From the NCBI GenBank assembly GCA_017561145.1, contig JAFZDO010000001.1, forward strand, positions 2,935 to 66,934: a stretch of DNA of 64,000 nucleotides, read 5' to 3'. How positions within the stretch are numbered: the first letter of the stretch is position 1; each line of letters begins with the position of its first letter. Positions 1-64,000 of this stretch are shown piece after piece. A program made the position numbers and the translations under genes. Source of the DNA: Clostridia bacterium. Its GTDB lineage: Bacteria; Bacillota; Clostridia; Oscillospirales; CAG-382. The notes beneath the pieces are model-generated. The model was not told the origin of the DNA. It searched no databases and was given only the letters and a program-made list of their open reading frames with translations.

Positions 1-441
1 AAATTTGCTTTCGACGGGCTGTATCGGCTTTACAAGCGCAAACCGAATACCTGCGCGGTGCGCGGCGATACAGTCGGTGAATATCTGGTCGCCGACTGCC
101 ATGACCTCGCTCTTGTCCAAGCCGAAGTGGGCAATACACTTGCGCACGCCCTTTGGCGAGGGCTTGCCTGCCTTACAAACGTAAAACAGACCGAGCCCTT
201 CGTTGAAGGTCGTAACGCGAGTGCCCTGATTGTTGGACACGAACGCCATCTTTATTCCCGCTTCCCTTAAAGAAGCAAAATATTCTTTCATTTTCTCGGT
301 AGGGCGTTCGACCTCATAGGGAGCTATCGTATTGTCGATATCGAACACGACGCCCTTGACCGACAGCTCTTTCAATGCCTCGGGAGTTATCGTATATACG
401 TCGCAAAACGCCATATCGGGGCGGAAAAAACGAAATGCCAT
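1..441 (-). CDS. YqeG-family HAD-IIIA phosphatase (3' end runs off the window start)
   Basis: Not in the ORF track because it is open at the window edge. Manual translation from the ATG at 441-439 gives MAFRFFRPDMAFCDVYTITPEALKELSVKGVVFDIDNTIAPYE...CKAGKPSPKG...MAVGDQIFTDCIAAHRAGIRFALVKP. It has HAD motif I (FDIDNT) and motif IV (GDQIFTD). Confidence 0.7.
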   Translation of the reverse strand, partial: MAFRFFRPDMAFCDVYTITPEALKELSVKGVVFDIDNTIAPYEVERPTEKMKEYFASLREAGIKMAFVSNNQGTRVTTFNEGLGLFYVCKAGKPSPKGVRKCIAHFGLDKSEVMAVGDQIFTDCIAAHRAGIRFALVKPIQPVESKF

Positions 442-457
442 AAAAATCTCCGTTTGA

Positions 458-2512
458 TTATTTTGCCTTTGCGTAGACTATCGAAAACGGCGGCAATACT
501 GTCGTACCGTTTCCGTTTTTAATTTCGAGCGTGCCGTTTACATCGCCCGAAAGGATATATTCGCCGTCTTCAAGACCGCTGACGTAGTTAACGGTCGCTT
601 CATTTTCGCAAGCGTTGACGATAAGCAAGATCCTTTCGCCGTCGTTTCTTTCCCAACGCTCGGAGAATACCGCGGAGTGCTCGATTATGCCGCCGTAAGC
701 CTCCTTACAGCGGGTGGTACGGATAATGGGCTGATCGTCATAAAATTCGGGGGTCTTAAGCAATCTGCCGTTATAGAAATAGGATCCGATTTTTGCTCTT
801 TCGTGCACGCACTTTTTATAAAAGTCCTTGCTCTTCATTTGCATATAAAGATCGGGAGCGTTCCAGCCGAGCTGCTCGCCGAAGGTGAACGACTGAGCGA
901 TATTTATGCGCTGACCCTCATCGTCGTCATAGGGCATATAGCGGTAATTACGTCCGAACATCGAAACGTAGCCCGCATATACGGCAACAAAAGCGGGAAC
1001 CTGACGGTTGTGTACCCAAAGCCAGGTAAGATAGCCCTGCATTCTCTTCATAAAGGGGTCTGCCGTGCATTCGGTGGTGAGTGCACTTCCCTCGGGACGG
1101 ATACGGTTGACGTGGTCGAGGAGGTTGTTATAGCCCTCTACCCACCAGGTACCGCCGCCCGCGCGGTGCGAATGCGTTCTGTCCTCGCACATTTTCGGTG
1201 CCGCCGCGGCAATCTGGTCGATATAAACGGCGTTAACGCCGACCTCGTTAAGAAGCTTGCTTACGAGCTCGGTAACCTTTTCCTGCCAGCAAGCAGTCGA
1301 GGGGCACATTATCGAATGGCGAACGGGGTTGCCGTCGGCTTCCTTTGAATTGTAGGTTTCGATAAAGGGCGTTCCGTTACGGTCCTTGGTGCAATTCGGC
1401 TTTGCCTTTGCAGACCACTCGAAATCCTCCATTCCTCTGTCCTTGGTGTCCCAAAGACGTCCGTTGATATAGGGCATTACGCGAACGCCGTTTTCCTGCA
1501 AGCGCTTTACACCCGTGTGGAAGGCTTCCTTTGCGGGGAAATAATGGGGATAATCGTTATCATAGGGGATAACGAACCAGTCGTAAAGATGTATGGGGCT
1601 GTTATATTCAAGGTCAGCATTGGCGGCGAGAACGTCGTCGACGTATTGCTCGTCGTCCTTCATACGAACTATCCACCAATGGTTTTCATGCTTCATCCAA
1701 TCGGGGCTGTCTTTTCTGCCCTCTTCATCGGTTTCGGGCTTCCAGACCGCGTTTTTAAGGAAGAATTCGCGGTAGATCTGCGCGGCATCATACCAGTTGC
1801 CGTCGAAGATCTCCCAAACGCATGCACCGCAAAGCCTTTGCGAGTTTGCGGGAAGATCGATATCGGTCAAGGGAAGCTTACCGCACGCGCTGAAGAATTT
1901 TTCGTGTTTTTTCTTTTCAAACCAGATCTTTTTATATGCGGGCGCAGGATCGTGAAGTCCGTAGTAAATACCGCGGTTCCACGCTTTGTTCCAGAACGCC
2001 ATAAACTGCATCGATGCGCCATAGGAGGGATAATCCTGACAGGATCTGCATTCGTCAAGTCCGTTCCAAAGCTCGCCGGGGCCGTTGGGCGACATAAACC
2101 AAACGTCCTTTTTGGCGTCGAAGCTTATGATCGGATAATCGCAGGAATAAAGGCTGTAATCCTTGTTTTCGCTGATAAGCTCGGTCGTCCATTCAATGCG
2201 GTTGCCGACGGTGTGTGCACAAAGCAAAACCGTAACGTCCTTTATCTTATCGTTGCCCGAAAGCACGACGAAGGTGTTGCCGTCAACCGTTTGGTACGCA
2301 CAGCTTTTCCATCCTTCGCAGGAGGAAACGGTGATCTGCTCGTCCGAGCTCATGGCACGCGCAGTCAAGGTGAACAAGGGGCGCTTTTGTGTAAGGAAAT
2401 TCTTTTTTATCTTTTTGTCGCGAATTGAATAAAGCGAAATACCGCCCTTTTCACAGATAAGGGTACAAAGCAATTCGCCTGCTTGAATTCTGATAAGATC
2501 GTTGTTTTTCAT
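458..2512 (-). CDS. large uncharacterised protein, possibly glycoside-hydrolase-like (DUF6259-type by recollection only)
   Basis: 684-aa ORF with host-like codon usage. The protein is W/Y/D-rich and globular, with no catalytic motif I can name by eye. The coding call is solid; the function is not. Confidence 0.4.
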   Translation of the reverse strand: MKNNDLIRIQAGELLCTLICEKGGISLYSIRDKKIKKNFLTQKRPLFTLTARAMSSDEQITVSSCEGWKSCAYQTVDGNTFVVLSGNDKIKDVTVLLCAHTVGNRIEWTTELISENKDYSLYSCDYPIISFDAKKDVWFMSPNGPGELWNGLDECRSCQDYPSYGASMQFMAFWNKAWNRGIYYGLHDPAPAYKKIWFEKKKHEKFFSACGKLPLTDIDLPANSQRLCGACVWEIFDGNWYDAAQIYREFFLKNAVWKPETDEEGRKDSPDWMKHENHWWIVRMKDDEQYVDDVLAANADLEYNSPIHLYDWFVIPYDNDYPHYFPAKEAFHTGVKRLQENGVRVMPYINGRLWDTKDRGMEDFEWSAKAKPNCTKDRNGTPFIETYNSKEADGNPVRHSIMCPSTACWQEKVTELVSKLLNEVGVNAVYIDQIAAAAPKMCEDRTHSHRAGGGTWWVEGYNNLLDHVNRIRPEGSALTTECTADPFMKRMQGYLTWLWVHNRQVPAFVAVYAGYVSMFGRNYRYMPYDDDEGQRINIAQSFTFGEQLGWNAPDLYMQMKSKDFYKKCVHERAKIGSYFYNGRLLKTPEFYDDQPIIRTTRCKEAYGGIIEHSAVFSERWERNDGERILLIVNACENEATVNYVSGLEDGEYILSGDVNGTLEIKNGNGTTVLPPFSIVYAKAK

Positions 2513-2536
2513 TTCTTTACTCCCTTGTGATAATCT

Positions 2537-3217
2537 TTATTTTTTAGCAAGATTTGTTTTTGCAAAGGTAAAAGGCACCACCGCGTCGGCAACGTTATCA
2601 AGCAGAATGCGCTTGCATTCCTTCATCGTTGCGCCCGTAGTGTAGATATCGTCTACAAGAAGTATCTTTTTGTATCTGACCGTCATATCTCGGTCGAGAC
2701 GGAGCTTGTATCTGCCTACAATGTTCTTTCTTCTTTCGCTTGCGCTGAGCAGCTTTTGCTCGCGGCCGCCGACACGCTTCAACGCGTGGATGACAGGGAT
2801 GCCGTAAATATGCGAAAGCGCCTTCGCGAATTCCTTTGCCTGATCGTAACCGTAGCGTCTTGTCCTTCGCGGAAGGCGGGGTACGTAGGCAACTCCGTCG
2901 TAAGCAGACATTTTAAGTCCCGTTGCGTCGACTGCCAATTCGGCAACAAAGCGCATAGCCTCTATATCGACGTTATTTTTGATAAAATACATAAACCGTC
3001 TTGAAAGATATCCGCCGTAGAAAAACATAAAGCGGTGGGACGGCTCGCCCGAGCATTCGCATTCGCTCGGGGCTTTATGACACGCCTTGCATTTTTCGGT
3101 CAGTATCGACTGAAAATTCGCAAGACAGTATTTACAAAGCGGAAGCTCCTGATAGCACGCGCGAAATCTGCACATCATACAAAGTGCAGGCGAGATATGT
3201 CTTATTTTCATGATCAC
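2537..3217 (-). CDS. comFC: ComF-family phosphoribosyltransferase-like protein
   Basis: N-terminal Cys-rich zinc-finger-like region (CMMC..CKYC..CKAC..CEC). C-terminal PRTase motif ILLVDDIYTTGATM. The start overlaps the recD2 stop (ATGA). Confidence 0.8.
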   Translation of the reverse strand: MIMKIRHISPALCMMCRFRACYQELPLCKYCLANFQSILTEKCKACHKAPSECECSGEPSHRFMFFYGGYLSRRFMYFIKNNVDIEAMRFVAELAVDATGLKMSAYDGVAYVPRLPRRTRRYGYDQAKEFAKALSHIYGIPVIHALKRVGGREQKLLSASERRKNIVGRYKLRLDRDMTVRYKKILLVDDIYTTGATMKECKRILLDNVADAVVPFTFAKTNLAKK

Positions 3218-5406
3218 ACCAAAGGCAAAAGATGCTTCAGCGCCGTGTGGCGAATCGGTATCCTGTTGTTCGAAACCATAACGCCTATCGTACGGCTCGT
3301 GCCGACTATGACCACCATTTCCCTTGCACGCGTGACCGCGGTATAAAGCAGGTTGCGCGTCATAAGAGGAAAGGGCGCATCGAACGAAGGGATAACGACG
3401 ATACGGTATTCGCTTCCCTGACTTTTATGTGCCGTTACGGCATAGGCGTGCTCAAGCTCCTCGAGCTGTGAAAAATCGTATTCGGTAACACGTCCGTCGA
3501 AATCGACCGTCAGGCTTTCGTTTCTCGTGTCTATTTCGGAAATGCGGCCTACGTCGCCGTTGAATATGCCGCTTCCCGATTCGTGACCGCGCTTCCATTC
3601 AAGGTCGTAATCGTTTTTGATCTGCATTACCTTGTCGCCCTCGCGGAAGATGACCGAGCCGTATTTCTTTTCGGCTTTTTTCGGCGATTTGGGATTAAGC
3701 GCATTCTGAAACATCGCGTTGAGCTCATTCGTTCCCAACGAGCCCTTTCGGGTGCAGGTTATCACTTGTATTTCGTCGAAGGGATCGGCATTATACCTTT
3801 CGGGCAGACGCTTCGCCACAAAGGAAAGGAGAAGCGACGCGATATCCTCGGCGCCCGTACGCTCTACAAAGAAGAAATCGTTATCGCGCGAGCTTAATAC
3901 AGGCATTTCGCCGCGGTTTATCGCGTGGGCGTTCATTACGATAAGGCTTTGCTCCGCCTGACGGAATATTTTATCGAGCTTGACAACGTTGAAGCGATTG
4001 GAATTGATGATATCGTTAAGACAGTTGCCGGGGCCGACGGGAGGAAGCTGATCGGGGTCGCCGATAAGGATAAGATAGCTTCCGAGCTTTACCGCCTTCA
4101 GCAAAGCACACATAAGATTAGTGTCGACCATCGACATTTCGTCTATTATAATGACCTTTTGATTTATGGGGTTTTCCTCGTCGCGCTGAAAATGGTGGCG
4201 TCCGTTATCCGCTATGCTTGCTTCAAGCAGACGGTGGATGGTTTTCGCCTCCCTGCCCGACGATTCGAACATTCTTTGTGCCGCTCTGCCCGTGGGCGCA
4301 GCAAGCACGCAGGAAAATTTAAGTATATCGCAGATATCAAGTATCGCCTTGATAACCGTCGTTTTACCCGTACCGGGACCGCCCGTGATAACGGTAACTC
4401 CGCCCGTCAGCGCGTATGATATCGCCTCGCGTTGCTCATCGGCATAGGTGATTCCGTATTTCTGCTCGAGCACCTTGGTCTGCTCGTCGATTCCCTCGAG
4501 AACGAAGGGGAATTTGAAATCGGAAAGAGCACGCAGCTTTGCGGCAATATAAACCTCGGCTGAATAAAGCTCGTGCAACGCATAGGCGTTATCACCGTCC
4601 GCTTCGAACTTCTTTATCTGCTCCTTCATAACGAGTCTGCCGACAGCCTCCCGTGCGATAGCCTCAGAAACGCCGAGCACCTTTGCCGAAGCGCTGAACA
4701 GCTCGTCCTCGGGAAGATAGCAGTGACCGCCGTTGACCGATGCAACGGTAAGCGTGTGTATTACGCCCGCCTCGGCACGGTCGGGGCTGTCGTGGGGGAT
4801 GCCGAGCGACATCGCAACCTTGTCCGCCTTATCGAACCCGATACCGCTTATATCGTTGCAAAGTCGGTAGGGTGTCATTTTTATGATATCGACGGCGGCA
4901 GAACCGTACGCCTTGAAGATCTTGACCGAAAGCGCGGGGCCGAAAAACTGATTGCAGAACATCATGACCGTCCGCATACCGAATTGCTCGGTATAGCTTT
5001 CGTGAATGCCGTCGGCGCGTTTCGGAGAAATTCCTCTTATATCGCAAAGCCAACGGGGATTGTTTTCGATAACGTCGAGCGAATCCTCGCCGAAGCGGGC
5101 AACGATCCTTTCGGCGGTAACGGGACCTATTCCCTTTATTGCGCCCGACGCAAGATATTTAAGTATTGCCGCCTGAGTTGTGGGCAGCTTTTTTTCGAAA
5201 TAATCAACGCGGAATTGACGTCCGAAGGTTGAATGTACCTGCCATTCACCCTGAACGCGAATAGTTTCACCCTCTCCGACGTAGGGCATAATGCCAACGA
5301 GCGTTATCGGCTCGCCTCCGCAATTTATGGTGCAGACGGTGTATCCGTTTTCGCCGTTCGAGTATATTATGTCTTCAACAACGCCGTCAAGATACAGCTC
5401 GCCCAA
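3214..5406 (-). CDS. recD2: RecD2-type SF1B ATP-dependent DNA helicase
   Basis: N-terminus is VVEDIIYSNGENGYTV. Walker A is ITGGPGTGKTT, Walker B is IIIDEMSMVD, and the C-terminus carries AVTAHKSQGSEY. The track start at 5484 overlaps the upstream ORF. TTG at 5406, 7 nt after AAAGGTGG, is the more plausible start. Confidence 0.9.
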   Translation of the reverse strand: MGELYLDGVVEDIIYSNGENGYTVCTINCGGEPITLVGIMPYVGEGETIRVQGEWQVHSTFGRQFRVDYFEKKLPTTQAAILKYLASGAIKGIGPVTAERIVARFGEDSLDVIENNPRWLCDIRGISPKRADGIHESYTEQFGMRTVMMFCNQFFGPALSVKIFKAYGSAAVDIIKMTPYRLCNDISGIGFDKADKVAMSLGIPHDSPDRAEAGVIHTLTVASVNGGHCYLPEDELFSASAKVLGVSEAIAREAVGRLVMKEQIKKFEADGDNAYALHELYSAEVYIAAKLRALSDFKFPFVLEGIDEQTKVLEQKYGITYADEQREAISYALTGGVTVITGGPGTGKTTVIKAILDICDILKFSCVLAAPTGRAAQRMFESSGREAKTIHRLLEASIADNGRHHFQRDEENPINQKVIIIDEMSMVDTNLMCALLKAVKLGSYLILIGDPDQLPPVGPGNCLNDIINSNRFNVVKLDKIFRQAEQSLIVMNAHAINRGEMPVLSSRDNDFFFVERTGAEDIASLLLSFVAKRLPERYNADPFDEIQVITCTRKGSLGTNELNAMFQNALNPKSPKKAEKKYGSVIFREGDKVMQIKNDYDLEWKRGHESGSGIFNGDVGRISEIDTRNESLTVDFDGRVTEYDFSQLEELEHAYAVTAHKSQGSEYRIVVIPSFDAPFPLMTRNLLYTAVTRAREMVVIVGTSRTIGVMVSNNRIPIRHTALKHLLPLV

Positions 5407-5410
5407 AATA

Positions 5411-5659
5411 CTACCACCTTTTGATATAGACTTTCCGTTCCTCGTCCGCACAAACACGGCGGATGACCTCCTCCTGCTCGGCATCGGTCCGACAAATTAT
5501 AAGCATATCCGGCTTTGCCCCGTCAAGAAGCTCCTTATCAAAGCAAAGACAGATAAAATTCGTTTTTTTGGCACGGGAAACGCGTATTGCTTCAAGCACG
5601 GCAAGAATTACCCCCAAAACCGCAAATGCAGAAAGAAAAACCTCGTAAAATATCGCCAT
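5411..5659 (-). CDS. small hypothetical membrane protein
   Basis: 82 aa with an N-terminal hydrophobic helix (IFYEVFLSAFAVLGVILAVL). Its TAG stop lies 5 nt before the proposed recD2 TTG. No family recognised. Confidence 0.45.
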   Translation of the reverse strand: MAIFYEVFLSAFAVLGVILAVLEAIRVSRAKKTNFICLCFDKELLDGAKPDMLIICRTDAEQEEVIRRVCADEERKVYIKRW

Positions 5660-5735
5660 ACTTAATCACCTTCTATTATATTATATGCGTTTGCAAATTG
5701 CAAGTGAAAAAGAAAATTTAAATACCCCTAAACGA

Positions 5736-5768
5736 ACAAAAACCCGATGCGTTTTCACACATCGGGCT
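5736..5768 (-). terminator. intrinsic terminator after the zinc-ribbon membrane protein gene
   Basis: Hairpin CCCGATG-N10-CATCGGG, with an A-run on the plus strand that reads as a U-run on the minus strand. Confidence 0.55.
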
Positions 5769-5788
5769 TAAAGCTTGCCAAAGGAGGC

Positions 5789-6460
5789 TTATTTCATTTT
5801 ATATCCGCATTGATTGCAGAAATTCGCCTGAGGTCTTACAACGTTTCCGCAAGAGGGGCAGCGCTTTACAAGCGGTTCGCCTTCCTTGGGAAGAACAACG
5901 GTTTTTTCTTCGCCGTCATCGGAAACGAAATCGGCGTCGTCTGCCATAGGTGCAGCCGCTTCTTCGACAGGCGTTTCAGCTACGGGTTCCTCAACCACGG
6001 GAGCCTCGACTACGGGAGCCTCGACTACGGGAGCCTCGACTACGGGTTCTTCAACAACGGGTGCTTCAACAACGGGTGCTTCAACAACGGGTGCTTCAAC
6101 AACGGGTGCTTCAACTACAGGTGCTTCAACTACGGGCTGAACGGGTTTGCATTCGTTAGCCTTGCTGTTGCGCAGGAACGCAAGTATTGCTTCGCTCGTT
6201 CTTGCGTTTTCCTCGCAGGATTTGATAAGAGTGCCGTAACCGAAGAACATGTAGATAGGGATAAGAGAAAGTCCGAAATAAGCAGTCGCACCGAGAATGC
6301 CGATCAAAATGCCCGCTATCATGGTGCTGAGTTCCCTGGAAAAGACACCGGTGAGAACGCCTGTAATAAGGATAAACGCAGAGATAATGCAATTGAATAC
6401 GAAGAAAACTATCGCGATACCGCGAAGCTTTCCGCCAACGTTTTTGAACATGATTTTCAC
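5789..6460 (-). CDS. membrane protein with a (PVVEA)n spacer and a C-terminal zinc ribbon
   Basis: 223 aa. The N-terminal half is hydrophobic (about 4 TM). The centre reads VQPVVEAPVVEAPVVEA...PVVEEPVAETPVEE. The C-terminus is CPSCGNVVRPQANFCNQCG. Confidence 0.75.
   Translation of the reverse strand: MKIMFKNVGGKLRGIAIVFFVFNCIISAFILITGVLTGVFSRELSTMIAGILIGILGATAYFGLSLIPIYMFFGYGTLIKSCEENARTSEAILAFLRNSKANECKPVQPVVEAPVVEAPVVEAPVVEAPVVEAPVVEEPVVEAPVVEAPVVEAPVVEEPVAETPVEEAAAPMADDADFVSDDGEEKTVVLPKEGEPLVKRCPSCGNVVRPQANFCNQCGYKMK
5984..6133 (-). repeat. in-frame tandem 15-bp repeat, 10 units, encoding the pentapeptide PVVEA/PVVEE
   Basis: Units run gggttcctcaaccac, then gggagcctcgactac x3, gggttcttcaacaac, gggtgcttcaacaac x3, gggtgcttcaactac and aggtgcttcaactac. 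This gives two internally identical sub-blocks. Confidence 0.9.
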
Positions 6461-6485
6461 CTCATAAAAATTTATTTGATTTGGT

Positions 6486-6911
6486 TTAGCGCTGTTGAAT
6501 GTCGTAATAGCTCTTATCCGAGGGAGTGAAATAAACGTCGATATTTCCGAGATGGGTATTGAGGACTATCATTTTGAATCCGTCGAAGACGTATTCACAG
6601 CTTCCGTCGGGATAGGTGACCGCATCGAGATCGCCGTCTTCATGATCGGCTTGTGCCTGTGCGATGATCTCCTCGATGCTTATTTTGCCCGAAGCAAGCG
6701 CCATTTCAAGCATTTGCGGCTCTCCGTCGAGCTTTACCATCATAAGTCCGCCGATAACGTAAACGACGCGCTCGTCGGTATAGAAAATATATTCGAGTCT
6801 GTCGCTTCCGTCGGATGTGTAGGTCAGATCGAAAGCACTCTCATCCGAGCAGGCGGCGAACGGGACCGCCATCGACAGCACGAGTACAAAAGCGATCAGT
6901 CTTTTAAGCAT
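6486..6911 (-). CDS. hypothetical lipoprotein
   Basis: The internal ATG at 6911 gives MLKRLIAFVLVLSMAVPFAAC, a signal peptide plus lipobox Cys. The longer track ORF (to 7193) would overlap ftsK by about 290 nt. Confidence 0.6.
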   Translation of the reverse strand: MLKRLIAFVLVLSMAVPFAACSDESAFDLTYTSDGSDRLEYIFYTDERVVYVIGGLMMVKLDGEPQMLEMALASGKISIEEIIAQAQADHEDGDLDAVTYPDGSCEYVFDGFKMIVLNTHLGNIDVYFTPSDKSYYDIQQR

Positions 6912-9363
6912 TTTCGGACTCCTTTTTCGTTTCGCCGTTAAGCTTGAGCTCGGCAAACTGCTCACGTGTGATAAGTATGTTGCGCTTCTTGGTCGCGGCA
7001 TCGAATTCGCCGATATATCCGCGGCGCTCCATTTTGTCGATGATCCTTGCGGCACGCGCATAACCGAGCGACAGTCTGCGCTGAAGCAGAGAGGTCGAAA
7101 CCGTTCCGCTTTCGATGGCGACCTCGATAGCGTCCATAAACATCGGATCGGTCTTGTCGTCGCCGTCGTCCGCCTCTGCCGCGGCAGCCGCACCCTTCTT
7201 GCCCTTCATGCCGCAGAGCTTTGCTTCCTGCTCGATCTGCTGCATGATAGCATCGTCATACTGAGCCTGAGCGGCTTCCTTGATAAACTGAGTGACGGCG
7301 GCAACCTCGCCCTTGCCGTCAACAAATGCGCCCTGAACGCGTATCGGCTTCATTGCGCCGACGGGATAATAAAGCATATCGCCCTTACCGAGCAGCTTTT
7401 CGGCACCCGTCATATCGAGAATGGTACGCGAGTCGACCGCCGAGGTGGTCGTCAACGCGATTCTCGAGGGAATGTTAGCCTTGATAAGACCGGTGATAAC
7501 GTCGACAGAAGGTCTTTGAGTACCGATAACAAGGTGGATGCCCGCCGCACGCGCTTTTTGAGCAAGACGGCAAACCGAGGTTTCAACGTCATCGGGAGCG
7601 GTCATCATCAGATCGGCAAACTCGTCGATAAAGATGACTATCTGAGGCATAAGCTCACGCTCGGGATCGTTTGCAACTGCGTTGTTATAGCCCATAAGGT
7701 CACGCGCACCGACCTCCTGAATAAGGCGGTAGCGCTTTTCCATTTCACTGCATGCCCAGTTAAGGGTGCCCGCGGCGTTCTTCGGGTCGTTGATAACCGG
7801 AACGAGAAGGTGGGGGATGTCCTTATAGTCGGAAAATTCAACCGTTTTCGGGTCGATAAGTATCAATTTTACGTCGTTGGGGTGATTGCGGTAAAGCAAC
7901 GAAATGATAAGTGAGTTAATACAAACCGATTTACCTTGACCGGTTGCGCCCGCAACGAGAAGGTGGGGCATTTTTGCGATATCAAGATAAACGGGACTGC
8001 CCGCAACGTCTTCGCCGAGCGAGCAGAAAAGTCTGCTCTTATTGTCGCGGAAGACGGCGTTGTCGATAAGTCCGCGGAGTCTTACGGTCGAGGTCGCCTT
8101 GTTGGGGATCTCAACGCCGACAGCCGCTTTTCCGGGGATATTTTCGATTCTTACCGCGGTTGCCGCAAGGTGAAGCGCGATATCGTCGGCAAGATTGGAG
8201 ATAGCCTTTACTCGGACGCCTGTTTCGGGCTGAAGCTCATATCTGGTAACGGTAGGACCGTAGGTGGAATTGATCACCTTCGCCTTTACGTTGAAGCTTG
8301 CGAGAACCTCCTCGAGCTTGCGGCTCGTCCTTTCGACCTCGGCACCGGAGGGACCGCCCATTCCGTTGCCCGAATCTGCGGTAAGCAGAGATATGGGAGG
8401 AAATACGTACGGCGTGTCCTCAATAGGCTCAAGGCAAAGCTCCTCGTCCTCTTCATCCTCGATGCTTTCGGTTTCCTCGATGATCTCGGGAATGGTTTCG
8501 GGAGCGTTTTCGTTCGGAGCCTCAACGGGCTCGTCCTCAACCGGAGCAGATACGTTCTCCTCCGCAATCGGCTCTGCCGGATCGGGAGTCAGCTCGGTAT
8601 CTGTTGCGGCGTTATATTCGGAAATAGTTTCGAATTCGGGCTTTTCCTCCTCAAGGGCGGGATCCTCGGGGAGTGCGACGGGAAGCTCGGATTGCTTCTC
8701 TTCCAGCTTCTTTTTACGGCGGGGAGCGGGTATCTCGAGCTCTTCCTCGTCTTCCTCGTCTTCACGCGCTTCCTTTGCACGGTTTGCCGCATCGCGGAAG
8801 TAATTGATTATCGCCATAACGGTGTCCTTGGGCGTTGCGCCGCAAAGAAGCACGGTGCAGATGAATATACCCAATATCGCAAGAACCATCGAAGCGGTGG
8901 TGCCGATGGTAACGGTGAAAAGCATTGCTATCGAGCCGCTGATAAGGCCCGCGCTCTTAAGCTCGATGCCCTGAGAGTATAGGAGGCTCAATGCAGGCTC
9001 CTCGCTTCCGGCAACGAGTATCTGGACGAAGATCGAAATGAACACGAATTCGAGCGCATAAATGACGTATTTCACTCTTGCGACGTTGTTCGCGTGGTCA
9101 CGTCCCCAAAAAATATCGATAACGAGGATAAGGAAGGGCACCACGTAATACATAGGCCCGAACAGCCCCTTTAAAAAGGTGGCGATAATATTGCCGAACC
9201 AACCGTTGTTGATTGCGGGTATGAACGTAAGAATGATGAAAAAGGCAATGAAGCCAACGACCCAGCGCACTATTTCGGAACGCTCGATCTTTATTTGCTT
9301 TTGCTTCGAATTGCCGGAAGTATTCGTTTTTTTAACGTTTTTGCTTTTTTTCTTATCCGCCAC
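6904..9363 (-). CDS. ftsK: FtsK/SpoIIIE-family DNA translocase
   Basis: 819 aa with N-terminal TM segments and an acidic E/P-rich linker. Walker A is GATGQGKS and Walker B is IVIFIDEFADL. The C-terminal gamma winged helix reads VSTSLLQRRLSLGYARAARIIDKME. Confidence 0.95.
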   Translation of the reverse strand: MADKKKSKNVKKTNTSGNSKQKQIKIERSEIVRWVVGFIAFFIILTFIPAINNGWFGNIIATFLKGLFGPMYYVVPFLILVIDIFWGRDHANNVARVKYVIYALEFVFISIFVQILVAGSEEPALSLLYSQGIELKSAGLISGSIAMLFTVTIGTTASMVLAILGIFICTVLLCGATPKDTVMAIINYFRDAANRAKEAREDEEDEEELEIPAPRRKKKLEEKQSELPVALPEDPALEEEKPEFETISEYNAATDTELTPDPAEPIAEENVSAPVEDEPVEAPNENAPETIPEIIEETESIEDEEDEELCLEPIEDTPYVFPPISLLTADSGNGMGGPSGAEVERTSRKLEEVLASFNVKAKVINSTYGPTVTRYELQPETGVRVKAISNLADDIALHLAATAVRIENIPGKAAVGVEIPNKATSTVRLRGLIDNAVFRDNKSRLFCSLGEDVAGSPVYLDIAKMPHLLVAGATGQGKSVCINSLIISLLYRNHPNDVKLILIDPKTVEFSDYKDIPHLLVPVINDPKNAAGTLNWACSEMEKRYRLIQEVGARDLMGYNNAVANDPERELMPQIVIFIDEFADLMMTAPDDVETSVCRLAQKARAAGIHLVIGTQRPSVDVITGLIKANIPSRIALTTTSAVDSRTILDMTGAEKLLGKGDMLYYPVGAMKPIRVQGAFVDGKGEVAAVTQFIKEAAQAQYDDAIMQQIEQEAKLCGMKGKKGAAAAAEADDGDDKTDPMFMDAIEVAIESGTVSTSLLQRRLSLGYARAARIIDKMERRGYIGEFDAATKKRNILITREQFAELKLNGETKKESENA

Positions 9364-9390
9364 GGCGAGCTCCTCTTAATTCAACTTCAT

Positions 9391-10245
9391 TCATATCGCG
9401 ATGTCCGCAATGATAGCGGCAGCGCCTATAATTACGCAGTATACCGAAAATACCGCAAAGCCTTTGTTTTTGGAAATATACTGAAGCAGCTTGATCGCAA
9501 AAAAGCCGACTGCCGCCGCGGTAACCGCGCCTACGATCACCGGCAAAAGCATACCCTCCGACATACCCTCCGCAAAAAGGTCGGGTAATTCGGTAACGCA
9601 AGCGCCGAGGATCGCGGGGATCGACATCAGGAACGAAAATCTTACCGCCTCCTCGCGGGAAAGGCCGAATATTCTGCCGCCCGTAATTGTCGAGCCCGAA
9701 CGGGATATACCGGGCATTATGCCGAGAAGCGCCTGAACAACGCCGACGCCCAAGGGCCTTAAATATCCGCCGTTTTCAGCGGAGAGGTCGGTCGATCTCA
9801 AGCGGTCGCTTACAAAAAGCATCACGCCGTTGATGATAAGCAGAATGCCGATCATCCAAGAAACGGTGCTTATCTCCTCAACAATTTCGTCGAGCCCCAA
9901 AAGCTTGACGGGAACAAGCGGAAGAGTTGCGATACAAAGCATCAGGAAAAGCTTTTCGCCCGAATCAAGCCCTTGCTTGATCTTGCCGGTAAACAGCTTT
10001 TTCATAAGCGAGAAAAATCCCAAGAAAAGCATAAGCACGTCCTTGCGGAACACTACGCAAACCGAAAGGAGCGTTGCCAGATGAAGCGCGATATTGAAGG
10101 CAAAGCCGTTTTCGGCCTGAGTTCCGAAAAAGTTTTGCGCCAGAGCAAGGTGTCCCGAGCTCGAGATCGGCAAAAACTCGGCGATACCCTGAATAATTCC
10201 GTATACGATTGCCTCGATCACGCCCATGATTATACCTGCTTTCAC
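9391..10245 (-). CDS. uppP: undecaprenyl-diphosphate phosphatase
   Basis: BacA/UppP signatures IIQGIAEFLPISSSGHL and PGISRSGSTI in a polytopic membrane protein. The start could instead be the ATG at 10227 (MGVIEA). Confidence 0.9.
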   Translation of the reverse strand: MKAGIIMGVIEAIVYGIIQGIAEFLPISSSGHLALAQNFFGTQAENGFAFNIALHLATLLSVCVVFRKDVLMLFLGFFSLMKKLFTGKIKQGLDSGEKLFLMLCIATLPLVPVKLLGLDEIVEEISTVSWMIGILLIINGVMLFVSDRLRSTDLSAENGGYLRPLGVGVVQALLGIMPGISRSGSTITGGRIFGLSREEAVRFSFLMSIPAILGACVTELPDLFAEGMSEGMLLPVIVGAVTAAAVGFFAIKLLQYISKNKGFAVFSVYCVIIGAAAIIADIAI

Positions 10246-10360
10246 TGCTTTCTGCTCTATGCATACTCTTATGCATATTCTTCATTATAACGATATATTC
10301 TTAAAATGTCAAGTTAATTGTAGCATCGTCACAGGTGTCGCGCTACGACAAAACATGCGA

Positions 10361-10389
10361 TTGACAAACAGCTTCTTTTAGTGTATAAT
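10361..10389 (+). promoter_or_regulatory. sigma-A type promoter for the 10429-12711 operon
   Basis: TTGACA (10361-10366), a 17-nt spacer, then TATAAT (10384-10389) with an extended TG at 10382-10383. Confidence 0.6.
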
Positions 10390-10428
10390 CGGGTGTAATT
10401 GATTTGAATTTATTAAGGAGATGAGCTT

Positions 10429-11403
10429 TTGTCCTCTGCTTTTAAAAACTTTTTCATCACCTTCGCAATATGCCTTTTGGTGTTTGCCTTCGTCGGGTTC
10501 ACGTTCGTTTACGATTGGCTTCTCGACGTGCTCAATTTCAGCGATATGAACGAAACCTCCGAAACGGTATCGAACGACGTTTCCGGTGAAACCTCCGAGG
10601 AGCAGTCCGAAGCCGTTGTTCCCGATACGGGCATTGATGAAAACGGCGACGTTTTCACGGCGTTCGTCATGTGCGTCGACTCCGAAGGCAAGATGCTCAA
10701 CGGCGTGTTTATCGATTCCAACGGAAAAAGCAAGCAGTTCATTTACTGTCCCGTTTCCGCAAACCTTAAAACCACCAACGAGATCGGCGTGAACGTTCCC
10801 TTGTACGATCTTTTCACAACGTTGTCGCCCGATGAGATCGCACAGTGCGTTTCGACTCTTACCGGCATCAGCACCGATTACTGTCTGCGCTTCGACCGTG
10901 AGGGCTTGAAATCGATCGTGAAATCCATTCCCGGCGCATACGTGGAATTGGGCTCTACCGAAACGGTCACCGTTGTAAATCCCATTTACAGCACCTACGT
11001 TCCCGAGGACGGGATGCCCTACCCCGAGGATTATTATATCACGATCCAAAACAATCCCGACGGAAAGGTGCTTTTGAACGAGCTTGTCGGAAACCGCACC
11101 GCGCTTGAATGGCTTTTGGAATACAACCCCAACTTCAACGGTGCCGAATACAACGCGCTCTACACCAAGATCGCAAAGTCGATCATCCGTCAGTTCCTTA
11201 CTCAGGAAAACGCGATGAAGAGCACCGAAATTATGGCGATGCTCATTGCCAACTGCGAAACCAACCTTACCCTGGACCGTGCCTCCGAGCACCTCGACAC
11301 CATCTTTTCCTACAACACCTTCAAGCGTCACGAGATCAATTACCCCTCCAACTGGGAGCAGGCGGTTGACAGACTGCGCGAGCTTGACGGCTCTTTCAAA
11401 TAA
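10429..11403 (+). CDS. membrane-anchored protein, weakly LytR-CpsA-Psr (LCP)-like
   Basis: TTG start 8 nt after AAGGAG, with an N-terminal TM anchor (FFITFAICLLVFAFVGFTFVY). The ectodomain resembles the LCP fold only loosely (STDYCLRFDREGLKSIVKSIPG), so the family call is tentative. Confidence 0.4.
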   Translation: MSSAFKNFFITFAICLLVFAFVGFTFVYDWLLDVLNFSDMNETSETVSNDVSGETSEEQSEAVVPDTGIDENGDVFTAFVMCVDSEGKMLNGVFIDSNGKSKQFIYCPVSANLKTTNEIGVNVPLYDLFTTLSPDEIAQCVSTLTGISTDYCLRFDREGLKSIVKSIPGAYVELGSTETVTVVNPIYSTYVPEDGMPYPEDYYITIQNNPDGKVLLNELVGNRTALEWLLEYNPNFNGAEYNALYTKIAKSIIRQFLTQENAMKSTEIMAMLIANCETNLTLDRASEHLDTIFSYNTFKRHEINYPSNWEQAVDRLRELDGSFK

Positions 11404-11421
11404 AACAAAAGGATCAAGACT

Positions 11422-12711
11422 ATGAGCAAAGAGTATTCTCCCGCTACAAAATGCATACATTCGGGTTATCATCCCGCAAACGGCGAGCCCTTGGCTTTGC
11501 CGATATATCAGAGCACGACCTATTCCTATTCCTCCCCCACCGACATCGGCAAGCTTTTTGACCTTACCGCAGACGGCCATATGTATTCGCGCATTTCCAA
11601 CCCCACGGTTGCCTGCGTCGAAGAAAAGATCGCCGATCTTGAAGGCGGTATCGGTGCGCTTTGCACGAGCTCGGGACAGGCGGCAAGCTTCCTTGCGATC
11701 GCAAATATCGCCTCCGCAGGCGACCACATCCTCGTTTCCTCGAAGATCTATGGCGGTACCACAAACCTTTTCAACGTAACGCTCAAGCGCTTCGGTATCG
11801 ATTGCACGTTTTTCGATCAGGATCTTAGAAGCGACGAAATAGAAGCACTTATCCAACCCAACACCAAGCTTATCTTCGGTGAAACGATTGCAAACCCCGC
11901 GCTTTCGGTCTTTGATATCGAAAGGATCGCCAACGTTGCCCACAAAGCAGGCATTCCGCTTATCGTGGATAACACCTTTGCAACCGGCGTGCTTTGCAGG
12001 CCTATCGATTTCGGTGCGGATATCGTTGTGCTTTCCACCACGAAATATATGGACGGTCACGCGGTACAGCTCGGCGGCTGTGTTGTTGACAGCGGTAATT
12101 TCGACTGGACTCAGAACGATAAGTTCCCGGGTCTTTGCACTCCCGACGAATCCTATCACGGAATAGTTTATACCGAATCCTTCGGCAAGCTTTCCTACAT
12201 CACCAAAATGCGCGTTCAGCTTATGCGCGACTTCGGCGTTTACCCGACCGCTCAGGCGGCGTTCCTTCTCGACCTCGGTATGCAAACGCTCGACGTACGT
12301 CTTGACCGCCACTGCAAAAACGCTTATACCGTTGCAAAATTCCTTGAAGAAAGCGGTTACGCGGAATACGTTAACTATGCGGGACTCGAAAGCAACAAAT
12401 ACAATGAGCTTGCAAAGAAATATCTTCCCAAGGGCTGCTGCGGCGTAGTTTCGTTCTGCATCAAGGGCGGAAGAGAAAAGGCGGAAAGGTTTATGAACTC
12501 GCTTTCGCTTTTCGTAAACGCCGTTCACGTTGCGACCGTTCATTCCTGCGTGCTTCACCCCGCAAGCTCGACACACCGTCAGCTTAGCGACGAAATGCTT
12601 GTTAAAGCAGGCATCGATGCAGGTCTTATCCGCATCTCGGTCGGTATCGAAAGCATCGAGGATATTCTTGCCGACCTCAAGCAGGCGCTTGAATCTGCTT
12701 TCGGCGAATAA
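11422..12711 (+). CDS. metY: O-acetylhomoserine aminocarboxypropyltransferase / sulfhydrylase (PLP-dependent)
   Basis: 429 aa of the Cys/Met-metabolism PLP family, with N-terminus ATKCIHSGY and PLP-lysine motif STTKYMDGH. Its length is typical of OAH sulfhydrylases. Confidence 0.88.
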   Translation: MSKEYSPATKCIHSGYHPANGEPLALPIYQSTTYSYSSPTDIGKLFDLTADGHMYSRISNPTVACVEEKIADLEGGIGALCTSSGQAASFLAIANIASAGDHILVSSKIYGGTTNLFNVTLKRFGIDCTFFDQDLRSDEIEALIQPNTKLIFGETIANPALSVFDIERIANVAHKAGIPLIVDNTFATGVLCRPIDFGADIVVLSTTKYMDGHAVQLGGCVVDSGNFDWTQNDKFPGLCTPDESYHGIVYTESFGKLSYITKMRVQLMRDFGVYPTAQAAFLLDLGMQTLDVRLDRHCKNAYTVAKFLEESGYAEYVNYAGLESNKYNELAKKYLPKGCCGVVSFCIKGGREKAERFMNSLSLFVNAVHVATVHSCVLHPASSTHRQLSDEMLVKAGIDAGLIRISVGIESIEDILADLKQALESAFGE

Positions 12712-12809
12712 AAATCGGCAAAACTTTTTGGTTAAAAGTGTCGAATAGATATTGAAATTCAAAATCAATTGTGATATAACGATAGTAACAAATACGGAGG
12801 TGTTACATT

Positions 12810-12983
12810 ATGGCATATTCTATCATTAACGACGTTTGCATCGGTTGCGGTACCTGCGAAGCAGAATGCCCCGTAAGCGCAATCTCTGTTGGCGACGACG
12901 GCAAGTACGTTATCGACGCTGATCTCTGCCTCGACTGTGGCGCATGCGCAGGCGTATGTCCCGTTGATGCTCCCCAAGCGTAA
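12810..12983 (+). CDS. fdx: 2x[4Fe-4S] ferredoxin
   Basis: 57-aa ORF below the track cutoff: MAYSIINDVCIGCGTCEAECPVSAISV..DADLCLDCGACAGVCPVDAP. It has two CxxCxxCxxxCP motifs and a GGAGG 9 nt upstream of the ATG. Confidence 0.85.
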   Translation: MAYSIINDVCIGCGTCEAECPVSAISVGDDGKYVIDADLCLDCGACAGVCPVDAPQA

Positions 12984-13120
12984 GAGCAAAAATTAAGGGC
13001 TGAAACCCGATAATGCGTTCATAGGTCATCCCCTATGGGCGCATTATTGTTTTTCGTCCGAAAAATTTAAAGAAATATTTACCGTTTCGACAACCTTTAA
13101 ACGGTATTTGTGATATTATA

Positions 13121-13852
13121 ATGACTGATCTTCATACAAACAAAATCAACGCATCGATAATACTCAAGGAGCCCGACGGCGGCATACGCTTCGGCACCGA
13201 TGCTCTTTTGCTTGCCGATTTTGCGTCCGGTATGAAAAAGGGTATTTGTGTCGATCTGGGCACCGGCTCGGGCGTTATCCCTCTGCTTATGCTTGCGACG
13301 GGAAGCAGATCGGATTTTATCGGGCTTGAGCTTCAGGAAAAATATGCAAAGGTTGCCGCGGAAAACGCAAAAAGCAACAACTTCGCCGAGCGCTTCAACG
13401 TTATATGCGGAAACGCGTCGGACTACCGAACGCTTTTTGAATGCGGCTTTGCGGAAAGCGTTATCACCAATCCGCCTTATATGCGCAACGATTGCGGTGC
13501 CGAAAACGGCGAAGAGGCACTGAACATCGCACGGCGCGAGATTTTGGGCGGCATCGGCAGCTTTTTGAAAGCGGCGGCGTGGTGTCTTAAAAGCGGCGGA
13601 AGCTTTTTTGCGGTCTACCGCCCCGACAGACTCGTAAACCTTCTGTTCGAAATGCGAAGCAATAAAATTGAGCCGAAACGGTTGCGTGCGGTCGTCCCCT
13701 CGGTCGGCAAAAAGCCGTCGCTGATACTCGTCGAGGGCAGAAAGGACGGCAAGGAGGGGCTCGTTTACGAAAACGACCTTATAATCTATGCCGACGGATC
13801 ACATTCGGTACAAACCGAGGAAATGCAGAAAATTTACAAAAAATTCGAATAA
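13121..13852 (+). CDS. SAM-dependent methyltransferase, tRNA (adenine-N6)-methyltransferase (TrmN6/YfiC)-like
   Basis: Motifs are IRFGTDALLLADF, SAM motif I VDLGTGSGVI and motif IV VITNPPYM. Confidence 0.7.
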   Translation: MTDLHTNKINASIILKEPDGGIRFGTDALLLADFASGMKKGICVDLGTGSGVIPLLMLATGSRSDFIGLELQEKYAKVAAENAKSNNFAERFNVICGNASDYRTLFECGFAESVITNPPYMRNDCGAENGEEALNIARREILGGIGSFLKAAAWCLKSGGSFFAVYRPDRLVNLLFEMRSNKIEPKRLRAVVPSVGKKPSLILVEGRKDGKEGLVYENDLIIYADGSHSVQTEEMQKIYKKFE

Positions 13853-13867
13853 AGAAAGTTATCTTGA

Positions 13868-16800
13868 ATGTTTAAAAGAACGCTGGCTACGGTTTTGATA
13901 ATTCTCACCGTACTGCCTGCCGTGATCGCGGCAGGGAGCGTTCTTTTTGCGCCCTTTAACGGCTTTACCGTCTTTGACGACGCTTGGGAAAATTCGATAA
14001 ACGCCGCTTTGGGCAACGCGGACGAAAGCGCAGCTCCGACAAGTCCGCTCCCCGAAGGAGACCGTTATATCGTAAGATTCAAGGACAGCGTCCCTCTCTC
14101 GGCGATAGAAAAGGCGCTTGACGGAAAGGATTTCCGCCAGCTTGCCGAAAGCGAGCAAAGGCTTTTCGCTATCACCGACGAAAACAAAGAATTCATCGAA
14201 AAATACGACGCTATTATCGAATACCACGAATCCGACCTTGTCCGCGAAGCGCTTGCGGTAACCTCCGATGCGGCGCTCCTGCCATCCTTTGAGCAGAGCG
14301 GCATTTACAACGCCTGGGACAGAGTTACGGCAAAAAGCAACGTTATCGTGGCGGTTCTCGACACCGGTGTTGACCGTACTCACGAGGACCTTGCCGATGC
14401 GAATATCCTTCCCGGCTACGATGCGGTTACCAAAACGGCATCCGTCAACGACGACGCAGTCGGTCACGGCACGGGCGTTATCGGTCTTATCGCGGCGACC
14501 GCAAACAACGGCATCGGTATCGCCGGCGCGGCGCACGGCGTTACAATCTTGCCGATAAAGGTTTCTGCAAGCAGTACTACCATATACTCCTCAGACCTTG
14601 TTTCGGCAATACGCTTTGCCGCAAACTCGGGCGCTAAGATAATCAATATGTCGGTTGGCGGACTTTCATATTCCTATGCCGAGCAGGAAGCGGTAAATTA
14701 TGCCGTTTCAAAGGGCTGCATCCTTATTTCCGCTTCGGGTAACGGCGGTCTGCTTCCCTATAAGGACAAGAAAAGCTATCCCGCCTCCTACGAGGGTGTT
14801 ATTTCGGTTGCATCCTGTAATGCCGACGGCGAAAGAAGCGAATTTTCGCAGTATAACGATATGGTCGACGTTGCGGCACCCGGCGAGGCTTTAACGATGC
14901 CGATCGTCGAGGACGGTGTCTCGGCATACCGCATCGATTCGGGCACGAGCTATTCCTGCGCTATCGTCAGCGCGATCGCGGCGCTTGCGGTATCGGCTTG
15001 CGACGAAGGAATAAGGCTTGACAGCGATGAATTTTTATCGCTTATTATGAACACCTGCAACAAGACCCGCAACGACGAGCTGGGCTATGGCGTTATCAAC
15101 GCAGTCCCGATCGTTGAAGCGGCAAATCTCCCGATAATTACGGGCGTTACCGACGGCGGAGTTTATAACGACAGCATAAAGGTCGGCTTCAACCGAGGTA
15201 GCGCAATGCTCGACGGAGAGGAATTCGAAGACGGCGACGCGATAATAGCAAGCGGCAGGCATTCTCTTACCGTTAAAGACGGCGATTTCGAAATAACCCT
15301 TCAATTCAGATTGGAATACGAGCCCTTTTCTTATGAATTCAAGGAGTTTTCGGATTACGCTTATTTCGAATTCAACAAGGGCGTTGCACAGCTTGACGGC
15401 TTTCCCTATACCTCGGGCGAAAAAATAACGCAATCGGGCAGGCACGAATTCGTCATTACGGACGGAAACGAAACCTTCAGAGAAATAATCGATATACGTT
15501 ATTCTCTCCCCGAAGTCTACGGAGTCGAGGACGGCGCGATCTATAACGTCCCGATAGAAATATGCATCGTCGGCGACGGCAAAGCATTTCTTGACGGCAA
15601 GCAGGTTTATAACCGTATAGCAGTTGCCGAGAGCGGTCTGCATACGCTTACCGTCGAAAGCGGAAGCGGCTCTGTGAAAAAGGAGATCAGCTTCGAGATC
15701 GATTTCCCCTATGCAGAGCTCGTCCAAACCGATTACGCGGGCGCAAAAGCCGCGACCGACGAAGAAAACGGTTACGTCTGCATCTACGGCGACTCGCTTG
15801 TCGGTGTAAGGCTTTACGACAAAAACGATCTTTCGCAATATCTGCACTTCATTCCCACAGGGCGGATATATTCGCACAGATTTACCGAAACCGAGCTTAT
15901 TCTCGCAGGTGACGACGGTATCACGGTGATCTCGCGTGCCGATGCGCTGAATCCCGAAGCGGCGGTAACCAAAACCCTTTCGTTTGAGGATATCGCACAC
16001 TACGTATTTGCCGAAGACGCAATTTATGCATTCGGCGGAAGCTCGATCTATACAGTCGACCTCGAGCTTGGCGAGCTTACGTTCGTTTCCAACCTCGGTG
16101 TATACTGTGACAACGCGTATTATTCCGACGGCTTTATCTGTATGATCTCCGAGCGAAGAAACGAAAGAGTCTTCGTTTACGACGTTGCAAACAACAGTCT
16201 TTCCGACTTTTCGCTTGATTTTGCCATCGAAGACAAGCCTATTTGCTTTGAAAACGGATACCTTGCTATCGGCAACAGCCTTTTCAATATTTTGCGTGAA
16301 TCGCTCGTGCTTGAATTTTGCTCATTCAGAGCGGTCGCTATCAGGGACGGCTTGCTTTTCACCGAAAACGCAATTATTGACATAAGCAGCGGAAAGGAGC
16401 TCGGAAGGCTCCCCTTCCTCGCTTCGGACATCGTTTTGGAATCCGACGGAATACGTATCTTCGGCGTCGAGCCGATAACTCTCAAGGTCTCCTCCGATGC
16501 CGAGGGTATTTTCGCCTACGGTGCGGCAGAGCCGAACGACCGTGCATTTTCAAAGCCCGAAAATTCAAACGATTTCCGCCAGACCATGTTTATCGACGGA
16601 AGCTGCAAAACGCTTTCGGCGGCAGCGGGCGAAAACGACGTTTTTGCAATATTCGAGGATAAATACGCCATCTATTCCTTTACCTTTGACGGTCTTTCCG
16701 AAAACGCCCCCGCGGCGTTACGCTTCGAGCCCGAAAAGCTCTTCCTTTCGGGCGGATACGTCACCGTATCGTTTAAAAACGTTCCTTACGTTTACATTGC

Positions 16801-19306
16801 TCCGACAAGCGACGTTTCGGCAGGCTCTTATATCGAGATCCCCTCGAGGGTCGAATCGGCTTGCACGGTAAACGGCATAGTATATATCGTTTCGGGCGGC
16901 AGATTGCATTACTGCCCTGCCGACGGAAGCGAAAAAACGACACTTTCGGTACGTGCGCGTGCGGTTGCGACCGACGGCACAAGAATCTACGTTCTTAACG
17001 GCACGACGCTTTCGGCATACAATGAAAATCTGGAGCTCCTTGCCGAGATCGAAACCAACGACGGCGAGCTTTTCGTTGCAAACGGCGTAATCGTAGGCGG
17101 AACGCTTTACGATACCGCGTTGTTTGCGGAATATGCGAAAATCACCAACCCGATCGATTACGTTTACGATAACGTTTATTTCTCGGGCAACGGCATTTAC
17201 GAAACGGTTTCTTCGCGATTTATCGGCAATCTGGGAATCGCTTCTCCCGATGCGATATGCGCGCGTCCGAGCGGTATGATAATCGCCTTCGGCGGAAGCC
17301 GCATAACCGTTTCGAAATATGCGGATATGCACGATATTATTTCTCCTCCCGTTATCGAGGGCATCGCCGACGGCGGCATTTACCACGGCAGCACGACGGT
17401 GACCTTTACCGAAGGCATCGGGCATATCGATGGCAAAACGATCGAATCGGGCGCCGTGATCACAGAGGCGGGCGTTCACACGTTCGTGCTTACGCTTCCC
17501 TTCGGACAAAGCGTTTCCTTTAGCTTTACTATCGAAGCGCATATCGAAAAAATAGAATTTCTCGTCCCTAACAGAACGATGTCCATAGGCGAAACGATAA
17601 CGCTTCGCATCCGTTTCCTTCCCAACGGCGCAGGCTCGGTCCCCGTGACCTATTCCTGTGATTCCGACGGGCTCGTTATAAACGATATCGGCGAGGTCAC
17701 CGCGCTTCGCACCGGAACCTACACAGTTGTTGCGACGGTCGTTACCGATCACGTTACCCTTACCGCGCAAAACACCATTACCGTAAGAAACGACCTTATT
17801 ACATTTGTTGAAAACAGCGGCATCAGAATCGACCGCGACAACATGCTTCTTTACGGAATCGCACCCGGAAGCAAGGCAAGCGATATAATCGCGCTCCTTT
17901 CGGTCAACAAGGAAGCTTACTTCCTCGATGCAGAGCAGCGCGAGGTCGAGGGCGTTGTTGCAACAGGTCAGTCCCTGGTGCTCTGCGACGAGGACGGAAA
18001 TATTACCGACCGACTCACCGTTGTCATCCACGGAGATACCGACGGCGACGGATATATCACCGCGTACGACCTTTTGACGCTTGAGCGTATGCTTAAGAAT
18101 TATCAGTACGGCATACCTTTTGTTATCGCAGGCGATATAAACAAAAACGGCGTGCTTGCGGATAACGATTTCCGCGCACTGAGAAACATAGTTCTTCACC
18201 GTACGGAGGAAGCGGTCGGCACTCCCGAAACGAATCTTTTCGGCTCGGTCGACGTGCAGACCCTTTCTCACCTTGAAAACGGCGATATAATCGATATCGC
18301 GCTTTGCTTAAACGGCCTGAAGCACGCACGCGGCATCGACGGCGTTATCGAATACAGCGGACTGGAATTTATCGAAAGCGTTTCGACCGGCTGGGACAGC
18401 GATTGCCGTGTTATCGGCGACAACAAGCTCGGTCTGTTTGCCTTTGAACACAGGGGCGAGGAAAACGGAAAAGCATTTTTCGTGCTCGTTTCGCTCCGCT
18501 TCAGAGTCACCGCAAACGCAGGCGAAAGGATAAAGATCTCTTCCTCTGCGCTTACCGCCGCGTTTGAAAGCGGTGCAAAGCAGTTGACCTTCAACGGAAA
18601 CGAATTTACAGTCGGCGAAAAGGCGATCGGCGATTTCAGGATCGATATCCTTAACGCAAAGCCCTTTGAATTCAAGGAAGATAAATACGATTACAAGGAT
18701 ATTACGATCCCCTACGGAAACGCACTTGCGGATATTGCGATAACCCGTCCCGAGCATGAAGCAGTCTCGGTTTCGAGCACCGCTATCCCCGATTCGGACG
18801 CTGTATCTATCACGGTAAGCCGCACGTCTGCAGACGGCGAAACGAAGGTGTATACGTTTAAAGTCCTGCGCGAAGGCGATACGGGAATCGATTCTAACTG
18901 TATGCTCGATTCACTCGAGATCGAAGGCTTTAAGCTCCTCCCCTCGTTCGACCCCTCGGTTACTCAGTACGGTATTTCGGTACCCTTCGGAACCGAAAAG
19001 ATCAACATTCACTGCAAGGCTCAAAACCCGACGGCACAGATCGTTATCGGCGACACGACGCTTAACGCACAGAGCAACGCGATAACGGTGACGGTCATCG
19101 CTCCCGACGGCGAATCGCTCGTTTACACTATTCACGTAACGGTCTTGCCAAAGGAAGAAGAAACGTCGGCTCCCTCTTCCGAGCCGCCCGTCACAGAACC
19201 CGACGACGGCTTATCCTTGCCGATAATCATAGTGTTCATCGCACTCGTTGCACTTACCGTCATCTCGGCTGCGGTGATAATTATCAAGCGCAAAAAGACA
19301 AAATAA
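13868..19306 (+). CDS. cell-surface S8 (subtilisin-family) serine peptidase with Big_2, dockerin, cohesin-like and cadherin-like modules and a C-terminal TM anchor
   Basis: Signal peptide MFKRTLATVLIILTVLPAVIAAG. The triad is VAVLDTGVD / HGTGVIGLIAA / GTSYSCAIVSA. The Big_2-like module reads IGETITLRIRFLP..TGTYTVVATV. The dockerin is DTDGDGYITAYDLLTLERML..GDINKNGVLADNDFRALRNIVL. The cohesin-like module reads GIDGVIEYSGLEFIESV..FFVLVSLRFRVTANAGERIKI. The cadherin-like module reads LDSLEIEGFKLLPSFDPSVTQYGISVP. The TM anchor plus KRKK sits at the end. Confidence 0.88.
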   Translation: MFKRTLATVLIILTVLPAVIAAGSVLFAPFNGFTVFDDAWENSINAALGNADESAAPTSPLPEGDRYIVRFKDSVPLSAIEKALDGKDFRQLAESEQRLFAITDENKEFIEKYDAIIEYHESDLVREALAVTSDAALLPSFEQSGIYNAWDRVTAKSNVIVAVLDTGVDRTHEDLADANILPGYDAVTKTASVNDDAVGHGTGVIGLIAATANNGIGIAGAAHGVTILPIKVSASSTTIYSSDLVSAIRFAANSGAKIINMSVGGLSYSYAEQEAVNYAVSKGCILISASGNGGLLPYKDKKSYPASYEGVISVASCNADGERSEFSQYNDMVDVAAPGEALTMPIVEDGVSAYRIDSGTSYSCAIVSAIAALAVSACDEGIRLDSDEFLSLIMNTCNKTRNDELGYGVINAVPIVEAANLPIITGVTDGGVYNDSIKVGFNRGSAMLDGEEFEDGDAIIASGRHSLTVKDGDFEITLQFRLEYEPFSYEFKEFSDYAYFEFNKGVAQLDGFPYTSGEKITQSGRHEFVITDGNETFREIIDIRYSLPEVYGVEDGAIYNVPIEICIVGDGKAFLDGKQVYNRIAVAESGLHTLTVESGSGSVKKEISFEIDFPYAELVQTDYAGAKAATDEENGYVCIYGDSLVGVRLYDKNDLSQYLHFIPTGRIYSHRFTETELILAGDDGITVISRADALNPEAAVTKTLSFEDIAHYVFAEDAIYAFGGSSIYTVDLELGELTFVSNLGVYCDNAYYSDGFICMISERRNERVFVYDVANNSLSDFSLDFAIEDKPICFENGYLAIGNSLFNILRESLVLEFCSFRAVAIRDGLLFTENAIIDISSGKELGRLPFLASDIVLESDGIRIFGVEPITLKVSSDAEGIFAYGAAEPNDRAFSKPENSNDFRQTMFIDGSCKTLSAAAGENDVFAIFEDKYAIYSFTFDGLSENAPAALRFEPEKLFLSGGYVTVSFKNVPYVYIAPTSDVSAGSYIEIPSRVESACTVNGIVYIVSGGRLHYCPADGSEKTTLSVRARAVATDGTRIYVLNGTTLSAYNENLELLAEIETNDGELFVANGVIVGGTLYDTALFAEYAKITNPIDYVYDNVYFSGNGIYETVSSRFIGNLGIASPDAICARPSGMIIAFGGSRITVSKYADMHDIISPPVIEGIADGGIYHGSTTVTFTEGIGHIDGKTIESGAVITEAGVHTFVLTLPFGQSVSFSFTIEAHIEKIEFLVPNRTMSIGETITLRIRFLPNGAGSVPVTYSCDSDGLVINDIGEVTALRTGTYTVVATVVTDHVTLTAQNTITVRNDLITFVENSGIRIDRDNMLLYGIAPGSKASDIIALLSVNKEAYFLDAEQREVEGVVATGQSLVLCDEDGNITDRLTVVIHGDTDGDGYITAYDLLTLERMLKNYQYGIPFVIAGDINKNGVLADNDFRALRNIVLHRTEEAVGTPETNLFGSVDVQTLSHLENGDIIDIALCLNGLKHARGIDGVIEYSGLEFIESVSTGWDSDCRVIGDNKLGLFAFEHRGEENGKAFFVLVSLRFRVTANAGERIKISSSALTAAFESGAKQLTFNGNEFTVGEKAIGDFRIDILNAKPFEFKEDKYDYKDITIPYGNALADIAITRPEHEAVSVSSTAIPDSDAVSITVSRTSADGETKVYTFKVLREGDTGIDSNCMLDSLEIEGFKLLPSFDPSVTQYGISVPFGTEKINIHCKAQNPTAQIVIGDTTLNAQSNAITVTVIAPDGESLVYTIHVTVLPKEEETSAPSSEPPVTEPDDGLSLPIIIVFIALVALTVISAAVIIIKRKKTK

Positions 19307-19310
19307 CAAC

Positions 19311-19347
19311 AAAAGAGAAGATCTTATTACTTCAGATCTTCTCTTTT
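19311..19347. terminator. bidirectional intrinsic terminator between convergent genes
   Basis: 14-bp perfect stem AAAAGAGAAGATCT / AGATCTTCTCTTTT with a 9-nt loop. Confidence 0.75.
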
Positions 19348-19376
19348 GTTATTTGTTATGCATCAAATAAAACGGC

Positions 19377-21023
19377 TTAATCCTTCTTCAAGCGAATCGG
19401 AGCGACAAGCTTTTCTTTTGCGAAAAGATAAGTATCGTCATAAACCGAACGCGCAAATTCATCCTTTGATCTATACATATCATAGAAGGTTCTGCCGCCC
19501 TGATAATACATTTTAACCGTATTCATAAAGCCTGTTTCTATGCCGACCTCAAGATATTCCTTGTATCTGTCATAAAATTCGGGAGCATAGCTGTCGTTGA
19601 TTTCCAGCTCGTAGCAAAGGCCGTAGCGCTTTGTGAGTGCGGCGTTATCATAAAGGCGTTTTTTGGGAATATCGGTTCTGAAGGCATAGTTGGGCTGCAT
19701 ACAAGCAACGTCAAAGCCCAATTCCTTCCAATTGCCGAAGCCCGAGGCTTGATAATAGGGGATCCAGATCATCTTATATCCCAAGGAGTGCAAATAATCA
19801 CGCACGAAGAACATAACCTGAAATTCATGCGGATTTTCATAATTGATCTCCTCCTCGAACCAATAAAAGCCGGCAAGTGTGAGATTTTTACGTTCCTTTT
19901 CGTTGAAACGCGCTATTTGGGTATCTATCATCCATTTGGTAACCTTGATCTTGTTCTCCAATACCGAAAGATCCTCGTCCACACCGTCACCGTCAAGATC
20001 ACCGAATTTTTCGGGGAAGTCGCCGTAGGTGGGAACTGTATGAAACATAGTAAGGAAAACCTTTATATTACAGTCTACTCCAAGCTCCGAGCCTACCTTT
20101 TCGGCGGCGATATCAAGAGCGTCTATATTCTTGCCGTCTGCAAAGGCGTTATCGATATAATATTTCCAACCGTCTGCAGATTTGTAATGGGAGGAATAGG
20201 TAAAGGCGGAATAAGGAAGGAAAAGGAAAGAGTCAAAAAAGGTGTCCTTCAAATTGCCTTCTTTATCATAATAGCCAACGTAAGGAAGCATTTCGTCAAC
20301 GCTGAAGCAGCTTGTGGGACGGTCCTTCTCGGGCGGATAGCAGTGGTATGCAAGGCAGATGTTATGGATCCCGCCAAGCTCTTCATAGGTGGGATATCTG
20401 TCAACGAAAAGCGCTTCACGCTCCTTTGTTGCGCCGTCTTCAACGGGAGAAACTGCCGTTTCGGGGATAAGAGTCGTGCCGTAAACCGAAAAGTTTTCGG
20501 GCCAGATATGAGTCAAAGTGCCGATATCAAGACGGATCCAGGATGCTTTATAGATCTTATCGAAATCATATTCGACCGACCAAACGGAAGGATCGCTTGC
20601 CACAGGCACGCCCCTGAGCTTATAAACTCTTTGCCAAGCAGCACCGTCCTCGGAAACGAAAAGGTCTATTCTTTCGGGAAGGCGTACGCCCATTTGCTTT
20701 TTCTGCAAAAGCATGCTCAGGCTAAAGCCGCTAACGGCTGAAAGGTTGGGCAATTTATAATAGATCGTACGGGAATTGCCGCGGGTCAGACGGGTCAAAG
20801 CGGGATCGTCAAACACGGGCGCTTTCGCCTTTTCGCCGTTGGTAAGAGTAAACTCCTCTTCGGGAGTGTTAAACTGAGGCGAGCAAAAGGAATCGACGAT
20901 AGGCGCCTCGGCGGAAACGCCGTAAACCGGCAATCCCAAAAGCAGATCAACTTTTTCGGAAGAAGGATGTTCGCTCGCGGGGGAAATTCCGCAAGGAGAT
21001 TGAAAGGGCTTATAATAATTCAT
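19377..21023 (-). CDS. hypothetical protein (possibly DUF4855-type, glycan-related; recollection only)
   Basis: 548-aa ORF with host-like codon usage and no signal peptide. The N-terminal ~190 aa is beta-rich, followed by a W/Y/F-rich alpha/beta region. No motif I can assign. Confidence 0.4.
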   Translation of the reverse strand: MNYYKPFQSPCGISPASEHPSSEKVDLLLGLPVYGVSAEAPIVDSFCSPQFNTPEEEFTLTNGEKAKAPVFDDPALTRLTRGNSRTIYYKLPNLSAVSGFSLSMLLQKKQMGVRLPERIDLFVSEDGAAWQRVYKLRGVPVASDPSVWSVEYDFDKIYKASWIRLDIGTLTHIWPENFSVYGTTLIPETAVSPVEDGATKEREALFVDRYPTYEELGGIHNICLAYHCYPPEKDRPTSCFSVDEMLPYVGYYDKEGNLKDTFFDSFLFLPYSAFTYSSHYKSADGWKYYIDNAFADGKNIDALDIAAEKVGSELGVDCNIKVFLTMFHTVPTYGDFPEKFGDLDGDGVDEDLSVLENKIKVTKWMIDTQIARFNEKERKNLTLAGFYWFEEEINYENPHEFQVMFFVRDYLHSLGYKMIWIPYYQASGFGNWKELGFDVACMQPNYAFRTDIPKKRLYDNAALTKRYGLCYELEINDSYAPEFYDRYKEYLEVGIETGFMNTVKMYYQGGRTFYDMYRSKDEFARSVYDDTYLFAKEKLVAPIRLKKD

Positions 21024-21096
21024 AATACAGACTCCTTTGGAAATTTTTTGACATTATACCACTATATTCAAAATAGGTCAAGAAGTGCTTAAAAAA

Positions 21097-21124
21097 ATCA
21101 CCCGAAAACATCGGGTGATTTTTT
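21097..21124 (-). terminator. intrinsic terminator after ricT
   Basis: Stem ATCACCCG / CGGGTGAT, flanked by A- and T-runs. Confidence 0.6.
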
Positions 21125-21133
21125 ATTTATTGC

Positions 21134-22396
21134 TTATTTATCCTCAAGCTGCTTAAGGTCGTCGCTGACGTCGTCCTTGACTCTGATCATACCGACAGCC
21201 TTCAATTCGCCCTTGCCGAAGACCTTTATGGTCTGGTCGCTGTTCATCTTGACCTTGATCTTGCCGGTAAGGAAGCTGCTTTCCACAATAACGCCCCTGC
21301 CCTTGGGTGTTTCAACGATGGTGTCTACCTTCGGGAAGGTCGCATATTCTCTTTCATAGGTATCGTGCTCGAAACGCAGACAGCACATAAGTCTGCCGCA
21401 GGCGCCGCTTATCTTCGAGGAGGAGAGCGAAAGGTTCTGATCCTTTGCCATCTTTATCGAAACCTGAGTAAAATCGGGGAGGAAGGTGTTGCAGCAGAAG
21501 GGTCTTCCGCAGCTTCCCAAGCCGCCGAAGAGCTTTGCCTCATCGCGCACACCGATCTGACGTAGCTCGATTCTCGTGCGGAAAACGCCCGCAAGATCCT
21601 TTACCAATTCACGGAAGTCAACTCTTCCGTCGGCGGTGAAATAGAAGCAGAGCTTCGCGTTGTCGTGCGTATATTCAACGTCGACAAGCTGCATATCAAG
21701 CCCGTTTTTGGCAACCTTTTCGTGCCAGATGGGCTTTGCGCTCTCCTCGAGCTTGCGGTTTTCGATATTGCGGAGGTCGTCCTCCTTGGTCGCCTTGCGA
21801 ACGACGGGCTTTAATGGGAATACCACCTCGGACTGACCGACCTTCTTGTTGCCCAAGGCGATCTCGCCGTATTCTACGCCGCGAGCCGTTTCGACAATAG
21901 CGTGCTCGCCCTTTTCAAAGCTGATGTCGTTGGGCGCGAAATAATATATCTTGCTGCCGTTGCGGAATTTGATACCGACTACCTCGATATTCTTTTCCTC
22001 CTCGGGCTCGGTAGGAGCTACGGGTGCTTCGTCGTAATCGAACATATATTTACGCTCGGTCTCGGGCTCGGGAGTAAAGCTGTTTTCGGTCTTTTCCTCA
22101 CGCGGAGCGTTCTTTTTCTTATCGTCGAATTTGCGGCGTTCGTGGCGGTGATGCTCGTTTTTTTCCTTCTGAGGAGCCTGAACCGGCTCTTCGGTCTGTG
22201 CCGCATCGACGTTTTTGATCTCGACCGCTTCGTTTACCGCATCGTTGACCGCCTTCGGCTTGTTACCGAAGCTTCTGCCGTGTCTTCCGCGGCGATGGTT
22301 GTTGCGGCGGTTATGAAAATGTCCGCCTTCGCGCTTTCCGTTGTTCTGGGCGCGGTTTTCGTTGTTATTTCCGTTGTTGTTTCCGTTATTTTCCAT
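21134..22396 (-). CDS. ricT: PSP1-domain protein (RicT/YaaT) with a long N/R/K/E-rich N-terminal extension
   Basis: The C-terminal ~280 aa carries PSP1 signatures CGRPFCCNTFL and SGACGRLMCCLRFEHDTY. The N-terminus is MENNGNNNGNNNENRAQNNGKREGGHFHNRRNNHRRGRHGR. GGAG lies 9 nt before the ATG at 22396. Confidence 0.85.
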   Translation of the reverse strand: MENNGNNNGNNNENRAQNNGKREGGHFHNRRNNHRRGRHGRSFGNKPKAVNDAVNEAVEIKNVDAAQTEEPVQAPQKEKNEHHRHERRKFDDKKKNAPREEKTENSFTPEPETERKYMFDYDEAPVAPTEPEEEKNIEVVGIKFRNGSKIYYFAPNDISFEKGEHAIVETARGVEYGEIALGNKKVGQSEVVFPLKPVVRKATKEDDLRNIENRKLEESAKPIWHEKVAKNGLDMQLVDVEYTHDNAKLCFYFTADGRVDFRELVKDLAGVFRTRIELRQIGVRDEAKLFGGLGSCGRPFCCNTFLPDFTQVSIKMAKDQNLSLSSSKISGACGRLMCCLRFEHDTYEREYATFPKVDTIVETPKGRGVIVESSFLTGKIKVKMNSDQTIKVFGKGELKAVGMIRVKDDVSDDLKQLEDK

Positions 22397-22419
22397 ATCA
22401 GATACTCCGTTTTTCTTTT

Positions 22420-23376
22420 TTACCGTGCCGCCGCCTTGATAAGGTCGGTTGCAAATTTCGTTGCGGTTGCGGTGACGTTTTGGTTGCCGTCAAGCGCAAC
22501 GATACAAGCCGTTGCAGCCTCGCCAATCCTCGAAAGGGCGCGCTTGGATGCATTTTTTGCGATCTCGGCAAGCTCCTTGTTTTTCGGTGTCAGCGCTTCT
22601 CGTACCCCGTATCTCGCCTTTTCGCATTCGTTCGCAACGGTGATAAGCTCGACCAGAACGGCACGAAGCTGATCACGCTTGAATTTGGGCAGCACAAGCG
22701 CCGAGGTAAGCTCGTAATTTTTCTTCGCAAGCGCAAACAGCAACAGGTTTTCCGCCTTCTCGCGAAGATTTGTATTTTCCTTTGAAAGATATTTTTCGGC
22801 AACGCCGTAATTTCCGCTTGCGATCTTTACGACCGTTTTGACGTCCGAGCCGTTCAGCGAGGGGTATTTTTCGCTCAGCTTATCGGTAAGCTCAATATCC
22901 GTCAAGCCGTCGAGATGGATCCTTTGTCCGCGCGAAAGCACGGTGGGCAAAAGCGAAGAGCGACTTTCGGTAAGCAAAAATATCGCAACCGTTGCGGGCG
23001 GCTCCTCGAAAAGCTTCAGCAGTGCGTTTTGCGAATCCTCGCGCAGCTTGTTCGCATTGCAGATAACAAAGACCTGCTTTTCTGCCTGATTGGGCTTAAG
23101 TGATGAGCGCAGGATAAGCTTTCTCACCTCGTCGATGGTAGCGGTCTTTTCATGTCCGACAACGAAAATATCGGGGTGGTTGCCGGATAACGCCATCAGG
23201 CAGTTTTTGCAATAACCGCAGGGCTTGTTCTTTTCGGAGCAAAGCATCGCACGGGCGGCTTCGAGCGCAAATTCCCTTTTTCCGATTCCGTCGGCACCGT
23301 CGATAATATAAGCGTGCGAGCAAACGCCAAGCCTTGCTTTTTCGAAAAACAGGCGTAATTCGTCGCTGTTATACAT
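22420..23376 (-). CDS. holB: DNA polymerase III delta-prime subunit
   Basis: AAA+ clamp-loader features are HAYIIDGADGIGK, the zinc module CSEKNKPCGYCKNC and TVLSRGQRI. The ATG at 23376 has AGGAGG 8 nt upstream, whereas the track start at 23406 has none. Confidence 0.8.
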   Translation of the reverse strand: MYNSDELRLFFEKARLGVCSHAYIIDGADGIGKREFALEAARAMLCSEKNKPCGYCKNCLMALSGNHPDIFVVGHEKTATIDEVRKLILRSSLKPNQAEKQVFVICNANKLREDSQNALLKLFEEPPATVAIFLLTESRSSLLPTVLSRGQRIHLDGLTDIELTDKLSEKYPSLNGSDVKTVVKIASGNYGVAEKYLSKENTNLREKAENLLLFALAKKNYELTSALVLPKFKRDQLRAVLVELITVANECEKARYGVREALTPKNKELAEIAKNASKRALSRIGEAATACIVALDGNQNVTATATKFATDLIKAAAR

Positions 23377-23539
23377 CAATGGCACCTCCTGATCAAACAA
23401 AATCATTTGTCCTCATTATTATAATAACACAAAAAATTCTAATTGAAAAGGGATTTGACAAAAAATAATTTGACAAAACACAAAAAAAGATATAAACTGA
23501 ATTGATTAATAACAGATTTTTAATCAGGAGGTATGCGAT

Positions 23540-24370
23540 ATGAGCATTATTGTCGGCATAGACGTTGGGGGAAGCACCACAAAGATCGTCGGATTTGACG
23601 GGCGAACGCTGTTGGACCCCATACTCGTAAAGGCAACGGATCCGATCGCATCGGTCTACGGCGGCTTCGGTAAATTCACAAGCGACAACAAAATATCGCT
23701 TAAGGATATAAGCAAGGTTATGGTCACGGGCGTAGGCTCGGCTTTTATCGGCGATAACATTTACGGCATCGAAACCGTTCATATAAACGAATTCACCGCA
23801 AACGGCAAAGGCGGTCTTTATCTAAGCGGCATCGACGAAGCGATAATCGTAAGCATGGGCACCGGCACGGCTTACGTTTATGCAAACGGCAATACCAAGG
23901 AATACACTCACCTGGGCGGTACGGGAGTGGGCGGCGGCACGTTGGCAGGACTTGCCGACAAGCTTATCGGCGTGCATTCGGTTCAAAACGTTGCAAGCCT
24001 CGCTCTTGAGGGCAACCTTGAAAACATCGACCTTCGTATTTCGGATATAACCGACACCGCAATAAGCCCCGCGCTTCAGGACAACACGACCGCATCCAAC
24101 TTCGGTAAGATAAGCGATCTCGCCTCGCGCGAGGATATCGCACTCGGTCTTTTGAACATGGTTTACGAAACGATTGCGATGATGGCTATCTTCTCGGCAC
24201 GTACCAAGAGCATCCGCGACATCGTTCTTATCGGTCACCTTGCGGTGCTTCCGCAATCAAAGGAAATTTTCGATAAATTGAAAAATATGTTCAACGTAAA
24301 TATCATCATCCCCGAAAATGCGGCGTACGGCACCGTCATCGGTGCGGCGCTCGAGGGCTTGGGTAACTGA
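23540..24370 (+). CDS. coaW: type II pantothenate kinase
   Basis: ASKHA fold with GIDVGGSTTKIV, VSMGTGTAYVY, LGGTGVGGGTLAGL, TASNFG and VLIGHL...ENAAYGTVIGAAL. This pattern matches Staphylococcus-type CoaW. Confidence 0.75.
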   Translation: MSIIVGIDVGGSTTKIVGFDGRTLLDPILVKATDPIASVYGGFGKFTSDNKISLKDISKVMVTGVGSAFIGDNIYGIETVHINEFTANGKGGLYLSGIDEAIIVSMGTGTAYVYANGNTKEYTHLGGTGVGGGTLAGLADKLIGVHSVQNVASLALEGNLENIDLRISDITDTAISPALQDNTTASNFGKISDLASREDIALGLLNMVYETIAMMAIFSARTKSIRDIVLIGHLAVLPQSKEIFDKLKNMFNVNIIIPENAAYGTVIGAALEGLGN

Positions 24371-24384
24371 CGAAAGGACGTAAC

Positions 24385-24774
24385 ATGGCTGAAAACAACA
24401 GATGGAACAAGAAAATCTTCGCAATGCTGCTTAACGAAGCAAAGGGAGTCCGCTCCTGGCGCCAATTTGCCGCCGATTGCGATATAAGCTACGTCCAGAT
24501 GCGAAAGCTTGCGCTCGGCACGCAGGAAAATCCTCCCCGTCCCAAGCTTATTCGCAAGGTCGCTTCGCACGCATTCGGCGAGATCGACCTTGCTGACCTT
24601 ATGTTTGCCGCAGGCATCCACACGGGAGATTCATTTACCTTCCGCGAAAATGCGAATTTAAGCGAAACACCGCTTGACAAATACCGTTCGCTCCCTCCGA
24701 AGGCGCGCAAAACGGTCGATAAATTCGTCGAGTTCCTTGCATCCGAGGTCGAAAAGGGCAATTCCTTCGACTAA
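24385..24774 (+). CDS. hypothetical protein with a probable helix-turn-helix
   Basis: 129 aa. The segment SWRQFAADCDISYVQMRKLALG resembles an XRE-like HTH. Tentative. Confidence 0.4.
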   Translation: MAENNRWNKKIFAMLLNEAKGVRSWRQFAADCDISYVQMRKLALGTQENPPRPKLIRKVASHAFGEIDLADLMFAAGIHTGDSFTFRENANLSETPLDKYRSLPPKARKTVDKFVEFLASEVEKGNSFD

Positions 24775-25070
24775 AAGAAAAGCAAAAAAGCAATTATCAG
24801 CACGAACAGATCGTTATCTCCGTCCGAATCGAGAAGCAAAAGCAAACCGATTGCAATAAGTATAAGATCGTCGAGCCTTAAATCGCGCAGAAAATCGAGC
24901 TTTAAGCCCTTTTTCCGATCGCACGCAGGCTCGGGGCGTTCCTTTATCGCCTCACTTGAAGTTTCCCTTTCCGCTTCTCTTTCGGCACGTTCGCGCGATT
25001 CGTTATATTCCCTCTCGTAGTTATAAAGCTGACCCTCGCTTTTTATTCCTCCGAAATTACGGTTGTACAA
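24771..25070 (-). CDS. hypothetical protein (charged N-terminus, hydrophobic C-terminal tail)
   Basis: 99 aa: an ERE-rich N-terminus, then LILIAIGLLLLLDSDGDNDLFVLIIAFLLFF. Confidence 0.4.
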   Translation of the reverse strand: MYNRNFGGIKSEGQLYNYEREYNESRERAEREAERETSSEAIKERPEPACDRKKGLKLDFLRDLRLDDLILIAIGLLLLLDSDGDNDLFVLIIAFLLFF

Positions 25071-25080
25071 AAGAATCGCC

Positions 25081-25404
25081 TCACTTTCTGAAGTTTTTCA
25101 TCATCGCCGCAAGCGTCAGCGCCTGAGTCAGCGCGTCCACACGGTCGCGGCGGTCCTCACGCAGGAGCGGCTTTAAGGAAGCCAACAGGTTTATGCGCGG
25201 GTCGCCGTTTTGTGCACTCGGGAGCAAAAGGTTTGTTTTATCACTATTTGCGGCAACGTCCGGCGTCGGCTCGGCGGCTGACGAGGCTTCGGGCGCAGCC
25301 GTTTTTCCCAATCCCGACGCGAGCGCGGTTATTTTTGCCATAGCATCGGGATCGGAAAGCACAAGCTTCAGCTTTTCGGAAAAATCAACGTCCAATATCA
25401 ACAC
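25081..25404 (-). CDS. hypothetical protein
   Basis: 107 aa. It overlaps the upstream ORF by 20 nt. No family recognised. Confidence 0.4.
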   Translation of the reverse strand: MLILDVDFSEKLKLVLSDPDAMAKITALASGLGKTAAPEASSAAEPTPDVAANSDKTNLLLPSAQNGDPRINLLASLKPLLREDRRDRVDALTQALTLAAMMKNFRK

Positions 25405-25648
25405 CCCGATCCTTTAACATCTTGATGATTTCCTCGCTTTTTTCCTTCCCCGCGGCATCGATAAGCTGATTAGCCTCCTCCGACGTTATCGAGGCAAGCC
25501 TGCGCTTGAGCATATCGGGGTTAGAAAGCATTACCTCTGTTTTGAGCTTGCTTGCGCCTGCGGCAGAAGCGATACTGCGCGCGAGGGATACAAAGCTTTC
25601 GTTATCCATCGACAGTATTTTTTCAAGCTGTTTGCGATCGATTTCCAT
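25385..25648 (-). CDS. hypothetical protein
   Basis: 87 aa and helical or charged. It is the first gene of a three-ORF minus-strand cluster. Confidence 0.4.
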   Translation of the reverse strand: MEIDRKQLEKILSMDNESFVSLARSIASAAGASKLKTEVMLSNPDMLKRRLASITSEEANQLIDAAGKEKSEEIIKMLKDRGVDIGR

Positions 25649-25699
25649 TGAGATTTCCTCCGTTACGGTTATGTTATTTTTTAAAAGGAGTTGTTAAGA

Positions 25700-26215
25700 G
25701 TGTATATTTGCAAGCCCGAAAGAAACGTTGCGCAGACAAGATTGCTTATTCTGACCTGTGCAGTCGTTACTCTTTCGATATTTTTTATATCCACCGTCGT
25801 GCCGGCGTATAACTCTCTGGTCGAAACGTTCGGATTCGTTTCGCTCGTGATATCGATACTTCTCGTTTACCGCTATTCGATGAGCGAATTCGAATACGCC
25901 GTGACCGATTGCGATTTCACCGTTACCAGGATCGTAGGTAACAAGCGCACGCCTGTGTGCTGTATTGCACTTGAAACGGCGATCGACCTTTTCGAAAAGA
26001 GCGATTACGTCAAGCTTCCGAAGCAAGAAAAGGCGATCACCAAATATTCGCTCAACCAGAATATGTTCGCAAAAAGCTATGTTTTTCTTTGCGATTTCAA
26101 CGAAAGACGTGCAATGATCGAGTTTGAGCCTAATATTCAGTTCGTAATGATATTGAAAAATGCCATAAAAAACGCAAAACACCAAAGCGAAAATGGCGAA
26201 AGCAACGATATTTAA
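25700..26215 (+). CDS. hypothetical membrane protein
   Basis: Two N-terminal TM helices. GTG at 25700 lies 9 nt after AAAGGAG; the track's TTG at 25691 abuts the RBS. Confidence 0.45.
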   Translation: MYICKPERNVAQTRLLILTCAVVTLSIFFISTVVPAYNSLVETFGFVSLVISILLVYRYSMSEFEYAVTDCDFTVTRIVGNKRTPVCCIALETAIDLFEKSDYVKLPKQEKAITKYSLNQNMFAKSYVFLCDFNERRAMIEFEPNIQFVMILKNAIKNAKHQSENGESNDI

Positions 26216-26307
26216 TATTATTCTATGCAAAAGCATGTAAAGGATTGCTTTTTCGGAAAAAAATGATATAATATATTTTTGTCAAAATATTTACCAGAGG
26301 TTTAACT

Positions 26308-27750
26308 ATGTATGACGTAACGATCATCGGCGGCGGCGTTTGTGGCGCGGCCGTAGCGATGTACCTTTCTAAATACGACCTTAAGTGCTGTCTTCTCGAA
26401 AAGGAAAACGATATTGCAATGAGCACAACACGTGCAAACAGCGGTATCGTGCACGCAGGTTACGACCCCGAGCCCGATACTCTTATGGCTCGTCTTAACG
26501 TTCGCGGATGTGAGCTTATCGAAGAGATCTGCGAGCAGTTAAACATTCCCTACAATAAGTGCGGCTCGATGGTCATCTCCTTCGATTCCAAGGACGAAGC
26601 GCACCTTGGAGAGCTTTATGAGCGCGGCATCGCAAACGGCGTGCGCGGCATGGAGCTTATCGACAAGGAAGAGCTTTTAAAGCGCGAGCCCAATCTTTCG
26701 AACGACGTTACCGGTGCTTTGTATGCATCCTCTGCGGCAGTCGTAAACCCTTGGCGTCTTTGCCTCGGTATGGCAGAAACCGCGGCTAAAAACGGCGTTG
26801 AATTTTATCTCGACAGCGAGGTTACCGAAATCGAAAAGGTCAACGGCGCATTCAAGGTGACCGCGGGCGGCAAGGTATATGAGACCCGCTTTATCATCAA
26901 CGCGGCAGGTCTTTTTGCCGACAGGATTGCCGCACTTGCAGGCGCTCAGGATTTTGAAATATTCGCATCCAAGGGACAGTATTTCCTTCTTGACAAGACC
27001 TCTTACGGACTTGTAAACACCGTTATCTTCCAGTGTCCCACCGAAAAGGGCAAGGGCGTTCTTATTTCCCCCACCGCAGACGGCAATATCATCGTCGGCC
27101 CGAATGCAGAATCGAACAACGAGCGTGACGACGTTTCCACCACCCGCGAGGGATTGGATTTCGTTGCTCAGGAAGCGGCAAAAACAAGCAAGCTCGTTGA
27201 CTACCGCGAAAATATCCGTTCCTTCTCGGGCTTGCGCGCAAACTCCGACAAGAAGGACTTCATTATCGGAGAATCGGCACTTTGCCGTCACTTTATAAAC
27301 GTTGCGGGCATCAAATCCCCCGGTCTTTCCTCCTCACCCGCTATCGGCGAATACGTTATCGAAATTCTCGAGGATTGCGGTCTTATCATGACCGAAAAGG
27401 CAGACTGGTCCTATCCCGAAGCACATATCTGCTTCGCAGAGCTTACCAACGAGGAAAAGGCAGAGATCTGCAAGCGCAACCCCAAATACGGCAACATTAT
27501 CTGCCGTTGTAACGTTGTTACCGAGGGCGAAATTCTGGATGCTCTCGACAACTCCTACATCAAGCCCCGTACACTTGACGGCATCAAGCGCCGTACCGGC
27601 ACGGGCATGGGCAGATGCCAGGGCGGCTTCTGCGGAGTAAGAGTTCACGAAATACTTTGCAAATATTACGGTGTTGATGCCACCGAGGTGCTTTGGGACA
27701 GAAACGGCTCCAACATAGTTGCAGGAAAGGTCGGTGAAAGCAATGACTAA
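26308..27750 (+). CDS. FAD-dependent oxidoreductase, GlpA/glycerol-3-phosphate dehydrogenase-like, with a C-terminal BFD-like [2Fe-2S] module
   Basis: FAD motif VTIIGGGVCGAAVA. C-terminal Cys motif ICRCNVVTEGEI...GMGRCQGGFC. Confidence 0.7.
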   Translation: MYDVTIIGGGVCGAAVAMYLSKYDLKCCLLEKENDIAMSTTRANSGIVHAGYDPEPDTLMARLNVRGCELIEEICEQLNIPYNKCGSMVISFDSKDEAHLGELYERGIANGVRGMELIDKEELLKREPNLSNDVTGALYASSAAVVNPWRLCLGMAETAAKNGVEFYLDSEVTEIEKVNGAFKVTAGGKVYETRFIINAAGLFADRIAALAGAQDFEIFASKGQYFLLDKTSYGLVNTVIFQCPTEKGKGVLISPTADGNIIVGPNAESNNERDDVSTTREGLDFVAQEAAKTSKLVDYRENIRSFSGLRANSDKKDFIIGESALCRHFINVAGIKSPGLSSSPAIGEYVIEILEDCGLIMTEKADWSYPEAHICFAELTNEEKAEICKRNPKYGNIICRCNVVTEGEILDALDNSYIKPRTLDGIKRRTGTGMGRCQGGFCGVRVHEILCKYYGVDATEVLWDRNGSNIVAGKVGESND

Positions 27751-29011
27751 GCACGATATAGTTATCATCGGCGCAGGTCCTGCGGGCCTTGCGGCTGCAG
27801 TTGCCGCTTATGAAGCGGGCGTTACCGATATTTTGCTTCTCGAGCGTGACTGCGAAGCAGGCGGTATTCTCAACCAGTGTATTCACAACGGCTTCGGTCT
27901 TCACCGCTTCGGCGAGGAATTAAGCGGCCCCGAATATGCAGGCAAGTATATCGATATGCTCAAGAGCACAAGCGTTAAGCTTCAGCTCGGCACTACCGTT
28001 CTTAATATTGAAAACAAGATCGTTTCGGCAGTTTCGGAGGCAAACGGCTTTGAACAGTTCGAAGCAAAGGCAATAATCCTTGCGATGGGCTGCAGAGAAC
28101 GCAACCGCGGCCCTATCTCGGTCCCCGGCGACAGAGGCAAGGGCGTATTCACCGCAGGTGCGGCACAGCGTTATCTTAACATCGAGGGCTACCTTGTAGG
28201 TAAGAAGATCGTTATTCTCGGCAGCGGCGATATCGGACTTATTATGGCAAGAAGAATGACGCTTGAGGGCGCAAAGGTTCTTGCGGTTTCCGAAATCATG
28301 CCCTTCACAAACGGTCTTTCGAGAAACGTCGCTCAGTGTCTTGAGGATTTCGATATTCCTCTTTATCTTTCCCACACCGTTACCAAGGTCATCGGCAAAG
28401 ATGCTCTCGAGGGAATTGAAATTTCTCAGGTTGACGAAAATATGAAGCCTATCAAAGGCACCGAAAAATATTTCGAATGCGATACGCTTCTTTTGTCTGT
28501 CGGTCTTGTTCCCGAAAACGAGCTTACCCGTCAGGCAGGCATCGACCTTGACGCACGCACAAGAGGTGCATCGGTCGGCGAGGATATGCAAACCTCCGAG
28601 GAAGGCGTTTTCGCTTGCGGTAACGTGCTTCACGTTCACGACCTTGTCGACTACGTTTCTGCCGAAAGCGAGCGCGCAGGCAGAAGCGCGGCTAAATACG
28701 TGCTCGGCACCGCTGTAGCCGAAAAGGATAAGCTTAACGTAAACGGCGGACTCAACGTGGGATATACCGTTCCCCAGAGAATCAACCGTGCAAACGTTGA
28801 AAAGGGCGTTGATATCTTCTTCCGTGTACGCAAGAAGATCCGCGTCGGCGAGATCCGCGTTGAATCCAACGGCGAAAAGATCGCATCCTTCAAGCGCGAA
28901 TTTTTGGCTCCTGCCGAAATGGAAAAGATCACCGTTCCCAAGGTTCTGCTTGACAGAGCAAACGGAAGCATTACGGTGTCAGCGATCGAAATCGAGGAGG
29001 AAGCGAAGTAA
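27743..29011 (+). CDS. NAD(P)/FAD-dependent pyridine-nucleotide-disulfide-family oxidoreductase
   Basis: Two dinucleotide motifs, IVIIGAGPAGLAAA and IVILGSGDIGL. The ATG at 27743 overlaps the upstream stop (ATGACTAA). Confidence 0.7.
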   Translation: MTKHDIVIIGAGPAGLAAAVAAYEAGVTDILLLERDCEAGGILNQCIHNGFGLHRFGEELSGPEYAGKYIDMLKSTSVKLQLGTTVLNIENKIVSAVSEANGFEQFEAKAIILAMGCRERNRGPISVPGDRGKGVFTAGAAQRYLNIEGYLVGKKIVILGSGDIGLIMARRMTLEGAKVLAVSEIMPFTNGLSRNVAQCLEDFDIPLYLSHTVTKVIGKDALEGIEISQVDENMKPIKGTEKYFECDTLLLSVGLVPENELTRQAGIDLDARTRGASVGEDMQTSEEGVFACGNVLHVHDLVDYVSAESERAGRSAAKYVLGTAVAEKDKLNVNGGLNVGYTVPQRINRANVEKGVDIFFRVRKKIRVGEIRVESNGEKIASFKREFLAPAEMEKITVPKVLLDRANGSITVSAIEIEEEAK

Positions 29012-29352
29012 TGAAAGAAATGATCTGTATCGTCTGCCCGCGCGGATGTCATTTGACGATAGACGAAACCACCCTCGAGGCTAAGGGCAACACCTGCCCC
29101 AGAGGCGAGGAATACGCAAAGAACGAAATCGTTTCCCCGATGCGCACGATCACCGGCTCGGTCGGTATTTCGGGCGGAATACATTCCCGTTTGGCGGTAC
29201 GCACCAACCGTGCGGTTCCCAAAAGCAAGATGTTTGAAATAATGGCGGCTCTCCACGCTTGCAAGGTTCAGTCCCCCATCAAGCGCGGCGACGTTATTAT
29301 CGAAAACGTCTGCGGCACCGGCGCAAACGTTATTGCATCGAGAGATATGTAA
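29011..29352 (+). CDS. DUF1667-type small Cys-rich protein
   Basis: MKEMICIVCPRGCHLTIDE...GNTCPRGEEY. The start overlaps the upstream stop. It is the typical third gene of this oxidoreductase operon. Confidence 0.65.
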   Translation: MKEMICIVCPRGCHLTIDETTLEAKGNTCPRGEEYAKNEIVSPMRTITGSVGISGGIHSRLAVRTNRAVPKSKMFEIMAALHACKVQSPIKRGDVIIENVCGTGANVIASRDM

Positions 29353-29364
29353 AATTTAAAACAA

Positions 29365-29396
29365 AAGCGAGAACTTCGGTTTTCGCTTTTTTGTTT
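29365..29396 (+). terminator. intrinsic terminator after the oxidoreductase operon
   Basis: AAAGCGAGAAC-TTCG-GTTTTCGCTTT followed by a T-run. Confidence 0.55.
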
Positions 29397-29526
29397 TGCA
29401 AAAATTTGTTGATATATGGCGTATTGTGTGATATAATTTACTCTGTATAATAATGTAAGCAATTCAGGAATAATATTTTGTGACAAAATGCGTATTTTTG
29501 CGTCTTTTGTAACGGGGTGTATAGAT

Positions 29527-32500
29527 ATGTCAAAGAGAAAAGCTTCGGCAAGAACCAAAAAGGAAATAACTATCGCTTTGTTGCTGACAGCCTGCCTGCT
29601 GCTCGGCTTTGTTGTGATGCTCGTCGTTGAGGACAGCGTCGGCACACCGATATTCTACGACGGAGAAATGAAAAACATAAACGTCGTTATTAATGAGATC
29701 TGTGCAAGCAACAGATCGATCCTCGCGACCGACGGCGGTGAGTATCCCGACTATATTGAGCTTTACAACAAGGGTGAAAGCTTTAATCTTGCCGATTTCG
29801 GTCTGGCGAACGACACCCAGAACAGCATTGAATACCAATTCGGCGACTACTATTTCGAATCAGGCAGCTATCTTATCGTCTACCTCGACGGAATCAACGT
29901 CCCCTTCCGCCTTAATTCGAACGGAAACGAATATATCGCGCTCGTTTCGTGGGACGGCACGGTCATCGACAGCGTCACCACCGTAAAGACACCCGGCGAT
30001 AACGTAATGCTCCGCACCAACGAGGGGCTTGAGGTATCGACCGAGGCATCGCCCGGCTACCCCAACACCGAGGAGGGCGTCCGCCTGTTCCGCGCAGGAG
30101 TTATGGACGGAAGCATGGCGTTGGCGATAAACGAAATATTCACCGCGAACGATTCGGTTTTGCCCGATTTCGAGGGTGAATTTTGCGATATCATCGAGAT
30201 CAAAAACATTTCCTCGGCAATAGTTTCCACAAAAGGCTATTTTGTTTCCGATACGCAAACCGACAGAGTGCGCTGTGCATTACCCGAGCGCGAGCTTTCT
30301 CCCGGCGAAATAATGCTTGTTTTTGCATCGGGTAAGGAAAAAATCACCGAAAGCGGCGAAATTCACGCAGACTTCAGAATTTCCGCAGACGAAGAGGTTT
30401 TCATTTCGTACGGATCGAAATATACAAAGCAGTCCGCAACGAAATGCGAAAGCAATAAATCCCTCTCTCGCGTTAACGGCGAAAACGGCATTGAATACGT
30501 CGAAATGTATGCAACGCCGGGCTATGAAAACAACGAAAACGGCCGCGAAGCGCTCGACAATTCGCGCATCAATTCCGAATATCCTTTGGTAATAAGCGAG
30601 CTTTTACTCTCGCAGGACGGCGTGCCTTACGGCGGCAAGCTACGCGACGTTATCGAAATCTGCAATATTTCCTCGCAAACGGTTTCGACAAGCGGATGGT
30701 TTGTAAGCGATTCGCAGGACGACCCCTATAAATACGACCTGCCCGACCGCGACCTTGCGCCGAACGAATGTATGATCCTTTACGCCGAAAACGCAAGCGG
30801 CGAAAATGCTTGCGGATTCGCGCTTTCCTCGGGCGAGGCTGTTTATCTTACGGGACCCGACTTTAAGAGAAGCGAATACGTTTCCTGCTCTGCCGCAGGA
30901 AGAGGATATTCGCGCAGCTATGCGATCGAAAACGGCGAAACCGTTTATATCGACACCGAAATAAGCATCGGCTTTGCAAACGGCGAAAGCGGCATAGCTT
31001 CCTACGCCGAATCTATCCGCCCGACTGATATTGAAATAAGCGAGGTCGTTTCCTCCAACACGAAATACCTTGCAGGACCGTATAAGACCTATCACGATTT
31101 TGTTGAGCTTTACAATCACACCGATAAAGAGATCGACCTTACGGGATATTACCTTTCCGACGACCCCGAGCAGGTAAGAAAGGGCAGTCTTGACGGTGTG
31201 AAGATCCCCGCAAACGGTTACGTTTGCATTATCCTCTCGACCGACGGAATCAACACCCCCAAGGGCTATCACGTTGTTAATTTCGGCATCAACGCATCGG
31301 GCGAAACGCTCGTGCTTGCAAAGGGCGACACGGTGATCGACGTTGCGGTTATCCCCTCGCTCGGTCAGAACACCGCGTTCGGCAGAGCAAACGGCAGTAA
31401 CGGATTTTCGATACTTTCTTCCCCCACCCCCGGCGATATAAATGCCGCCCGTGCGACAGAAGCCACGGCGACTCCGCAATCCTCGCTTCCCCAAGGCGTT
31501 TATACCGAGGGCATTACGGTTGAGCTTCAAGGCGACGGCGCTATTTATTACACGCTCGACTGCACCGAGCCGACCGCAGATTCACAGCGTTACGTTTCGC
31601 CTATAAGGATCGACGCTACCACAGTCATCCGTTGCTTTGCTATCGAAGACGGCAAAAAGCCGAGCGGATGCAGTAATCTTACCTTTATAGTAAATGAAAA
31701 AGACACGCTTGAAGCGGTTTCGATAGTTACCACGCCCAAAAACCTTTGGGACTATTACAGCGGTATTTACGAAACAGGCCCGAAGGCAAACGCCGCCTTC
31801 CCCTATGAGGGCGCAAACTATTACAACCGTTGGGAGCGCGAGGCGACCGTTTCGTTTTTCGACAAAAACGGAAGCGGCTTTGACCAAGGCTGCGGAATAC
31901 GCATTTTCGGCGGTCTTTCGCGCGCGTTGCCGAAAAAATCCTTTGCGCTTTTCTTCCGTCAGTCCTATGGCAAGGGCGAGCTTGATTATCAGCTCTTCGA
32001 GGACGATGAGCTTTCTCAATACGAAGCCTTTGTTTTAAGAAACAGCGGTCAGGATTTTAAATACTCCTCAATGAAGGATGCGACCATCACCTCGATGGCG
32101 CACGATCTCCTCGGGATCGACGTGCAAAACTGCCGTCCCGTGGTTTTGTACCTCAACGGCGAATATTGGGGGCTCTACTTCATCCGTGAAAAGCTTAACG
32201 AGCACTACGTTGCAGGGCACTACAACGTATCGGCAGACGAGGCGACCGTTACCGTTGCAAACGGCAAAACGAGTCCCGAATATACCGAGCTTGTAAATTA
32301 CGCCCACACACACGATCTGAGAAATCAAGAATATTACGACTATATGAAGTCGCAGATCGATATCGAAAACTATATCGATTATATCGTTGCCGAGATGGTT
32401 ATCTGCAACACCGATAACGGCAATATCCGTTTCTTCACCTACGAGGGCGGAAAATGGCGTTGGATAATGTACGACGTCGACCAATCCTTCCGTACCGCAT

Positions 32501-32886
32501 CCTACAACACCGTTTCCGAGCACCTTGACCCTGCGGGCACGGGCAGTGCGAATATGTTTTCGACGAGACTTATCAACGCTCTGCTTAAAAACCCCGAATT
32601 CAAGGAAAAATTCCTCCGTGAAATAGCATATCAGTTAAACGAGATTTGGACGGTCGAAAACGTCAATGCATACGTCGATACCTTCCGCGATATGATCATC
32701 AACGACATCGGCAAGGATTGTACCCGTTGGGGCAGAAAATACGAAACCTGGGAAACCTCGGTCGACAATATGCGCTCGTTTATCGCCGCGCGTGAGAAGT
32801 ACGTGGTAAAATACGTTCAATCCTATTTCAATCTTTCCGAAAGCGAAATGCTTAGATTAGGATTTGATCTTACGGGGGTGCAGTAA
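29527..32886 (+). CDS. membrane-anchored CotH-family kinase-like protein with four lamin-tail-domain (LTD)-like modules
   Basis: TM anchor ITIALLLTACLLLGFVVMLVV. The four LTD-like starts are VINEICASN, AINEIFTAN, VISELLLSQ and EISEVVSSN. The Fn3-associated-like segment reads GAIYYTLDCTEPTADSQRY. The CotH region reads LRNSGQDF, LNGEYWGLYFIREK and WRWIMYDVDQSF. The ATG at 29527 is preferred over 29488. Confidence 0.75.
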   Translation: MSKRKASARTKKEITIALLLTACLLLGFVVMLVVEDSVGTPIFYDGEMKNINVVINEICASNRSILATDGGEYPDYIELYNKGESFNLADFGLANDTQNSIEYQFGDYYFESGSYLIVYLDGINVPFRLNSNGNEYIALVSWDGTVIDSVTTVKTPGDNVMLRTNEGLEVSTEASPGYPNTEEGVRLFRAGVMDGSMALAINEIFTANDSVLPDFEGEFCDIIEIKNISSAIVSTKGYFVSDTQTDRVRCALPERELSPGEIMLVFASGKEKITESGEIHADFRISADEEVFISYGSKYTKQSATKCESNKSLSRVNGENGIEYVEMYATPGYENNENGREALDNSRINSEYPLVISELLLSQDGVPYGGKLRDVIEICNISSQTVSTSGWFVSDSQDDPYKYDLPDRDLAPNECMILYAENASGENACGFALSSGEAVYLTGPDFKRSEYVSCSAAGRGYSRSYAIENGETVYIDTEISIGFANGESGIASYAESIRPTDIEISEVVSSNTKYLAGPYKTYHDFVELYNHTDKEIDLTGYYLSDDPEQVRKGSLDGVKIPANGYVCIILSTDGINTPKGYHVVNFGINASGETLVLAKGDTVIDVAVIPSLGQNTAFGRANGSNGFSILSSPTPGDINAARATEATATPQSSLPQGVYTEGITVELQGDGAIYYTLDCTEPTADSQRYVSPIRIDATTVIRCFAIEDGKKPSGCSNLTFIVNEKDTLEAVSIVTTPKNLWDYYSGIYETGPKANAAFPYEGANYYNRWEREATVSFFDKNGSGFDQGCGIRIFGGLSRALPKKSFALFFRQSYGKGELDYQLFEDDELSQYEAFVLRNSGQDFKYSSMKDATITSMAHDLLGIDVQNCRPVVLYLNGEYWGLYFIREKLNEHYVAGHYNVSADEATVTVANGKTSPEYTELVNYAHTHDLRNQEYYDYMKSQIDIENYIDYIVAEMVICNTDNGNIRFFTYEGGKWRWIMYDVDQSFRTASYNTVSEHLDPAGTGSANMFSTRLINALLKNPEFKEKFLREIAYQLNEIWTVENVNAYVDTFRDMIINDIGKDCTRWGRKYETWETSVDNMRSFIAAREKYVVKYVQSYFNLSESEMLRLGFDLTGVQ

Positions 32887-32888
32887 GT

Positions 32889-33557
32889 ATGGCTGAAAGA
32901 AGAGAAGAAAAATATCTTATCAACTACTCGGAATATTCAATCATATCAAGCCGCATAAGAGCACTTATGCAACCCGATAAAAACGGAAAAAACGGCAGAT
33001 ATTCGATATGCTCGATGTATTTCGACGATGCGTTTGACACGGCGCTTGCCGAAAAGGAGGACGGAAACGCGGTGCATATTAAATTCCGCATCCGCACCTA
33101 TGACGGCAACGGAGAATTTATCCGTCTTGAGCGCAAAACCAAGCGCGGAATCGTTACCGAAAAGCATTCGGCAAGAATCACCAAGGAAGAGCTTGACAAG
33201 ATCGTTTCGGGCGAAGCGATCGACGAAGAAAGTGCTTGCTTCGGTCTTGTTTCGGAAATGCGCGCAAAGGGGTTCAAGCCTGCGATTTCGGTTCGATACG
33301 ACCGCGAGGCATATTTAATGCCCTCGCTCGGAGTGCGGGTCACCTTTGACATAAATATCGATTCGCTCCCGCCCGATGCGGATACGCTTTTCGGCAACGT
33401 AAAGCGCGCCCTGCCCGCAATTGACCGCGGACAGATAATTATGGAAATAAAGTATTCCGACCGATGCCCCTCGTTCATCCGCAAGGCGTGCGCAACAAAC
33501 AGCGCACAGCTTTCGGTTTCAAAATACGCACTTTGCAGAAATGCACCGACGATATAA
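32889..33557 (+). CDS. VTC-domain (polyphosphate-polymerase / triphosphate-tunnel-like) protein
   Basis: 222 aa starting MAERREEKYLINY. Charged-alternating beta strands are HIKFRIRTYD, IRLERKTKRG and IMEIKYSD. It starts 2 nt after the cotH-like stop. Confidence 0.65.
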   Translation: MAERREEKYLINYSEYSIISSRIRALMQPDKNGKNGRYSICSMYFDDAFDTALAEKEDGNAVHIKFRIRTYDGNGEFIRLERKTKRGIVTEKHSARITKEELDKIVSGEAIDEESACFGLVSEMRAKGFKPAISVRYDREAYLMPSLGVRVTFDINIDSLPPDADTLFGNVKRALPAIDRGQIIMEIKYSDRCPSFIRKACATNSAQLSVSKYALCRNAPTI

Positions 33558-33575
33558 TTTTAAAGGAGAAACAAA

Positions 33576-34241
33576 ATGAGTATTTTAGACGCAATAAAAA
33601 AGAGTGTTTTAGAGGGCTTTTCCTCTGAAATTACACTTGCAGACATTATTATCTCGCTTATCGTAGCGTTTCTTTCGGGACTTTTCATTCTTCTTATCTA
33701 CCGACTCACGCTGCGCGGCGTTTCGAGAAACAGAACATTTGAGGTCACGTTGCTTCTCGTCACCCCCATTTCGGCAATGATAGTTCTTACCATTACCTCC
33801 AACCTCGCGCTTTCTCTCGGTATGGTCGGTGCTCTTTCGATAATCCGCTTCCGTACCGCAATCAAGGATGCAAGCGACACGGCATTTATGTTCTGGTCGG
33901 TTGCGGCAGGTATCACCGCAGGTGCGCATTTCTATAAGATCACGATAATCGGCTGTCTTTTCATCGGTCTTGCCGCATTTGCGATCATTAAGCTCACCGC
34001 CACAGGCTCACGCCCCTATCTTCTCGTCGTACGTGCAAACAGCGACAAGGCTATCGATTACACTGCGCGTCTTCTTAACGAGAACAACATAAAGAACCGC
34101 CTTTCCTCGCTTGTAGATAACGGCGATTACAGCGAGGTCATTTATGAGATCGCGCTTCGCGGCAACCACCAAAAGCTTGTTGGTGCACTTAAAAACCTCC
34201 CCGACGTTATAAGCGTTTCGCTTGTCGACTGCAGAAACTAA
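33576..34241 (+). CDS. DUF4956-type polytopic membrane protein
   Basis: 221 aa with four hydrophobic helices and the conserved-looking segment ALSIIRFRTAIKDASDTAFMFWSVAAGI. It lies 18 nt after the VTC gene. Confidence 0.6.
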   Translation: MSILDAIKKSVLEGFSSEITLADIIISLIVAFLSGLFILLIYRLTLRGVSRNRTFEVTLLLVTPISAMIVLTITSNLALSLGMVGALSIIRFRTAIKDASDTAFMFWSVAAGITAGAHFYKITIIGCLFIGLAAFAIIKLTATGSRPYLLVVRANSDKAIDYTARLLNENNIKNRLSSLVDNGDYSEVIYEIALRGNHQKLVGALKNLPDVISVSLVDCRN

Positions 34242-34250
34242 ATAAAAAGC

Positions 34251-34275
34251 AAAAGGAGCCGATTGGCTCCTTTTT
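34251..34275. terminator. bidirectional terminator between convergent DUF4956 and ytvI genes
   Basis: AAAAGGAGCC-GATT-GGCTCCTTTTT. Confidence 0.7.
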
Positions 34276-35350
34276 ATTTTTGCTTTGATTCAATGAGCCG
34301 CATTAAAACTATCGCGGATAACGGGAAGAGGAACAGACCCAAAAGTCCCAACAATTCAAGCCCGATATACATCGATGCAAGCGCGGCGATCGGCGGAAGT
34401 CCTATAAATTTGCCGACTATCTTCGGCTCGATTATCTGGCGGATGACGGTTATTAAAACATAAGTTACGAGTATGCCGATGCCGAGCCAATAGTTTCCGA
34501 TAACCAAAAGGACCACGCCCCAAGGGATGAGCACCGTACCCGTGCCGAGCACAGGCAAAAAATCGACAAGCGCAATGACAAGCGCAAGGATAAAGGAATA
34601 ATCGACACCCAAAACGACAAACGCAAGCAAAAGCTCGCCAAAGGTTATGAAAAACAACAAGCCGTAAGCGCGCAGATATTTTCCGACCGTGTTTGCCAAA
34701 ACGTCACGCGCGGCTTTAAGAGTCGGGCGAAGCCGTTCGGGAAAAAGCGAAAGGAAAAAGCTGTTTATCTTTACTCTGTCGATGGCGAAATAATAGGTTG
34801 CGATTATAACGACAACCGTTGAAAAAAGCGCGTTGGGCAAAAAAGAAACCGCCGAGCCCATAAGCGAAACGAGTCCGCCCGTAATACCCTCGCCAAACCC
34901 GACGAGCATCCCCCAAAGCTCCTCGTCGAGGTTGCTTCGCATCGCCCAAAGCTTATCGCGAAGGTCGACGAAGGGTATCATATCGCAAATTTTGTCGATG
35001 GTTTCGTGGGCATAGCCGTCGTCGGTGCGGATGAGAGCAACCGTTTCCTTAATGTTGTCTGCGAGGTCGGATATCTCCAAAACGACCTGACGGCCTATGG
35101 CGTAGATAAGCGCGACCACCGATGCCGTCGCCAAAAACACAACGCAGAGAACGCAGACCTTCTTCGGGAATTTTTTGTGCCTTTCGGAATATTTAACTAT
35201 CGGACGGAAGCACTCGGCGAAGATATAGGCGATAACAAAGGGAAAAACCGCTTCCCAAAGGAAATTGAAGAAAATATAAACAACCGCTATTGCCACCGCG
35301 GCGTACATCGTTATAACGGCAAAGCGCTTGTATGGCTCGTTTGGAAGCAA
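34274..35350 (-). CDS. ytvI: AI-2E/PerM-family permease, sporulation integral membrane protein YtvI-like
   Basis: Polytopic protein with C-terminal DFLPVLGTGTVLIPW and IIEPKIVG motifs. The track ORF (to 35785) reads through tRNA-Ser and the repeat. TTG at 35350, 8 nt after GGAG, is proposed; the ATG at 35308 is the alternative. Confidence 0.75.
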   Translation of the reverse strand: MLPNEPYKRFAVITMYAAVAIAVVYIFFNFLWEAVFPFVIAYIFAECFRPIVKYSERHKKFPKKVCVLCVVFLATASVVALIYAIGRQVVLEISDLADNIKETVALIRTDDGYAHETIDKICDMIPFVDLRDKLWAMRSNLDEELWGMLVGFGEGITGGLVSLMGSAVSFLPNALFSTVVVIIATYYFAIDRVKINSFFLSLFPERLRPTLKAARDVLANTVGKYLRAYGLLFFITFGELLLAFVVLGVDYSFILALVIALVDFLPVLGTGTVLIPWGVVLLVIGNYWLGIGILVTYVLITVIRQIIEPKIVGKFIGLPPIAALASMYIGLELLGLLGLFLFPLSAIVLMRLIESKQK

Positions 35351-35452
35351 ATGCACCACTCCGAAAATACTGTTTTCAATATTATATGGAAAATAATATA
35401 AAATAAATCCCAAAAAAGCGAAACTATTTCGCAAAACAATTAAATTTTTGTG

Positions 35453-35481
35453 TTGACATTGTCGATTTGCTGTGATATAAT
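35453..35481 (+). promoter_or_regulatory. sigma-A promoter of tRNA-Ser
   Basis: TTGACA (35453-35458), a 17-nt spacer, then TATAAT (35476-35481) with an extended TG. Confidence 0.65.
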
Positions 35482-35515
35482 AATCAAGCGCGATTGAGCG
35501 CGAAGTTAATAATAC

Positions 35516-35606
35516 GGAGAAGTCGCTTAGCTGGTCGAGGGCGCACGACTGGAAATCGTGTAACGGATAAAACCGTTCGAGAGTTCGAATCTCTCCTTCT
35601 CCGCCA
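35516..35606 (+). tRNA. tRNA-Ser (anticodon GGA), CCA encoded
   Basis: Manual fold. Acceptor GGAGAAG/CTTCTCC, anticodon stem CACGA/TCGTG with loop CTGGAAA, long variable arm AACGG-ATAAAA-CCGTT, T-arm GAGAG-TTCGAAT-CTCTC, then GCCA. Confidence 0.92.
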
Positions 35607-35610
35607 AACA

Positions 35611-35636
35611 AAAACCACCCAATCGGGTGGTTTTTT
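35611..35636 (+). terminator. terminator hairpin after tRNA-Ser
   Basis: AAAACCACCC-AATC-GGGTGGTTTTTT. Confidence 0.7.
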
Positions 35637-35647
35637 GTTTGGCTTTT

Positions 35648-35784
35648 GAAGAGATTCGAAGGGCGTAAGCCAAACAGTCCGGGGGACTGTTTGGGTAGCC
35701 CCGCGGAGCAGACCGCAACGGAAGAGGCGCGGAGCGCCGCTTGGAGTTGCATTGGGCTGCGGAGGAATCTCTCCTTCTCCGCCA
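35648..35784 (+). repeat. tRNA-3'-end-terminated structured element, Ser-type copy 1 (candidate ncRNA or att-like site)
   Basis: 137 nt and GC-rich. The last 20 nt (35765-35784, GAATCTCTCCTTCTCCGCCA) are identical to tRNA-Ser 35587-35606. The 5' AGAGATTC (35650-57) pairs with GAATCTCT (35765-72). There is an 11-bp hairpin with a GGG loop at 35670-35694, plus further helices GCAAC/GTTGC and GGCGC-GGA-GCGCC. Confidence 0.8.
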
Positions 35785-35788
35785 AAAC

Positions 35789-35820
35789 AAAAGGACAGGC
35801 AATGCCTGTCTTTTTGTTTT
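35789..35820 (+). terminator. second terminator hairpin after the duplicated tRNA 3' end
   Basis: AAAAG-GACAGGC-AAT-GCCTGTC-TTTTT. The flanks are the same as in the first terminator, but the stem sequence differs. Confidence 0.65.
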
Positions 35821-35826
35821 GGCGGA

Positions 35827-35974
35827 ATGAAGCGCACCTGACGGTGCATGAAGCATGAAGTCGCCTACGGCTATGAAGCGTGCCTTCGGCACATTAGGAA
35901 CGAAAAATGCGCTTCGCTTCATGCAAGCGTTAGCGAGTGCTTCATATTGGCGAAGCCAATGCTTCATTTTTCAT
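35827..35974. repeat. array of the heptamer ATGAAGC (x4, forward) and its complement GCTTCAT (x3-4), interleaved with short hairpins
   Basis: ATGAAGC occurs at 35827, 35848, 35855 (ATGAAGT) and 35873. GCTTCAT occurs at 35916, 35939 and 35961, with TTTTCAT at 35968. Local hairpins are GCACC-TGAC-GGTGC, GTGCC-TTC-GGCAC and ATTGGC-GAA-GCCAAT. Confidence 0.8.
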
Positions 35975-36002
35975 TGAAAATACAAAAAACTTATGATATA
36001 CT
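35974..36002 (+). promoter_or_regulatory. sigma-A promoter for the four-helix-bundle operon
   Basis: TTGAAA (35974-79), a 17-nt spacer, then TATACT (35997-36002) with an extended TG. Confidence 0.5.
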
Positions 36003-36024
36003 TCACTTGAAGGAAGGTGTTTAT

Positions 36025-36378
36025 ATGCGCAATGACAAATTATCCACGCAATCGATGGACTTCGCCGTTTCAATTATAAAACTTGTGAAATACTTAAAAG
36101 AAAGCAAAGAGCATATCATTTCCAATCAAATCGGAAGAAGCGGAACAAGCATAGGCGCGAATATCCGCGAGGCACAGTATGCGCATGGGAAAGCGGACTT
36201 TATTGCAAAATTGCAAATAGCCCTAAAAGAAGCCAATGAAACGGGATATTGGTTAGAATTGCTATACAAAACGAATTATATTACAGAAGATCAATATAAA
36301 GATTTAGATGCAGTTTGTACGGGTCTTCGTGCTATGTTAATTGCATCTATTAACACCGCTAAGGAGAATATGAAATGA
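36025..36378 (+). CDS. four-helix-bundle protein of the 23S rRNA intervening-sequence protein family (Avd-like fold)
   Basis: The ATG at 36025 follows GAAGGAAGG. The sequence FAVSIIKLVKYLKESKEHIISNQIGRSGTSIGANIREAQYAHGKADFIAKLQIALKEANETGYWLELL is typical of this family. The upstream part of the track ORF lies in the heptamer array. Confidence 0.75.
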   Translation: MRNDKLSTQSMDFAVSIIKLVKYLKESKEHIISNQIGRSGTSIGANIREAQYAHGKADFIAKLQIALKEANETGYWLELLYKTNYITEDQYKDLDAVCTGLRAMLIASINTAKENMK

Positions 36379-36953
36379 GGTTATACCACGGTTCTATATT
36401 TGCTAATATAACTGAACTGTTGGCGAATTCAACTTTACACGAAAACGCGAATCAAAAGGTTGTCTATCTTACTGACAATATTCCATATGCTCTGTTATAT
36501 ATTTGGGATTCAAACCGTAATTTTAAACAAGGCAAGCACGTTACCGCGTGGATTAAAGAAAACCAAGTATTCTATGAGGAACAATTCCAAAATCAATTGA
36601 GAACTTTCTATGACGGTGTCAGCGGATATTTATATGCGGTAAACAATACTACATCTTTTTCCCCCGTTAACAACCGAGAAGCCATGTGGTTTTCTCCTAA
36701 TAACACAAAAATCGATATAGTTAAATATATCCCGAACGTATACGATGAACTTTGTAAATATATAAATTCAGGCGAATTGAAAGTTATTCATTTCGAGGAT
36801 GTCGATAGCGAAAGAGTTAACGATTTGTATAATTGTATCGTAGATCGAATAATATCCAAGCACTTACTTGAGAACCCCGATGATTCGGACGCGGTTTTTT
36901 ATCAAAAATTTTTTCTTGAGGCATGGGAATTAGCTAAAAGCAAAAACGTATAA
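36375..36953 (+). CDS. hypothetical protein (N-terminal LYHGS motif)
   Basis: 192 aa with AT-rich codon usage and a start overlapping the upstream stop (ATGA). RLYHGS...VVYLT is only faintly reminiscent of H-Y-E ADP-ribosyltransferase-like folds, so no assignment is made. Confidence 0.4.
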   Translation: MRLYHGSIFANITELLANSTLHENANQKVVYLTDNIPYALLYIWDSNRNFKQGKHVTAWIKENQVFYEEQFQNQLRTFYDGVSGYLYAVNNTTSFSPVNNREAMWFSPNNTKIDIVKYIPNVYDELCKYINSGELKVIHFEDVDSERVNDLYNCIVDRIISKHLLENPDDSDAVFYQKFFLEAWELAKSKNV

Positions 36954-37011
36954 TCTTTCGATTGTTCAATTCTATACCTTCTATCATCTGTTTTATTCTA
37001 CCTTTACAAAC

Positions 37012-37057
37012 AAAAACCGCAATTCTGATACAAAAGAGTTGCGGTTTTTGTTTTTTT
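37012..37057 (+). terminator. intrinsic terminator
   Basis: AACCGCAA-N17-TTGCGGTT followed by a T-run. Confidence 0.6.
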
Positions 37058-37099
37058 ATGGTATAATAGAATTACAAAAAACTAAAGGAGGCATTTTCT

Positions 37100-37528
37100 A
37101 TGAAAATATTTAATCCCGCAGATTGTAAGGAACCACCTCGAGCCGATATGTTTTTACCTGATTTTTTAAAATATTTTGGTTTTTTTCTGGATGCTGTAGC
37201 AATAGTATTCTTAGTTGCAACATTTATTACACAAATTTGGGGATTAATTATAGGAGCGCTTATTTGTGGAGGACTTGGTGTCGCAGCATGGCTTTGTTGG
37301 AAAAATCAGACAGTTCGTATCATTGATGAGGATCGCTTTGAATACACTACTTTTTTAGGAAAAACGACCGTATATAATTTCTCAGATATAAAGGCTTTGC
37401 GTGTCAATCAAGATTCCATGACATTGATTTTAACAAATGGAAAAATACATATAGAATCTATGGTACGTATGTCACAAGCTCTTGTCGACAAAATAGATCA
37501 ATCAATCGAAAAAACAAGTAGTAATTAA
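37100..37528 (+). CDS. hypothetical two-TM membrane protein
   Basis: 142 aa with AGGAGG upstream. It has two adjacent hydrophobic helices, then a small soluble domain. Confidence 0.5.
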   Translation: MKIFNPADCKEPPRADMFLPDFLKYFGFFLDAVAIVFLVATFITQIWGLIIGALICGGLGVAAWLCWKNQTVRIIDEDRFEYTTFLGKTTVYNFSDIKALRVNQDSMTLILTNGKIHIESMVRMSQALVDKIDQSIEKTSSN

Positions 37529-37561
37529 AAAGTTTTGTATCAAAATTATGGTTATTAGCCA

Positions 37562-37596
37562 AAAAGAACAACCACCAAACGGTGGTTGTTTCTTTT
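37562..37596 (+). terminator. terminator-like hairpin preceding Ser-type copy 2
   Basis: AACAACCACC-AAAC-GGTGGTTGTT plus a T-run. It is preceded by GCCA, as at the true tRNA end. Confidence 0.6.
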
Positions 37597-37601
37597 TGTT
37601 C

Positions 37602-37731
37602 TGAAGAGATTCGAAGGGCGTAAGCCAAACAGTCCGGGGGACTGTTTGGTTAGCCCCGCGGAGCAGACCGCAACGGAAGAGGCGCGGAGCGCCGCTTGGA
37701 GTTGCATTGGGCTGCGAAGGAATCTCTCCTT
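37602..37731 (+). repeat. tRNA-3'-end-terminated structured element, Ser-type copy 2
   Basis: There are 2 substitutions relative to copy 1 over the shared 126 nt. The match to the tRNA-Ser 3' end is truncated to 13 nt (GAATCTCTCCTTC). Confidence 0.8.
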
Positions 37732-37749
37732 CGACATTTTTTGCGTTAC

Positions 37750-37778
37750 CTTGACAAAATAGCTAAACTGCTATAAAA
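37750..37778 (+). promoter_or_regulatory. probable sigma-A promoter for the 37810 gene
   Basis: TTGACA (37750-55), a 17-nt spacer, then TAAAAT (37773-78). Confidence 0.45.
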
Positions 37779-37809
37779 TAATATCATCAATCCCAAAGGA
37801 GGCAGAAAA

Positions 37810-38292
37810 ATGACGATTGAACAGGCGATATATTTTAAAGTTCTGATTTGCAACGGATACCCCGAAGAGTTGTTGAAATACATTGACACCGCTTTGGAAA
37901 CGCAGGATCCGCTAAGCGACATTGTTTTGGAGATGTCTTTTGCCGCAAATGACGAAGAAAAGCTGATTTCTCTATTAAACGAGCGCATCAACAGTGTAAA
38001 GCCCGAGGAAATCGACTTCGACGGCACTTTGTTCGATATGCTTCTGGCATTCTTCAAAAGAAAATACAGAGAAGAAAATATGCCAATTGATGAGCTTGTA
38101 TATCTTATGTATAGATTCTCGCTCGTTTATGAACCATGGGACAAATGGTGGAATGCTGCAACAAGTCGCCTTTGGCACGTAATGTATTATATGCAGGATT
38201 ACTATGAATTTGGCGACAGGAATGAATTTTTGAAGATGTTGGACGACTTTTTGGATAATAAGATACCTCCCGAATCTCCGTTTTTACGATAA
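37810..38292 (+). CDS. hypothetical small helical protein
   Basis: 160 aa with AAAGGAGG upstream and AT-rich codons. No family recognised. Its size and composition resemble orphan immunity-type cassette proteins (speculative). Confidence 0.45.
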   Translation: MTIEQAIYFKVLICNGYPEELLKYIDTALETQDPLSDIVLEMSFAANDEEKLISLLNERINSVKPEEIDFDGTLFDMLLAFFKRKYREENMPIDELVYLMYRFSLVYEPWDKWWNAATSRLWHVMYYMQDYYEFGDRNEFLKMLDDFLDNKIPPESPFLR

Positions 38293-38350
38293 GAGCAATC
38301 GCATTTTACAATTGAACAGTTTTTGCGAGAAAATTCATCATTGAAAATTC

Positions 38351-38383
38351 AAAACAACCACCCAATCAGGTGGTTGTTTTTTT
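38351..38383 (+). terminator. terminator-like hairpin preceding Ser-type copy 3
   Basis: AACAACCACCC-AATC-AGGTGGTTGTT plus a T-run. Confidence 0.6.
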
Positions 38384-38388
38384 GTTTT

Positions 38389-38514
38389 GAAGAGATTCGA
38401 AGGGCGTAAGCCAAACAGTCCGGGGGACTGTTTGGTTAGCCCCGCGGAGCAGACCGCAACGGAAGAGGTGCGGAGCACCGTTTGGAGTTGCATTGGGCTG
38501 CGGAGGAATCTCTC
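38389..38514 (+). repeat. tRNA-3'-end-terminated structured element, Ser-type copy 3
   Basis: There are 4 substitutions relative to copy 1 over 126 nt. Two of them are compensatory in the GGYGC-GGA-GCRCC hairpin. The tRNA-end match is truncated to 9 nt (GAATCTCTC). Confidence 0.8.
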
Positions 38515-38578
38515 GAAAAATTTTCCAGAATGTATTTCGAGGATATTTTTCTCTTCGCTTTTCATTTTCCGTTTTAAG

Positions 38579-38607
38579 TTGAAAAGCAATTGGCATTGTG
38601 CTATAAT
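38579..38607 (+). promoter_or_regulatory. sigma-A promoter for the serine hydrolase-namZ operon
   Basis: TTGAAA (38579-84), a 17-nt spacer, then TATAAT (38602-07) with an extended TG (TGCTATAAT). Confidence 0.6.
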
Positions 38608-38628
38608 ACCAATAAAGAGGTGAAACGT

Positions 38629-39621
38629 ATGGATATAAACCGACTCCAAGCGCTTTTACAAAGAGGGCTTGACGAGGGCGCATATACCTGCTATGCGGCG
38701 GCGGTCGGATGCAAGGACGAAATATTTTTGCGCTCGTTCGGCGGTAAGAGGGCGATTTTGCCCCAAGAAGCCGAAATGACCGAGGACGTGCTTTTTGATA
38801 TGGCTTCGCTTTCGAAGCTTATCGGCACTACAATGGCGGCATTGAAGCTTATTGAATGCGGCAAGCTTCGGCTCGACAACAAAATGAGCGACTTTTTTAG
38901 AGGTTGCCACGGTAAGGAAAACACAACTGTTTTTCAGTTGATGACGCACACCTCGGGCATAAAGGCGCACTTCCCTCTTTGGCTTCGCGGAATCGATCCG
39001 AGCGATGCCGAAAAGGAAATTCTGCGCGAGCCGTTTGGATATACTCCCGAAAGCAACGCCGTTTATACCTGTATGGGCTATATTTTGCTTGGTCGGATTC
39101 TTGAAAGGATAGAAGGTCAACCGCTTGACAAGATAGTACAAAAATACGTTTTCGACCCGTTGTCGATGAAAAACAGCTTTTATAATCCGCCGAGCAACAA
39201 AGCTTGCGCCGCTACCGAAAAAAGCGCGGCTACGGGCGAGATAATTTGCGGAAGCGTACACGACGAAAACGCCGATTTTTTAAACGGAATTTCGGGCAAC
39301 GCGGGCGTTTTTTGCAGTCTTGACGATTGCATTACCTTTGCGAAAATGATTTCAAACGGGGCAAAGGACTATCTTCCCGAGGAGCTTTTCAGTGCGGCTA
39401 TACACGGCTACACCCCTCAGTTTGAAGAAAACCGCGGGCTCGGCTTTAATATCGTCGGCAACCGTATCGGACACACGGGATTTACGGGTACCGCGATATA
39501 CGTTGGAAAGGAAAGCGGTGTTTTTGCAATTTTGCTTACAAACCGCGTTCACCCGACGAGAAACAATGGCAAGCTTTTCCCGATAAGAAACGAATGGCAC
39601 AGACAGATTTTCGGTGAATGA
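38629..39621 (+). CDS. beta-lactamase-family serine hydrolase (AmiE/YbbE-like candidate)
   Basis: The ATG at 38629 follows AAAGAGG. It has the SxxK motif MASLSKLIG, plus HTSG and HTGFTGT motifs typical of class-C-like serine hydrolases. Confidence 0.7.
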   Translation: MDINRLQALLQRGLDEGAYTCYAAAVGCKDEIFLRSFGGKRAILPQEAEMTEDVLFDMASLSKLIGTTMAALKLIECGKLRLDNKMSDFFRGCHGKENTTVFQLMTHTSGIKAHFPLWLRGIDPSDAEKEILREPFGYTPESNAVYTCMGYILLGRILERIEGQPLDKIVQKYVFDPLSMKNSFYNPPSNKACAATEKSAATGEIICGSVHDENADFLNGISGNAGVFCSLDDCITFAKMISNGAKDYLPEELFSAAIHGYTPQFEENRGLGFNIVGNRIGHTGFTGTAIYVGKESGVFAILLTNRVHPTRNNGKLFPIRNEWHRQIFGE

Positions 39622-40771
39622 TATGAAAAAAGTCAGCGTTTTAAACGGCATCGACCGTATCGACGAATATTTTTATCTGCTCGACGGACTTAAAATCGGT
39701 CTTATTACCAACCCGACGGGCAGAAACAAGGATTTTAAGGAAACTGCGGATATTCTTGCCGAGAAGGGGCTTCTTAAATGTCTTTTCTCGCCCGAGCACG
39801 GAGTGCGCGGCGGTGCGACCGCAGGCGCGCATATTTCCGATTGCATCGACGAAAAGACGGGTGTGCCGAGCTATAGCCTTTACGGAGCCTCGCTTCATAT
39901 ACGCGACGAGGTTTTAAAGGAGCTCGATGCGGTTGCTTTTGATATTCAGGACGTCGGCGCAAGGTTTTACACCTATATCTATACCCTCTCGTACGCGATG
40001 GAGGATTGCGTCAAGGCGGGAAAGAGATTTATCGTTTTCGACAGAATTAACCCCGTTGGCGGCGCTTGCGCGCAGGGCAGTGTGCTTGACCGAAAATTCT
40101 CCTCGTTCGTGGGCAGATATCCGATCGCAACGCGCCACGGATTTACCGTCGGCGAATTTGCACGCTTTATCAACGAAGTCGAGGGCATTGGCTGTGACCT
40201 TACCGTGATACCCGTAAAGGGCTGGACACGCGAAATATATTTTGACGATACCGACCTTATCTTCATTCCGCCCTCGCCGAATATACCAACTGTTGAAAGC
40301 TGCTTTGCATATCTTGCGACCTGCCTTTTCGAGGGCACTAACGTTTCGGAGGGGCGCGGCACGGCAAAGCCGTTTGAGTTTATCGGCGCGCCTTGGTTAG
40401 ATCACGAGCGTATTTGCGAAGAAATGAACGCATTAAAGCTTTCGGGCGTTAAATTCCGTCCCTGCTTTTTCACTCCGACCGCGTCGAAGCACGCAAATAC
40501 CGAATGCAAGGGCATTCAGCTTCATATAACCGACCGCAGAAGCTTTAACCCCTTTGAATCGGGCTTGCATTTGCTTGATTTGATACGCAAAACACACGTT
40601 GAGTTTGAATTTATTGCGCCCTATTCGCAAAACGCAAATTATTTTATCGATCTGCTCTTGGGCAGCGACGAATTGCGGCGTGACGGCTTTGACGTTGATG
40701 AATTTTTAAAGAAGCAAAACGAAAAGCTGAAAGAATATACGGCTAAAATCGAAAAATTTTACTTATATTAA
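39614..40771 (+). CDS. namZ: DUF1343 / exo-beta-N-acetylmuramidase NamZ-like protein
   Basis: Contains IGLITNPTGRN and LFSPEHGVRG. The start overlaps the upstream gene by 8 nt. Confidence 0.7.
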   Translation: MNDMKKVSVLNGIDRIDEYFYLLDGLKIGLITNPTGRNKDFKETADILAEKGLLKCLFSPEHGVRGGATAGAHISDCIDEKTGVPSYSLYGASLHIRDEVLKELDAVAFDIQDVGARFYTYIYTLSYAMEDCVKAGKRFIVFDRINPVGGACAQGSVLDRKFSSFVGRYPIATRHGFTVGEFARFINEVEGIGCDLTVIPVKGWTREIYFDDTDLIFIPPSPNIPTVESCFAYLATCLFEGTNVSEGRGTAKPFEFIGAPWLDHERICEEMNALKLSGVKFRPCFFTPTASKHANTECKGIQLHITDRRSFNPFESGLHLLDLIRKTHVEFEFIAPYSQNANYFIDLLLGSDELRRDGFDVDEFLKKQNEKLKEYTAKIEKFYLY

Positions 40772-40803
40772 AGAAAAATACGGGAGAAATTCTCCCGTAT
40801 TTT

Positions 40804-42609
40804 TTAGTTAAATTGTGAATTATAAAGCGTGCTGTAGAAGCCGCCCTTTTTGAGCAATTCGTCGTGATTGCCGATCTCGGTGATTCTGCCGTTCTGAAGA
40901 ACGATTATCTTGTCGGCATTTTGAATTGTCGAAAGTCGGTGCGCGATGATAAAGCAGGTTCTGCCCTTCATCAGCTCGGTCATTGCCTCTTGTATCTTTA
41001 TCTCGGTGCGAGAGTCGACGTTCGATGTCGCTTCGTCGAGAATAAGCATTTGCGAATCGGCTATCATCGCACGTGCGATGGTGATAAGCTGGCGCTGACC
41101 CTTTGAAATGTTAACGCCGTCGTCGGTAAGCACGGTGTTATATCCGTCGGGCAGGCTTTCGATAAAGCTATCTATCCTTGCGGCGCGCGCGGCTGCCTTA
41201 ACCTCTTCAAGCGTTGCGCCCTCGCGGCCGTACGCGATATTTTCATAGATCGTACCGCAAAACAGCCAGGTGTCCTGAAGCACCATCGTGTAGGCTTTTC
41301 TTAACGATTCGCGCGTGATATCCCTCTCGTCGATGCCGTCGACGGTTATTTTGCCGCCGTTTACGTCGTAAAAGCGCATAAGAAGCGAGATGATCGTCGT
41401 TTTACCTGCGCCCGTCGGGCCTACTATTGCGATGGTTTTGCCTTGAAGCGCATCAAACGTTATGCCGTGGAGTATCTCCTTTTCGGGGGTATAGCCGAAG
41501 GTAACGTCTTGAAATTCAACGTCGCCCTTTGCTTTGTGAAGCGTGATAGCGTCGTCCGAATCGGTTTTCTCGGGTTGCTCGTCGAGGATCGCAAAAACGC
41601 GGTCGGCGGCGGAAAATGCCGATTGGAATTCCGAAATGATGTTTGCAAATTCGTTTATCGGGCCTGCAAACTTGCGCGAATACTGAACGAACTGCGCAAC
41701 ACCGCCGAGCGAAATGAAGAACAGCGAGCCGACAGCCGCTTCGCCGCTTTGCGAATAGAGATAAAGAATTCCGCCGAACATCGTGACGAGCGAGATCGAA
41801 ATGTTGTTGATAAAGTTGACCGAGGGGCCCATTGCCGCACCGTAATAATCGGCTTCGTAATAGGCGTCCATCGAATCGGTATTGCGCTTATTGAAGCGCG
41901 AGCCTATTTCGTTTTCTCGGTTATATGCGCGTATAGAGCCGCAACCGGAAAGCATTTCCTCGGCATATCCGTTCAATTCGCCGAGCTTTTTCGAGCGTTT
42001 TCTGAAAAGCGGACGCACACGCTTTGCGCGGTAGCGCGTAAAGAGTATCGACGCAGGCACAGTTACAAGGAACACCGCGATAAGCGGCTTTGAGATGTTC
42101 CACATAAACACAAGCGAGCCGATAACGGTATACAAGCTCGTCATTACCTGCACAAGATCGTGCGAGAGCGTCGAATTGATAGTGTCGATATCATAGGAAA
42201 TATGGCTTATGATGTCGCCTGTCGGGTGAGTATCAAAATATCCGACGGGCAAGGAGGTAAGCTTTTCAAAAAGCTGTTTTCTCATCGTATATACTATTTT
42301 TTGGCTGAGCTTTATCATAATGACCGCCAAAAGATAGGATATCACGGCGGATGCGATATAGCACAAAAGCATATAGACGAGATTTTCGGCGACGACCGCC
42401 GTATCAACTCCGCTCTCCGATGCTATCGCATCGATAGCAAGACCCGAATATTTGGGGCCCATAAGCGAAAGCTGGTTTGCAAAAAGAGTCATGATCACAG
42501 CAGGTATAAAGATATACCAATATTTCAAAACGTATCCGCAGAGCCTTAAAAGGATGCCTTTGGTTTTTCTTTCCTGCTTGCCTGCTTCGGGCTTATTCAA
42601 CGAAAGCAC
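40804..42609 (-). CDS. ABC exporter, fused permease/ATPase subunit
   Basis: 601 aa with six N-terminal TM helices. Walker A is GPTGAGKTT, the signature is ISKGQRQ, and Walker B is LILDEATS. Confidence 0.85.
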   Translation of the reverse strand: MLSLNKPEAGKQERKTKGILLRLCGYVLKYWYIFIPAVIMTLFANQLSLMGPKYSGLAIDAIASESGVDTAVVAENLVYMLLCYIASAVISYLLAVIMIKLSQKIVYTMRKQLFEKLTSLPVGYFDTHPTGDIISHISYDIDTINSTLSHDLVQVMTSLYTVIGSLVFMWNISKPLIAVFLVTVPASILFTRYRAKRVRPLFRKRSKKLGELNGYAEEMLSGCGSIRAYNRENEIGSRFNKRNTDSMDAYYEADYYGAAMGPSVNFINNISISLVTMFGGILYLYSQSGEAAVGSLFFISLGGVAQFVQYSRKFAGPINEFANIISEFQSAFSAADRVFAILDEQPEKTDSDDAITLHKAKGDVEFQDVTFGYTPEKEILHGITFDALQGKTIAIVGPTGAGKTTIISLLMRFYDVNGGKITVDGIDERDITRESLRKAYTMVLQDTWLFCGTIYENIAYGREGATLEEVKAAARAARIDSFIESLPDGYNTVLTDDGVNISKGQRQLITIARAMIADSQMLILDEATSNVDSRTEIKIQEAMTELMKGRTCFIIAHRLSTIQNADKIIVLQNGRITEIGNHDELLKKGGFYSTLYNSQFN

Positions 42610-44314
42610 CTCCCATCTGGGATTCGCTTATTTCACGGTATTCCTCACAGCTGTCGAGCAGATCGTTATGATTGCCCATACCGATAATTTCGCCCTCGTC
42701 GAGCACGATGATCATATCGCAATCCTTTACCGAGCTTACGCGCTGAGCAACCGTAATAACCGTCGTTTCGCCGAGCGATTCCGAAAGCGCGCTTCTTAAA
42801 GCGGCGTCGGTTTTATAGTCGAGCGCCGACGAGGAATCGTCGAGTATCAGTATCTCGGGCTTGGAGGCAAGCGCACGCGAAATAAGTATCCTTTGCTTCT
42901 GTCCGCCCGAAATATTGCTTCCGTGCGGTGTGAGAAGGTGGTCGTATCCTTCGGCAAAATCGGTGATAAAGCCGTCTGCCTGTGCGATCCTTGCGGCGGC
43001 TATAACCGACTCGTCATCGATCTCCCTGCCGAAGCGGATGTTTTCCGCGATAGTATCGGCATAAAGGAAGTCCTGCTGCATCGCAGAGCCGAACATCGCG
43101 TAAAACCGTGATTTTTCAATCGTTTTTATGTTTTCGCCGTTGATAAATATCGAGCCGTTGCTCACGTCGTAAAAGCGAAGCAAAAGCTTAATAAGCGTCG
43201 TCTTGCCCGAGCCTGTCGCGCCGATTATTCCCAACCGACCGCCCTTGGGGAGCGAAAACGAAATGCTTTTAAGGTTATCCTTTACACCCTTGTAGGAAAA
43301 GGAAACGTTATCGAATACGATATGGTCACCGTCAGCCTTATCGGGGAATTCGCTCTTGTCGTAAACCTTAATGTCCTCGTCGGCATCGAACACCTCGCTT
43401 ATACGTCTTGCCGATGCGGCACACTTCGTGTACATAACGAACATTCGCGTTACCGACATCATCGCCATCGAAATGAGCGTGAAATACTGCATAAAAGCAA
43501 CGACTGTTTCGGGGTTGGAAAGCCCCGACTCGACTCTGCCGCTTGCCAATGCGATAACGGCGACCGAGCCGACGTTCATCAAAACCGTCATTATCGGGTT
43601 GACGCTGCCCATTACGACGCCTGCGCGCGTTTCGTCCTTGATAAGCGCGGAATTTACCGCATCGTAACGGCGATGCTCGTAATCGGTCTTTGAAAGCGCC
43701 TTGATAACGCGTATTCCCTGCGCATCCTCACGCACTACACGTATCATCCCGTCGACAGATTTCTGAACCCTTGTATAAAGAGGCACGCCCTTTTTCGAAA
43801 TGAAATAAACCGTTATGAAAATAAAAGGAAGAACGGCTATCATCGCAAGCGCAAGATATGCATCCATAAACAGAGTGATGCCGATGCCGCCGATAAGCAT
43901 TATCGGAGCACGCACGCCGAGGCGTTGCATCATATTTACAAAGTGGTGGACGTTGTACGTATCGGTCGTGATACGCGATTCGAGCGAGGGGATCGTGAAT
44001 TTATCGGTCTGGGACGCAGAAAGCCGAAGGGTCTTTATAAACAGATCCTTTCGCATGCTTTCGGCAAAATTCCGCGAAACACGCGCCGCCATTCGGTTTG
44101 CGACGATATTGCAAACGCAGGCGATAACCGCGCAGACGAGCATTGCACCACCCCAAAAAAGAATGTCTTTTACCGATTTTGTAATGACGTTTTTAAGTAT
44201 ATGGGTGAGTATGTACGGAATCAAAAGCTCGACGACCGTGCCTGCGGTTTTTATTAAAAACCCAACGGTCATCCGTCGGTAGAATCCGCGAAGATATTTA
44301 AAGAGTATTTTCAT
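42593..44314 (-). CDS. ABC exporter, fused permease/ATPase subunit (heterodimer partner)
   Basis: 573 aa. Walker A is GATGSGKTT, the signature is ISGGQKQR, and Walker B is LILDDSSS. It overlaps its partner by 17 nt. Confidence 0.85.
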   Translation of the reverse strand: MKILFKYLRGFYRRMTVGFLIKTAGTVVELLIPYILTHILKNVITKSVKDILFWGGAMLVCAVIACVCNIVANRMAARVSRNFAESMRKDLFIKTLRLSASQTDKFTIPSLESRITTDTYNVHHFVNMMQRLGVRAPIMLIGGIGITLFMDAYLALAMIAVLPFIFITVYFISKKGVPLYTRVQKSVDGMIRVVREDAQGIRVIKALSKTDYEHRRYDAVNSALIKDETRAGVVMGSVNPIMTVLMNVGSVAVIALASGRVESGLSNPETVVAFMQYFTLISMAMMSVTRMFVMYTKCAASARRISEVFDADEDIKVYDKSEFPDKADGDHIVFDNVSFSYKGVKDNLKSISFSLPKGGRLGIIGATGSGKTTLIKLLLRFYDVSNGSIFINGENIKTIEKSRFYAMFGSAMQQDFLYADTIAENIRFGREIDDESVIAAARIAQADGFITDFAEGYDHLLTPHGSNISGGQKQRILISRALASKPEILILDDSSSALDYKTDAALRSALSESLGETTVITVAQRVSSVKDCDMIIVLDEGEIIGMGNHNDLLDSCEEYREISESQMGGAFVE

Positions 44315-44736
44315 TTTACTTCCTCGATCTCGATCGCCTTGTTAAGCATTTTGTCAAGTATTTCGTGGAAGCGCTTCAATTCCTCCGCGTCGATGCCCTC
44401 GGCGAGTCTTGAATTCCAGTCAACGGTGATATTCTTGACCTCGGGCAGGATATCAAACATCTTTTGCGTCGGGAAAACCAAGGTTTCGCGCTTGTCCGAA
44501 TCGCTCGTGCGGCGTTCTACGTAGCCTTCAAGCTCTAAATGCGCAAGATGTCGCGTGACGTTGGATTTGTTGATACAAAGGTATTGCACAAGCTTTTCCT
44601 GCGGAAGTCCGGGGTTCTTGCATATCGCAAGAACGTAGCTGTGGTAAATTCCCGCAAGGCCGACGGTTGACTTTTCGGTGCGGTAATTCGCCTCGCATCG
44701 GCTGATAATGTTCATTTTTCGCATTATTGTTGCCAT
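44311..44736 (-). CDS. MarR-family transcriptional regulator
   Basis: 141 aa with the winged HTH LPQEKLVQYLCINKSNVTRHLAHLELEGYVERR. The stop overlaps the ABC gene start. Confidence 0.8.
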   Translation of the reverse strand: MATIMRKMNIISRCEANYRTEKSTVGLAGIYHSYVLAICKNPGLPQEKLVQYLCINKSNVTRHLAHLELEGYVERRTSDSDKRETLVFPTQKMFDILPEVKNITVDWNSRLAEGIDAEELKRFHEILDKMLNKAIEIEEVK

Positions 44737-44754
44737 TTTTTACCTCTACAAAAT

Positions 44755-44787
44755 TAGTTGCATTTAAAACCGTTTCATTTGCAACTA
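44755..44787. promoter_or_regulatory. inverted repeat, candidate MarR operator
   Basis: TAGTTGCA (44755-62) and TGCAACTA (44780-87), about 20 nt upstream of the marR start. Confidence 0.45.
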
Positions 44788-44837
44788 TCTTAGCATAATT
44801 TTTTTCGTCTGTCAACAAAGTACTGACCCAAAAAATG

Positions 44838-44866
44838 TTGACAAACAAAAAAAGATGTGATATATT
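44838..44866 (+). promoter_or_regulatory. sigma-A promoter of tRNA-Glu
   Basis: TTGACA (44838-43), a 17-nt spacer, then TATATT (44861-66) with an extended TG. Confidence 0.6.
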
Positions 44867-44886
44867 ATTGTAGCAATAAGAAATAC

Positions 44887-44961
44887 GGCCTGTTAGTCAA
44901 GTGGTCAAGACGTCGCCCTCTCACGGCGAAGGCAGGGGTTCGACTCCCCTACGGGTCACCA
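44887..44961 (+). tRNA. tRNA-Glu (anticodon CTC), CCA encoded
   Basis: Manual fold. Acceptor GGCCTGT/ACGGGTC (two G-T pairs), anticodon stem TCGCC/GGCGA with loop CTCTCAC, T-arm GGGG-TTCGACT-CCCC, then ACCA. It closely resembles Bacillus-type tRNA-Glu. Confidence 0.88.
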
Positions 44962-44964
44962 CGA

Positions 44965-44999
44965 AAAACAAACCTCACTTTATGTGGGGTTTGTTTTTT
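44965..44999 (+). terminator. terminator hairpin after tRNA-Glu
   Basis: AAACAAACCTCAC-TTTAT-GTGGGGTTTGTTT plus a T-run. Confidence 0.7.
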
Positions 45000-45011
45000 G
45001 TCTTGCAAATT

Positions 45012-45149
45012 GGGAGTCGAAGGGCGCGTGTTGAATGACAGTCCGGGGGACTGTCAGACCGCGCCACCGCTCCGCCCCGGGGTCCCCGAAAATGAACGAA
45101 GTGAGTTTTTGGGGTGGACGTAGGCGGGCGACTCCCCTACGGGTCACCA
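45012..45149 (+). repeat. tRNA-3'-end-terminated structured element, Glu-type
   Basis: 138 nt. The last 21 nt (45129-45149, CGACTCCCCTACGGGTCACCA) are identical to tRNA-Glu 44941-44961. The 5' GGGAGTCG (45012-19) pairs with CGACTCCC (45129-36). It shares the core TCGAAGGGCG and the hairpin ACAGTCC-GGG-GGACTGT with the Ser-type element. Confidence 0.8.
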
Positions 45150-45150
45150 G

Positions 45151-45187
45151 AAAACAAACCTCACTTTATGTGGGGTTTGTTTTTTGT
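45151..45187 (+). terminator. second copy of the tRNA-Glu terminator hairpin
   Basis: Nearly identical to 44962-44999. Confidence 0.65.
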
Positions 45188-45192
45188 ATAAC

Positions 45193-45227
45193 AAAAAAAC
45201 AGACGGTTTCCCGTCTGTTTTGTTTTT
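45193..45227 (-). terminator. terminator for the convergent membrane-protein gene
   Basis: CAGACGG-TTTC-CCGTCTG flanked by A- and T-runs. Confidence 0.6.
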
Positions 45228-45231
45228 AATA

Positions 45232-45963
45232 TTAAAGACCTTTTGCTCTGAGCTTTCTGTCCTTGTTGTCCTGAATCTTGCCGTATACAGCGTAGCCGAT
45301 ATACATACCGAGAATGCAAAGAGGACCAACGGTGGTATAGAAGTTGAGAGTAAGCATGGTGGAAAGGTAGTCAAGGAGAACGATAACACAATTTACGATC
45401 ACTGCAAAGATAACGCCGGACAAGATCTTGAAGATCTTGGAAGAAACGTTTTCGTGGTTTTCCCAAGTGAGGATCATAAGGTTGCCTGCGAATGCAAGGA
45501 TGATGAAGAACAGGATGTACGAGAAGTAGCCGAAGAGCATTTCAGCAGGCTTTTCGCTGAACGCCTGAGGAAGTGTCATCTTATATTCAACAGAGTTGAT
45601 CGAAGGATATTCAGCGGTTTTGGAATCGGGCGATGCATTGAGGTTGGGGATCATATCGAGAACGAGGTAGGAGCCGACAACCAAAACGATGAAAAGCAAC
45701 ACGAGAAGAGTACGTACAAAGCCTTGGATCTTAACTGCTTTTCTCTTGACCGCCTTGTAGATGATAGAAGGAATAGCAAGGACCAACGCCAAGCCGAAAG
45801 CGATTCCAACGTATTTTGCAGCAACACCGAAGAGGTAGCCGATTTCAATAGCGGATTCGGTATTCAAAACAACGAATATAGCAATCAAAGCAATTACTGC
45901 TGCTAAAATCAATATAAGTTTTATATGCTTGCGCAAACTCGATATTACATTAGACATGATCAA
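45232..45963 (-). CDS. hypothetical polytopic membrane protein
   Basis: 243 aa with about 6 hydrophobic helices. No family recognised. Confidence 0.5.
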   Translation of the reverse strand: MIMSNVISSLRKHIKLILILAAVIALIAIFVVLNTESAIEIGYLFGVAAKYVGIAFGLALVLAIPSIIYKAVKRKAVKIQGFVRTLLVLLFIVLVVGSYLVLDMIPNLNASPDSKTAEYPSINSVEYKMTLPQAFSEKPAEMLFGYFSYILFFIILAFAGNLMILTWENHENVSSKIFKILSGVIFAVIVNCVIVLLDYLSTMLTLNFYTTVGPLCILGMYIGYAVYGKIQDNKDRKLRAKGL

Positions 45964-46053
45964 AAAACACTCCTTGCACGATTATGGAATTAGTTAATAT
46001 TAATATACCACAGTATTTTCTCAATGTCAAGTTTTTTGTTGAACAATAAGAAC

Positions 46054-46086
46054 AAAAAGAACCCTCCGACAAGAAGGTCGGAGGGT
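46054..46086 (-). terminator. intrinsic terminator after argF
   Basis: 10-bp stem ACCCTCCGAC / GTCGGAGGGT, with a U-run on the minus strand. Confidence 0.7.
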
Positions 46087-46093
46087 GTTTTTC

Positions 46094-47083
46094 TTAAAGC
46101 GTTGCCGCCATTACTGCTTTAATGGTGTGCATTCTGTTTTCGGCTTCGTCAAATACGATAGAACGGTCGCTTTCGATGACCTCGTCGGTCACCTCCATAC
46201 AGTCGATACCGAATTTTTCGTAAATATCTCTGCCGACAACGGTGCCGAGGTCGTGGAATGCGGGGAGGCAGTGCATAAATCTGCATTGCTCGCCTGCGTT
46301 GTTCATCAATTCCATCGTCACGCGGTAGGGCGTAAGCTCGCGGATGCGTTCTGCCCAAACGTCGGCAGGCTCGCCCATCGAAACCCAAACGTCGGTATAG
46401 ATAACGTCGGCGTTTTTGGTAGCCTCGATCGGGTCCTCGATAAATTCAAGAACGGCGCCCGTTTCCTTTGCAATGCTTTGGCATTCGGCGATAAGAGCAT
46501 CGTTCGGGAAATATTTTTTCGGTGCGCAGGCAACGAAATGCATACCCATTTTTGCACAGCCGACCATAAGCGAATTACCCATGTTGTATCTCGCGTCGCC
46601 CATATAAACCAATTTTTTTCCCTTAAGCGAGCCGAAATGCTCGATTACAGTCAAAAAGTCTGCAAGTATCTGGGTGGGGTGGAATTCGTTTGTCAAGCCG
46701 TTCCAAACGGGAACGCCCGCGAATTTTGCAAGGTCCTCGACGATACCCTGACCGAAGCCGCGGTATTCGATGCCGTCAAACATTCTGCCAAGCACTCTCG
46801 CCGTATCGGCAATGCTTTCCTTTTTGCCCATCTGCGAGCCGGTGGGGCCGAGATAAACGGGATGCATACCAAGATCTGCCGCCGCAACCTCAAAGGCGCA
46901 ACGGGTTCTCGTGCTGTCCTTTTCGAAAAGCAAAACGATGTTTTTGCCCTCGCAAAGCTTGTGAGGGATACCTGCCTTCTTTTTCGCCTTCAATTCAAGC
47001 GAAAGGTCGATAAGACCCTGTATTTCTTCGGGTGTGAAATCAAGAAGCTTTAAGAAGCTTCTGCCCTTTAAATTCAAAGACAT
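46094..47083 (-). CDS. argF: ornithine carbamoyltransferase
   Basis: Motifs [13 protein letters not shown] and HCLPAFH. The ATG at 47083 follows AAAGGAGA; the track start at 47110 has no RBS. Confidence 0.9.
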
Positions 47084-47110
47084 AATAATTCTCCTTTGAA
47101 AATATTGCAA

Positions 47111-47857
47111 TTAAAGCACCTTTGCAAGGAAATTTTGGAGTCTTTCGCACTTGGGAGCGCCGAAAAGCTCCTCGGGAGCGCCCTCCTCGGCGATAACGCC
47201 GTCATCGAGGAAGACAACGCGGTTTGAAACCTCGCGTGCAAAGCCCATCTCGTGGGTAACGACAACCATCGTCATGCCCTCGCTTGCAAGCTCACGCATA
47301 ACGTCCAAAACCTCGCCGACCATTTCGGGGTCGAGCGCGCTCGTCGGCTCGTCGAAAAGCATAACGTCGGGCTCCATACAAAGTGCGCGAACGATCGCAA
47401 CACGTTGCTTTTGTCCGCCCGAAAGCTGATTGGGATAGGAGCTTGCACGGTCTGCAAGGCCGACACGCGCAAGAAGCGACATTGCCTTTTCCTCGGCTTG
47501 CTCCTTGGGCACCTTTTTAAGCATTATCGGTGCGCAGGTGAGGTTTTCGAGTATCGTCATGTGAGGGAAAAGGTTGAACTGCTGGAAGACCATTCCCATC
47601 TTCTGACGGTGGAGATTGAGGTCGGTCTTTTTATCGGTGAGGTCGTTATTTTCAAAGAAAATACTGCCGCCCGTAGGAACCTCGAGCATATTGAGGCAGC
47701 GCAGGAAGGTCGATTTGCCCGAGCCCGATGCGCCGATAACGCAAACGACGTCGCCCTTATTAATATCGATGCTGACGCCCTTTAATACCTCGTTCTTCTG
47801 GAAGGTCTTTTTAAGGTCCTTTACGCTGATGATAGCGTTATTCATATTATCTGCCAT
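47111..47857 (-). CDS. polar amino-acid ABC transporter ATP-binding protein
   Basis: Walker [10 protein letters not shown], signature LSGGQKQR, Walker [12 protein letters not shown]. Confidence 0.88.
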
Positions 47858-48536
47858 CGCTCTTACGCAACCTCCTTTCGAAGACGTTCAAAAGCTTTGT
47901 CATAATTACAACGAGTGCAAGGTAAACAAGCGCGAGAAGAATTAAAGGATTTACCGCGTCGTTTGTGTTTGTACGTATAAGGTTAGCCGCACGGGTAAGG
48001 TCGACGACCGTAACGTAACCTGCAACCGAGGTTTCCTTTAAAAGTGCGATACATTCGTTACCGATAGCGGGAAGGATGTTCTTTATCGCCTGAGGGAAGA
48101 TTATCTTCTTCATCGCCTGTCCCTTGGACATACCCAAGCTTCTCGCCGCTTCCATCTGTCCCTTATCGACAGCGTTAAGACCGCTTCTTATAAGCTCTGC
48201 CATATATGCACCCGAGTTTATACCGAATGCAATTATTGCGGTCATTATACCCGTTGTATCCGAAACGAAGATGATGAAATAGAATATCATCAAAAGAACG
48301 GTAACGGGAATACCGCGGATCGCGGTCGTGTAAATATCGCAAACGATATTCACGATTCTCAATTTTTTATTATCTTCGGCGTAATACTTTGCGATCGCAA
48401 TAACCGAGCCGATGACGATACCGATCAAAAGAGCGCATACGGTAATTAAAAGTGTGTTTCCAAAACCTTTTACGATCATCATATAGTTGTCGTCAACTAT
48501 AAAGGTTTTGTAAAGTTTATCAAGCCAAGCGTTCAT
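47847..48536 (-). CDS. polar amino-acid ABC transporter permease
   Basis: HisM/GlnP-type permease with the EAA-like loop [22 protein letters not shown]. The ATG at 48536 (MNAWLDK) is preferred. Confidence 0.85.
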
Positions 48537-48602
48537 TAGTTTTCCTTTCAAAAAGAATTTTAGAGGTTGCTTATTCCGCAACCTCTAAAATGGTTTTAGA
48601 AA

Positions 48603-49370
48603 TCATTCGGGTTTGGTGTAGGGTGCTTCGTATTTGTCGAAAATGGATTTTACGGTGCCGTCAGCAATGAGCTCGTCGATGATCTTGTTGATTTCTTCAA
48701 CGAGGTCCTCGGAGCCGAATGCGAATGCGAATGCATAGGGTTCGGTGGTCATAGCCTCGTCAAGGATCTTAACGCTGTCGTCGCCCTTGCACATTTCAGC
48801 TGCGGTAAGGTCGTCAACTACCCAAGCTTCTACCTTGCCCTGAGTAAGAGCGAGCTTTGCATCCTGATTTGCTTCGAACTGGCTGAGGGTATAGCCCTGA
48901 CCGCTACAGAATTCAGCCGCGGTGGTACCGGTCTGTACTGCGATCTTCTTGCCTTCGAGGTCTGCCTTGGAAGCGATTGCGCTGTCAGCCTTAACTACGA
49001 TGCACTGTGCTGCCAAGCAATATTCCTTGGTGAAAAGGGTGTTTTCCTTACGCTTGTCGGTAACAGAAATACCGGACATACCGCAATCGTACTTGCCGGT
49101 CTGAACGCCGGTAAGAACTGCGTCGAAGTTGATCTGCTCGTAAACGGGAGTAACGCCGAGCTTTTCGCAAACGATAGCCATGAGGTCGACTTCGATACCT
49201 ACGATCTTGTCGCCTTCGAGGTTTTCAAAGGGAGGAAAGTCGGGGCTGGTAGCGATAACGAGCTCGCCTGCTTCTTTAACTTCTGCAAGAGTCTTGCCGC
49301 TGGTGCCGCATGCGGTGAAGCATACGGAAACGAATACGATAGTAAGTAAGAGTGCTAAAATCTTTTTCAT
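48603..49370 (-). CDS. amino-acid ABC transporter substrate-binding lipoprotein
   Basis: Signal and lipobox MKKILALLLTIVFVSVCFTAC. It is a family-3 SBP (GIEVDL.., GMSGISVT). Confidence 0.85.
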   Translation of the reverse strand: MKKILALLLTIVFVSVCFTACGTSGKTLAEVKEAGELVIATSPDFPPFENLEGDKIVGIEVDLMAIVCEKLGVTPVYEQINFDAVLTGVQTGKYDCGMSGISVTDKRKENTLFTKEYCLAAQCIVVKADSAIASKADLEGKKIAVQTGTTAAEFCSGQGYTLSQFEANQDAKLALTQGKVEAWVVDDLTAAEMCKGDDSVKILDEAMTTEPYAFAFAFGSEDLVEEINKIIDELIADGTVKSIFDKYEAPYTKPE

Positions 49371-49398
49371 TTTCTTTTTTTCCTTTCAAATATGTAAA

Positions 49399-50775
49399 TT
49401 ATTTATTTAATTCTTTTTCAATAAATTCTATTTGCGCATCGGCAGATGCCTGACTCGTGCCGCCGAGTGAGATGCGCTTTGCAACGCAGGTCTGAAGCGA
49501 GATTTCCTCGTAAACGTCGGAATCGAAAAGCTCGCTGTAGGTTTTATACTCGTCGAGCGTTACCTCTTCAAGCACTATTCTTCGCTTTATGCATTCCGAA
49601 ACGAGCGTTCCCGAAATTTTGTAAGCCGTTCTGAACGGCATACCCTTTTTAACAAGGTAATCGGCAAGGTCGGTTGCGTTGATAAAGCCTTCCTGCGCGG
49701 CGCGGAGCATATTTTCCTTGTTGACGGACATCGTTTCGATCATCGGTGCCATAACCGAAAGGCACATTTTGATCGTATCGACGGCATCGAAGACGCCCTC
49801 CTTGTCCTCCTGCATATCCTTGTTGTATGCAAGCGGAAGTCCCTTAAGAACGGTCAGTATTCCCATAAGGTCGCCGTATACTCTGCCGGTTTTGCCTCTT
49901 ATTAGCTCTGCCATATCCGAATTCTTCTTTTGAGGCATTATGCTCGAGCCGGTCGTGAAGGCATCAGACAATTCTACGAACTTGAATTCCCAGCTCGTCC
50001 AAAGGATGATCTCCTCGGAAAGACGGGAAAGATGCATCATCGTAATTGCACAGCAGTTGACGAATTCAACGCAGAAATCACGGTCGGAAACGCCGTCGAT
50101 GCTGTTCATACAAACGCCGTCGAAGCCTAATTTTTCCGCTTCGAAATATCTGTCGGTGTCATAGGTCGTGCCTGCAAGTGCGCAGGAGCCGATGGGCGAA
50201 ATATTCATTCGCTTGCTCATATCGCAAAATCTGTCGATATCGCGAAGGAGCATCATACAGTAAGCAAACAGATGATGCGCAAAGGTTATCGGTTGGGCAC
50301 GCTGAAGGTGGGTGTAGCCCGGCATTATCGCGTCTTTATTCTCTTTTGCTGTCTTTAAAAGCGCGTTAACGACCGCCTTTATGAGCGAAACGACGGTTTC
50401 GGTCTCCTCGCGCAGGTACATTCGAAGATCGAGCGCGACCTGGTCGTTTCGGCTTCTTGCCGTGTGAAGCTTTTTGCCGACCTCACCGATACGCTCGGTA
50501 AGAAGCTGCTCGACGAACATATGAATGTCCTCGCATTCAAGGTCGATAATCACCTTGCCCGATTCGATATCGTTTAACAGTTCTTCAAGTCCTGCGATAA
50601 GAGCATCCGCCTCATCCGAGGTAATAATGCCCTTCGCGCCAAGCATTGCGGCGTGTGCCATACTGCCCGTGATGTCCTGACGGTACATTCTCGAATCGAA
50701 GCTTATCGAGGAATTGAAATCGTCGGCAAGCTTATCGGTCGCTCCGGCGGTTCTGCCCGCCCACATTTTTGCCAT
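49399..50775 (-). CDS. argH: argininosuccinate lyase
   Basis: 458 aa with the fumarate-lyase signature GSSIMPQKKNSD. The N-terminus is MWAGR...SFDSRM. Confidence 0.92.
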   Translation of the reverse strand: MAKMWAGRTAGATDKLADDFNSSISFDSRMYRQDITGSMAHAAMLGAKGIITSDEADALIAGLEELLNDIESGKVIIDLECEDIHMFVEQLLTERIGEVGKKLHTARSRNDQVALDLRMYLREETETVVSLIKAVVNALLKTAKENKDAIMPGYTHLQRAQPITFAHHLFAYCMMLLRDIDRFCDMSKRMNISPIGSCALAGTTYDTDRYFEAEKLGFDGVCMNSIDGVSDRDFCVEFVNCCAITMMHLSRLSEEIILWTSWEFKFVELSDAFTTGSSIMPQKKNSDMAELIRGKTGRVYGDLMGILTVLKGLPLAYNKDMQEDKEGVFDAVDTIKMCLSVMAPMIETMSVNKENMLRAAQEGFINATDLADYLVKKGMPFRTAYKISGTLVSECIKRRIVLEEVTLDEYKTYSELFDSDVYEEISLQTCVAKRISLGGTSQASADAQIEFIEKELNK

Positions 50776-50797
50776 TACAGTTCTCCGTGAAAGTTTA

Positions 50798-52018
50798 TTA
50801 AAGCTTACCCTGCTCGCGAAGCGCCTGAACCTTGGTGGGAAGACCCCAGAGATTGATAAAGCCTTCAGCCTGCTTCTGGTCGTAGTCGCTTTCGTCGAAG
50901 GTAACGAGGTTTTCGGAATAGAGGGAATAAGGCGAAACCGTACCCGCGGGGATGATGTTGCCCTTATAAAGCTTGAGCTTTACGGTACCGGTAACGAACT
51001 TGTTGCTTTCGTTAGCGAACGCGGTAAGAGCCTCCTGCAAGGGGGAGTACCATTTGCCGTTGTAAATAAGGTCTGCGTAATCAACCGCAAGCTTCTGCTT
51101 AACGTGGAGAGTATCCTTATCAACGGTAAGCATTTCGAGCATTTCGTGTGCGAAGTAAAGAATAGTTCCGCCGGGAGTTTCATACACGCCGCGGTCCTTC
51201 ATACCTACAAGACGGTTTTCAACGATGTCGATGATACCGATACCGTTTGCGCCGCCAACCTTGTTAAGCTCTGCGATGATCTTCGATGCCTTCATCTTTT
51301 CGCCGTTGAATGCAACGGGAGCGCCTGCTTCGAAATCGATGGAGATGTAAGTAGGCTCGTCGGGTGCCATCATAGGCGAAACGCCCATTTCAAGGAAGCC
51401 GGGCTTATCGTACATAGGCTCGTTTGCGGGATCTTCAAGGTCAAGACCCTCGTGGCTCAAGTGCCAGAGGTTTTTATCCTTGGAATAGTTGGTTTCGCGG
51501 CTGATCTTCAAGGGAACGTTATGCGCTTCTGCATAATCGATCTCTTCATCACGCGATTTGATGTCCCATTCTCTCCAGGGAGCGATGATCTTCATTTCGG
51601 GAGCGAAGCGCTTGATAGCGAGCTCAAAGCGGACCTGGTCGTTACCCTTACCGGTCGCGCCGTGGCAGATAGCGTCTGCGCCTTCGGCAAGTGCGATCTC
51701 GGCAAGTGCTTTACCGATAACGGGACGTGCGAAAGCGGTACCGAGAAGGTAGGTTTCATACTTTGCATCCATCTTGAGTGCGGGGATGATGATCTCATCA
51801 ACCATTTCATCAACAAGGTCTGCAACGATAAGCTTGCTTGCACCTGTTTTGATCGCCTTTTCTTCAAGGCCTTCAAGCTCGTCAGCCTGACCGACGTTGC
51901 CTGCAACCGCGATGATTTCGGGGTTATTATAATTTTCCTTAAGCCAAGGAATGATTATCGAAGTGTCGAGACCGCCCGAATAGGCGAGAACTATTTTTTT
52001 GATGTTTTCTTTGCTCAT
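50798..52018 (-). CDS. argG: argininosuccinate synthase
   Basis: 406 aa with the N-type ATP pyrophosphatase motif [11 protein letters not shown], plus [13 protein letters not shown]. Confidence 0.93.
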
Positions 52019-52056
52019 TTTCTTTTCCTCTGTTTTTCAAACATTTTGCAAGCGTA

Positions 52057-52085
52057 ATTATAAACCTCAAAAATGCAATTGTCAA
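52057..52085 (-). promoter_or_regulatory. sigma-A promoter of the arg operon
   Basis: On the minus strand: TTGACA (52085-52080), a 17-nt spacer, then TATAAT (52062-52057). Confidence 0.6.
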
Positions 52086-52200
52086 TAGAAAAATGCAAAA
52101 TTATTCACTTTTTTATTGTTTTTTTGCATTTCGATGCATATTTATTTGAATATCTTGCATATTTATGCATAATATTCGCTTTTCCTGCATATTTTCGTCT
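52086..52200 (-). promoter_or_regulatory. cluster of ARG-box-like operators (ArgR/AhrC-type)
   Basis: Read on the minus strand, 4-5 AT-rich imperfect palindromes of the form TGAAT/TGCAT-N4-6-ATTCA/ATGCA. Examples are GTGAATAATTTTGCAT, ATATTCAAATAAATATGCAT and ATGCATAAATATGCAA. They lie immediately upstream of and abutting the -35 element. Confidence 0.5.
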
Positions 52201-52245
52201 TTTAAAAAGCAAAATGGCGCAAACTTTTACGTCGCGCCTTTTGTT

Positions 52246-52923
52246 TTAAAGCTTTTCTAAAGCGGTTTTTAACGCCTCCGCAGACAAAACGGGCTCTGTT
52301 CCGCATTCGTCATACAAGCGTTTCGGATCGGTATAACCGTAACCGATCGGGAGAAAATCGATATTTGCGTTTTTGGCAAGCTGCATATCCGCCATGCCGT
52401 CGCCGACTATCAGCGCCTCGTCGGGCGTGAAGCCGAAATCCGCAATTATCGAAAGGGCAACGTCGGGGCTCGGCTTGCGTTCGTTATCCGCTCTAACACC
52501 GCGGACGAGCGCAAAACGGTCGCCGAAATAATGCTTTATCATCGGGACTGCGTTTTTATCGTCCTTATTCGTAAGAACGACCGAGATTATTCCCTTTTCG
52601 TTAAGCCTGTCGACTATCTCGGCGATGCCGTCGTAGGGGACGGTCTGCTCAAGCATACGCTTTTCGTATTCTGCGCGGAAATGGGTACGCACCTCTTTGC
52701 AGAATTCGTCGTCACCGCCGTTTTGAAGCGCGCGGCGAATGAGCATCAGCGAGCCGTTGCCGATAAAGCTTTTCACCTCGTCGACGGTCCTTTGCGGATT
52801 GCCATAAAGCGCAAGGGCGTAATTCACCGCCGCCGCAAGATCGCATATCGTATCGAGAACAGTGCCGTCGAGGTCGAAAATAATTATTTTTTTATTTGAC
52901 TTCATTGTCGATAAAGTCTGCAA
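52246..52923 (-). CDS. HAD-family hydrolase (phosphoglycolate-phosphatase-like)
   Basis: Motif I is IIFDLDGTVLDT and motif IV is VGDGMADM. The start could be the ATG at 52905. Confidence 0.75.
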   Translation of the reverse strand: MQTLSTMKSNKKIIIFDLDGTVLDTICDLAAAVNYALALYGNPQRTVDEVKSFIGNGSLMLIRRALQNGGDDEFCKEVRTHFRAEYEKRMLEQTVPYDGIAEIVDRLNEKGIISVVLTNKDDKNAVPMIKHYFGDRFALVRGVRADNERKPSPDVALSIIADFGFTPDEALIVGDGMADMQLAKNANIDFLPIGYGYTDPKRLYDECGTEPVLSAEALKTALEKL

Positions 52924-53122
52924 CGTCCTTTACGGTGCGAAGACCGGTAGCGTCATCGGGAATGATGATGTCGAGCTCATCCTCGAGAGTCATAAGCATT
53001 TCAACGATATCAAGGCTGTCTGCGCCGAGATCCTCAACGATAGCTGCATCGTCTGCGATTTCGGAAACGTCCATACGAAGCTGCTTTGCTACAACTGCCT
53101 TTACTCTTTCGATCATTTGCAT
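52892..53122 (-). CDS. acpP: acyl carrier protein
   Basis: 76 aa with the phosphopantetheine-attachment motif LGADSLDIVE. Confidence 0.85.
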   Translation of the reverse strand: MQMIERVKAVVAKQLRMDVSEIADDAAIVEDLGADSLDIVEMLMTLEDELDIIIPDDATGLRTVKDVADFIDNEVK

Positions 53123-53349
53123 AATAATTTGTTCCTTTCTGTTTAAGAAAAATTAACCTTTACTTATTTTTACAATCCTATAATAATAGATAGTTATTAA
53201 AAAAACAAGTATGTTTTTAGTTTTTTTACAATTTATAGATTAAATGAATGTTAATTCGGTTGACGGAAAGAAAAAAATATGTTAAAATACACTGATTAAA
53301 TATATAATGTAGGAATATACCCAAAAACTAATTTTTTCGACGGTGGATT

Positions 53350-53829
53350 ATGCTTATATTGGGCATCGACCCGGGGCTGGCGACGATCGGCTTTGGGTTG
53401 GTTTTGAAAAGCGGCGATAAATACCGCGCAATTGAATACGGCGCGATAACCACCGCGCCCAAGCAGATGATCGAAAAGAGGCTTGAAGAAATTTACGACT
53501 CGATGGTCGAGCTTATTACCAAATGCAAGCCCGACTGTATGGTTATCGAGGAGATATTCTTTAACAACAACATCACCACCGCTATCGACGTGTCGATGGC
53601 AAGAGGCGTTATCTTGCTTGCGGCACAAAAATGCGGGATAGATATTTACGAATACACACCGCTGGAGGTAAAAAGCTCGGTCGTCGGTTACGGCAGAGCC
53701 GAAAAGCAGCAGGTTCAGTATATGGTCCGCTTGATGCTTAACCTTAACGAAACGCCGAAGCCCGACGACACCGCCGACGCGCTTGCGCTTGCGCTTTGCC
53801 ACGGCACAAGGATTACAAATTACCGATAA
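53350..53829 (+). CDS. ruvC: crossover junction endodeoxyribonuclease RuvC
   Basis: MLILGIDPGLATIGFG (catalytic Asp), VIEEIFF, and C-terminal DTADALALALCH. Confidence 0.9.
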   Translation: MLILGIDPGLATIGFGLVLKSGDKYRAIEYGAITTAPKQMIEKRLEEIYDSMVELITKCKPDCMVIEEIFFNNNITTAIDVSMARGVILLAAQKCGIDIYEYTPLEVKSSVVGYGRAEKQQVQYMVRLMLNLNETPKPDDTADALALALCHGTRITNYR

Positions 53830-53839
53830 GGAGAAGAAA

Positions 53840-54439
53840 ATGATACATTTTATACACGGAACTCTCGCTTCTCTTACAGCCGAATACGCCGTTATCGATT
53901 GCGGCGGAGTCGGATTTAAAATGGGAATATCGGCAACGACTGCACAAAAGCTTTCCGCAAAATCGGGAAAGGACGTGCTTTTATACACGTATATGGCGGT
54001 CAGCGAAGACAATATTGCGCTTTACGGTTTTTCGGAGGAGGACGAGCTTAACCTTTTCACAAGGCTTATCTCGGTTTCGGGCATCGGCCCCAAGGCGGGT
54101 ATTTCGATACTCGGCACCTTCTCGCCCGACGAGCTTCGCTCTGCCGTTGCAAGCGGTGACGCAAAAACCATTTCGCGCGCACCCGGTATCGGTCTTAAGA
54201 CAGCGCAAAAGCTTATTATCGAGCTTAAGGATAAAATAGCGGACGACGGTATGACGTTTACCGTTTCGGAAACGAATAAGGACCCCGAAAAGATAAGTCA
54301 GGTCATCGATACTCTTGCTCTTTACGGTTTTCCGCGCGCAAAGGTTGCGGATACCTTAAAGAAGCTCGATTCCTCGCTCCCGCTCGAGGAGCTTATTGCC
54401 CAGACCTTGCGAATTTTGGGAAAGGAGGCAGGACGATAA
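53840..54439 (+). CDS. ruvA: Holliday junction DNA helicase subunit RuvA
   Basis: The ATG at 53840 follows AAGGAGAAG. The sequence has MIHFIHGTL.., and HhH motifs ISVSGIGPKAGISIL and APGIGLKTAQKLI. Confidence 0.9.
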   Translation: MIHFIHGTLASLTAEYAVIDCGGVGFKMGISATTAQKLSAKSGKDVLLYTYMAVSEDNIALYGFSEEDELNLFTRLISVSGIGPKAGISILGTFSPDELRSAVASGDAKTISRAPGIGLKTAQKLIIELKDKIADDGMTFTVSETNKDPEKISQVIDTLALYGFPRAKVADTLKKLDSSLPLEELIAQTLRILGKEAGR

Positions 54440-55519
54440 ATGCCTATTAACTCGAAAATTCCAGACTATTCCGATGATTTCGATTTCGAAAGCCGTATCA
54501 CTGGCGCGGAATTCTCTGCCGAGGATATCGAAAACGAATTTTCCTTGCGCCCCAAGACGCTTAACGAATACGTCGGTCAGCAAAAGGTCAAGGACAACCT
54601 TTCGATATTTATAAAAGCCGCCGCTTCACGCGGGGACTCGCTCGACCACGTTTTGCTTCACGGCCCTCCCGGTCTCGGTAAGACCACGCTTTCCTGCATA
54701 ATCGCGGGCGAGCTTGGCGTTAATCTTAAGGTAACGAGCGGCCCTGCCATCGAAAAGGCAGGCGACCTTGCCGCGTTGCTTACCACACTTGAAAGAAACG
54801 ATATTTTATTTATCGACGAAATACACCGTCTTCCCCGTCAGGTCGAAGAGGTGCTCTACCCCGCGATGGAGGATTTTGCGCTTGACCTTATGATGGGCAA
54901 GGGTCCCTCGGCTCGCTCGATACGTATTCCGCTTAAGCCCTTTACGCTTATCGGCGCAACGACGAGAGCGGGACAGCTGTCCTCTCCTCTTCGTGACAGA
55001 TTCGGTATGTCGTTCAGACTGGAGCTTTATTCTCCCGAGGATCTCGCACTTATCATCACCCGCTCGGCAGGAATTCTCGGCGTTCCGATAACCGCGGACG
55101 GCGCTTATGAGATCGCGCTACGTTCGAGAGGAACTCCTCGTATTGCCAACAGATTTTTAAAGAGAGTACGCGATTTTGCGATAGTCGAAGGAAACGGAGT
55201 TATCGATTTCGATATCACTCGCAAGGCGCTCGATGCGCTCGAGGTAGATGCTTTGGGACTCGATTCGGTCGACAGAAGGATGCTCACCGCGATCATCAAG
55301 CATTTCAACGGCGGTCCCGTTGGCTTGGAAACGCTTGCGGCGGTCATCGGCGAGGAGGCAATAACGCTCGAGGACGTTTACGAGCCTTATCTGCTTCAGC
55401 TCGGATTTCTTAACCGCACACCGCGCGGAAGATGTGCGACTGCAGGCGCTTACCGTCACCTTGCACTTGAGGTGCCGATGGGTATGACCGAGCAGATAAG
55501 CTTTACCGACGAAAATTAA
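54440..55519 (+). CDS. ruvB: Holliday junction DNA helicase subunit RuvB
   Basis: [12 protein letters not shown], Walker [10 protein letters not shown], Walker B LFIDEIHR, and sensor GTPRIANR. Confidence 0.93.
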
Positions 55520-55529
55520 AGGTGTAATT

Positions 55530-56387
55530 ATGTTTGTTGCAAATAATTGGAAAGAATACCGTTTGGTTGATGCAAACGGCGGTGAACGCTTGGAAAAATG
55601 GGGCGATTTCACCTTGATAAGACCCGACCCTCAGGTTATCTGGAACGGGGAACGCAATCTTTCGGGCTGGAAAAAGGCAGACGGCATTTACCGTCGCTCG
55701 CGCTCGGGCGGCGGCGAATGGGTGAAAAAGGACGTGCCCGAGGAATGGGTAATTTCCTACGGCGACCTTAAATTCGGCATTTCTCCGATGGGCTTTAAGC
55801 ACACCGGTCTTTTCCCCGAGCAGGCGGCGAACTGGGATTGGTTCACCAAGCTCATTAAAAACAGCGGAAGAGAAATAAAGCTTTTAAATCTCTTTGCCTA
55901 CACCGGCGGCGCCAGCGTTGCGGCGGCAAAGGCAGGTGCTTTCGTTTGCCACGTCGATGCCTCGAAGGGTATCGTTGCAAAGGCAAAGCGCAACGCCGAG
56001 CTTTCGGAGATTCCGCAAAACAAGATCAGATATATCGTTGACGATTGTTTTAAATTCGTCGCACGCGAAATAAGACGCGGCAACAAGTACGATGCCGTTA
56101 TTCTCGACCCGCCCTCCTTCGGACGCGGTCCGGGCGGTGAAAAATGGGTCATCGAGGAATGCTTGGACGAGCTTGTGAATTTAGTTTGTCAGGTGCTTTC
56201 CGACGAACCGCTTTTCGTGCTTTTGAACTCCTACACGACCGGTCTTTCCCCTGCCGCAAACGGCTACGTTTTGAGAAAGAACACCCGTCACCTCGGCGGT
56301 AGTGTTGACAGCCAGGAGATCGGCTTGCCCGTTGAATCGAGCGGCGAGGTTTTGCCTTGCGGCTCGGCGAGTCGGTGGACACCGTGA
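55530..56387 (+). CDS. class I SAM-dependent methyltransferase (RlmI/RlmK-catalytic-domain-like)
   Basis: SAM motif LNLFAYTGGASVAAAKAGA, and motif IV ILDPPSFGRG. Confidence 0.65.
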   Translation: MFVANNWKEYRLVDANGGERLEKWGDFTLIRPDPQVIWNGERNLSGWKKADGIYRRSRSGGGEWVKKDVPEEWVISYGDLKFGISPMGFKHTGLFPEQAANWDWFTKLIKNSGREIKLLNLFAYTGGASVAAAKAGAFVCHVDASKGIVAKAKRNAELSEIPQNKIRYIVDDCFKFVAREIRRGNKYDAVILDPPSFGRGPGGEKWVIEECLDELVNLVCQVLSDEPLFVLLNSYTTGLSPAANGYVLRKNTRHLGGSVDSQEIGLPVESSGEVLPCGSASRWTP

Positions 56388-56390
56388 TAA

Positions 56391-56435
56391 CCCCCAAAAA
56401 TGCAAGCATTTTCGGGGACCCCGTGATCGCTACGC
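56391..56435. repeat. 45-nt hairpin-containing intergenic repeat, copy A1
   Basis: CCCCCAAAAATGCAAGCATTTTCGGGGACCCCGTGATCGCTACGC. Its reverse complement shares a 17-nt identity (CGGGGTCCCCGAAAATG) with the Glu-type element. Confidence 0.7.
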
Positions 56436-56518
56436 TCTCGACGCGAAACGCAAGCGTTTCGGTCGTCTTTCGTGATGTTCGTGCGCTCGCGCCAACCTTG
56501 TGCGCGCCTTCGCTTTCT

Positions 56519-56563
56519 CCCCCAAAAATCCAAGGATTTTCGGGGACCCCATAGTCGCTACGG
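56519..56563. repeat. 45-nt hairpin-containing intergenic repeat, copy A2
   Basis: CCCCCAAAAATCCAAGGATTTTCGGGGACCCCATAGTCGCTACGG. There is a compensatory G:C to C:G change in the hairpin relative to A1. Confidence 0.7.
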
Positions 56564-56593
56564 CTTGTCCAAGGTTGCGAACATCCAAGGTAT

Positions 56594-56623
56594 AAAAATC
56601 CACGCGCATGTCGCGGATTTTTA
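56594..56623 (+). terminator. terminator-like hairpin
   Basis: AAAAATCCACGCG-CATGT-CGCGGATTTTT, an imperfect stem. Confidence 0.45.
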
Positions 56624-56651
56624 TGGAGATTTTATTATAAAAACACTTCGT

Positions 56652-56684
56652 GTTTTGAATTGTCGTTTTGAATTGTCGTTTTGA
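56652..56684 (+). repeat. tandem 13-bp direct repeat (2.5 units) upstream of ecfA1
   Basis: GTTTTGAATTGTC x2 followed by GTTTTGA. Confidence 0.8.
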
Positions 56685-56729
56685 TTTAAAGGTTTTTGGA
56701 ATTTCCCACCTCAGATTCGGAGGAATTTT

Positions 56730-57569
56730 ATGTCTTTCATTGAAGCTCGCGGAGTTGAATTTTATTATTCGCCCGAAGAAGACAAAGTAATAAAAGGGCT
56801 CGACCTTAAGATCGAAAAGGGCAGCTACGTTGCCATTCTCGGTCATAACGGTTGCGGCAAAAGCACCCTTGCAAAGCTTCTTTGCGGTATTTACGAGCCG
56901 ACGGAGGGACAGATCCTTGTCGACGGAATGGACACCGCGAACGAAGAGCTTTCGTTTGATATCCGCAAAAAATGCGGTATGGTGTTCCAGAACCCCGACA
57001 ATCAGCTTGTTGCAAGCGTTGTCGAGGAGGACGTCGCTTTTGCGCCCGAAAATCTCGGTTATCCGCGTGAAGAGATCCGCCGACGCGTTGACGAGGCGCT
57101 TAGTACGGTCGATATGACCGACTACTCAAAGCACGCAACCCACAAGCTTTCGGGCGGACAGAAGCAAAGGATCGCTATCGCAGGTGTGCTTGCGATGAGC
57201 CCCGAATGTATTGTTTTCGACGAGGCGACCGCGATGCTCGACCCTACGGGCAGAAAAGAGATCGTTGCGGCGATGAAGCGCCTTAACAAGGAGATCGGCA
57301 TCACCGTGGTCACCATCACCCACTATATGAACGAGGCTGTCGAGGCAGACAGGATCGTCGTTATGAACGAGGGTGAAATTATCGCAGACGGCACCCCGAA
57401 GGAGATATTCTCGAAGGTTGAGGAGCTTAAAGCGGTTTCGCTTGCGGTGCCGCAGGTTACCGAATTGCTTTATCAGCTCGAGCAGGACGGGTTTGAGCTT
57501 CCCCGCGGCGTTTTGCACGCAATGGATGCCGCCGACGTGCTTGACGCGTTTATCGGAGGGCAGAAATGA
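56730..57569 (+). CDS. ecfA1: ECF transporter energy-coupling ATPase
   Basis: Walker A GHNGCGKST, signature LSGGQKQR, Walker B VFDEATAMLD. GGAGG upstream. Confidence 0.88.
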   Translation: MSFIEARGVEFYYSPEEDKVIKGLDLKIEKGSYVAILGHNGCGKSTLAKLLCGIYEPTEGQILVDGMDTANEELSFDIRKKCGMVFQNPDNQLVASVVEEDVAFAPENLGYPREEIRRRVDEALSTVDMTDYSKHATHKLSGGQKQRIAIAGVLAMSPECIVFDEATAMLDPTGRKEIVAAMKRLNKEIGITVVTITHYMNEAVEADRIVVMNEGEIIADGTPKEIFSKVEELKAVSLAVPQVTELLYQLEQDGFELPRGVLHAMDAADVLDAFIGGQK

Positions 57570-58426
57570 AAAATTACGCTCTTGAATTTAAAAACGTAAG
57601 CGTTATCTACGGCGAGGGCTCGCCCTTCCGCAAGGCGGCGCTTAACAATATAACCACCTCGTTCCCCAAGGGCGAGATCACAGGTATTATCGGTCACACG
57701 GGAAGCGGCAAAAGCACGTTAGCCTCGCTTACCAACGGACTTATAAAGCCGACAAGCGGTGAGGTTTTGCTTGAAGGCGAGAATATCTGGGCAAAGCCGA
57801 AGGAAATGATAAAGATACGAAGCCGTGTCGGATTGGTTTTCCAATATCCCGAATATCAGCTTTTCGACGAAACGGTCGAATCGGATATCGCCTTCGGCCC
57901 GAAGAATATGAAGCTTTCCGACGAGGAGATAAAAAGCCGCGTTAAGCTTGCCGCGGAATTTTGCGGTCTGAGCGAAAAGGAATTAAAGCGCTCTCCCTTT
58001 GAGCTTTCGGGCGGACAGAAAAGGCGCGCCGCGATCGCGGGAGTGCTTGCGATGCGTCCCGAGGTTTTGGTGCTTGACGAGCCTGCCGCAGGACTTGACC
58101 CCAAGGGCAAGGAGGAAATACTTTCGGGCCTTGTGGAATACAAAAACACCTACGGTGCAACTCTGCTTATAATCTCGCACAGTATGGAGGATATTGCAAA
58201 ATACGCCGACGAGATACTTGTTATGAAGGACGGCGATATATACATGCAGGGCGGCGTTGAGGAAATATTCATGCAGGCGGAAAAGCTTTTCGATGCAAGG
58301 CTTGACCTGCCCCAGATAACCAAGCTCTTTATCGAGCTGAAAAAACGCGAGCTTGTTAAAAACACCGACGTATACAGCGTCGGCTATGCAAAAAAGGAAA
58401 TCGAAAAAATCATCAACGCCCGATAA
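57566..58426 (+). CDS. ecfA2: ECF transporter energy-coupling ATPase
   Basis: Walker A GHTGSGKST, signature LSGGQKRR, Walker B LVLDEPAAGLD. The start overlaps the ecfA1 stop. Confidence 0.88.
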   Translation: MKNYALEFKNVSVIYGEGSPFRKAALNNITTSFPKGEITGIIGHTGSGKSTLASLTNGLIKPTSGEVLLEGENIWAKPKEMIKIRSRVGLVFQYPEYQLFDETVESDIAFGPKNMKLSDEEIKSRVKLAAEFCGLSEKELKRSPFELSGGQKRRAAIAGVLAMRPEVLVLDEPAAGLDPKGKEEILSGLVEYKNTYGATLLIISHSMEDIAKYADEILVMKDGDIYMQGGVEEIFMQAEKLFDARLDLPQITKLFIELKKRELVKNTDVYSVGYAKKEIEKIINAR

Positions 58427-58456
58427 CGCTTTCGGGCAGGACTTAGGACGAACAAT

Positions 58457-59302
58457 ATGCTTAAAGACGTAACGTTCGGTCAATATTACCCCGGAAATTC
58501 ACTTTTACACCGCACAGATCCGAGAATAAAGCTTTTGATACTTGTCGAGTATCTGATACTCGTGCTTGTTGCAAGCACCGAGCTTGCGGCGGCGGTATCG
58601 CTTATGTTTACCGTTTTTCTTATCGCCGTTTCGGGCGTTAAGCTCCGCATACTTTTAAAATCGGTAAAGCCGCTTGTTTTCGTGCTTATCTTTACGGCGC
58701 TGATAAATCTGTTTTTCACAACGGGTGAAAGCGAACCGCTTGTTGACTGGAAATTTATAACTATATATAAAGAAGGCATCCGCAGTGCAGTGATGATGCT
58801 TTTACGCTTGCTCTCGCTCGTTTTGGGCTCGAGCGTGCTTATATCGCTCACCACAAGCCCTCTTGAGCTTACCGATGCGATCGAAAGCGTGCTTTCGCCG
58901 CTGAAGCTCATCCGCGTGCCGGTTCACGAGTTTGCGATGATGATGTCGATCGCGCTTCGTTTCATCCCGACGCTTATCGAGGAGACGAACAAGATAATAT
59001 CTGCGCAAAAGGCGCGCTGTGCCGATTTCGAAAGCGGAAATATTCTCCGCCGTGTCAAGGCGCTCGTTCCGATACTTATTCCCCTTTTCGTTTCGGCGGT
59101 ACGCCGTGCCGAGGAGCTTGCCGATGCGATGGAATGCCGTTGCTATCACGGCGGCGAGGGAAGAACCAAGCTTAAGGTGATGAAGGCGTGTGCGCGCGAT
59201 TATATTTTCTTCACCTTCACCACCCTTATTACAGTAGGTATATTCTTTATTAATAATATAACGATCGCGGGAATAGTCGAATTATGCAGGGATATATTTT
59301 AA
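58457..59302 (+). CDS. ecfT: ECF transporter transmembrane T component
   Basis: CbiQ-family protein with the conserved ARG-containing coupling helix (ISAQKARCADFE). Confidence 0.85.
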   Translation: MLKDVTFGQYYPGNSLLHRTDPRIKLLILVEYLILVLVASTELAAAVSLMFTVFLIAVSGVKLRILLKSVKPLVFVLIFTALINLFFTTGESEPLVDWKFITIYKEGIRSAVMMLLRLLSLVLGSSVLISLTTSPLELTDAIESVLSPLKLIRVPVHEFAMMMSIALRFIPTLIEETNKIISAQKARCADFESGNILRRVKALVPILIPLFVSAVRRAEELADAMECRCYHGGEGRTKLKVMKACARDYIFFTFTTLITVGIFFINNITIAGIVELCRDIF

Positions 59303-60021
59303 AAATTGCATATAAGGGCACGAATTACTGCGGTTGGCAGGTTCAACCCGGAAAGCAAACGGTGCAGGCGGTGCTTCAAGCCGCGCTCGTCGGCGCTTTC
59401 GGATGCAAGGTCGACGTTACCGGCTGCAGCAGGACCGATTCGGGCGTGCATGCAAAGGGCTTTGTCGCGCTGGTCAGCGGCGACGGACTGCCCGATATAC
59501 CTGTTAATTCACTTCCCCTTGCGGTAAACACAAAGCTGCCCGAGGACGTTGCCGTTCTTGAAGCGAGCATCGCTCCTGACGGGTTTCATCCCCGTTACAG
59601 TGCAAAGGGCAAGGAATATATCTATACCGTGCACAACAGCCGTCTGCGCGACCCCTTTTCGTCAGATACGGCATGGCAGTTTCAAAGGCATATCGACGAG
59701 ATATATGCAAACGAGCTTTGCAAGGAATTTGTCGGCAGGCAGGATTTTACGGCATTTATGGCAAGCGGCTCGAAGATTACAGACGCCGTGCGCGAGATAA
59801 AATATTTCAACGCCGTGCGTGAGGGTGATAACGTAATATTCACCGTTGCGGCGGACGGCTTCCTTTACAATATGGTAAGAATTATGGTCGGCACCGTCGT
59901 CGAGGCGGCATCGGGCACGAAATGCATGCCGATAAAGGATATAATCGCCTCGCGAGAGCGTGCAAACGCAGGTATAACCGCTCCCGCAAAGGGCTTGACG
60001 TTAAACAAGGTTTTCTATTAA
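59284..60021 (+). CDS. truA: tRNA pseudouridine(38-40) synthase
   Basis: YKGTNYCGWQVQPG, with the catalytic Asp in GCSRTDSGVHA. Its position after ecfAAT is conserved in Firmicutes. Confidence 0.9.
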   Translation: MQGYILKIAYKGTNYCGWQVQPGKQTVQAVLQAALVGAFGCKVDVTGCSRTDSGVHAKGFVALVSGDGLPDIPVNSLPLAVNTKLPEDVAVLEASIAPDGFHPRYSAKGKEYIYTVHNSRLRDPFSSDTAWQFQRHIDEIYANELCKEFVGRQDFTAFMASGSKITDAVREIKYFNAVREGDNVIFTVAADGFLYNMVRIMVGTVVEAASGTKCMPIKDIIASRERANAGITAPAKGLTLNKVFY

Positions 60022-60042
60022 TTTAAGATAAGAGATAAAAAT

Positions 60043-61275
60043 ATGGGAGCTTTTTCTTGGTTTAAGGACAAAAACTCAAAAAAGAATAAGCAAGAAACGC
60101 CCACGGTGGAATCGCACTATATAAAGCTTGCGCGTAAGGCATCGTTTCTGCGCTATACCGTGCTTCTGTTCATCGTTCTGTTCGGGGTGTATTCCTTTTC
60201 CTTTCACAGCAGTGAGATAACCGTTGACAACTTCGATTATATGATGAAGTTTTTAAACGTAGGCGAGGATGAGGAGTCGCTTAAGGGCAGTACGATATCG
60301 TTTGACGGCAGCACAGGCAACCGCGGTCTTATTTACAAGGGCGATCTGGCGGTACTTAACGAAAACGGGCTTACCGTTACCGGTTGGGACGGCGAGGTGA
60401 TCCTGCGCGACGGCTTTTCGTACGACCACCCCAAAATGCTCGAAAACGGAAAAAACATTTTCTGCTACGACGTCGGCGGCAAGGAATTGAGAATATTCAA
60501 CTCCTATTCGCGCCTTGCGAGAGTTAATTTCGATTACGCGGTGCATTACGTCGATGCTTCCGCCAACGGCGAATACTGCGTTGTCAGCTCGGCAAAGGGA
60601 TATCGCTCGGCGGTCTACGTTTACGACGCAGAATTCCGTTTCCGCTATTCAAGGCTGTTCAGCGACAAATACGTTAATTTTGCCGCGATGTCACCCGACG
60701 GTCAGGAATTTATCGTTGCCGCGCAATATTCAAAGAACGGCAATCTTGCGACGCAGATATCGCGCTTTTCGCTTTCCTCCGACAGCGTGCTTTTCGAAAA
60801 AGAATTCATAGGTGAGATACCCTTGGGCATATATTTCACAGAAAACGGCTATCAGCTTTTGACGACCGATACGCTTCGCTCGTTCGATGCGAACAACGAA
60901 ACCGTTTCGGAGGTGTCGTTCGACGGACGCAAATTGCTTTCGGGCAATATTTCGGGAACACGTGCGACAATCAATTACGGGCTCGAAGGCCTTTCGGGCG
61001 GTACCGAAACCAACGTCTACCGCAACGACGGAAGCGTTGAATACACGGTGTCGTTCGACACGGCGCTTTCCGATACCATGATCTGCGGAAACGTTCTTTA
61101 CGCGTTATCACCCGGTGTGCTTACCGTTTGCGATATCGAAGCGGATGAAATGACACAATACGGCATACCGACGTCGTTTTCGGCTTTGGTTCGCGACGAA
61201 GATTCGATAATCCTCGTTTCGGACAACAAGGCAGAATATTTTAATGAAAATTCTTTTGAAAGGATCGAATCATAA
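60043..61275 (+). CDS. hypothetical membrane-anchored protein (DUF5711-like by recollection)
   Basis: 410 aa with an N-terminal TM (FLRYTVLLFIVLFGVYSF) and a beta-rich repetitive ectodomain. Confidence 0.45.
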   Translation: MGAFSWFKDKNSKKNKQETPTVESHYIKLARKASFLRYTVLLFIVLFGVYSFSFHSSEITVDNFDYMMKFLNVGEDEESLKGSTISFDGSTGNRGLIYKGDLAVLNENGLTVTGWDGEVILRDGFSYDHPKMLENGKNIFCYDVGGKELRIFNSYSRLARVNFDYAVHYVDASANGEYCVVSSAKGYRSAVYVYDAEFRFRYSRLFSDKYVNFAAMSPDGQEFIVAAQYSKNGNLATQISRFSLSSDSVLFEKEFIGEIPLGIYFTENGYQLLTTDTLRSFDANNETVSEVSFDGRKLLSGNISGTRATINYGLEGLSGGTETNVYRNDGSVEYTVSFDTALSDTMICGNVLYALSPGVLTVCDIEADEMTQYGIPTSFSALVRDEDSIILVSDNKAEYFNENSFERIES

Positions 61276-61979
61276 TGAGCTTTTTGCTTGACTTTATTAT
61301 AATTGCAATAATTGCCGTTACGGTTTATTTTGCGGCTAAGAACGGATTTGTAAAAACTGCGATAAGCGCGCTTTCCTTTATAATCGCCGTTGCGGTCACC
61401 GCGGCGTTTGCTTCGCCTCTTGCCGATGCGCTCAAGGACGCGCCCTTCGCCGAAACGGTCGAAACCGCCGTTACCGATATGGTAAAGGATTCGATCTTTG
61501 ATGAAGAAGGACTCCAAAAATTCGCAAGCGGCGAATCCGACGGACTTAACACCGTCCTTTCGCTCGCAGGCATCGAAAAGAGCGACTTTATCGAATGGTA
61601 TAACAGCGAGAACGTAAACGGCGAGGATGCCTTGACACGAGCGGCAAAATATATTGCCGACCCGATAATCGACCTTATTGCGATGCTCGTCGCGATAGTC
61701 GTGCTCTTTATCGGAACGCAGATATTGCTTTCGATAGTGGCATTCTTCCTTAACAAGCTTGCAAATCTCCCGATTCTGCGAACGGCAAACAAAGGGCTCG
61801 GCATAGTTTTGGGCATTGTGCTTGCACTTCTCCGTGTCTTCCTTTTCTGCTTCGTGGTGAGCTTGCTTATCGATAACGCAAGCTTCCTTAACAGCGATTT
61901 CCTCGCTGGGCTCAACCCCGAAAACACCTTCCTGTTCAAGGTGTTCAGCGGAATCGACGTATTTTCCTTCTTTATGTAA
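61275..61979 (+). CDS. cvpA: CvpA-family membrane protein
   Basis: MSFLLDFIIIAIIAVTVYFAAKNGFVKT..., with the four-TM layout typical of CvpA. Confidence 0.7.
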   Translation: MSFLLDFIIIAIIAVTVYFAAKNGFVKTAISALSFIIAVAVTAAFASPLADALKDAPFAETVETAVTDMVKDSIFDEEGLQKFASGESDGLNTVLSLAGIEKSDFIEWYNSENVNGEDALTRAAKYIADPIIDLIAMLVAIVVLFIGTQILLSIVAFFLNKLANLPILRTANKGLGIVLGIVLALLRVFLFCFVVSLLIDNASFLNSDFLAGLNPENTFLFKVFSGIDVFSFFM

Positions 61980-62023
61980 TCGTATAAAAGGTTTGTTTCC
62001 GCAAATTACGGAAACAATATGGT

Positions 62024-62596
62024 GTGAAAATGAAAAATATCCCTAATATACTTTCCTTTATAAGACTTTTGATGATTCCCGTCTTCGTTTATGCCTATTT
62101 CACGTTTGATACCTATCCCAGATCGTTTATCGCCGCAGGCATTTATCTTCTCGCCTGGATAACCGATGCGCTGGACGGATATCTTGCAAGACGGAACAAT
62201 TGGATAACCGACCTCGGCAAATGGCTCGACCCTCTTGCCGACAAGGCAATGCAGTTCACCGCGGCTGTCTGCTTCGCGATCGATAACCTTGTATTTTTGA
62301 TCGTCGTTATCCCCATGTTCTTAAAGGAAATGCTTATGCTTATCGGCGGTATGGTGGTTGTCAAGCGCAAAAACATTGTCGTTCAGGCGCTTTGGTACGG
62401 CAAGGTCGCTACTATCATCCTTTTCGCAGGTGCTTTCTTCAGGATCATCATCCGACACAACCGTATTTTCGACATTACCGTAGCGGTGCTTATACTTACC
62501 ACGATGATCTTTGCGTTGGTTATGTATTGCATAAGAACTATGAAGACCCTGGCAGATACCGACGACTCTGCCAAAATCAACCCCAACGGCAAATAA
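62024..62596 (+). CDS. pgsA: CDP-alcohol phosphatidyltransferase (CDP-diacylglycerol-glycerol-3-phosphate 3-phosphatidyltransferase-like)
   Basis: Signature DALDGYLARRNNWITDLGKWLDPLADK (D-G-x2-A-R-x8-G-x3-D-x3-D). Confidence 0.85.
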   Translation: MKMKNIPNILSFIRLLMIPVFVYAYFTFDTYPRSFIAAGIYLLAWITDALDGYLARRNNWITDLGKWLDPLADKAMQFTAAVCFAIDNLVFLIVVIPMFLKEMLMLIGGMVVVKRKNIVVQALWYGKVATIILFAGAFFRIIIRHNRIFDITVAVLILTTMIFALVMYCIRTMKTLADTDDSAKINPNGK

Positions 62597-62611
62597 CGAG
62601 GAGACTTTCAG

Positions 62612-64000
62612 ATGGAATTAAAGAGATGCTCGCGCTGCAAGGTCCGCCCTGCCATAATATTCGTGCAGAAAAACGTAAACGGCAACATCACCAGCGAAGG
62701 ATTTTGCATTAAATGCGCGCAGGAGCTTGGCATCAAGCCTATTGACGACATTATAAATCAAATGAATATAAGCCCCGAGGAGCTCGATGCCATAAGCGAG
62801 GGAATGAACGAAATGATTCCCTTCGGAAACGACGGCGACGAGGAGGGCAGAGCTCCTTCGATAGATATCAACTCGTTTTTCGGTAACAAGCCCGTTGAAG
62901 GCGGCGATAAGACCGAAGGCGATGCAAAGGGCAATGCAAAGCCCAAGGAAAAGGGCAAGAGGGGCATGAGCTACCTTCGAGATTTTTGCATTTGCCTTAC
63001 CGAACGCGCAAGAGAAAACAAGCTTGATAACATTATCGGCCGCGATAACGAGCTTGAGCGCGTTATTCAGATCCTTACAAGACGTCAAAAAAACAATCCT
63101 TGCCTTATCGGCGAGCCCGGTGTCGGCAAGACCGCCGTTGCCGAAGCTTTGGCACAAAAAATCGCTTGCGGCGACGTGCCTTATAAGCTTAAGGACAAGG
63201 AAATTTACCTTGTGGATATGACCGCTATCGTCGCAGGAACTCAATTCCGCGGACAGTTTGAAAACCGTATGCGCGGACTTATTGAGGAAACCAAAAAGTC
63301 GGGCAACGCAATACTCGTTATCGACGAGGTCCATTCTATCGTCGGCGCAGGCAACGCCGAGGGCGGTATGAACGCGGCAAACATCTTAAAGCCCGCACTT
63401 TCACGCGGGGAGATACAGCTTATCGGCGCAACCACGTTAAAGGAATACCGCCAATATATCGAAAAGGACGCCGCTCTCGAGCGTAGGTTCCAGCCCGTTA
63501 TGATAGGCGAGCCCTCGATCGAGGACAGCGTGAAGATACTTCTGGGTATTAAAAAATACTATGAATCGCACCACGGAATAAACATTCCCGATCATCTCGT
63601 GCGCAGAATGGTCACCCTTTCGGAGCGTTATATTACCGACCGCTTCCTCCCCGACAAGGCGATAGACCTTATGGACGAGGCATGCGCACACATGGCGATG
63701 CATTCACCGCTTATTACCGAGATTGCGGAGATAAGCGACGAGATAAAGAAGATACGCAACGAGCTTTCGCCGCTTGAGGGCAAGGACACCCCCGAGGAGG
63801 AGGATTTCCGCCGTATTGCGGAATTGAAGTCGAATCTCCTTCAAAAGGAAGCGCGCTTTAACGAGCTTTCGGCAGAAAGAGACGGTCTTTGCCTTTCGGA
63901 TGACGAGATAGCACGCGTTATCGAGGTTTGGACGGGCATCCCCGCGACCAATATAAGCGAAAACGAATTCGTCAAGATCGAGCGTCTTGAAAACGAGGTC
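62612..64000 (+). CDS. clpE: Clp/Hsp100 AAA+ ATPase with an N-terminal 4-Cys zinc ribbon (ClpE-like); 3' end beyond the window
   Basis: Not in the track because it is open-ended. Manual translation gives MELKRCSRCKVRPAIIFVQKNVNGNITSEGFCIKCAQELG... It then has the Walker A NNPCLIGEPGVGKTA, Walker B ILVIDEVHS, and sensor ERRFQPV. GAGGAG lies 7 nt upstream of the ATG. Confidence 0.8.
   Translation, partial: MELKRCSRCKVRPAIIFVQKNVNGNITSEGFCIKCAQELGIKPIDDIINQMNISPEELDAISEGMNEMIPFGNDGDEEGRAPSIDINSFFGNKPVEGGDKTEGDAKGNAKPKEKGKRGMSYLRDFCICLTERARENKLDNIIGRDNELERVIQILTRRQKNNPCLIGEPGVGKTAVAEALAQKIACGDVPYKLKDKEIYLVDMTAIVAGTQFRGQFENRMRGLIEETKKSGNAILVIDEVHSIVGAGNAEGGMNAANILKPALSRGEIQLIGATTLKEYRQYIEKDAALERRFQPVMIGEPSIEDSVKILLGIKKYYESHHGINIPDHLVRRMVTLSERYITDRFLPDKAIDLMDEACAHMAMHSPLITEIAEISDEIKKIRNELSPLEGKDTPEEEDFRRIAELKSNLLQKEARFNELSAERDGLCLSDDEIARVIEVWTGIPATNISENEFVKIERLENEV

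Follow-up and report, generated by a model that had tools for sequence, protein, structure and literature searches.

A structured repeat unit ending in a copy of its neighbouring tRNA's 3' end in gut Clostridia shares its design with the tRNA-linked repeats of E. coli

The window, by which we mean the whole 64,000-nucleotide stretch analyzed here, carries on its forward strand a tRNA-Ser(GGA) gene with an encoded CCA (35516-35606), called by ARAGORN and scoring 53.3 bits against the Rfam tRNA model. Upstream lies a sigma-70-type promoter with a perfect TTGACA-17-TATAAT arrangement (35453-35481). A repeat unit that we call W1 begins 1 nt past the tRNA, on the same strand. It opens with T1, an intrinsic-terminator hairpin (35610-35635) with a T-run, and a spacer, together spanning 35607-35647; the T1 stem can be extended, as TGGC downstream pairs with the GCCA of tRNA-Ser. 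The W1 body (35648-35764) holds the 5' strand of a closing helix, P1, and the helices P2, P2a, and P3. The unit ends with an exact copy of tRNA-Ser positions 57-76 (35765-35784). The window has this 20-mer, GAATCTCTCCTTCTCCGCCA, in exactly two places (35587-35606 and 35765-35784), and two or more matches were seen in none of 100 shuffles. Downstream, W1 is flanked by a second terminator hairpin, T2 (35785-35823), read from the sequence as GGACAGGCAATGCCTGTC followed by TTTTTGTTTT at about 35792-35819; its A-rich and T-rich flanks are like those of T1 and its stem is different. No promoter-like site was found between T1 and the W1 body. The original prediction had described the terminator after the tRNA, the exact second copy of the tRNA end, and the second terminator with similar flanks and another stem, and it was accurate on each.

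The 5' strand of P1, AGAGATTC(GAA), occupies 35650-35660 and reverse-complements tRNA-Ser positions 54-64 (AGAGATTCGAA, antisense at 11 of 11 positions). Its first eight nucleotides, AGAGATTC (35650-35657), exactly complement the first eight of the tRNA copy, GAATCTCT (35765-35772). As had been proposed, an antisense strand pairs with the copied T-loop/T-stem sequence as the P1 3' strand, and the last 12 nt of the copy, the acceptor strand with its GCCA end, are left as a single-stranded tail. Within the body, P2 (GGGC/GCCC) surrounds the 11-bp P2a hairpin and P3 is a composite hairpin with a GGA loop. The minimum free energy (MFE) fold of W1 has an energy of -65.4 kcal/mol (z = -3.8), a stability matched by 0 of 200 shuffles, and it includes the four helices named beforehand: GGGC/GCCC around CCAAACAGTCC-GGG-GGACTGTTTGG, GCAAC/GTTGC, and AAG-A-GGCGC-GGA-GCGCC-G-CTT. 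In this fold, a local 3' hairpin takes the place of the closing helix; the closing helix is present in the MFE folds of other copies and in the consensus structure.

W1 was predicted to be neither a tRNA gene nor a pseudogene, and our searches agree. With ARAGORN and with Rfam to E <= 10, no tRNA, pseudo-tRNA, or other Rfam family was called in 35607-35830; the only cloverleaf calls are at 35516-35606 and 44887-44961, the two tRNA genes. Across both tRNA loci, Rfam at gathering thresholds and at E <= 10 returned the tRNAs and sub-threshold terminator look-alikes, and nothing else. Hammerhead and other three-way-junction ribozymes are not supported, as there is neither an Rfam match nor a conserved core motif.

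W1 is one of four units in the window, three of Ser type (35648-35784, 37603-37732, and 38389-38514) and one of Glu type (45012-45149). All share a general build of terminator hairpin, short spacer, and three-way-junction body. The terminator-plus-body arrangement is repeated at 37564-37732 and 38352-38514 with 92-94% identity. W2 (37560-37732, forward strand), comprising a terminator at 37560-37599 and a unit at 37603-37732, lies 3' of a 142-aa gene and retains 13 nt of the tRNA-Ser 3' end (GAATCTCTCCTTC). W3 (38350-38514, forward strand), with its terminator at 38350-38388 and unit at 38389-38514, lies 3' of a 160-aa gene; it retains 9 nt of the tRNA-Ser 3' end and carries a compensatory change, GGTGC/GCACC. 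W3 is missing in the relatives L002 and L009 (L numbers denote loci from related and comparison genomes), where its insertion boundaries are not precisely definable because the 3' end of the 160-aa gene differs among relatives. We saw no consistent target-site duplication flanking W2 or W3. We discounted a weak match of the 160-aa protein to Replitron_C, which had E = 0.0085 and reached 16.9 bits where the cutoff is 27 bits.

The Glu-type unit lies on the forward strand 3' of a tRNA-Glu(CTC) gene (44887-44961; ARAGORN and Rfam tRNA) that has its own promoter, separated from it by a terminator hairpin and spacer at 44962-45011. The 5' strand of its P1, GGGAGTC(GAA), reverse-complements the T-loop/T-stem of tRNA-Glu, and tRNA-Glu positions 57-76 recur exactly as the final 20 nt of the unit (45130-45149). 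It has the GGGCG motif and the CAGTCCGGGGGACTG hairpin in common with the Ser type, and its P3 is long. A second copy of the preceding terminator follows at 45150-45187, and a further terminator lies at about 45190-45229. Given that the terminator is copied on both sides of the unit, the direct repeat extends to about 58 nt (tRNA 57-76 plus terminator). The original prediction, which implied that the element was novel and unique, had missed the repeats at 37564-37732 and 38352-38514 and the Glu-type unit at 45012-45149; uniqueness fails with four units at two tRNAs in the window, and novelty with the E. coli precedent for the design discussed below.

The neighborhood of the Ser-type units is itself variable. 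The small accessory genes downstream of tRNA-Ser form an islet that varies from strain to strain, also in the content of its cassettes, and units sit at its junctions; the tRNA-Glu unit in the window has no cassettes alongside. All units are co-oriented with one another and with the small promoter-bearing genes between them. Cassettes carrying the IVP gene (PF05635, '23S rRNA intervening-sequence protein') are bounded neither by units nor by tRNA-end copies; the idea that they end in decayed copies of a tRNA 3' end was dropped when no match within 5 edits was found. These highly mobile IVP modules enter the same flanks as the units, landing at tRNA 3' ends whether or not a unit is present.

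The order tRNA, T1, body, copy, T2 on the tRNA strand is found at two tRNAs in the window and at no fewer than seven related loci. The Ser layout recurs at the tRNA-Ser loci of L002, L003, L013, L036, and L047, and the Glu layout at the tRNA-Glu loci of L002, L056, L057, and L058; L004 and L058 have units, with an intact tRNA-Ser absent from the DNA examined. The check proposed beforehand, whether the 3' end of each unit equals that of the adjacent tRNA, has a positive outcome for every tRNA-adjacent unit: the copy is perfect (20/20 at both tRNAs of the window) in all of them except L003, which has one mismatch, and in L013 it bears that genome's own acceptor variant, CTCCTCC. The distal units keep only 9-13 nt.

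Copy number ranges from 0 to 3 per locus among close relatives, and L002 and L058 have tandem units. Unit-free tRNA-Ser loci are found in L001, in L048, and in the more distant L051-L055; L001 is an exact empty site because T2 directly follows the tRNA CCA there. Truncated or internally deleted copies occur in L001 (4438-4517) and L002 (441-504), and L053 has a fragment. As units are missing from close relatives, they are dispensable. The terminators flanking the Glu unit are identical or nearly so within the window and within the L002, L057, and L058 genomes and different between genomes; they are less alike in L061 and replaced in L056. Two whole-collection scans of genomes and metagenomes returned 45 loci, of which seven are true (L001-L004, L009, L013, and L036), and the units recovered are at tRNA-linked loci only. 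These data show that the unit family is a dispersed and tandem repeat tied to at least two tRNAs.

Covariation supports the folded structure of the units. In an alignment of 12 Ser-type units from related gut Clostridia, with 42 pairs, 98.2% of cells are paired compared to 36-43% in slid controls. Changes on both sides of a pair are seen in 21 of the 42 pairs, compared to a shuffle mean of 5.2, and this number was reached by 0 of 500 shuffles. The Glu alignment has 12 G-U cells and no A-C cells; the Ser alignment has 7 G-U cells and one A-C cell. Because G-U cells outnumber A-C cells, the tRNA-sense strand is the folding strand, and our data show that it folds as a three-way junction. The prediction of a structured element is thus borne out by conservation and strong covariation on the tRNA-sense strand. 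The ends of the units are conserved and inverted, and the interior is variable (57 to 137 nt) yet structured; in L013 the whole 11-bp hairpin has been swapped for unrelated sequence within the same GGGC/GCCC helix. Most Ser-type units keep the GGA loop; neither L047 nor the Glu type does. The NCCA tail of W1 and of L036 can also pair with an upstream GCGGAG as a pseudoknot or hairpin; this pairing is missing from L013, L004, and the Glu type, and it was rejected as not conserved.

The closing helix is tailored to the neighboring tRNA. Since both strands of P1 match this tRNA, one antisense and one sense, the sequence of the helix follows tRNA identity: AGAGATTC/GAATCTCT next to tRNA-Ser and GGGAGTC/GACTCCC next to tRNA-Glu, where GGG(G)AGTCGAA is antisense to tRNA-Glu positions 54-64.

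This arrangement has a precedent in the tRNA-linked repeats (TLRs) of E. coli, which include the RtT RNA (rttR) of the tyrT operon (RF00391) and the TLRs of the arg operon (Egan & Landy 1978; Rudd 1999; reviewed in PMC8144298). In these, the 3' end of the upstream tRNA or 5S rRNA is repeated over 18-19 bp (PMC8144298), and each locus has between one and five of them, often in tandem. Both the E. coli TLRs and the clostridial units lie directly 3' of a tRNA gene and on its strand; both end in 18-20 nt identical to the tRNA 3' end up to CCA, starting in the T-loop at position 58 in the E. coli TLRs and 57 in the clostridial units; and both occur in one to several copies per locus, at times in tandem. 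In both, an antisense segment pairs with the copied T-stem/acceptor strand and leaves the NCCA tail free, and the sequence of the closing helix tracks tRNA identity: the Rfam consensus of RtT has the closing helix GGGGAAGGAU/AUCCUUCCCC and the tail CACCACCA, and the argV TLR has GGGAGGAU/AUCCUCCC. The clostridial units therefore have the position and strand, the 3'-end identity, the copy number, and the closing helix of the TLR class.

An identical layout is seen in RrA, RrB, and RrF, the TLRs between T1 and T2 of rrnA, rrnB, and rrnD (Stenum et al, 2021, PMC8144298). Like W1, they show the order stable RNA, T1, structured body, 3'-end copy (18 nt in E. coli), T2, although they follow 5S rRNA and the clostridial units follow tRNA. 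The rrB body has been shown to be made by transcription that reads through T1, with processing afterwards; the repeat has been proposed as a processing signal, and RrB has GGA loops through which it binds Hfq and CsrA (PMC8144298).

There are also differences. The units are found in uncultured gut Clostridia, the E. coli TLRs in Enterobacterales. Unlike the E. coli TLRs, each clostridial body is preceded by its own terminator hairpin, its interior is a different three-way junction, and some units are split by accessory genes. RF00391, which gives 133-138 bits for the tyrT locus of E. coli (gathering score 45 bits), has no match at E <= 10 in 35400-36050 or 44850-45250, and the reciprocal model R1 has none in tyrT (L046). 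Since neither covariance model detects homology to RtT, the likeness is in design only; homology through a common CGAAGGGCG motif was likewise supported by neither model. The units are the clostridial counterpart of the E. coli TLRs, with the same layout and closing-helix design and no detectable homology.

The explanation that we favor, somewhat more readily than all others together, is that each unit is a TLR-type RNA module made by read-through of T1, whose direct repeats drive its gain, loss, and tandem amplification. The module is small and strongly structured and sits between two terminators, directly 3' of a single-tRNA transcription unit and on its strand. By analogy with the rrnB and tyrT TLRs, it would have no promoter of its own and be transcribed from the very strong tRNA promoter, and the level of its RNA would track tRNA synthesis. 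With the copied tRNA 3' end, trailer, and terminator, it would present the same 3'-maturation signals as the tRNA itself, and maturation as in E. coli would yield a discrete, stable, CCA-ended RNA of about 140-180 nt. Recombination between direct repeats of 20-58 nt could account for precise loss, tandem amplification, and homogenization with no dedicated enzyme; outcomes of this type are seen in the 0-3 copies per locus, the tandem arrays, and the concerted terminators. Our leading guess for its role is a small RNA coupled to the tRNA promoter that competes for, or titrates, factors recognizing tRNA 3' ends or T-arms. Speaking against a TLR-type RNA module, the strong T1 kept upstream of every unit limits transcription of the body. 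In W2 and W3 the bodies are intact and the tRNA 3' copy is mostly lost, so the NCCA tail is unnecessary for persistence of the body.

Of the two readings first offered for W1, a small RNA displaying an NCCA end is the one preferred here; the other, a minimal integrated circle, is unlikely in our estimate, though it is the best of the alternatives. In that case a miniature, non-autonomous element, or what remains of one, would have integrated, with a tyrosine integrase encoded elsewhere catalyzing crossover within the T-loop. attL would then consist of the tRNA, its 3' end supplied by the element, and T1; attR would consist of the body, the displaced original 3' end, and T2; and the downstream units would be secondary att sites from serial integrations. 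As at tRNA T-loop att sites, a direct repeat from the T-loop (position 57) to CCA flanks the insert, and relatives have empty-site alleles, precise in L001, with presence variable among close relatives. Such a repeat is reportedly the classic footprint of T-loop-targeting integrases. The strain-variable islet with units at its junctions and the fit of the L013 copy to its local tRNA variant also agree with integration. However, a Pfam scan of sizeable ORFs in 19-52 kb of the window found no integrase, transposase, Xer, or reverse transcriptase, and no parent element with the same attP emerged: BLAST against phage and plasmid collections gave no match to the unit, and two pattern scans of viral contigs gave chance matches only, none confirmed by the covariance model. 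The 178-bp insert is free of genes or other cargo, and selection for single-strand folding sets it apart from att sites, as double-stranded att arms leave the 21 compensatory pair changes and the G-U asymmetry unexplained. Nor does integration account for one body family serving two tRNAs through a matching antisense segment, for a tRNA-Glu repeat that takes in a host-specific terminator in most genomes examined, or for E. coli TLRs that also follow 5S rRNA, not a known integrase target.

We give about half that weight to a selfish MITE- or REP-like repeat, functionless for the cell, whose hairpins and inverted ends are kept by a trans-acting transposase (for example of the HUH/RAYT or IS200/IS605 type) and which would target T-arm-like sequences of tRNAs or terminators by chance. 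Several copies within 3 kb and another 9 kb away, terminal inverted repeats, sporadic presence, and the truncated and internally deleted copies in L001, L002, and L053 would all suit such a repeat. Yet the family is tiny, with seven true loci in the two whole-collection scans, all tRNA-linked and in a narrow clade; no fixed-length target-site duplication was seen, the window has no transposase, and termini re-tailored to each tRNA are unlike any known MITE.

Equally improbable in our view is an active tRNA-templated mobile system, in which the folded unit, either RNA or single-stranded DNA, mimics the T-arm duplex of its target tRNA gene and uses its antisense 5' strand as a programmable guide. 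Units would thereby move between tRNA genes (Ser, Glu) and might act as landing pads.

The compensatory changes would be retained as well if the folded molecule were single-stranded DNA. A folded recombination site comparable to integron attC or CTX-phage attP would use P1, an exact duplex copy of tRNA-gene positions 57-64, to rebuild the T-arm duplex for pairing by a recombinase, and the small genes lying between units would have been captured as cassettes. The units share with attC arrays their inverted conserved ends, a variable but structured center of 57-140 nt, and co-oriented small genes that differ by strain. In contrast to integron arrays, there is no IntI-like or other recombinase nearby, the unit ends (GAAGAGATTCGAAGG and GGAATCTCTCCTTC) lack the R'' (RYYYAAC) and R' (GTTRRRY) core motifs, and the units are tied to tRNA 3' ends. 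Cassettes are not always unit-ended: those with IVP are not bounded by units, and the tRNA-Glu unit of the window is cassette-free. To our knowledge, integrons are essentially unknown in Firmicutes. We place a folded DNA site slightly below the two preceding possibilities.

Last, we reject as very improbable a small RNA gene on the opposite strand, for which T1, bidirectional with A- and T-runs on either side, would be the terminator. Its RNA would open, like a primer-binding site, with 20 nt perfectly complementary to the tRNA 3' end, and this strand has a stable fold (-61.2 kcal/mol, z = -4.2). However, plus-strand G-U pairs become A-C mismatches on it (12 cells for the Glu units, 7 for the Ser units), no conserved promoter exists on that side, conservation ends at the unit boundary, and most of the complementary segment is missing in W2 and W3.

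Taken as TLR-type RNA modules, the units bear on a longstanding question. Since 1978, TLRs have been an unexplained part of the stable-RNA operons of E. coli, regarded as a peculiarity of enterobacteria; the clostridial units show the same design in an unrelated sequence family from a distant phylum. The recurrence of the design in an unrelated family, together with strong covariation, argues that it is selected rather than accidental and is tied to the biology of tRNA 3' ends or T-arms. If the tRNA-templated mobile system were true, it would amount to integron-like or retro-like gene capture at clostridial tRNA 3' ends and would offer a mechanistic account of the E. coli TLRs. For annotation, the units should not be labeled att sites, pseudo-tRNAs, or novel riboswitches; they are markers of hypervariable islets 3' of tRNA genes. 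Experiments can also draw on a structure backed by covariation and on natural alleles with zero to three copies.

The tRNA-Ser(GGA) gene (35516-35606; ARAGORN, Rfam tRNA) is followed by the repeat unit that we call W1. As had been noted, an exact 20-nt copy of the tRNA 3' end ends this unit (35765-35784); no third site for this segment exists in the window with 3 mismatches tolerated, and two matches arose in 0 of 100 shuffles. The terminators said to surround W1 are also present, with terminator-like hairpins: T1 before the body (35610-35635, plus T-run) and T2 after it (about 35792-35819), similar in their A/T-rich flanks and different in their stems. The 137 nt at 35648-35784 fold at -65.4 kcal/mol (z = -3.8), far more stably than shuffles, and we found every helix listed in the original prediction. 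tRNA callers report neither a tRNA nor a pseudo-tRNA here, as expected from that prediction, and none of 4227 Rfam models, searched down to E = 10, provides a family that explains W1. The view of W1 as a structured element that is not a tRNA thus stands; its status as a singleton of new design does not, given three further units in the window and a design already known from the tRNA-linked repeats (TLRs) of E. coli. The T1 and T2 stems also reach outward (35603-35643 and 35781-35823): the tRNA-terminal GCCA, or its copy, pairs with TGGC past the T-run, so that each forms an 18-19-bp hairpin sequestering the CCA end in the precursor.

W1 belongs to a repeat family. BLAST of the region against the window returned two further terminator-plus-body copies on the same strand, W2 (37564-37732; 92% to the W1 region) and W3 (38352-38514; 94%); a small protein-coding gene precedes each of them. 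They retain 13 and 9 nt of the tRNA 3' end, respectively, and W3 carries a compensatory change from GGCGC/GCGCC to GGTGC/GCACC. A motif search revealed a fourth, divergent unit after tRNA-Glu(CTC) (44887-44961; ARAGORN, Rfam tRNA), the sole other tRNA of the window. Here a terminator and then a spacer precede the body (45012-45129), which is followed by an exact copy of tRNA-Glu positions 57-76 (45130-45149) and the same terminator repeated; no CCA-sequestering extension was seen at tRNA-Glu. Both types have GGGCG and the hairpin CAGTCCGGGGGACTG, and a Ser-type covariance model detects Glu units with low scores, 17.6 bits for the one in the window and 22.6 bits for that of locus L002 from another genome.

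The 5' segment of every unit is the exact reverse complement of the T-loop and T-stem 3' strand of the adjacent tRNA: AGAGATTCGAA in the Ser type and GGG(G)AGTCGAA in the Glu type, each antisense to positions 54-64. Every tRNA-adjacent unit finishes with positions 57-76 copied in the sense direction, and its two ends pair in an 8-bp closing helix, P1, whose sequence is wholly different between Ser and Glu; by chance, a stretch of about 130 nt would contain an 8-mer complement with a probability of roughly 0.002, and it is seen in two families with different sequences. P1 closes off two arms: P2 (GGGC/GCCC), which carries a hairpin of 9-11 bp, and the long composite hairpin P3. The acceptor 3' strand, with NCCA, trails outside P1 for about 12 nt.

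When 12 Ser-type units were aligned to a model made from the proposed structure, which biases the alignment toward that structure, standard pairs filled 98.2% of cells, compared to 36-43% with the partners slid 1-3 columns, and both-side changes occurred in 21 of 42 pairs (shuffle mean 5.2; equalled in 0 of 500 shuffles). Compensatory changes are nonetheless visible in the raw sequences, and a 9-unit run gave the same outcome. On the tRNA-sense strand, the Ser set has 7 G-U cells and the Glu set 12, against a single A-C cell. Because these G-U pairs would be mismatches on the opposite strand, the tRNA strand is the one that folds.

We collected relatives through two whole-collection DNA scans, which gave few true matches, all in uncultured gut or caecal Clostridia/Eubacteriales, and through neighbour-protein look-ups. 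Units follow tRNA-Ser in L002, L003, L013, L036, and L047, and tRNA-Glu in L002, L056, L057, and L058. In L013 the tRNA acceptor stem is variant and the 3' copy has the same variant, while the big hairpin is swapped for unrelated sequence of unchanged shape. L001 is a precise empty site, with T2 directly after the CCA and the same downstream genes; the unit is also absent from L048 and the more distant L051-L055. Other loci have tandem pairs (L002, L058), reduced units (57 nt and internally deleted in L002; P3 shrunk to a small hairpin in L056), or truncated ones (L001, L053). L004 and L058 have Ser-type units, but no intact tRNA-Ser is called in the fetched DNA. Upstream of the L004 unit (2440-2560), the anticodon-to-3' part of tRNA-Ser is kept; ARAGORN calls no tRNA there since the 5' part is apparently replaced, and this may be a disrupted tRNA-Ser copy. 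The terminators flanking Glu units are identical or nearly so within most genomes (window, L002, L057, L058) and different between genomes, a pattern that we read from the sequences as a direct repeat of about 58 nt evolving in concert; they are less alike in L061, and in L056 are replaced by an IVP cassette.

IVP here denotes PF05635, the '23S rRNA intervening-sequence protein', a four-helix bundle. Every such gene seen here has a 130-250-nt array of short GC hairpins upstream (window 35822-35965; L001 3355-3500; L083 2298-2450; on the minus strand, L047 7540-7380, L051 3720-3560, L053 3690-3500, L056 4975-4800, and L062 12400-12240). In each array a recurring 7-10-mer and its inverse frame the individual hairpins; this architecture is constant, and the words vary (ATGAAGC/GCTTCAT, TATATCATCA/TGATGATATA, GTGAAAT/ATTTCAC, AATGATG/CATCATT). 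Modules made up of a terminator, the array, the IVP gene, and up to two small unknown genes lie directly after the CCA of a tRNA gene or the CCA copy of a unit, at three different tRNAs in different Clostridia: window 35785-36953 and L001 3317-4340, after tRNA-Ser in L048, L051, and L055, after tRNA-Glu in L056 and L062, and after tRNA-Met in L081-L087 of [Eubacterium] siraeum. Across thousands of database entries, the 117-aa module protein keeps 85-95% identity, compared to about 66% between the same lineages for the neighbouring sporulation membrane protein gene, YtvI. This conservation, together with the tRNA-flank placement, suggests that the module is horizontally mobile and targets tRNA 3' flanks.

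The stretch from tRNA-Ser to the beta-lactamase-family/NamZ genes (window 35785-38600) is a strain-variable islet, judging from L001, L002, L009, L047, and L058. Its small genes of unknown function (192, 142, and 160 aa) vary by strain, with a GNAT acetyltransferase or sigma-70-like and beta-propeller proteins as alternatives, and repeat units lie at some gene junctions. The 160-aa protein between W2 and W3 (37810-38292) has a sub-threshold match to Pfam Replitron_C (E = 0.0085, 16.9 bits, cutoff 27) that is probably noise. The terminator AACCGCAAYTCTGAYACAAAGGGATTGCGGTT directly follows the unit CCA in L003 (1290-1250, minus strand) and L036 (765-725, minus strand) and lies between the 192-aa and 142-aa genes in the window (36990-37060). 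Its placement points to an insertion of the IVP and 192-aa genes between unit and terminator.

E. coli has 22 TLRs, spread over ten loci of tRNA or rRNA genes with between one and five each, and 18-19 bp at their 3' ends are identical to the upstream tRNA or 5S 3' end; in rRNA operons, rrA, rrB, and rrF are placed between T1 and T2 and are made by T1 read-through and then processed (PMC8144298). We compared our element with tyrT, argV, and rrnB. At tyrT, four repeats match Rfam RtT (RF00391), whose consensus closing helix is GGGGAAGGAU/AUCCUUCCCC, with a copy of tRNA-Tyr 58-76 as 3' strand and the tail CACCACCA. The argV closing helix, GGGAGGAU/AUCCUCCC, is again matched to its own tRNA, and rrnB is laid out as 5S, T1, body, 18-nt copy, and T2. 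The window element thus has the defining features and design logic of TLRs, with no detectable homology to RtT: RF00391 misses it, and the Ser-type model misses tyrT. Our literature search found no description of TLR-like elements in Firmicutes. Both clostridial types have CGAAGGGCG just after the P1 5' strand (35656-35665, 45017-45026). Among the E. coli loci compared (L046, L064, L065), it also stands in the core conserved in TLRs of tRNA operons (tyrT and arg, GCCCGAAGGGCGA); rrnB has the related GCCCGGAGGGTGG in its place. The sequence in the short L056 Glu unit is GCCCCGAAGGGCGGGC. The families may share the motif by chance or have converged on a stable hairpin, as neither covariance model links them.

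The main rival reading is that the unit is a footprint of site-specific recombination on double-stranded or folded single-stranded DNA, which would account for the repeat boundary in the T-loop and for the variable islet. It leaves the missing recombinase unexplained: from 19 to 52 kb of the window there is no integrase, transposase, or reverse transcriptase among ordinary chromosomal genes and a few small accessory genes. Neither the asymmetry of G-U pairs nor the precedent at 5S genes follows from it. The unit lacks attC core motifs, and nothing like it occurs in phage collections, plasmid collections, or IMG/VR. The same asymmetry and the finding of no conserved promoter make a minus-strand sRNA unlikely.

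These comparisons show where the units lie and on which strand, how they fold, that P1 is tRNA-specific, and that copy number is polymorphic; rrnB and tyrT offer analogies for their expression as TLR-like RNAs. A unit would be transcribed from the strong tRNA promoter (at tRNA-Ser, a perfect TTGACA-17-TATAAT) through T1 read-through, and the duplicate of the tRNA 3' end, with trailer and terminator, would guide its 3' maturation, to yield a stable structured RNA whose amount tracks tRNA synthesis. The alleles suggest that recombination between the direct repeats removes units precisely, duplicates them in tandem, and homogenises the copies. The antisense 5' strand has 11 nt of complementarity to the real tRNA but only 8 paired nt inside the unit; this difference and the exposed acceptor-NCCA tail suggest that the unit interacts or competes with factors that bind tRNA, or else with the tRNA. 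The window element is a structurally well-supported new variant of a known, poorly understood kind, the TLR, whose design recurs across phyla and for which the clostridial units give a tractable structure.

Follow-up and report, generated by a model that had tools for sequence, protein, structure and literature searches.

How did three nearly identical non-coding elements come to frame four small genes behind one serine tRNA gene in an uncultured Clostridia bacterium of the gut or rumen, and does the arrangement amount to an integron or to something else? A sequence-only reading of this locus, which lies in a 64,000-nucleotide stretch of a single contig (the window), had described a low-GC islet with four small genes, three copies of an element laid out as terminator, element and tRNA end, a tRNA-end match that decays with distance, a promoter downstream of each copy, and no integrase, transposase or relaxase. 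It had explained these features by serial insertion at the tRNA or by an integron-like cassette array. The description is borne out by the analyses below, while the explanation stands in one part and falls in another. The islet is not an integron, and the account that we tentatively favour, at a little less than an even chance, is serial accretion of small non-autonomous modules that insert at tRNA 3′ ends, together with separate gene cassettes.

The locus begins with tRNA-Ser(GGA) (35516..35606, plus strand, as for all features below; ARAGORN and Rfam), whose promoter at 35453-35481 matches the consensus at 12/12 positions and whose last segment (35587-35606), running from the T-loop to the 3′ end, recurs after each element. 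The element, X, is about 125-128 nt long and was matched by a covariance model in the 64-kb window at 35647-35774 (X1), 37602-37729 (X2) and 38388-38515 (X3), with scores of 146-148 bits (up to 162 bits for X1). These copies fall within repeat family D1 of the window repeat search (35603-35777, 37558-37732 and 38344-38518), differ pairwise by 2, 4 and 4 substitutions over 126 nt, and share an X-derived 25-mer observed 3 times against a chance expectation of 0. Each is preceded by a terminator hairpin, AACCACC...GGTGGTT (35610-35635, 37566-37591 and 38351-38380), and followed by a direct copy of the tRNA 3′ end that shrinks with distance from tRNA-Ser, from 20 nt (35765-35784) to 13 nt (37720-37732) to 9 nt (38506-38514). 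The gap between the tRNA and X1 is occupied by a bidirectional intrinsic terminator (35607..35642) in which the hairpin is followed by a T-run; the terminator 5′ of X2 spans 37563..37598, and the same hairpin stands directly 3′ of the tRNA in a related locus (L038); that of X3 is the hairpin at 38351..38380. The 20-nt copy (repeat D2) includes CCA and overlaps the 3′ strand of the closing helix of X1; the tail of X1 has CCA as its last three nucleotides, and a terminator comes next. In X2 (37602..37732 with its tRNA-end copy), the last junction and the repeat form a hairpin, CGAAGG/CCTTCG, followed by a T-run; X3 (38388..38515 with its copy) is missing from two related loci (L003 and L007). 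X is oriented as the tRNA in all copies, and at all loci it starts 4-10 nt past a terminator or small hairpin.

Between the three copies, GC content falls to 0.32-0.35 over 36200-37600 (33% for the islet), against about 0.47-0.52 in the flanks. A second bidirectional terminator (35785..35826; inverted repeat I1) forms the left edge of a block missing in L003 and is followed by a "hairpin field" (35827..35965), in which the 7-mer ATGAAGC occurs first direct and then inverted with small hairpins between. This field lies upstream of the cassette promoter, has a DNA fold z-score of -5.4, and has analogues in L025, L030, L031, L036 and L041. The first gene (36025..36378) encodes a four-helix-bundle protein of the 23S rRNA IVS protein family (PF05635, E 6e-29; TIGR02436, E 8e-33) and overlaps by ATGA the gene for a 192-aa "LYHGS" protein (36375..36953), for which no family was found. 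A cassette for a protein with two transmembrane segments (37008..37562; inverted repeat I6) comprises a terminator (37008-37053), the gene (37100-37528) and an end motif (37533-37562), and is bounded by the inverted arms CCGCAATTCTGATACAAAA and TTTTGTATCAAAATTATGG. The gene for a 160-aa protein (37810..38292) has its own promoter at 37751-37779 and is kept beside X in L003, L007, L018 and L030. Searches of the islet proteins against PHROGs, PADLOC, NCBIfam and PDB returned no match except for the four-helix bundle. Promoter-like sites lie downstream of each X (35974-36002, 37751-37779 and 38579-38607), and each cassette has its own promoter-like site (10-11/12 matches) and terminator. The GCCA before X2, taken earlier as retained from the tRNA, is present, but it is part of a cassette-end motif, TTTTGTATCAAAATTnnGGTTATTAGCCA, and need not be a tRNA remnant because this motif also occurs in a phage-like contig without a tRNA. 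The right bound of the cassette block is likewise a separate motif rather than X.

On the tRNA-sense strand, X folds into a three-helix junction made of a closing helix, P1, and two arms, P2 and P3 (in X1, P1 pairs 35650-35657 with 35765-35772, P2 spans 35661-35701 and P3 35708-35760; covariance model, MFE fold and covariation). Across 14 copies from related metagenome genomes, 18 of the 39 pairs show compensatory changes on both sides, and 96.4% of alignment cells are paired, compared with 36-47% in controls whose partners were slid by 1-3 columns. Four diverse members of the family, folded singly, converge on this common three-helix fold, and in 4/4 the sense strand is more stable than the antisense. 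Wherever a helix contains a wobble, it is a G.U pair as read on the tRNA-sense strand. The purine-rich junctions are conserved and contain three instances of CGGAG. Such wobbles and junctions are what a functional RNA typically shows, and they count against the insertion-module reading. The same wobble pairs, all of them favouring the sense strand, led us to reject an antisense reading of X (5′ guide, scaffold, terminator). Rfam lends no support to readings as a hairpin, hammerhead, group I or group II ribozyme, and a group I core would not fit into so small an element: against Rfam 15, the window matches above gathering threshold were the two tRNAs only, with nothing credible over X at E up to 5.

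The closing helix links X to its position in the genome. The 5′ strand of P1 is the tRNA T-loop and T-stem copied in inverted orientation, its partner strand comes from the duplicated tRNA 3′ end, and X therefore carries the insertion-site sequence in folded form. The sequence of P1 changes with the tRNA, in four variants including that of Y, a distant relative described below: it reads AGAGATTC/GAATCTCT at tRNA-Ser with T-stem GAGAG, GGGATTC/GAATCCC in L037, where the tRNA-Ser T-stem is GTGGG, and GGGAGTC/GACTCCC at tRNA-Glu, while the X of L027 lies behind a tRNA-Ser fragment with a different acceptor end. Y (45008..45149; covariance-model match at 45008-45139, E 1.6e-4, with sequence and fold) is about 9 kb from the X array in the same window, behind a second target, tRNA-Glu(CTC) (44887..44961; ARAGORN and Rfam). 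Its 5′ end, GGGAGTCGAA, is the inverted T-loop and T-stem of tRNA-Glu, and its tail is a 20-nt copy of the tRNA-Glu 3′ end (45130-45149), followed by a second terminator copy. With search filters off, the covariance model found three X copies and Y in the window, all behind tRNAs. The arrangement at tRNA-Glu is also present in L003, and 4/4 helix substitutions between the two Y sequences keep pairing via G.U; the tRNA-Glu sites of L005 and L031 are empty. The repeat around Y, about 58 nt, takes in the resident terminator of the genome concerned, and the window and L003 have different ones; this has the look of a duplication made locally, not of imported DNA, a point against the insertion-module reading. 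The sequence-only reading had missed the covarying fold, the inverted T-loop/T-stem 5′ end and Y.

Comparison with relatives revealed gain and loss of cassettes and units at tRNA-end repeats. L003, with flanks 94% identical to those of the window, lacks 35785-37564, exactly between two GCCA(AA), as well as X3; L007 has one X, immediately 5′ of the 160-aa gene; and L037 and L034 are a filled and an empty site that differ by a 177-nt unit, in which a tRNA 3′ end and a terminator precede X and which has the tRNA-end repeat at its bounds. In L009 and L001, X arrays stand without any cargo. These comparisons support a hotspot made by insertion and loss events with breakpoints in tRNA-end repeats, and to this extent (L003, L007 and L037/L034) the earlier idea of serial insertion of cassettes at tRNA-Ser holds. 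X is more conserved than its neighbouring genes, its presence is patchy among close relatives, and its similarity does not track host relatedness: the flanks of L030 are 77-81% identical to those of the window and its X about 95%, L004 has flanks 70-73% identical and the same P1 and P2 as the window, and L007, with flanks 86-89% identical, differs in its P2 and P3 modules. This horizontal signature extends to the arms, which assort freely (P2 as types A, B and C, P3 as types a to d), L038 being a hybrid. Among same-species assemblies the islet is identical in all, which counts against the insertion-module reading.

These patterns bear on the possible, though somewhat unlikely, alternative that X is a functional structured RNA, produced by read-through from the strong tRNA promoter as a 3′-trailer with a tRNA-like tail and serving in tRNA processing or as a decoy, the array having grown by unequal crossing-over between tRNA-end repeats and the cassettes having arrived by unrelated routes. 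The constant position of X on the tRNA-sense strand downstream of a 12/12 consensus promoter agrees with such an RNA, as do the confinement of G.U pairs to that strand, the greater stability of the sense fold, the purine-rich junctions, the pairing kept in Y, the CCA and terminator at the close of the first copy, and the occurrence of Y at the same site in two lineages. X nevertheless has no promoter of its own and sits behind a canonical intrinsic terminator, X2 and X3 are distant from the tRNA with truncated tails, and neither the patchy distribution nor the mismatch with host relatedness fits easily; moreover, X occurs at three different tRNAs, so that relocation is required.

X is very poorly explained as an ordinary dispersed repeat (REP, REPIN or MITE) or terminator-associated repeat DNA, an outcome that the sequence-only reading had itself considered and that we regard as extremely improbable. 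It resembles ERIC and REPIN sequences in size (about 125 nt), in its hairpin-forming inverted ends and in its extragenic position beside terminators. Unlike them it is low-copy, with one locus per genome in 7 metagenome-assembled genomes, is strictly tRNA-linked, including in the window, has tRNA-specific ends and one fixed orientation, and shows no short target-site duplication. A metagenome scan for X added only L018, L025 and L024/L027, its eight further matches, in coding DNA without a neighbouring tRNA, being due to chance, as were L006 and L008 in the genome scan. A protein search with the spurious ORF across X recovered mostly antisense-tRNA ORFs and yielded L037 and L038.

A mobilising enzyme was sought in and around these loci. 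No recombinase or transposase domain was found in the islet genes or in 30 other window ORFs (those of at least 180 aa, apart from four very large ones), in agreement with the earlier observation, and no integrase, transposase, relaxase or reverse transcriptase gene lies beside X, whether in the window or at some 25 related loci with flanks up to 10 kb. BLASTN gave no match to X in phage and plasmid collections, X-type patterns had zero matches in viral contigs, and no autonomous integrase-bearing relative using the same att site was found in related loci, phages, plasmids or viral contigs. The lack of an adjoining enzyme gene and the failure to find X in these collections both count against the insertion-module reading. 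Retro-insertion of a tRNA trailer RNA, target-primed and duplicating either 20 or 58 nt, was set aside: there was no reverse transcriptase and nothing further in its support. That the tRNA-end repeats are passive scars, leftover attL/attR sites of deleted prophages or integrative elements, with X an attP-arm fragment of no present function, appears very unlikely. tRNA 3′ ends are classic integration sites, the repeats decay away from the tRNA, and a phage- or satellite-like contig that shares islet cassette motifs encodes two large serine recombinases. Against this, X covaries and is more conserved than adjoining genes, it was not found in the viral or plasmid collections searched, and its tight junction with the terminator at every locus is unlike random deletion endpoints.

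Integron attC sites are imperfect palindromes of about 60-140 nt in which structure is kept more than sequence, and integron cassettes are mostly promoterless and read from a common promoter. The present host belongs to the Firmicutes, from which integrons are not known. A true analogue of one, in which X would be an attC-like site folding as single-stranded DNA and the T-arm would be attI-like, with capture and shuffling of cassettes left to a tyrosine recombinase encoded elsewhere, is conceivable but unlikely. X does have inverted ends that match the insertion site, conserved structure and variable sequence; its copies are near-identical within an array and separated by small AT-rich cassettes, as in attC arrays and integrase-less attC clusters such as the Vibrio cholerae repeats; P1 matches the target exactly on its crossover-side strand; and the presence or absence of the cassette block is delimited precisely by repeats (L003). 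The differences are nonetheless extensive. No intI-like gene was found across sampled loci; the ends of X, GAAGAGATTC and GAATCTCTCC, are not the R/L core sequences of attC (R'' RYYYAAC, R' GTTRRRY), and the fold of X is a junction of three helices, not a single bulged hairpin, so that neither intI nor a bona fide attC was recovered; the cassettes are self-expressed, with promoters, terminators and an end motif of their own, and their block is bounded on the right by a motif other than X; the insertion site is a tRNA T-arm; and X arrays exist without cargo. The integron-like part of the sequence-only reading is not supported.

Guide-bearing RNAs offer another comparison. In the omega RNA of TnpB, the scaffold comes first and the guide, derived from flanking sequence, lies 3′ of it. 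Like omega RNA and the bridge RNA of IS110, X combines a structured scaffold of about 100-150 nt with an adjacent, pairing sequence that matches the target, the target part varying and the scaffold motifs staying constant. Unlike them, X has no TnpB, IscB or IS110 gene beside it in the window or related loci and no HEARO or omega-RNA-like Rfam match, and its target-matching segments pair with each other instead of occupying loops or an unpaired tail. The internal loops of X are constant across targets, and on this ground a bridge-RNA reading was rejected. A more speculative proposal, which we consider doubtful, is that Clostridia possess an undescribed programmable system aimed at tRNA-gene T-loops, with X and Y as its cis-acting module; in it, a trans-acting enzyme would read the scaffold (junction GAAGGGC, P2 loop and CGGAG motifs), the 5′ strand of P1 would serve as a guide choosing the complementary tRNA T-arm, and serial use would build cassette arrays.

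Tandem accretion at tRNA genes is known from the CIMEs of Streptococcus thermophilus ICESt1 and from Prochlorococcus tycheposon and genomic-island arrays with partial-tRNA repeats. Published titles on this subject are PMC5704250 and 10.1101/2020.12.28.424599. The present locus is like such arrays in its serial tRNA 3′-end insertions, decaying direct repeats, integrase-less units and strain-variable cargo, and, as in CIMEs, direct tRNA 3′-end repeats bound its units (20, 13 and 9 nt; L037/L034; the L003 junction). It is unlike them in that the X unit is about 180 nt, non-coding and covarying in fold, with an inverted T-loop/T-stem 5′ end, and that no integrase-bearing parent was found.

Under the accretion that we tentatively favour, two kinds of unit would have built the islet. 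The first would be a non-coding unit of about 180 nt in which X is preceded by an intrinsic terminator and, before that, by a tRNA 3′-end copy running from T-loop G57 to CCA; on its insertion, the tRNA would stay intact and the former tRNA 3′ end would come to lie beyond X. The second would be self-contained cassettes, each with a terminator, a repeat field, its own promoter, one or two small ORFs and its own end motifs. X would act as the cis-acting site of the non-autonomous module, and its copies would exchange parts by recombination, keeping the three nearly identical. We infer an enzyme encoded elsewhere, and likewise the strand chemistry and the form, RNA or single-stranded DNA, in which the fold would act.

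Island accretion at tRNA genes is well known. The same cannot be said of a tiny, highly structured non-coding unit that renews the match of its closing helix with each target tRNA, and a literature search found nothing published on one. For tracing the enzyme by co-occurrence in complete genomes, the covariance model and the P1 rule provide a handle in sequence and structure. If X is an RNA, it would represent a new tRNA-linked RNA family absent from Rfam. If X is instead a recombination partner, Firmicutes would have cassette arrays without an integron, with the choice of target written in a short helix, and a programmable T-loop system, if real, would be a functional integron analogue in a phylum without integrons.

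Within the window, tRNA-Ser(GGA) (35516-35606, with a 12/12 consensus promoter in front) is followed by three copies of a folded element of ~128 nt, X1 (35647-35774), X2 (37602-37729) and X3 (38388-38515), which score 146-162 bits with covariance models built here and make up repeat family D1. Pairwise, the copies differ by 2, 4 and 4 substitutions across a 126-nt core. A bidirectional terminator hairpin of one type stands before each (35610-35635, 37566-37591 and 38351-38380), and each terminates in duplicated tRNA 3′-end sequence, 20, 13 and 9 nt long for X1, X2 and X3, respectively. The AT-rich islet (35823-38578), whose interior GC falls to 0.32-0.35, holds four genuine open frames. Only the first has a product of known family, a four-helix bundle (PF05635 / TIGR02436); the other three (LYHGS, two-TM and 160-aa) have no match in Pfam, PHROGs, NCBIfam, PADLOC or PDB. 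No recombinase or transposase domain was found among the islet genes and 30 other ORFs of the window. The sequence-only reading had described the islet in these terms, from the three X copies, hairpins and tRNA-end copies to the low GC, four ORFs and missing recombinase, and its description is accurate. Downstream of the LYHGS gene and ahead of the two-TM cassette, at 36966-37003, a degenerate tRNA-end-like sequence (aattctataccttctat...acaaacaaaaacc) may represent a junction of greater age that has decayed. X can be read through in several frames, so spurious ORFs are called across it and the antisense tRNA (e.g. 146 aa; 35527-35967, minus strand, and 3718-4158 in the compared locus L010), and "hypothetical proteins" derived from such ORFs are present in public protein sets.

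X is apparently a structured element of an undescribed kind, with no match in Rfam or in phage, plasmid and viral-contig collections. A scan of 185,579 species genomes for a pattern of the two X ends recovered it in seven metagenome-assembled genomes (Clostridia, Eubacteriales or Ruminococcus), at one locus each, and further loci were obtained from a metagenome scan and from look-ups via the neighbouring ytvI gene. At all loci the orientation of X is that of the tRNA gene, and the element lies a few bases past a terminator or small hairpin. A dispersed-repeat reading of X fails, given one locus per genome and copies that are exclusively tRNA-linked.

Four diverse members, folded singly, share an architecture in which a closing helix, P1, encloses the two arms P2 and P3. 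On the covariance model, 96.4% of cells are paired across 14 distinct X copies and 18 of the 39 pairs have changed on both sides, versus only 36-47% paired in control structures with partners slid by 1-3 columns. The copies are modular, with parts that can be exchanged: three types of P2 (A, B and C) and four of P3 (a to d). What little pairing departs from Watson-Crick is G.U when read on the tRNA-sense strand, all four helix substitutions in an orthologous pair of Y, a distant relative of X, retain pairing via G.U on that same strand, and the sense strand folds more stably than the antisense in four of four members. The folded form of X is therefore the tRNA-sense strand, as RNA or single-stranded DNA. 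One X copy (L009 4485-4651, from a compared locus) carries a ~40-nt insertion in P2, which has a module, GGGGTCCCCGAAAATGA...TTTTTGGGGT, in common with the P3 arm of Y (window 45075-45118); sub-modules therefore move between positions of the fold.

P1 corresponds to the neighbouring tRNA. At its 5′ end X carries AGAGATTCGAA, which reproduces exactly, in inverted form, the tRNA-Ser T-loop and the 3′ strand of its T-stem, while the 3′ strand of P1 is the beginning of the duplicated tRNA end. In a related locus, L037, the tRNA-Ser T-stem is GTGGG/CCCAC and P1 of X is GGGATTC/GAATCCC, followed by AATCCCACCTTCTCCGCCA. In another, L027, an X-like element stands behind a tRNA-Ser fragment whose acceptor end is different, and duplicates the end of that fragment; the fragment, which spans the anticodon arm to the 3′ end of another tRNA-Ser, is seen at 12210-12330, with an intact tRNA-Ser(GCT) on one side and the element on the other. 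Y itself (45008-45139; E 1.6e-4 in a covariance search with filters off) lies downstream of tRNA-Glu(CTC) and the terminator of that gene. Its first bases, GGGAGTCGAA, are the inverted T-loop and T-stem of tRNA-Glu; it has the junction GAAGGGCG and the loop ACAGTCCGGGGGACTGT in common with X, and it closes with 20 nt duplicated from the tRNA-Glu 3′ end. Thus, from the P1 variants at tRNA-Ser, L037, L027 and tRNA-Glu, the scaffold is conserved and P1 is matched to the neighbouring tRNA.

The Y region (44887-45190) is flanked by a repeat of ~58 nt consisting of the tRNA 3′ end and terminator. The tRNA-Glu site of L003, a close relative of the window, has a Y-type arrangement with a different terminator, likewise duplicated. 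The duplication flanking Y thus includes each genome's own terminator and looks local rather than imported, and the G.U pattern and conserved purine-rich junctions of X look RNA-like; a functional tRNA-trailer RNA is therefore kept as a strong rival explanation of X. That X acts as a ribozyme is considered unlikely. At the end of a same-species contig (L014 7814-8135), an apparent second tandem terminator and Y follow the tRNA-Glu end repeat, reflecting a genuine tandem duplication or else a loop made in assembly at the repeat.

Comparison of related loci gave evidence of gain, loss and exchange. Relative to L034, L037 contains a 177-nt insertion made up of a tRNA 3′-end copy, terminator and X, placed exactly within the T-loop-to-CCA repeat, and the sequence downstream is otherwise collinear. 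In L003, which has 94% identity to the window in its flanking genes, 35785-37564 is missing precisely between two GCCA(AA), X2 is internally deleted and X3 is absent. In L007, with flanks 86-89% identical, a lone X stands immediately before the 160-aa gene, tRNA-Glu sites are empty in L005 and L031, and in L009 and L001 copies of X stand in tandem, uninterrupted by genes. L038 is a hybrid: its left half fits the tRNA of that locus, and its right half belongs to the L037 type. Similarity of X does not track host relatedness: L030 has flanks 77-81% identical to the window and an X ~95% identical, L004 has flanks only 70-73% identical and yet the same P1 and P2, and the P2 and P3 modules of L007 differ from those of the window. 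Among same-species assemblies the islet is identical in all, and short-read contigs break at X3. This direct boundary polymorphism among related genomes supports accretion at the tRNA end, as had been proposed from the sequence.

The gene cassettes are self-contained: the one or two ORFs of each are accompanied by a terminator and a promoter-like site. The two-TM cassette has the inverted arms CCGCAATTCTGATACAAAA and TTTTGTATCAAAATTATGG at its edges and terminates in the motif TTTTGTATCAAAATTnnGGTTATTAGCCA, which also closes unrelated cassettes in L018, L025 and L004 and has an inverted partner within the next terminator (motif or partner sites: window 37017-37035 and 37533-37562; L004 780-835; L025 323-351). 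The GCCA in front of X2 is part of this cassette-end motif. TTTTGTATCAAAATTnnGGTTATTAGCCA is also present in L036 (1239-1267 and ~9040-9056), a phage- or satellite-like IMG/VR contig encoding a primase-D5 protein, a capsid protein, an HTH protein, a methylase and two large serine recombinases; its second copy lies just upstream of the first recombinase gene. The motif may serve as a recombinase site or take part in an antiterminator-like pairing.

Many cassette promoters are preceded by "hairpin fields", in which direct repeats of a 7-8-mer (ATGAAGC, GTGAAAT or ATATCATC) are followed by inverted ones, small hairpins separating the copies. These fields, which could be placed in no known class, have in every case a terminator on one side and a strong cassette promoter on the other (window 35827-35965, with a DNA fold z-score of -5.4; L025 ~150-320; L030 9390-9540; L031 4590-4790; L036 200-400 and 1040-1210; L041 9450-9690). 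Hairpin-field cassettes include four-helix-bundle genes (23S rRNA IVS protein family), which in related genomes recur as the first gene downstream of tRNA-Ser or tRNA-Glu. Each such gene (window 36025-36378; L031 4845-5192; L034 463-813; L037 4413-4763; L041 9154-9498) has a small partner gene that overlaps or closely follows it.

A strict integron reading fails its defining tests: no IntI or attC core sites were found and the cassettes are self-expressed. The integron-like interpretation offered earlier is not established. The islet fits an accretion array in which the non-coding terminator-X-tRNA-end unit is one kind of component and the independent gene cassettes are the other. On the most economical reading, X would act in cis as the core of a small non-autonomous module, one for which no enzyme is encoded nearby in ~25 loci. 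Such a module would insert at the T-loop-to-3′-end of tRNA genes, restoring the tRNA, with P1 presenting the crossover sequence in folded form; recombination among X copies would then produce both their near-identity within this genome and the shuffling of modules between genomes. X is a novel variation on the familiar theme of tRNA-site accretion; a new targeting system could lie behind it, of which X would be the part that shows.

What the first reader, a model, noticed from the sequence alone, without database searches (positions are those of the whole stretch)
44962..45187. The same architecture recurs at tRNA-Glu with a ~57-nt direct repeat (tRNA 3' end plus terminator) flanking a related element
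Seen directly: tRNA-Glu(CUC) (44887-44961) is followed by its terminator. A 138-nt element follows at 45012-45149, whose last 21 nt (CGACTCCCCTACGGGTCACCA) equal tRNA 44941-44961. A near-identical second copy of the terminator comes next. The block 44941-44999 is thus repeated at 45129-45186 with only a small indel in the A-run. No cargo gene lies between the repeats. Two different tRNA loci 9 kb apart carrying the same tRNA / terminator / X / tRNA-3'-end / terminator layout argues against a one-off duplication. It argues for an active process or a selected function.
Basis: seen in the sequence. Interest (0 to 1): 0.75.

Follow-up and report, generated by a model that had tools for sequence, protein, structure and literature searches.

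The report
Structured element copying tRNA 3' ends
Just downstream of tRNA and tmRNA genes in a group of gut and rumen Clostridia sits a previously undescribed ~100-145-base non-coding element that folds into a conserved three-armed structure and ends in an exact copy of the neighbouring tRNA's last 20-21 bases; it forms tandem arrays and serves as a landing site for small gene cassettes.

Summary
tRNA-Glu(CUC) (44887-44961) is followed by a terminator, a 138-nt element "X" (45012-45149) ending in the tRNA's last 21 nt, and a second copy of the terminator. The window holds four X copies. A strict pattern found 34 more loci in rumen/gut Clostridia MAGs, behind 10 tRNA species and tmRNA.

X is a real structure on the tRNA-sense strand, a three-way junction. 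P1 pairs a locus-specific 5' arm with positions 56-65 of the tRNA copy. The acceptor 3' strand plus NCCA stays free. P2 and P3 are conserved hairpins. In 37 copies 99.2% of cells pair and 21 of 29 pairs show compensatory changes.

It matches no Rfam family and has no promoter. No recombinase, transposase or reverse transcriptase lies in the 64 kb. No hit came from phage, plasmid or viral collections. Units form tandem arrays whose distal copies are decayed. Strain comparisons show a second integrase-less element (Gut-1-like comb RNA plus a four-helix-bundle gene) inserted exactly after the CCA of X's tail.

Best reading (about 40%): a folded single-strand, attachment-site-like mobile or duplicative module aimed at tRNA 3' ends. 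Main rival (about 30%): a read-through non-coding RNA. The mechanism is unresolved, and the family looks new.

The parts
44887..44961 (+). tRNA-Glu(CUC) gene. A strong sigma-70-type promoter lies at 44838-44866.
   Evidence: ARAGORN; Rfam tRNA at 65.5 bits; promoter scan 11/12.
44941..45001 (+). Direct repeat copy 1: tRNA positions C56 to CCA (44941-44961) plus terminator 1 (A-run, hairpin and T-run, 44962-45001).
   Evidence: (D1, I2).
45002..45011 (+). Linker. It is not conserved between species and is 8-15 nt long.
45012..45021 (+). X 5' arm GGGAGTCG plus AA. This is the reverse complement of tRNA positions 54-63. The arm forms P1 with 45129-45136.
   Evidence: Inverted repeat I6, 10/10; P1 covariation; P1 length.
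45022..45065 (+). P2 hairpin GGGCGCG...CAGTCC-GGG-GGACTG...CGCGCC. It is 100% identical in 7 of 9 Glu loci.
45066..45128 (+). J2/3 plus P3 hairpin. In this copy P3 carries an extra palindromic mini-insert (about 45079-45124) that is absent from sister strains (L042, L032).
45129..45149 (+). X tail: an exact copy of tRNA-Glu positions 56-76 (CGACTCCCCTACGGGTCACCA). The first 8 nt pair with the arm. The last 13 nt (acceptor 3' strand plus ACCA) are unpaired.
45150..45187 (+). Terminator 2, a near-identical copy of terminator 1. It is the end of direct repeat copy 2 (45129-45187).
   Evidence: D1, I4.
45190..45227 (.). Bidirectional terminator shared with the convergent 241-aa gene (45232-45957, - strand). 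It marks the flank of the hot spot.
   Evidence: conserved in L042, L043, L047, L049 and L050.
35516..35606 (+). tRNA-Ser(GGA), the partner locus.
35648..35784 (+). X1 (Ser-type scaffold): arm GAAGAGATTCGAA, and a full 20-nt tRNA-Ser tail at 35765-35784. Terminator A precedes it (35607-35642) and terminator B follows it (35785-35820).
37603..37732 (+). X2. Terminator C precedes it (37561-37600). The tail is truncated to 13 nt.
38389..38514 (+). X3. Terminator D precedes it (38351-38388). The tail is truncated to 9 nt. Its differences from X1 keep the pairing (C-G to U-A, and G-C to G.U).
35785..37561 (+). Cargo element inserted after the CCA of X1's tail. It consists of its own terminator, a hairpin comb module, a 23S_rRNA_IVP/TIGR02436 four-helix-bundle gene (36026-36378), two unknown ORFs, and a right end GGTTATTAGCCA (37550-37561).
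   Evidence: homologous elements in L042, L047, L025 and L034.

Best explanation
X is the conserved core of a small, non-coding, modular genetic element that is specific for the 3' ends of tRNA and tmRNA genes in a clade of rumen and gut Clostridia.

Shown:
- On the tRNA-sense strand X folds into a three-way junction.
- P1 pairs a locus-specific 5' arm (GGG-NN-TCG type) with positions 56-65 of a copy of the neighbouring tRNA's 3' end. The acceptor 3' strand plus NCCA (10-13 nt) stays single-stranded.
- P2 and P3 are conserved hairpins.
- The unit always sits 49-66 nt behind a ...CCA plus terminator. In intact copies it is itself followed by a terminator.
- Units occur in tandem. Distal copies are truncated.
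- The tail is used as a secondary tRNA 3' end by a second integrase-less element.

Inferred:
- The element acts as a folded single strand, ssDNA or possibly RNA, and works as an attachment-site-like module.
- P1 rebuilds a double-stranded copy of the target segment of the tRNA gene, from the T-loop 3' half through the T-stem 3' strand. The free tail gives a homologous toehold.
- An enzyme encoded elsewhere can then recombine or copy the unit next to the cognate tRNA. Candidates are a tyrosine recombinase acting as on integron attC or CTX-phage attP, or an HUH-type single-strand nuclease.
- This event duplicates the segment from C56 to CCA plus the terminator, and the tRNA stays intact.
- Moving to a new tRNA needs a new tail plus only 1-2 compensatory changes in the arm, opposite N59 and N60.
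- Gene conversion between the ~60-nt repeats keeps tail and terminator identical to the tRNA copy.
- Arrays of such tails then accumulate cargo, which gives integron-like cassette arrays such as the one behind tRNA-Ser in this window.
For: - Family and layout: 34 loci from the genome collection, plus others reached through neighbouring genes. In nearly all loci where both tRNA end and tail could be read, the tail equals the adjacent tRNA or tmRNA 3' end, starting sharply at C56 or G57.
- Structure: RNAalifold predicts 29 pairs, 10 with double changes. On 37 copies 99.2% of cells pair and 21 of 29 pairs have compensatory changes. No shuffle out of 500 reaches this, and slid controls give 37-48% paired.
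- Strand: G.U/U.G wobbles are common (U.G in 26 of 37 copies at one P3 pair) and would be C.A mismatches on the other strand. The structure is therefore strand-specific.
- P1 is a cis pairing. In L023 the tail differs from the neighbouring tRNA, and the arm matches the tail.
- Selection: P2 is 89-100% identical across Glu loci whose terminator and linker are 65-98% identical to the window. X3 differs from X1 only by pair-preserving changes.
- No promoter precedes X.
- Mobile-element behaviour: tandem arrays exist (L017 has 3 units). In the other arrays (window Ser, L005, L012, L018, L026, L007) the tRNA-proximal unit is intact and the distal ones are truncated.
- Scaffold variants do not track tRNA identity or species. 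L002 (Arg) and L004 (Leu) scaffolds differ at 1 of 71 nt, while L004 and L009, both Leu, differ at about 8.
- Patchy distribution: one genome has X at tRNA-Ser but not at tRNA-Glu (L059 and L050). Relics occur in L049 and L063.
- Order swap: tRNA, X, cargo in L020 against tRNA, cargo, X in L034.
- Cargo is inserted exactly after the CCA of X's tail in strains that share an identical neighbour protein (L042 against L043).
Against: - No enzyme has been identified. All 52 ORFs of at least 110 aa in the 64-kb window are core or unknown genes. None is an integrase, transposase, HUH protein or reverse transcriptase. The downstream genes in the other loci I inspected look like ordinary chromosomal genes (AlaRS, CTP synthase and cca by their sequences), but they were not profiled.
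- No empty-site versus filled-site pair differing only by X was found among close strains. No circular or free form is known.
- P1 (6-11 bp) is shorter than the recombination stems of attC or CTX attP, and only one half-site is double-stranded.
- X is found at the same tRNA-Glu in at least 7 species. That also fits a vertically inherited functional gene.
- Identical terminators can be explained by gene conversion, so they do not prove recent insertion.
- ssDNA and RNA cannot be told apart from sequence.
- The alignment used was fitted to the model, which inflates the pairing percentages.
- My search pattern fixed TCGAAGGGCG and the P2 tip, so the conservation of those stretches is partly due to how the copies were found.
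Confidence: 0.4

Rival explanations
1. X is a structured non-coding RNA made by read-through of the tRNA terminator and ended by its own terminator. It would work as RNA. One option is a mimic of the tRNA's T-stem and acceptor 3' strand plus NCCA, acting as a decoy, sponge or substrate for an enzyme that handles tRNA and tmRNA 3' ends. Another is a cis element of tRNA 3' trailers. The tail would stay identical to the tRNA because the function is tRNA-specific.
For: - Strand-specific covariation with G.U pairs.
- Always the same orientation as the tRNA, 49-66 nt behind it, behind very strong promoters, and followed by a terminator in intact copies.
- Conserved at tRNA-Glu across at least 7 species, with P2 invariant.
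- The partner set (tRNAs plus tmRNA) shares 3'-end biochemistry.
- Copies separated from the tRNA by cargo tend to decay (L049, L063).
Against: - X has no promoter of its own and sits directly behind a terminator.
- Tandem arrays of up to 3 units, truncated distal copies and relics are not expected for a needed RNA gene.
- X2 and X3 keep their structure but have lost the tail and lie behind cargo genes.
- The element is absent from some tRNAs of a genome that has it at others (L050 and L059).
- No known RNA class or protein partner fits. There is no Rfam hit even at E<5.
Confidence: 0.3
2. X plus tail is a host-retained landing pad or decoy. It would be a spare tRNA 3' end plus terminator, presented by a tRNA-like fold. 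Elements that target ...CCA-terminator junctions would then insert there instead of next to the real tRNA. Such elements include the Gut-1-comb/four-helix-bundle cassettes. The result would be a cassette platform.
For: - Cargo sits after X's tail in the window Ser array and in L013, L025, L029, L031, L032, L042 and L047.
- The same kind of cargo sits directly after the tRNA where X is absent (L049, L050, L060).
- L042 against L043 shows insertion exactly at the tail's CCA.
Against: - Cargo inserted directly after the tRNA brings its own terminator and leaves the tRNA intact, so the benefit of a decoy is unclear.
- L034 and L022 have cargo between the tRNA and X although X is present.
- This reading does not explain why a conserved three-way junction is needed.
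Confidence: 0.12
3. X is a natural guide RNA: a scaffold plus a 3' guide of about 20 nt identical to the tRNA gene directly after the universal GGTT(C) of the T-loop, which would act as a PAM/TAM-like motif. It would serve a protein encoded elsewhere that binds tRNA genes and directs insertion just past the terminator, about 60 bp from the T-loop.
For: - The architecture of scaffold plus 3' target-identical segment resembles TnpB omega-RNA or Cas12 crRNA logic.
- The identity starts sharply after GGTT(C). X's own copy lacks the TT (GGG|CGA), so it would not be a self-target.
- The unit starts 60-75 bp from T55.
- Arm and tail address opposite strands of the same site.
Against: - No TnpB, IscB, Cas or IS110-like gene lies in the window.
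- Half of the guide is sequestered in P1.
- No promoter is present.
- The real tRNA gene always carries motif plus target, so a nuclease would be lethal. Only a binding or insertion function could work.
- Nothing links X to any protein.
Confidence: 0.08
4. X copies are inert scars: attR/attL remnants of conventional integrase-carrying islands or prophages that once sat in these tRNA genes, or a chance tandem duplication.
For: A direct repeat running from the T-loop to the CCA is the classical footprint of T-loop-targeting tyrosine integrases, by established knowledge (Williams, Nucleic Acids Res 2002; recalled, not re-read here). tRNA and tmRNA genes are the classical targets.
Against: - Compensatory covariation in three helices, and conservation far above the flanks.
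- The same scaffold sits behind 11 different RNA genes in 31 assemblies.
- No integrase or island is nearby.
- No hits in IMG/VR, INPHARED phages or PLSDB plasmids.
Confidence: 0.03

Closest known systems
Integron attC sites / CTX-phage folded attP (single-strand recombination sites)
   Same: Both are non-coding elements of about 60-140 nt whose function lies in intrastrand folding of one specific strand. Both have terminal complementary arms, and long attC sites have a branched central part. G.T/G.U pairs are tolerated. Both occur in arrays with small accessory genes between copies. For CTX, the enzyme is not carried by the element.
   Different: - X has no R''/R' (RYYYAAC/GTTRRRY) boxes.
- No intI is present; as far as I recall, integrons have not been reported in Firmicutes.
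- The scaffold sequence is highly conserved, whereas attC conserves structure only.
- The stem is only 6-11 bp, and its sequence is dictated by the neighbouring tRNA.
- The cargo does not carry X (L042 against L043), so X behaves like a resident site, not a cassette-borne one.
tRNA/tmRNA-gene-targeting integrative elements and their integrase-less derivatives (CIMEs, satellite islands)
   Same: Both give a direct repeat of the tRNA 3' part that starts in the T-loop. The tRNA is kept intact by a carried copy. Both show tandem accretion at the same tRNA, and tmRNA is among the targets.
   Different: The X unit is 100-190 bp with no gene at all. No integrase lies anywhere near. The conserved part is an intrastrand structure with covariation rather than dsDNA protein-binding arms. 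A 5' arm complementary to the copied tRNA segment has no counterpart in these elements.
IS200/IS605-type single-strand elements, their non-autonomous PATEs, and TnpB omega-RNA
   Same: Both are top-strand-specific hairpins. In both, a short sequence 5' of a hairpin base-pairs with the sequence at the element/flank junction. The scaffold is followed by a flank-identical 3' segment, which is the omega-RNA logic. Neither gives a classical short target-site duplication.
   Different: No TnpA or TnpB is present. X's pairing is 6-11 bp rather than 4. A ~59-bp duplication of the target is present. There is no similarity to any Rfam model.
IS110/IS1111 bridge (seek) RNAs and TIGR-Tas guide RNAs
   Same: A structured RNA carries two segments that address opposite strands of one DNA target. 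Specificity can be changed with a few base changes.
   Different: In X the two segments are complementary to each other and overlap the same 10 bp. No donor-binding loop and no recombinase gene are present. There is no evidence that X is expressed.
Gut-1 RNA motif (Rfam RF01706; Weinberg et al. 2010, PMC2864571)
   Same: It occurs in the same loci and the same organisms. Like X, it is an orphan structured motif from gut metagenomes of unknown function.
   Different: Gut-1 matches the neighbouring comb module of the cargo element (L022, L029), not X.

Membership tests
Any Rfam 15 RNA family | Covariance-model score at or above the family's gathering threshold. | tested here: not met
   Only tRNA hits appear in the window at gathering thresholds. 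At E<5 over 35400-38700 nothing lines up with an X copy beyond chance-level, sub-threshold hits that mostly sit on the adjacent terminators and lie far below gathering scores. Eighteen related loci scanned at gathering thresholds gave only tRNA, tmRNA, RNase P and Gut-1.
Integron cassette / attC | An integron integrase (intI) and attI adjacent to the array. | tested here: not met
   Pfam scan of all 52 ORFs of at least 110 aa in the 64-kb window found no Phage_integrase or any other recombinase.
Integron cassette / attC | R''/R' core sites RYYYAAC ... GTTRRRY at the ends of the folded site. | tested here: not met
   The ends of X are GGGAGTCGAA and CGACTCCC (Glu), and AGAGATTCGAA and GAATCTCT (Ser). 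They change with the tRNA.
Integron cassette / attC | The site travels with the cassette, one attC per cassette at its 3' end. | tested here: not met
   L042 equals L043 plus a cargo inserted after X's tail, and that cargo has no X of its own. The window Ser array looks cassette-like but is better read as a tandem X array with later insertions.
Integron cassette / attC | A strand-specific imperfect hairpin conserved in structure. | tested here: met
   Three-way junction with covariation and G.U pairs on one strand.
tRNA-integrating genomic island / prophage / CIME | A direct repeat of the tRNA 3' part flanking the element. | tested here: met
   A 59-61-nt repeat in the window. A 20-21-nt tail identical to the tRNA or tmRNA end, or differing at one position, in about 25 of the loci.
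tRNA-integrating genomic island / prophage / CIME | A tyrosine or serine integrase in the element, or, for CIMEs, recognisable remains of an ICE or island. | tested here: not met
   The 188-bp unit holds no gene. No integrase lies in the window. No hits in viral, phage or plasmid collections.
IS200/IS605 PATE / TnpB omega-RNA | An associated TnpA (Y1 HUH) or TnpB gene, or sequence or structure similarity to known ends or omega-RNAs. | tested here: not met
   No Y1_Tnp or OrfB_IS605 domains in the window. The rest of each genome could not be searched.
IS110 bridge RNA | A DEDD/RuvC-like IS110 recombinase next to the RNA, and separate target-binding and donor-binding loops. | tested here: not met
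   No such ORF is present; the only RuvC in the window is the housekeeping ruvCAB operon at 53350-55519. The fold is a simple three-way junction.
Retron ncRNA (msr-msd) | A reverse transcriptase gene immediately downstream, and terminal a1/a2 pairing. | tested here: not met
   Terminal pairing is present (P1), but no RVT domain occurs anywhere in the window.
MITE | Constant terminal inverted repeats plus a short target-site duplication. | tested here: not met
   The inverted arms differ from locus to locus and follow the tRNA. The duplication is about 59 nt.
Expressed small RNA | Its own promoter, or a defined processed transcript. | tested here: inconclusive
   No promoter-like site lies between the terminator and X. 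Transcript data cannot be obtained with these tools.

The most novel reading that the evidence does not exclude
X is the nucleic-acid component of a programmable, protein-in-trans system that recognises tRNA and tmRNA genes by base pairing. The arm would address one strand and the tail the other strand of positions 56-76. The system would insert DNA at the ...CCA/terminator junction. If so, it is a natural, retargetable, guide-directed insertion platform that builds integron-like cassette arrays in Clostridia without any integron integrase.
Probability: 0.15. Interest if true: 0.95.

Novelty: categorically new. Interest (0 to 1): 0.8.

Why it matters
If X is mobile, it would be a new way of targeting tRNA genes. 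A 100-nt folded element would carry a copy of its target, need only one or two base changes to move to another tRNA, and be served by an enzyme not yet identified.

X would also explain how small accessory-gene cassettes pile up behind tRNA genes in gut Clostridia, a group in which, as far as I recall, integrons have not been reported.

If X is instead an RNA, it is a widespread, strongly constrained orphan RNA that displays the 3' strand of its neighbouring tRNA. That would point to an unknown step in tRNA or tmRNA 3'-end biology.

Either way it gives a concrete handle on the orphan Gut-1 motif and on the mobile behaviour of the '23S rRNA intervening-sequence' four-helix-bundle genes. A covariance model, a partner list and polymorphic loci are now available for follow-up.

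A practical note: X copies break metagenome assemblies, since contigs end at X3, and they seed spurious ORF calls.

Tried and rejected
- Rfam at gathering and at permissive thresholds gave no family for X.
- An IMG/VR pattern scan and BLAST against INPHARED phages and PLSDB plasmids found nothing.
- Coding reading. An ORF starting at the ATG in GAATGACAG (MTVRGTVRPRH...) runs through X in several loci. It has no ribosome-binding site, it is absent from scaffold variants that lack the ATG, and the region shows RNA-type covariation. A database search with this pseudo-peptide found no called protein (one search failed on length). Rejected.
- A promoter for X was not found.
- A pseudo-T-arm hairpin (GGG-CGANN-CCC) at the scaffold/tail junction, as an alternative to P1, is not supported in L023 or L029.
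- Hammerhead, twister or HDV-like ribozyme cores: no conserved junction motifs by inspection.
- A K-turn in the P2 internal loop is present only in one scaffold subtype.
- The arm as a direct copy of the T-stem 5' strand plus loop was rejected, because the reverse complement of the 3' half fits 10/10 against 7/10.
It returned only 5 loci: one near-identical to the window and four from an unrelated X-less organism.
- Exact-protein look-ups for MarR and the beta-lactamase-fold gene returned the same arrangement as the window, or contigs that break at X.
- Literature searches for a described equivalent found none.
- PADLOC found no defence-system hits for the four cargo proteins. NCBIfam named only the four-helix-bundle gene (TIGR02436) and nothing for the other three cargo ORFs or the 241-aa neighbour.
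Full report
**1. Observation**

ARAGORN and Rfam place tRNA-Glu(CUC) at 44887-44961 and tRNA-Ser(GGA) at 35516-35606. These are the only two tRNAs in the window. The following features come after tRNA-Glu:

| Feature | Coordinates |
|---|---|
| Terminator hairpin | 44962-45001 |
| Linker (10 nt) | 45002-45011 |
| Element X | 45012-45149 |
| Second terminator | 45150-45187 |
| Bidirectional terminator of the convergent 241-aa gene | 45190-45227 |

- The last 21 nt of X (45129-45149) are identical to tRNA positions C56 to A76 (44941-44961).
- The direct repeat is 44941-45001 against 45129-45187.
- The core CAGTCCGGGGGACTG occurs four times on the + strand, at 35675, 37630, 38416 and 45039. Only 0.57 matches (both strands, up to 3 mismatches) are expected by chance. 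The window therefore holds four X copies, three of them behind tRNA-Ser.

**2. The family**

A strict pattern (TCGAAGGGCG..AGTCCGGGGGACT) found 34 loci in the GTDB species-representative genomes. All are rumen or gut Clostridia, Oscillospiraceae or 'Eubacteriales' MAGs.

The layout is always: RNA gene, terminator, short linker, arm, scaffold, copy of the gene's 3' end, terminator.

The upstream gene is one of the following:
- tRNA-Tyr, Arg(CCT), Arg(ACG), Ser(GGA), Ser(TGA), Leu(CAA), Trp, Glu(CUC), Gln(CUG) or Gly(CCC)
- tmRNA, confirmed by Rfam at 152 bits in L011 and L015

Other constants:
- The copied block starts sharply at C56 or G57 and runs to CCA, 20-21 nt.
- The distance from the gene's CCA to TCGAA is 49-66 nt.
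- The minimal element is 103 nt including arm and tail (alignment A2).
- The window's Glu copy is longer because P3 carries an extra palindromic insert. Sister strains lack this insert.

**3. X is a structure on the tRNA-sense strand**

- Single-sequence folds give z = -3.8.
- RNAalifold on 21 minimal copies gives a three-way junction with 29 pairs, 10 of them with double changes.
- A covariance model (R1) recovered 46 copies in these loci. Further copies turned up in loci reached through neighbouring genes.
- On 37 aligned copies, 99.2% of cells pair and 21 of 29 pairs show compensatory changes. No shuffle out of 500 reaches this. Slid controls give 37-48% paired.
- The caveat is that this alignment was fitted to the model.
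- Wobble pairs are frequent. U.G occurs in 26 of 37 copies at one P3 pair, and G.U occurs in P1. Non-standard cells are rare. On the opposite strand these wobbles would be C.A mismatches.

P1 has these properties:
- It is 6-11 contiguous bp.
- It corresponds to positions 56-65 of the tail, which are the T-loop 3' half and the T-stem 3' strand.
- The free 3' overhang of 10-13 nt is the acceptor 3' strand plus NCCA.

P1 is a cis pairing. In L023 the tail differs from the neighbouring tRNA-Ser(TGA) at three positions, and the arm matches the tail.

The arm is essentially GGG-NN-TCG, with NN opposite N59 and N60. Moving between most tRNAs therefore needs only one or two compensatory changes.

**4. 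Selection**

Nine tRNA-Glu loci were compared with the window. Two of them (the window itself and L041) are near-identical.

| Segment | Identity to the window |
|---|---|
| P2 | 100% in seven loci, 89% in two |
| Tail | 95-100% |
| Terminator plus linker | falls to 65-86% |

X3 differs from X1 by a C-G to U-A double change, a G-C to G.U change and one loop change.

My search pattern fixed TCGAAGGGCG and the P2 tip. Invariance there is therefore partly due to ascertainment. Model hits outside the pattern (L017 and L022, first copy in each) show that the P2 tip covaries: CAGUCC/GGACUG becomes GUGUC/GACAC or CGUGCC/GGCACG, with the GGG loop kept.

**5. Context**

- All 52 ORFs of at least 110 aa in the window were scanned against Pfam.
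- They are core chromosomal genes (FtsK, RecD2, RuvABC, arginine biosynthesis, ABC transporters, TruA and others) or unknowns. None is an integrase, transposase, HUH protein, reverse transcriptase, TnpB or Cas.
- By inspection of their sequences, genes downstream of X in other loci look like ordinary chromosomal genes, for example AlaRS, CTP synthase and cca. They were not profiled.
- No promoter-like site precedes X. The tRNA promoters score 11-12 of 12.
- X does not occur in IMG/VR, INPHARED or PLSDB.
- No paper describing it was found.

**6. Dynamics**

*Tandem arrays.* L017 has three full units. In L005, L012, L018, L026, L007 and the window's Ser array the proximal unit is intact and the distal ones are truncated. 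Some have lost the 3' part of X, others have lost the tail.

*A second element.* This element ("B") consists of:
- its own terminator
- a hairpin comb module, which reaches the Rfam Gut-1 threshold in L022 and L029; Gut-1 is an orphan human-gut motif (PMC2864571)
- a promoter
- a PF05635/TIGR02436 four-helix-bundle gene
- variable small genes, which by sequence look GNAT-like, kinase-like or unknown

B sits immediately after a ...CCA:
- after X's tail in the window Ser array and in L013, L025, L029, L031, L032, L042 and L047
- after the tRNA itself in L034, L049, L050 and L060

*The decisive strain pair.* L043 and L042 encode the identical 241-aa neighbour protein.
- L043 reads tRNA-Glu, terminator, X, tail, terminator copy, like the window.
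- L042 has B inserted exactly between the tail's CCA and that terminator copy.

*Other comparisons.*
- L020 and L034 show the two modules in opposite order behind tRNA-Trp.
- One genome (contig JAZPDW010000047) has X behind tRNA-Ser (L059) but not behind tRNA-Glu (L050).
- L049 and L063 keep only relics of X.
- The two terminator copies co-vary between strains. Both read CTCCAC in L042 and both read CCTCAC in L043. This indicates ongoing gene conversion between the ~60-nt repeats. Identical terminators therefore do not by themselves date an insertion.

*Scaffold variants.* They do not follow tRNA identity or species. The L002 (Arg) and L004 (Leu) scaffolds differ at 1 of 71 nt, while the two Leu loci L004 and L009 differ at about 8.

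**7. Interpretation**

*What is shown.*
- X is a real, strand-specific, selected three-way-junction element.
- It is tied to tRNA and tmRNA 3' ends, it is duplicative, and it is patchy in distribution.
- Its tail is a target for another integrase-less element.

*What is inferred.* X acts as a folded single strand.
- P1 reproduces as a duplex the segment 56-65 of the tRNA gene.
- The free tail is homologous to the rest of the gene's 3' end.
- That is the geometry expected of a folded attachment site (integron attC, CTX attP) or of a single-strand transposon end, served by an enzyme encoded elsewhere.
- Recombination at the T-loop, or insertion at the CCA/terminator junction, would add one unit next to the tRNA and leave the tRNA intact.
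- This fits the intact-proximal, decayed-distal pattern.
- I put this at about 0.4.

*The main rival*, at about 0.3, is a read-through non-coding RNA that displays the tRNA's 3' strand.
- It fits the orientation, the flanking terminators and the conservation at tRNA-Glu.
- It does not easily fit the arrays, the relics, the tail-less copies that still keep their structure, or the patchy occupancy.

*Minor alternatives* are a host-retained landing pad (about 0.12) and a true guide RNA for an unseen protein (about 0.08). Inert att scars or a chance duplication are effectively excluded by the covariation.

**8. Comparison with known systems**

X works most like a folded single-strand recombination site. 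It fails the membership tests for attC:
- no intI
- no R boxes
- the cargo does not carry X

It shares the T-loop-to-CCA repeat with tRNA-integrating islands. It lacks any integrase or island.

It shares the logic of scaffold plus flank-identical 3' segment with TnpB omega-RNAs. It shares two segments addressing opposite strands with bridge and TIGR RNAs. It has none of their proteins, and there is no evidence of expression.

I therefore rate it as lying outside known kinds. The caveat is that the partner enzyme, if any, may turn out to belong to a known superfamily.

Noticed in passing
window 35821-36010; L025, L013, L031, L032, L042, L047, L049, L050, L059; L022 5947-6170; L029 1313-1429; L063: A hairpin 'comb' module lies upstream of four-helix-bundle (PF05635/TIGR02436) genes. 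Its left half repeats a short word followed by a small hairpin 3-4 times. Its right half repeats a hairpin followed by the complementary word. The word differs between copies (ATGAAGC, GATGATAT, GTGAAAT, TATATCATCA, AATGATG). The GTGAAAT variant reaches the Rfam Gut-1 (RF01706) threshold, which links this orphan motif to a mobile-looking gene cassette.
   Followed up: partly
window 35785-37561; L042, L047, L034, L050, L060: The comb plus four-helix-bundle element has no recombinase. It always begins with its own terminator directly after a ...CCA, either of a tRNA or of X's tail. It ends in a short NCCA-like motif (GGTTATTAGCCA, GGTTACTATTAGGCA, GGTTGTGCCA, ...CCATAACCA). Some right ends also carry a T-arm-like GAGAGTTCGAAT about 45 nt before that motif (L060, L022, L063). 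Its cargo varies between strains; by sequence it looks GNAT-like, kinase-like or unknown.
   Followed up: partly
window 45079-45124; L007, L031, L043 (inside P3); L021 (inside P2); L029 about 1370-1420 (free-standing): A palindromic mini-insert of about 45 nt (GGGGTCCCCGAAAATGA...TTTTTGGGGT...) is present or absent between sister strains inside a hairpin loop of X. It also occurs elsewhere. It looks like a tiny mobile hairpin in its own right.
   Followed up: no
window 37736-38388 and 37008-37053: The 160-aa gene (37810-38292) has its own promoter and lies between the truncated tail of X2 and terminator D plus X3, like a cassette. A further strong terminator at 37008-37053, with no X behind it, separates ORF192 from ORF142 inside the cargo. 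None of the three unknown ORFs has a significant Pfam, NCBIfam or PADLOC hit; the 160-aa protein has only a sub-threshold Pfam match (Replitron_C, E=0.0085, 16.9 bits against a cut-off of 27).
   Followed up: partly
L043/L044 against window 40804-44736: In strains carrying protein P0003, NamZ is directly followed by tRNA-Glu. The MarR plus two-ABC-exporter operon that separates them in the window is absent. This is an indel of about 4 kb next to the tRNA promoter.
   Followed up: no
L056-L058 (contig ends 144 nt upstream of the gene homologous to window 38629): Three independent short-read assemblies break at X3. X copies act as assembly-breaking repeats. Gene callers also place spurious ORFs over them, for example the 146-aa 'gene' over X1 in L054.
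   Followed up: no
L063/L064, about 70 nt after the second terminator: The relic arm GAAGAGATTCG fits the CTCTC allele of tRNA-Ser(GGA). The resident tRNA has the CCCAC allele. The tRNA, or the whole proximal segment, has therefore been replaced since X was acquired.
   Followed up: no
L060 about 5390-5470 (reverse-complement coordinates) and L022 240-335: A long CT-rich/GA-rich hairpin (TTCTTTTCACTTTTCTCTTTTCG...GAGAAAAGATAAGAGAGAAAAGAG) replaces the comb module upstream of a second, divergent four-helix-bundle gene.
   Followed up: no
L009, L025 (and L004): The tRNA-Leu(CAA)-X locus lies next to a convergent gene that looks, by its sequence, like the CCA-adding enzyme gene in two species. 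This is probably only synteny.
   Followed up: no
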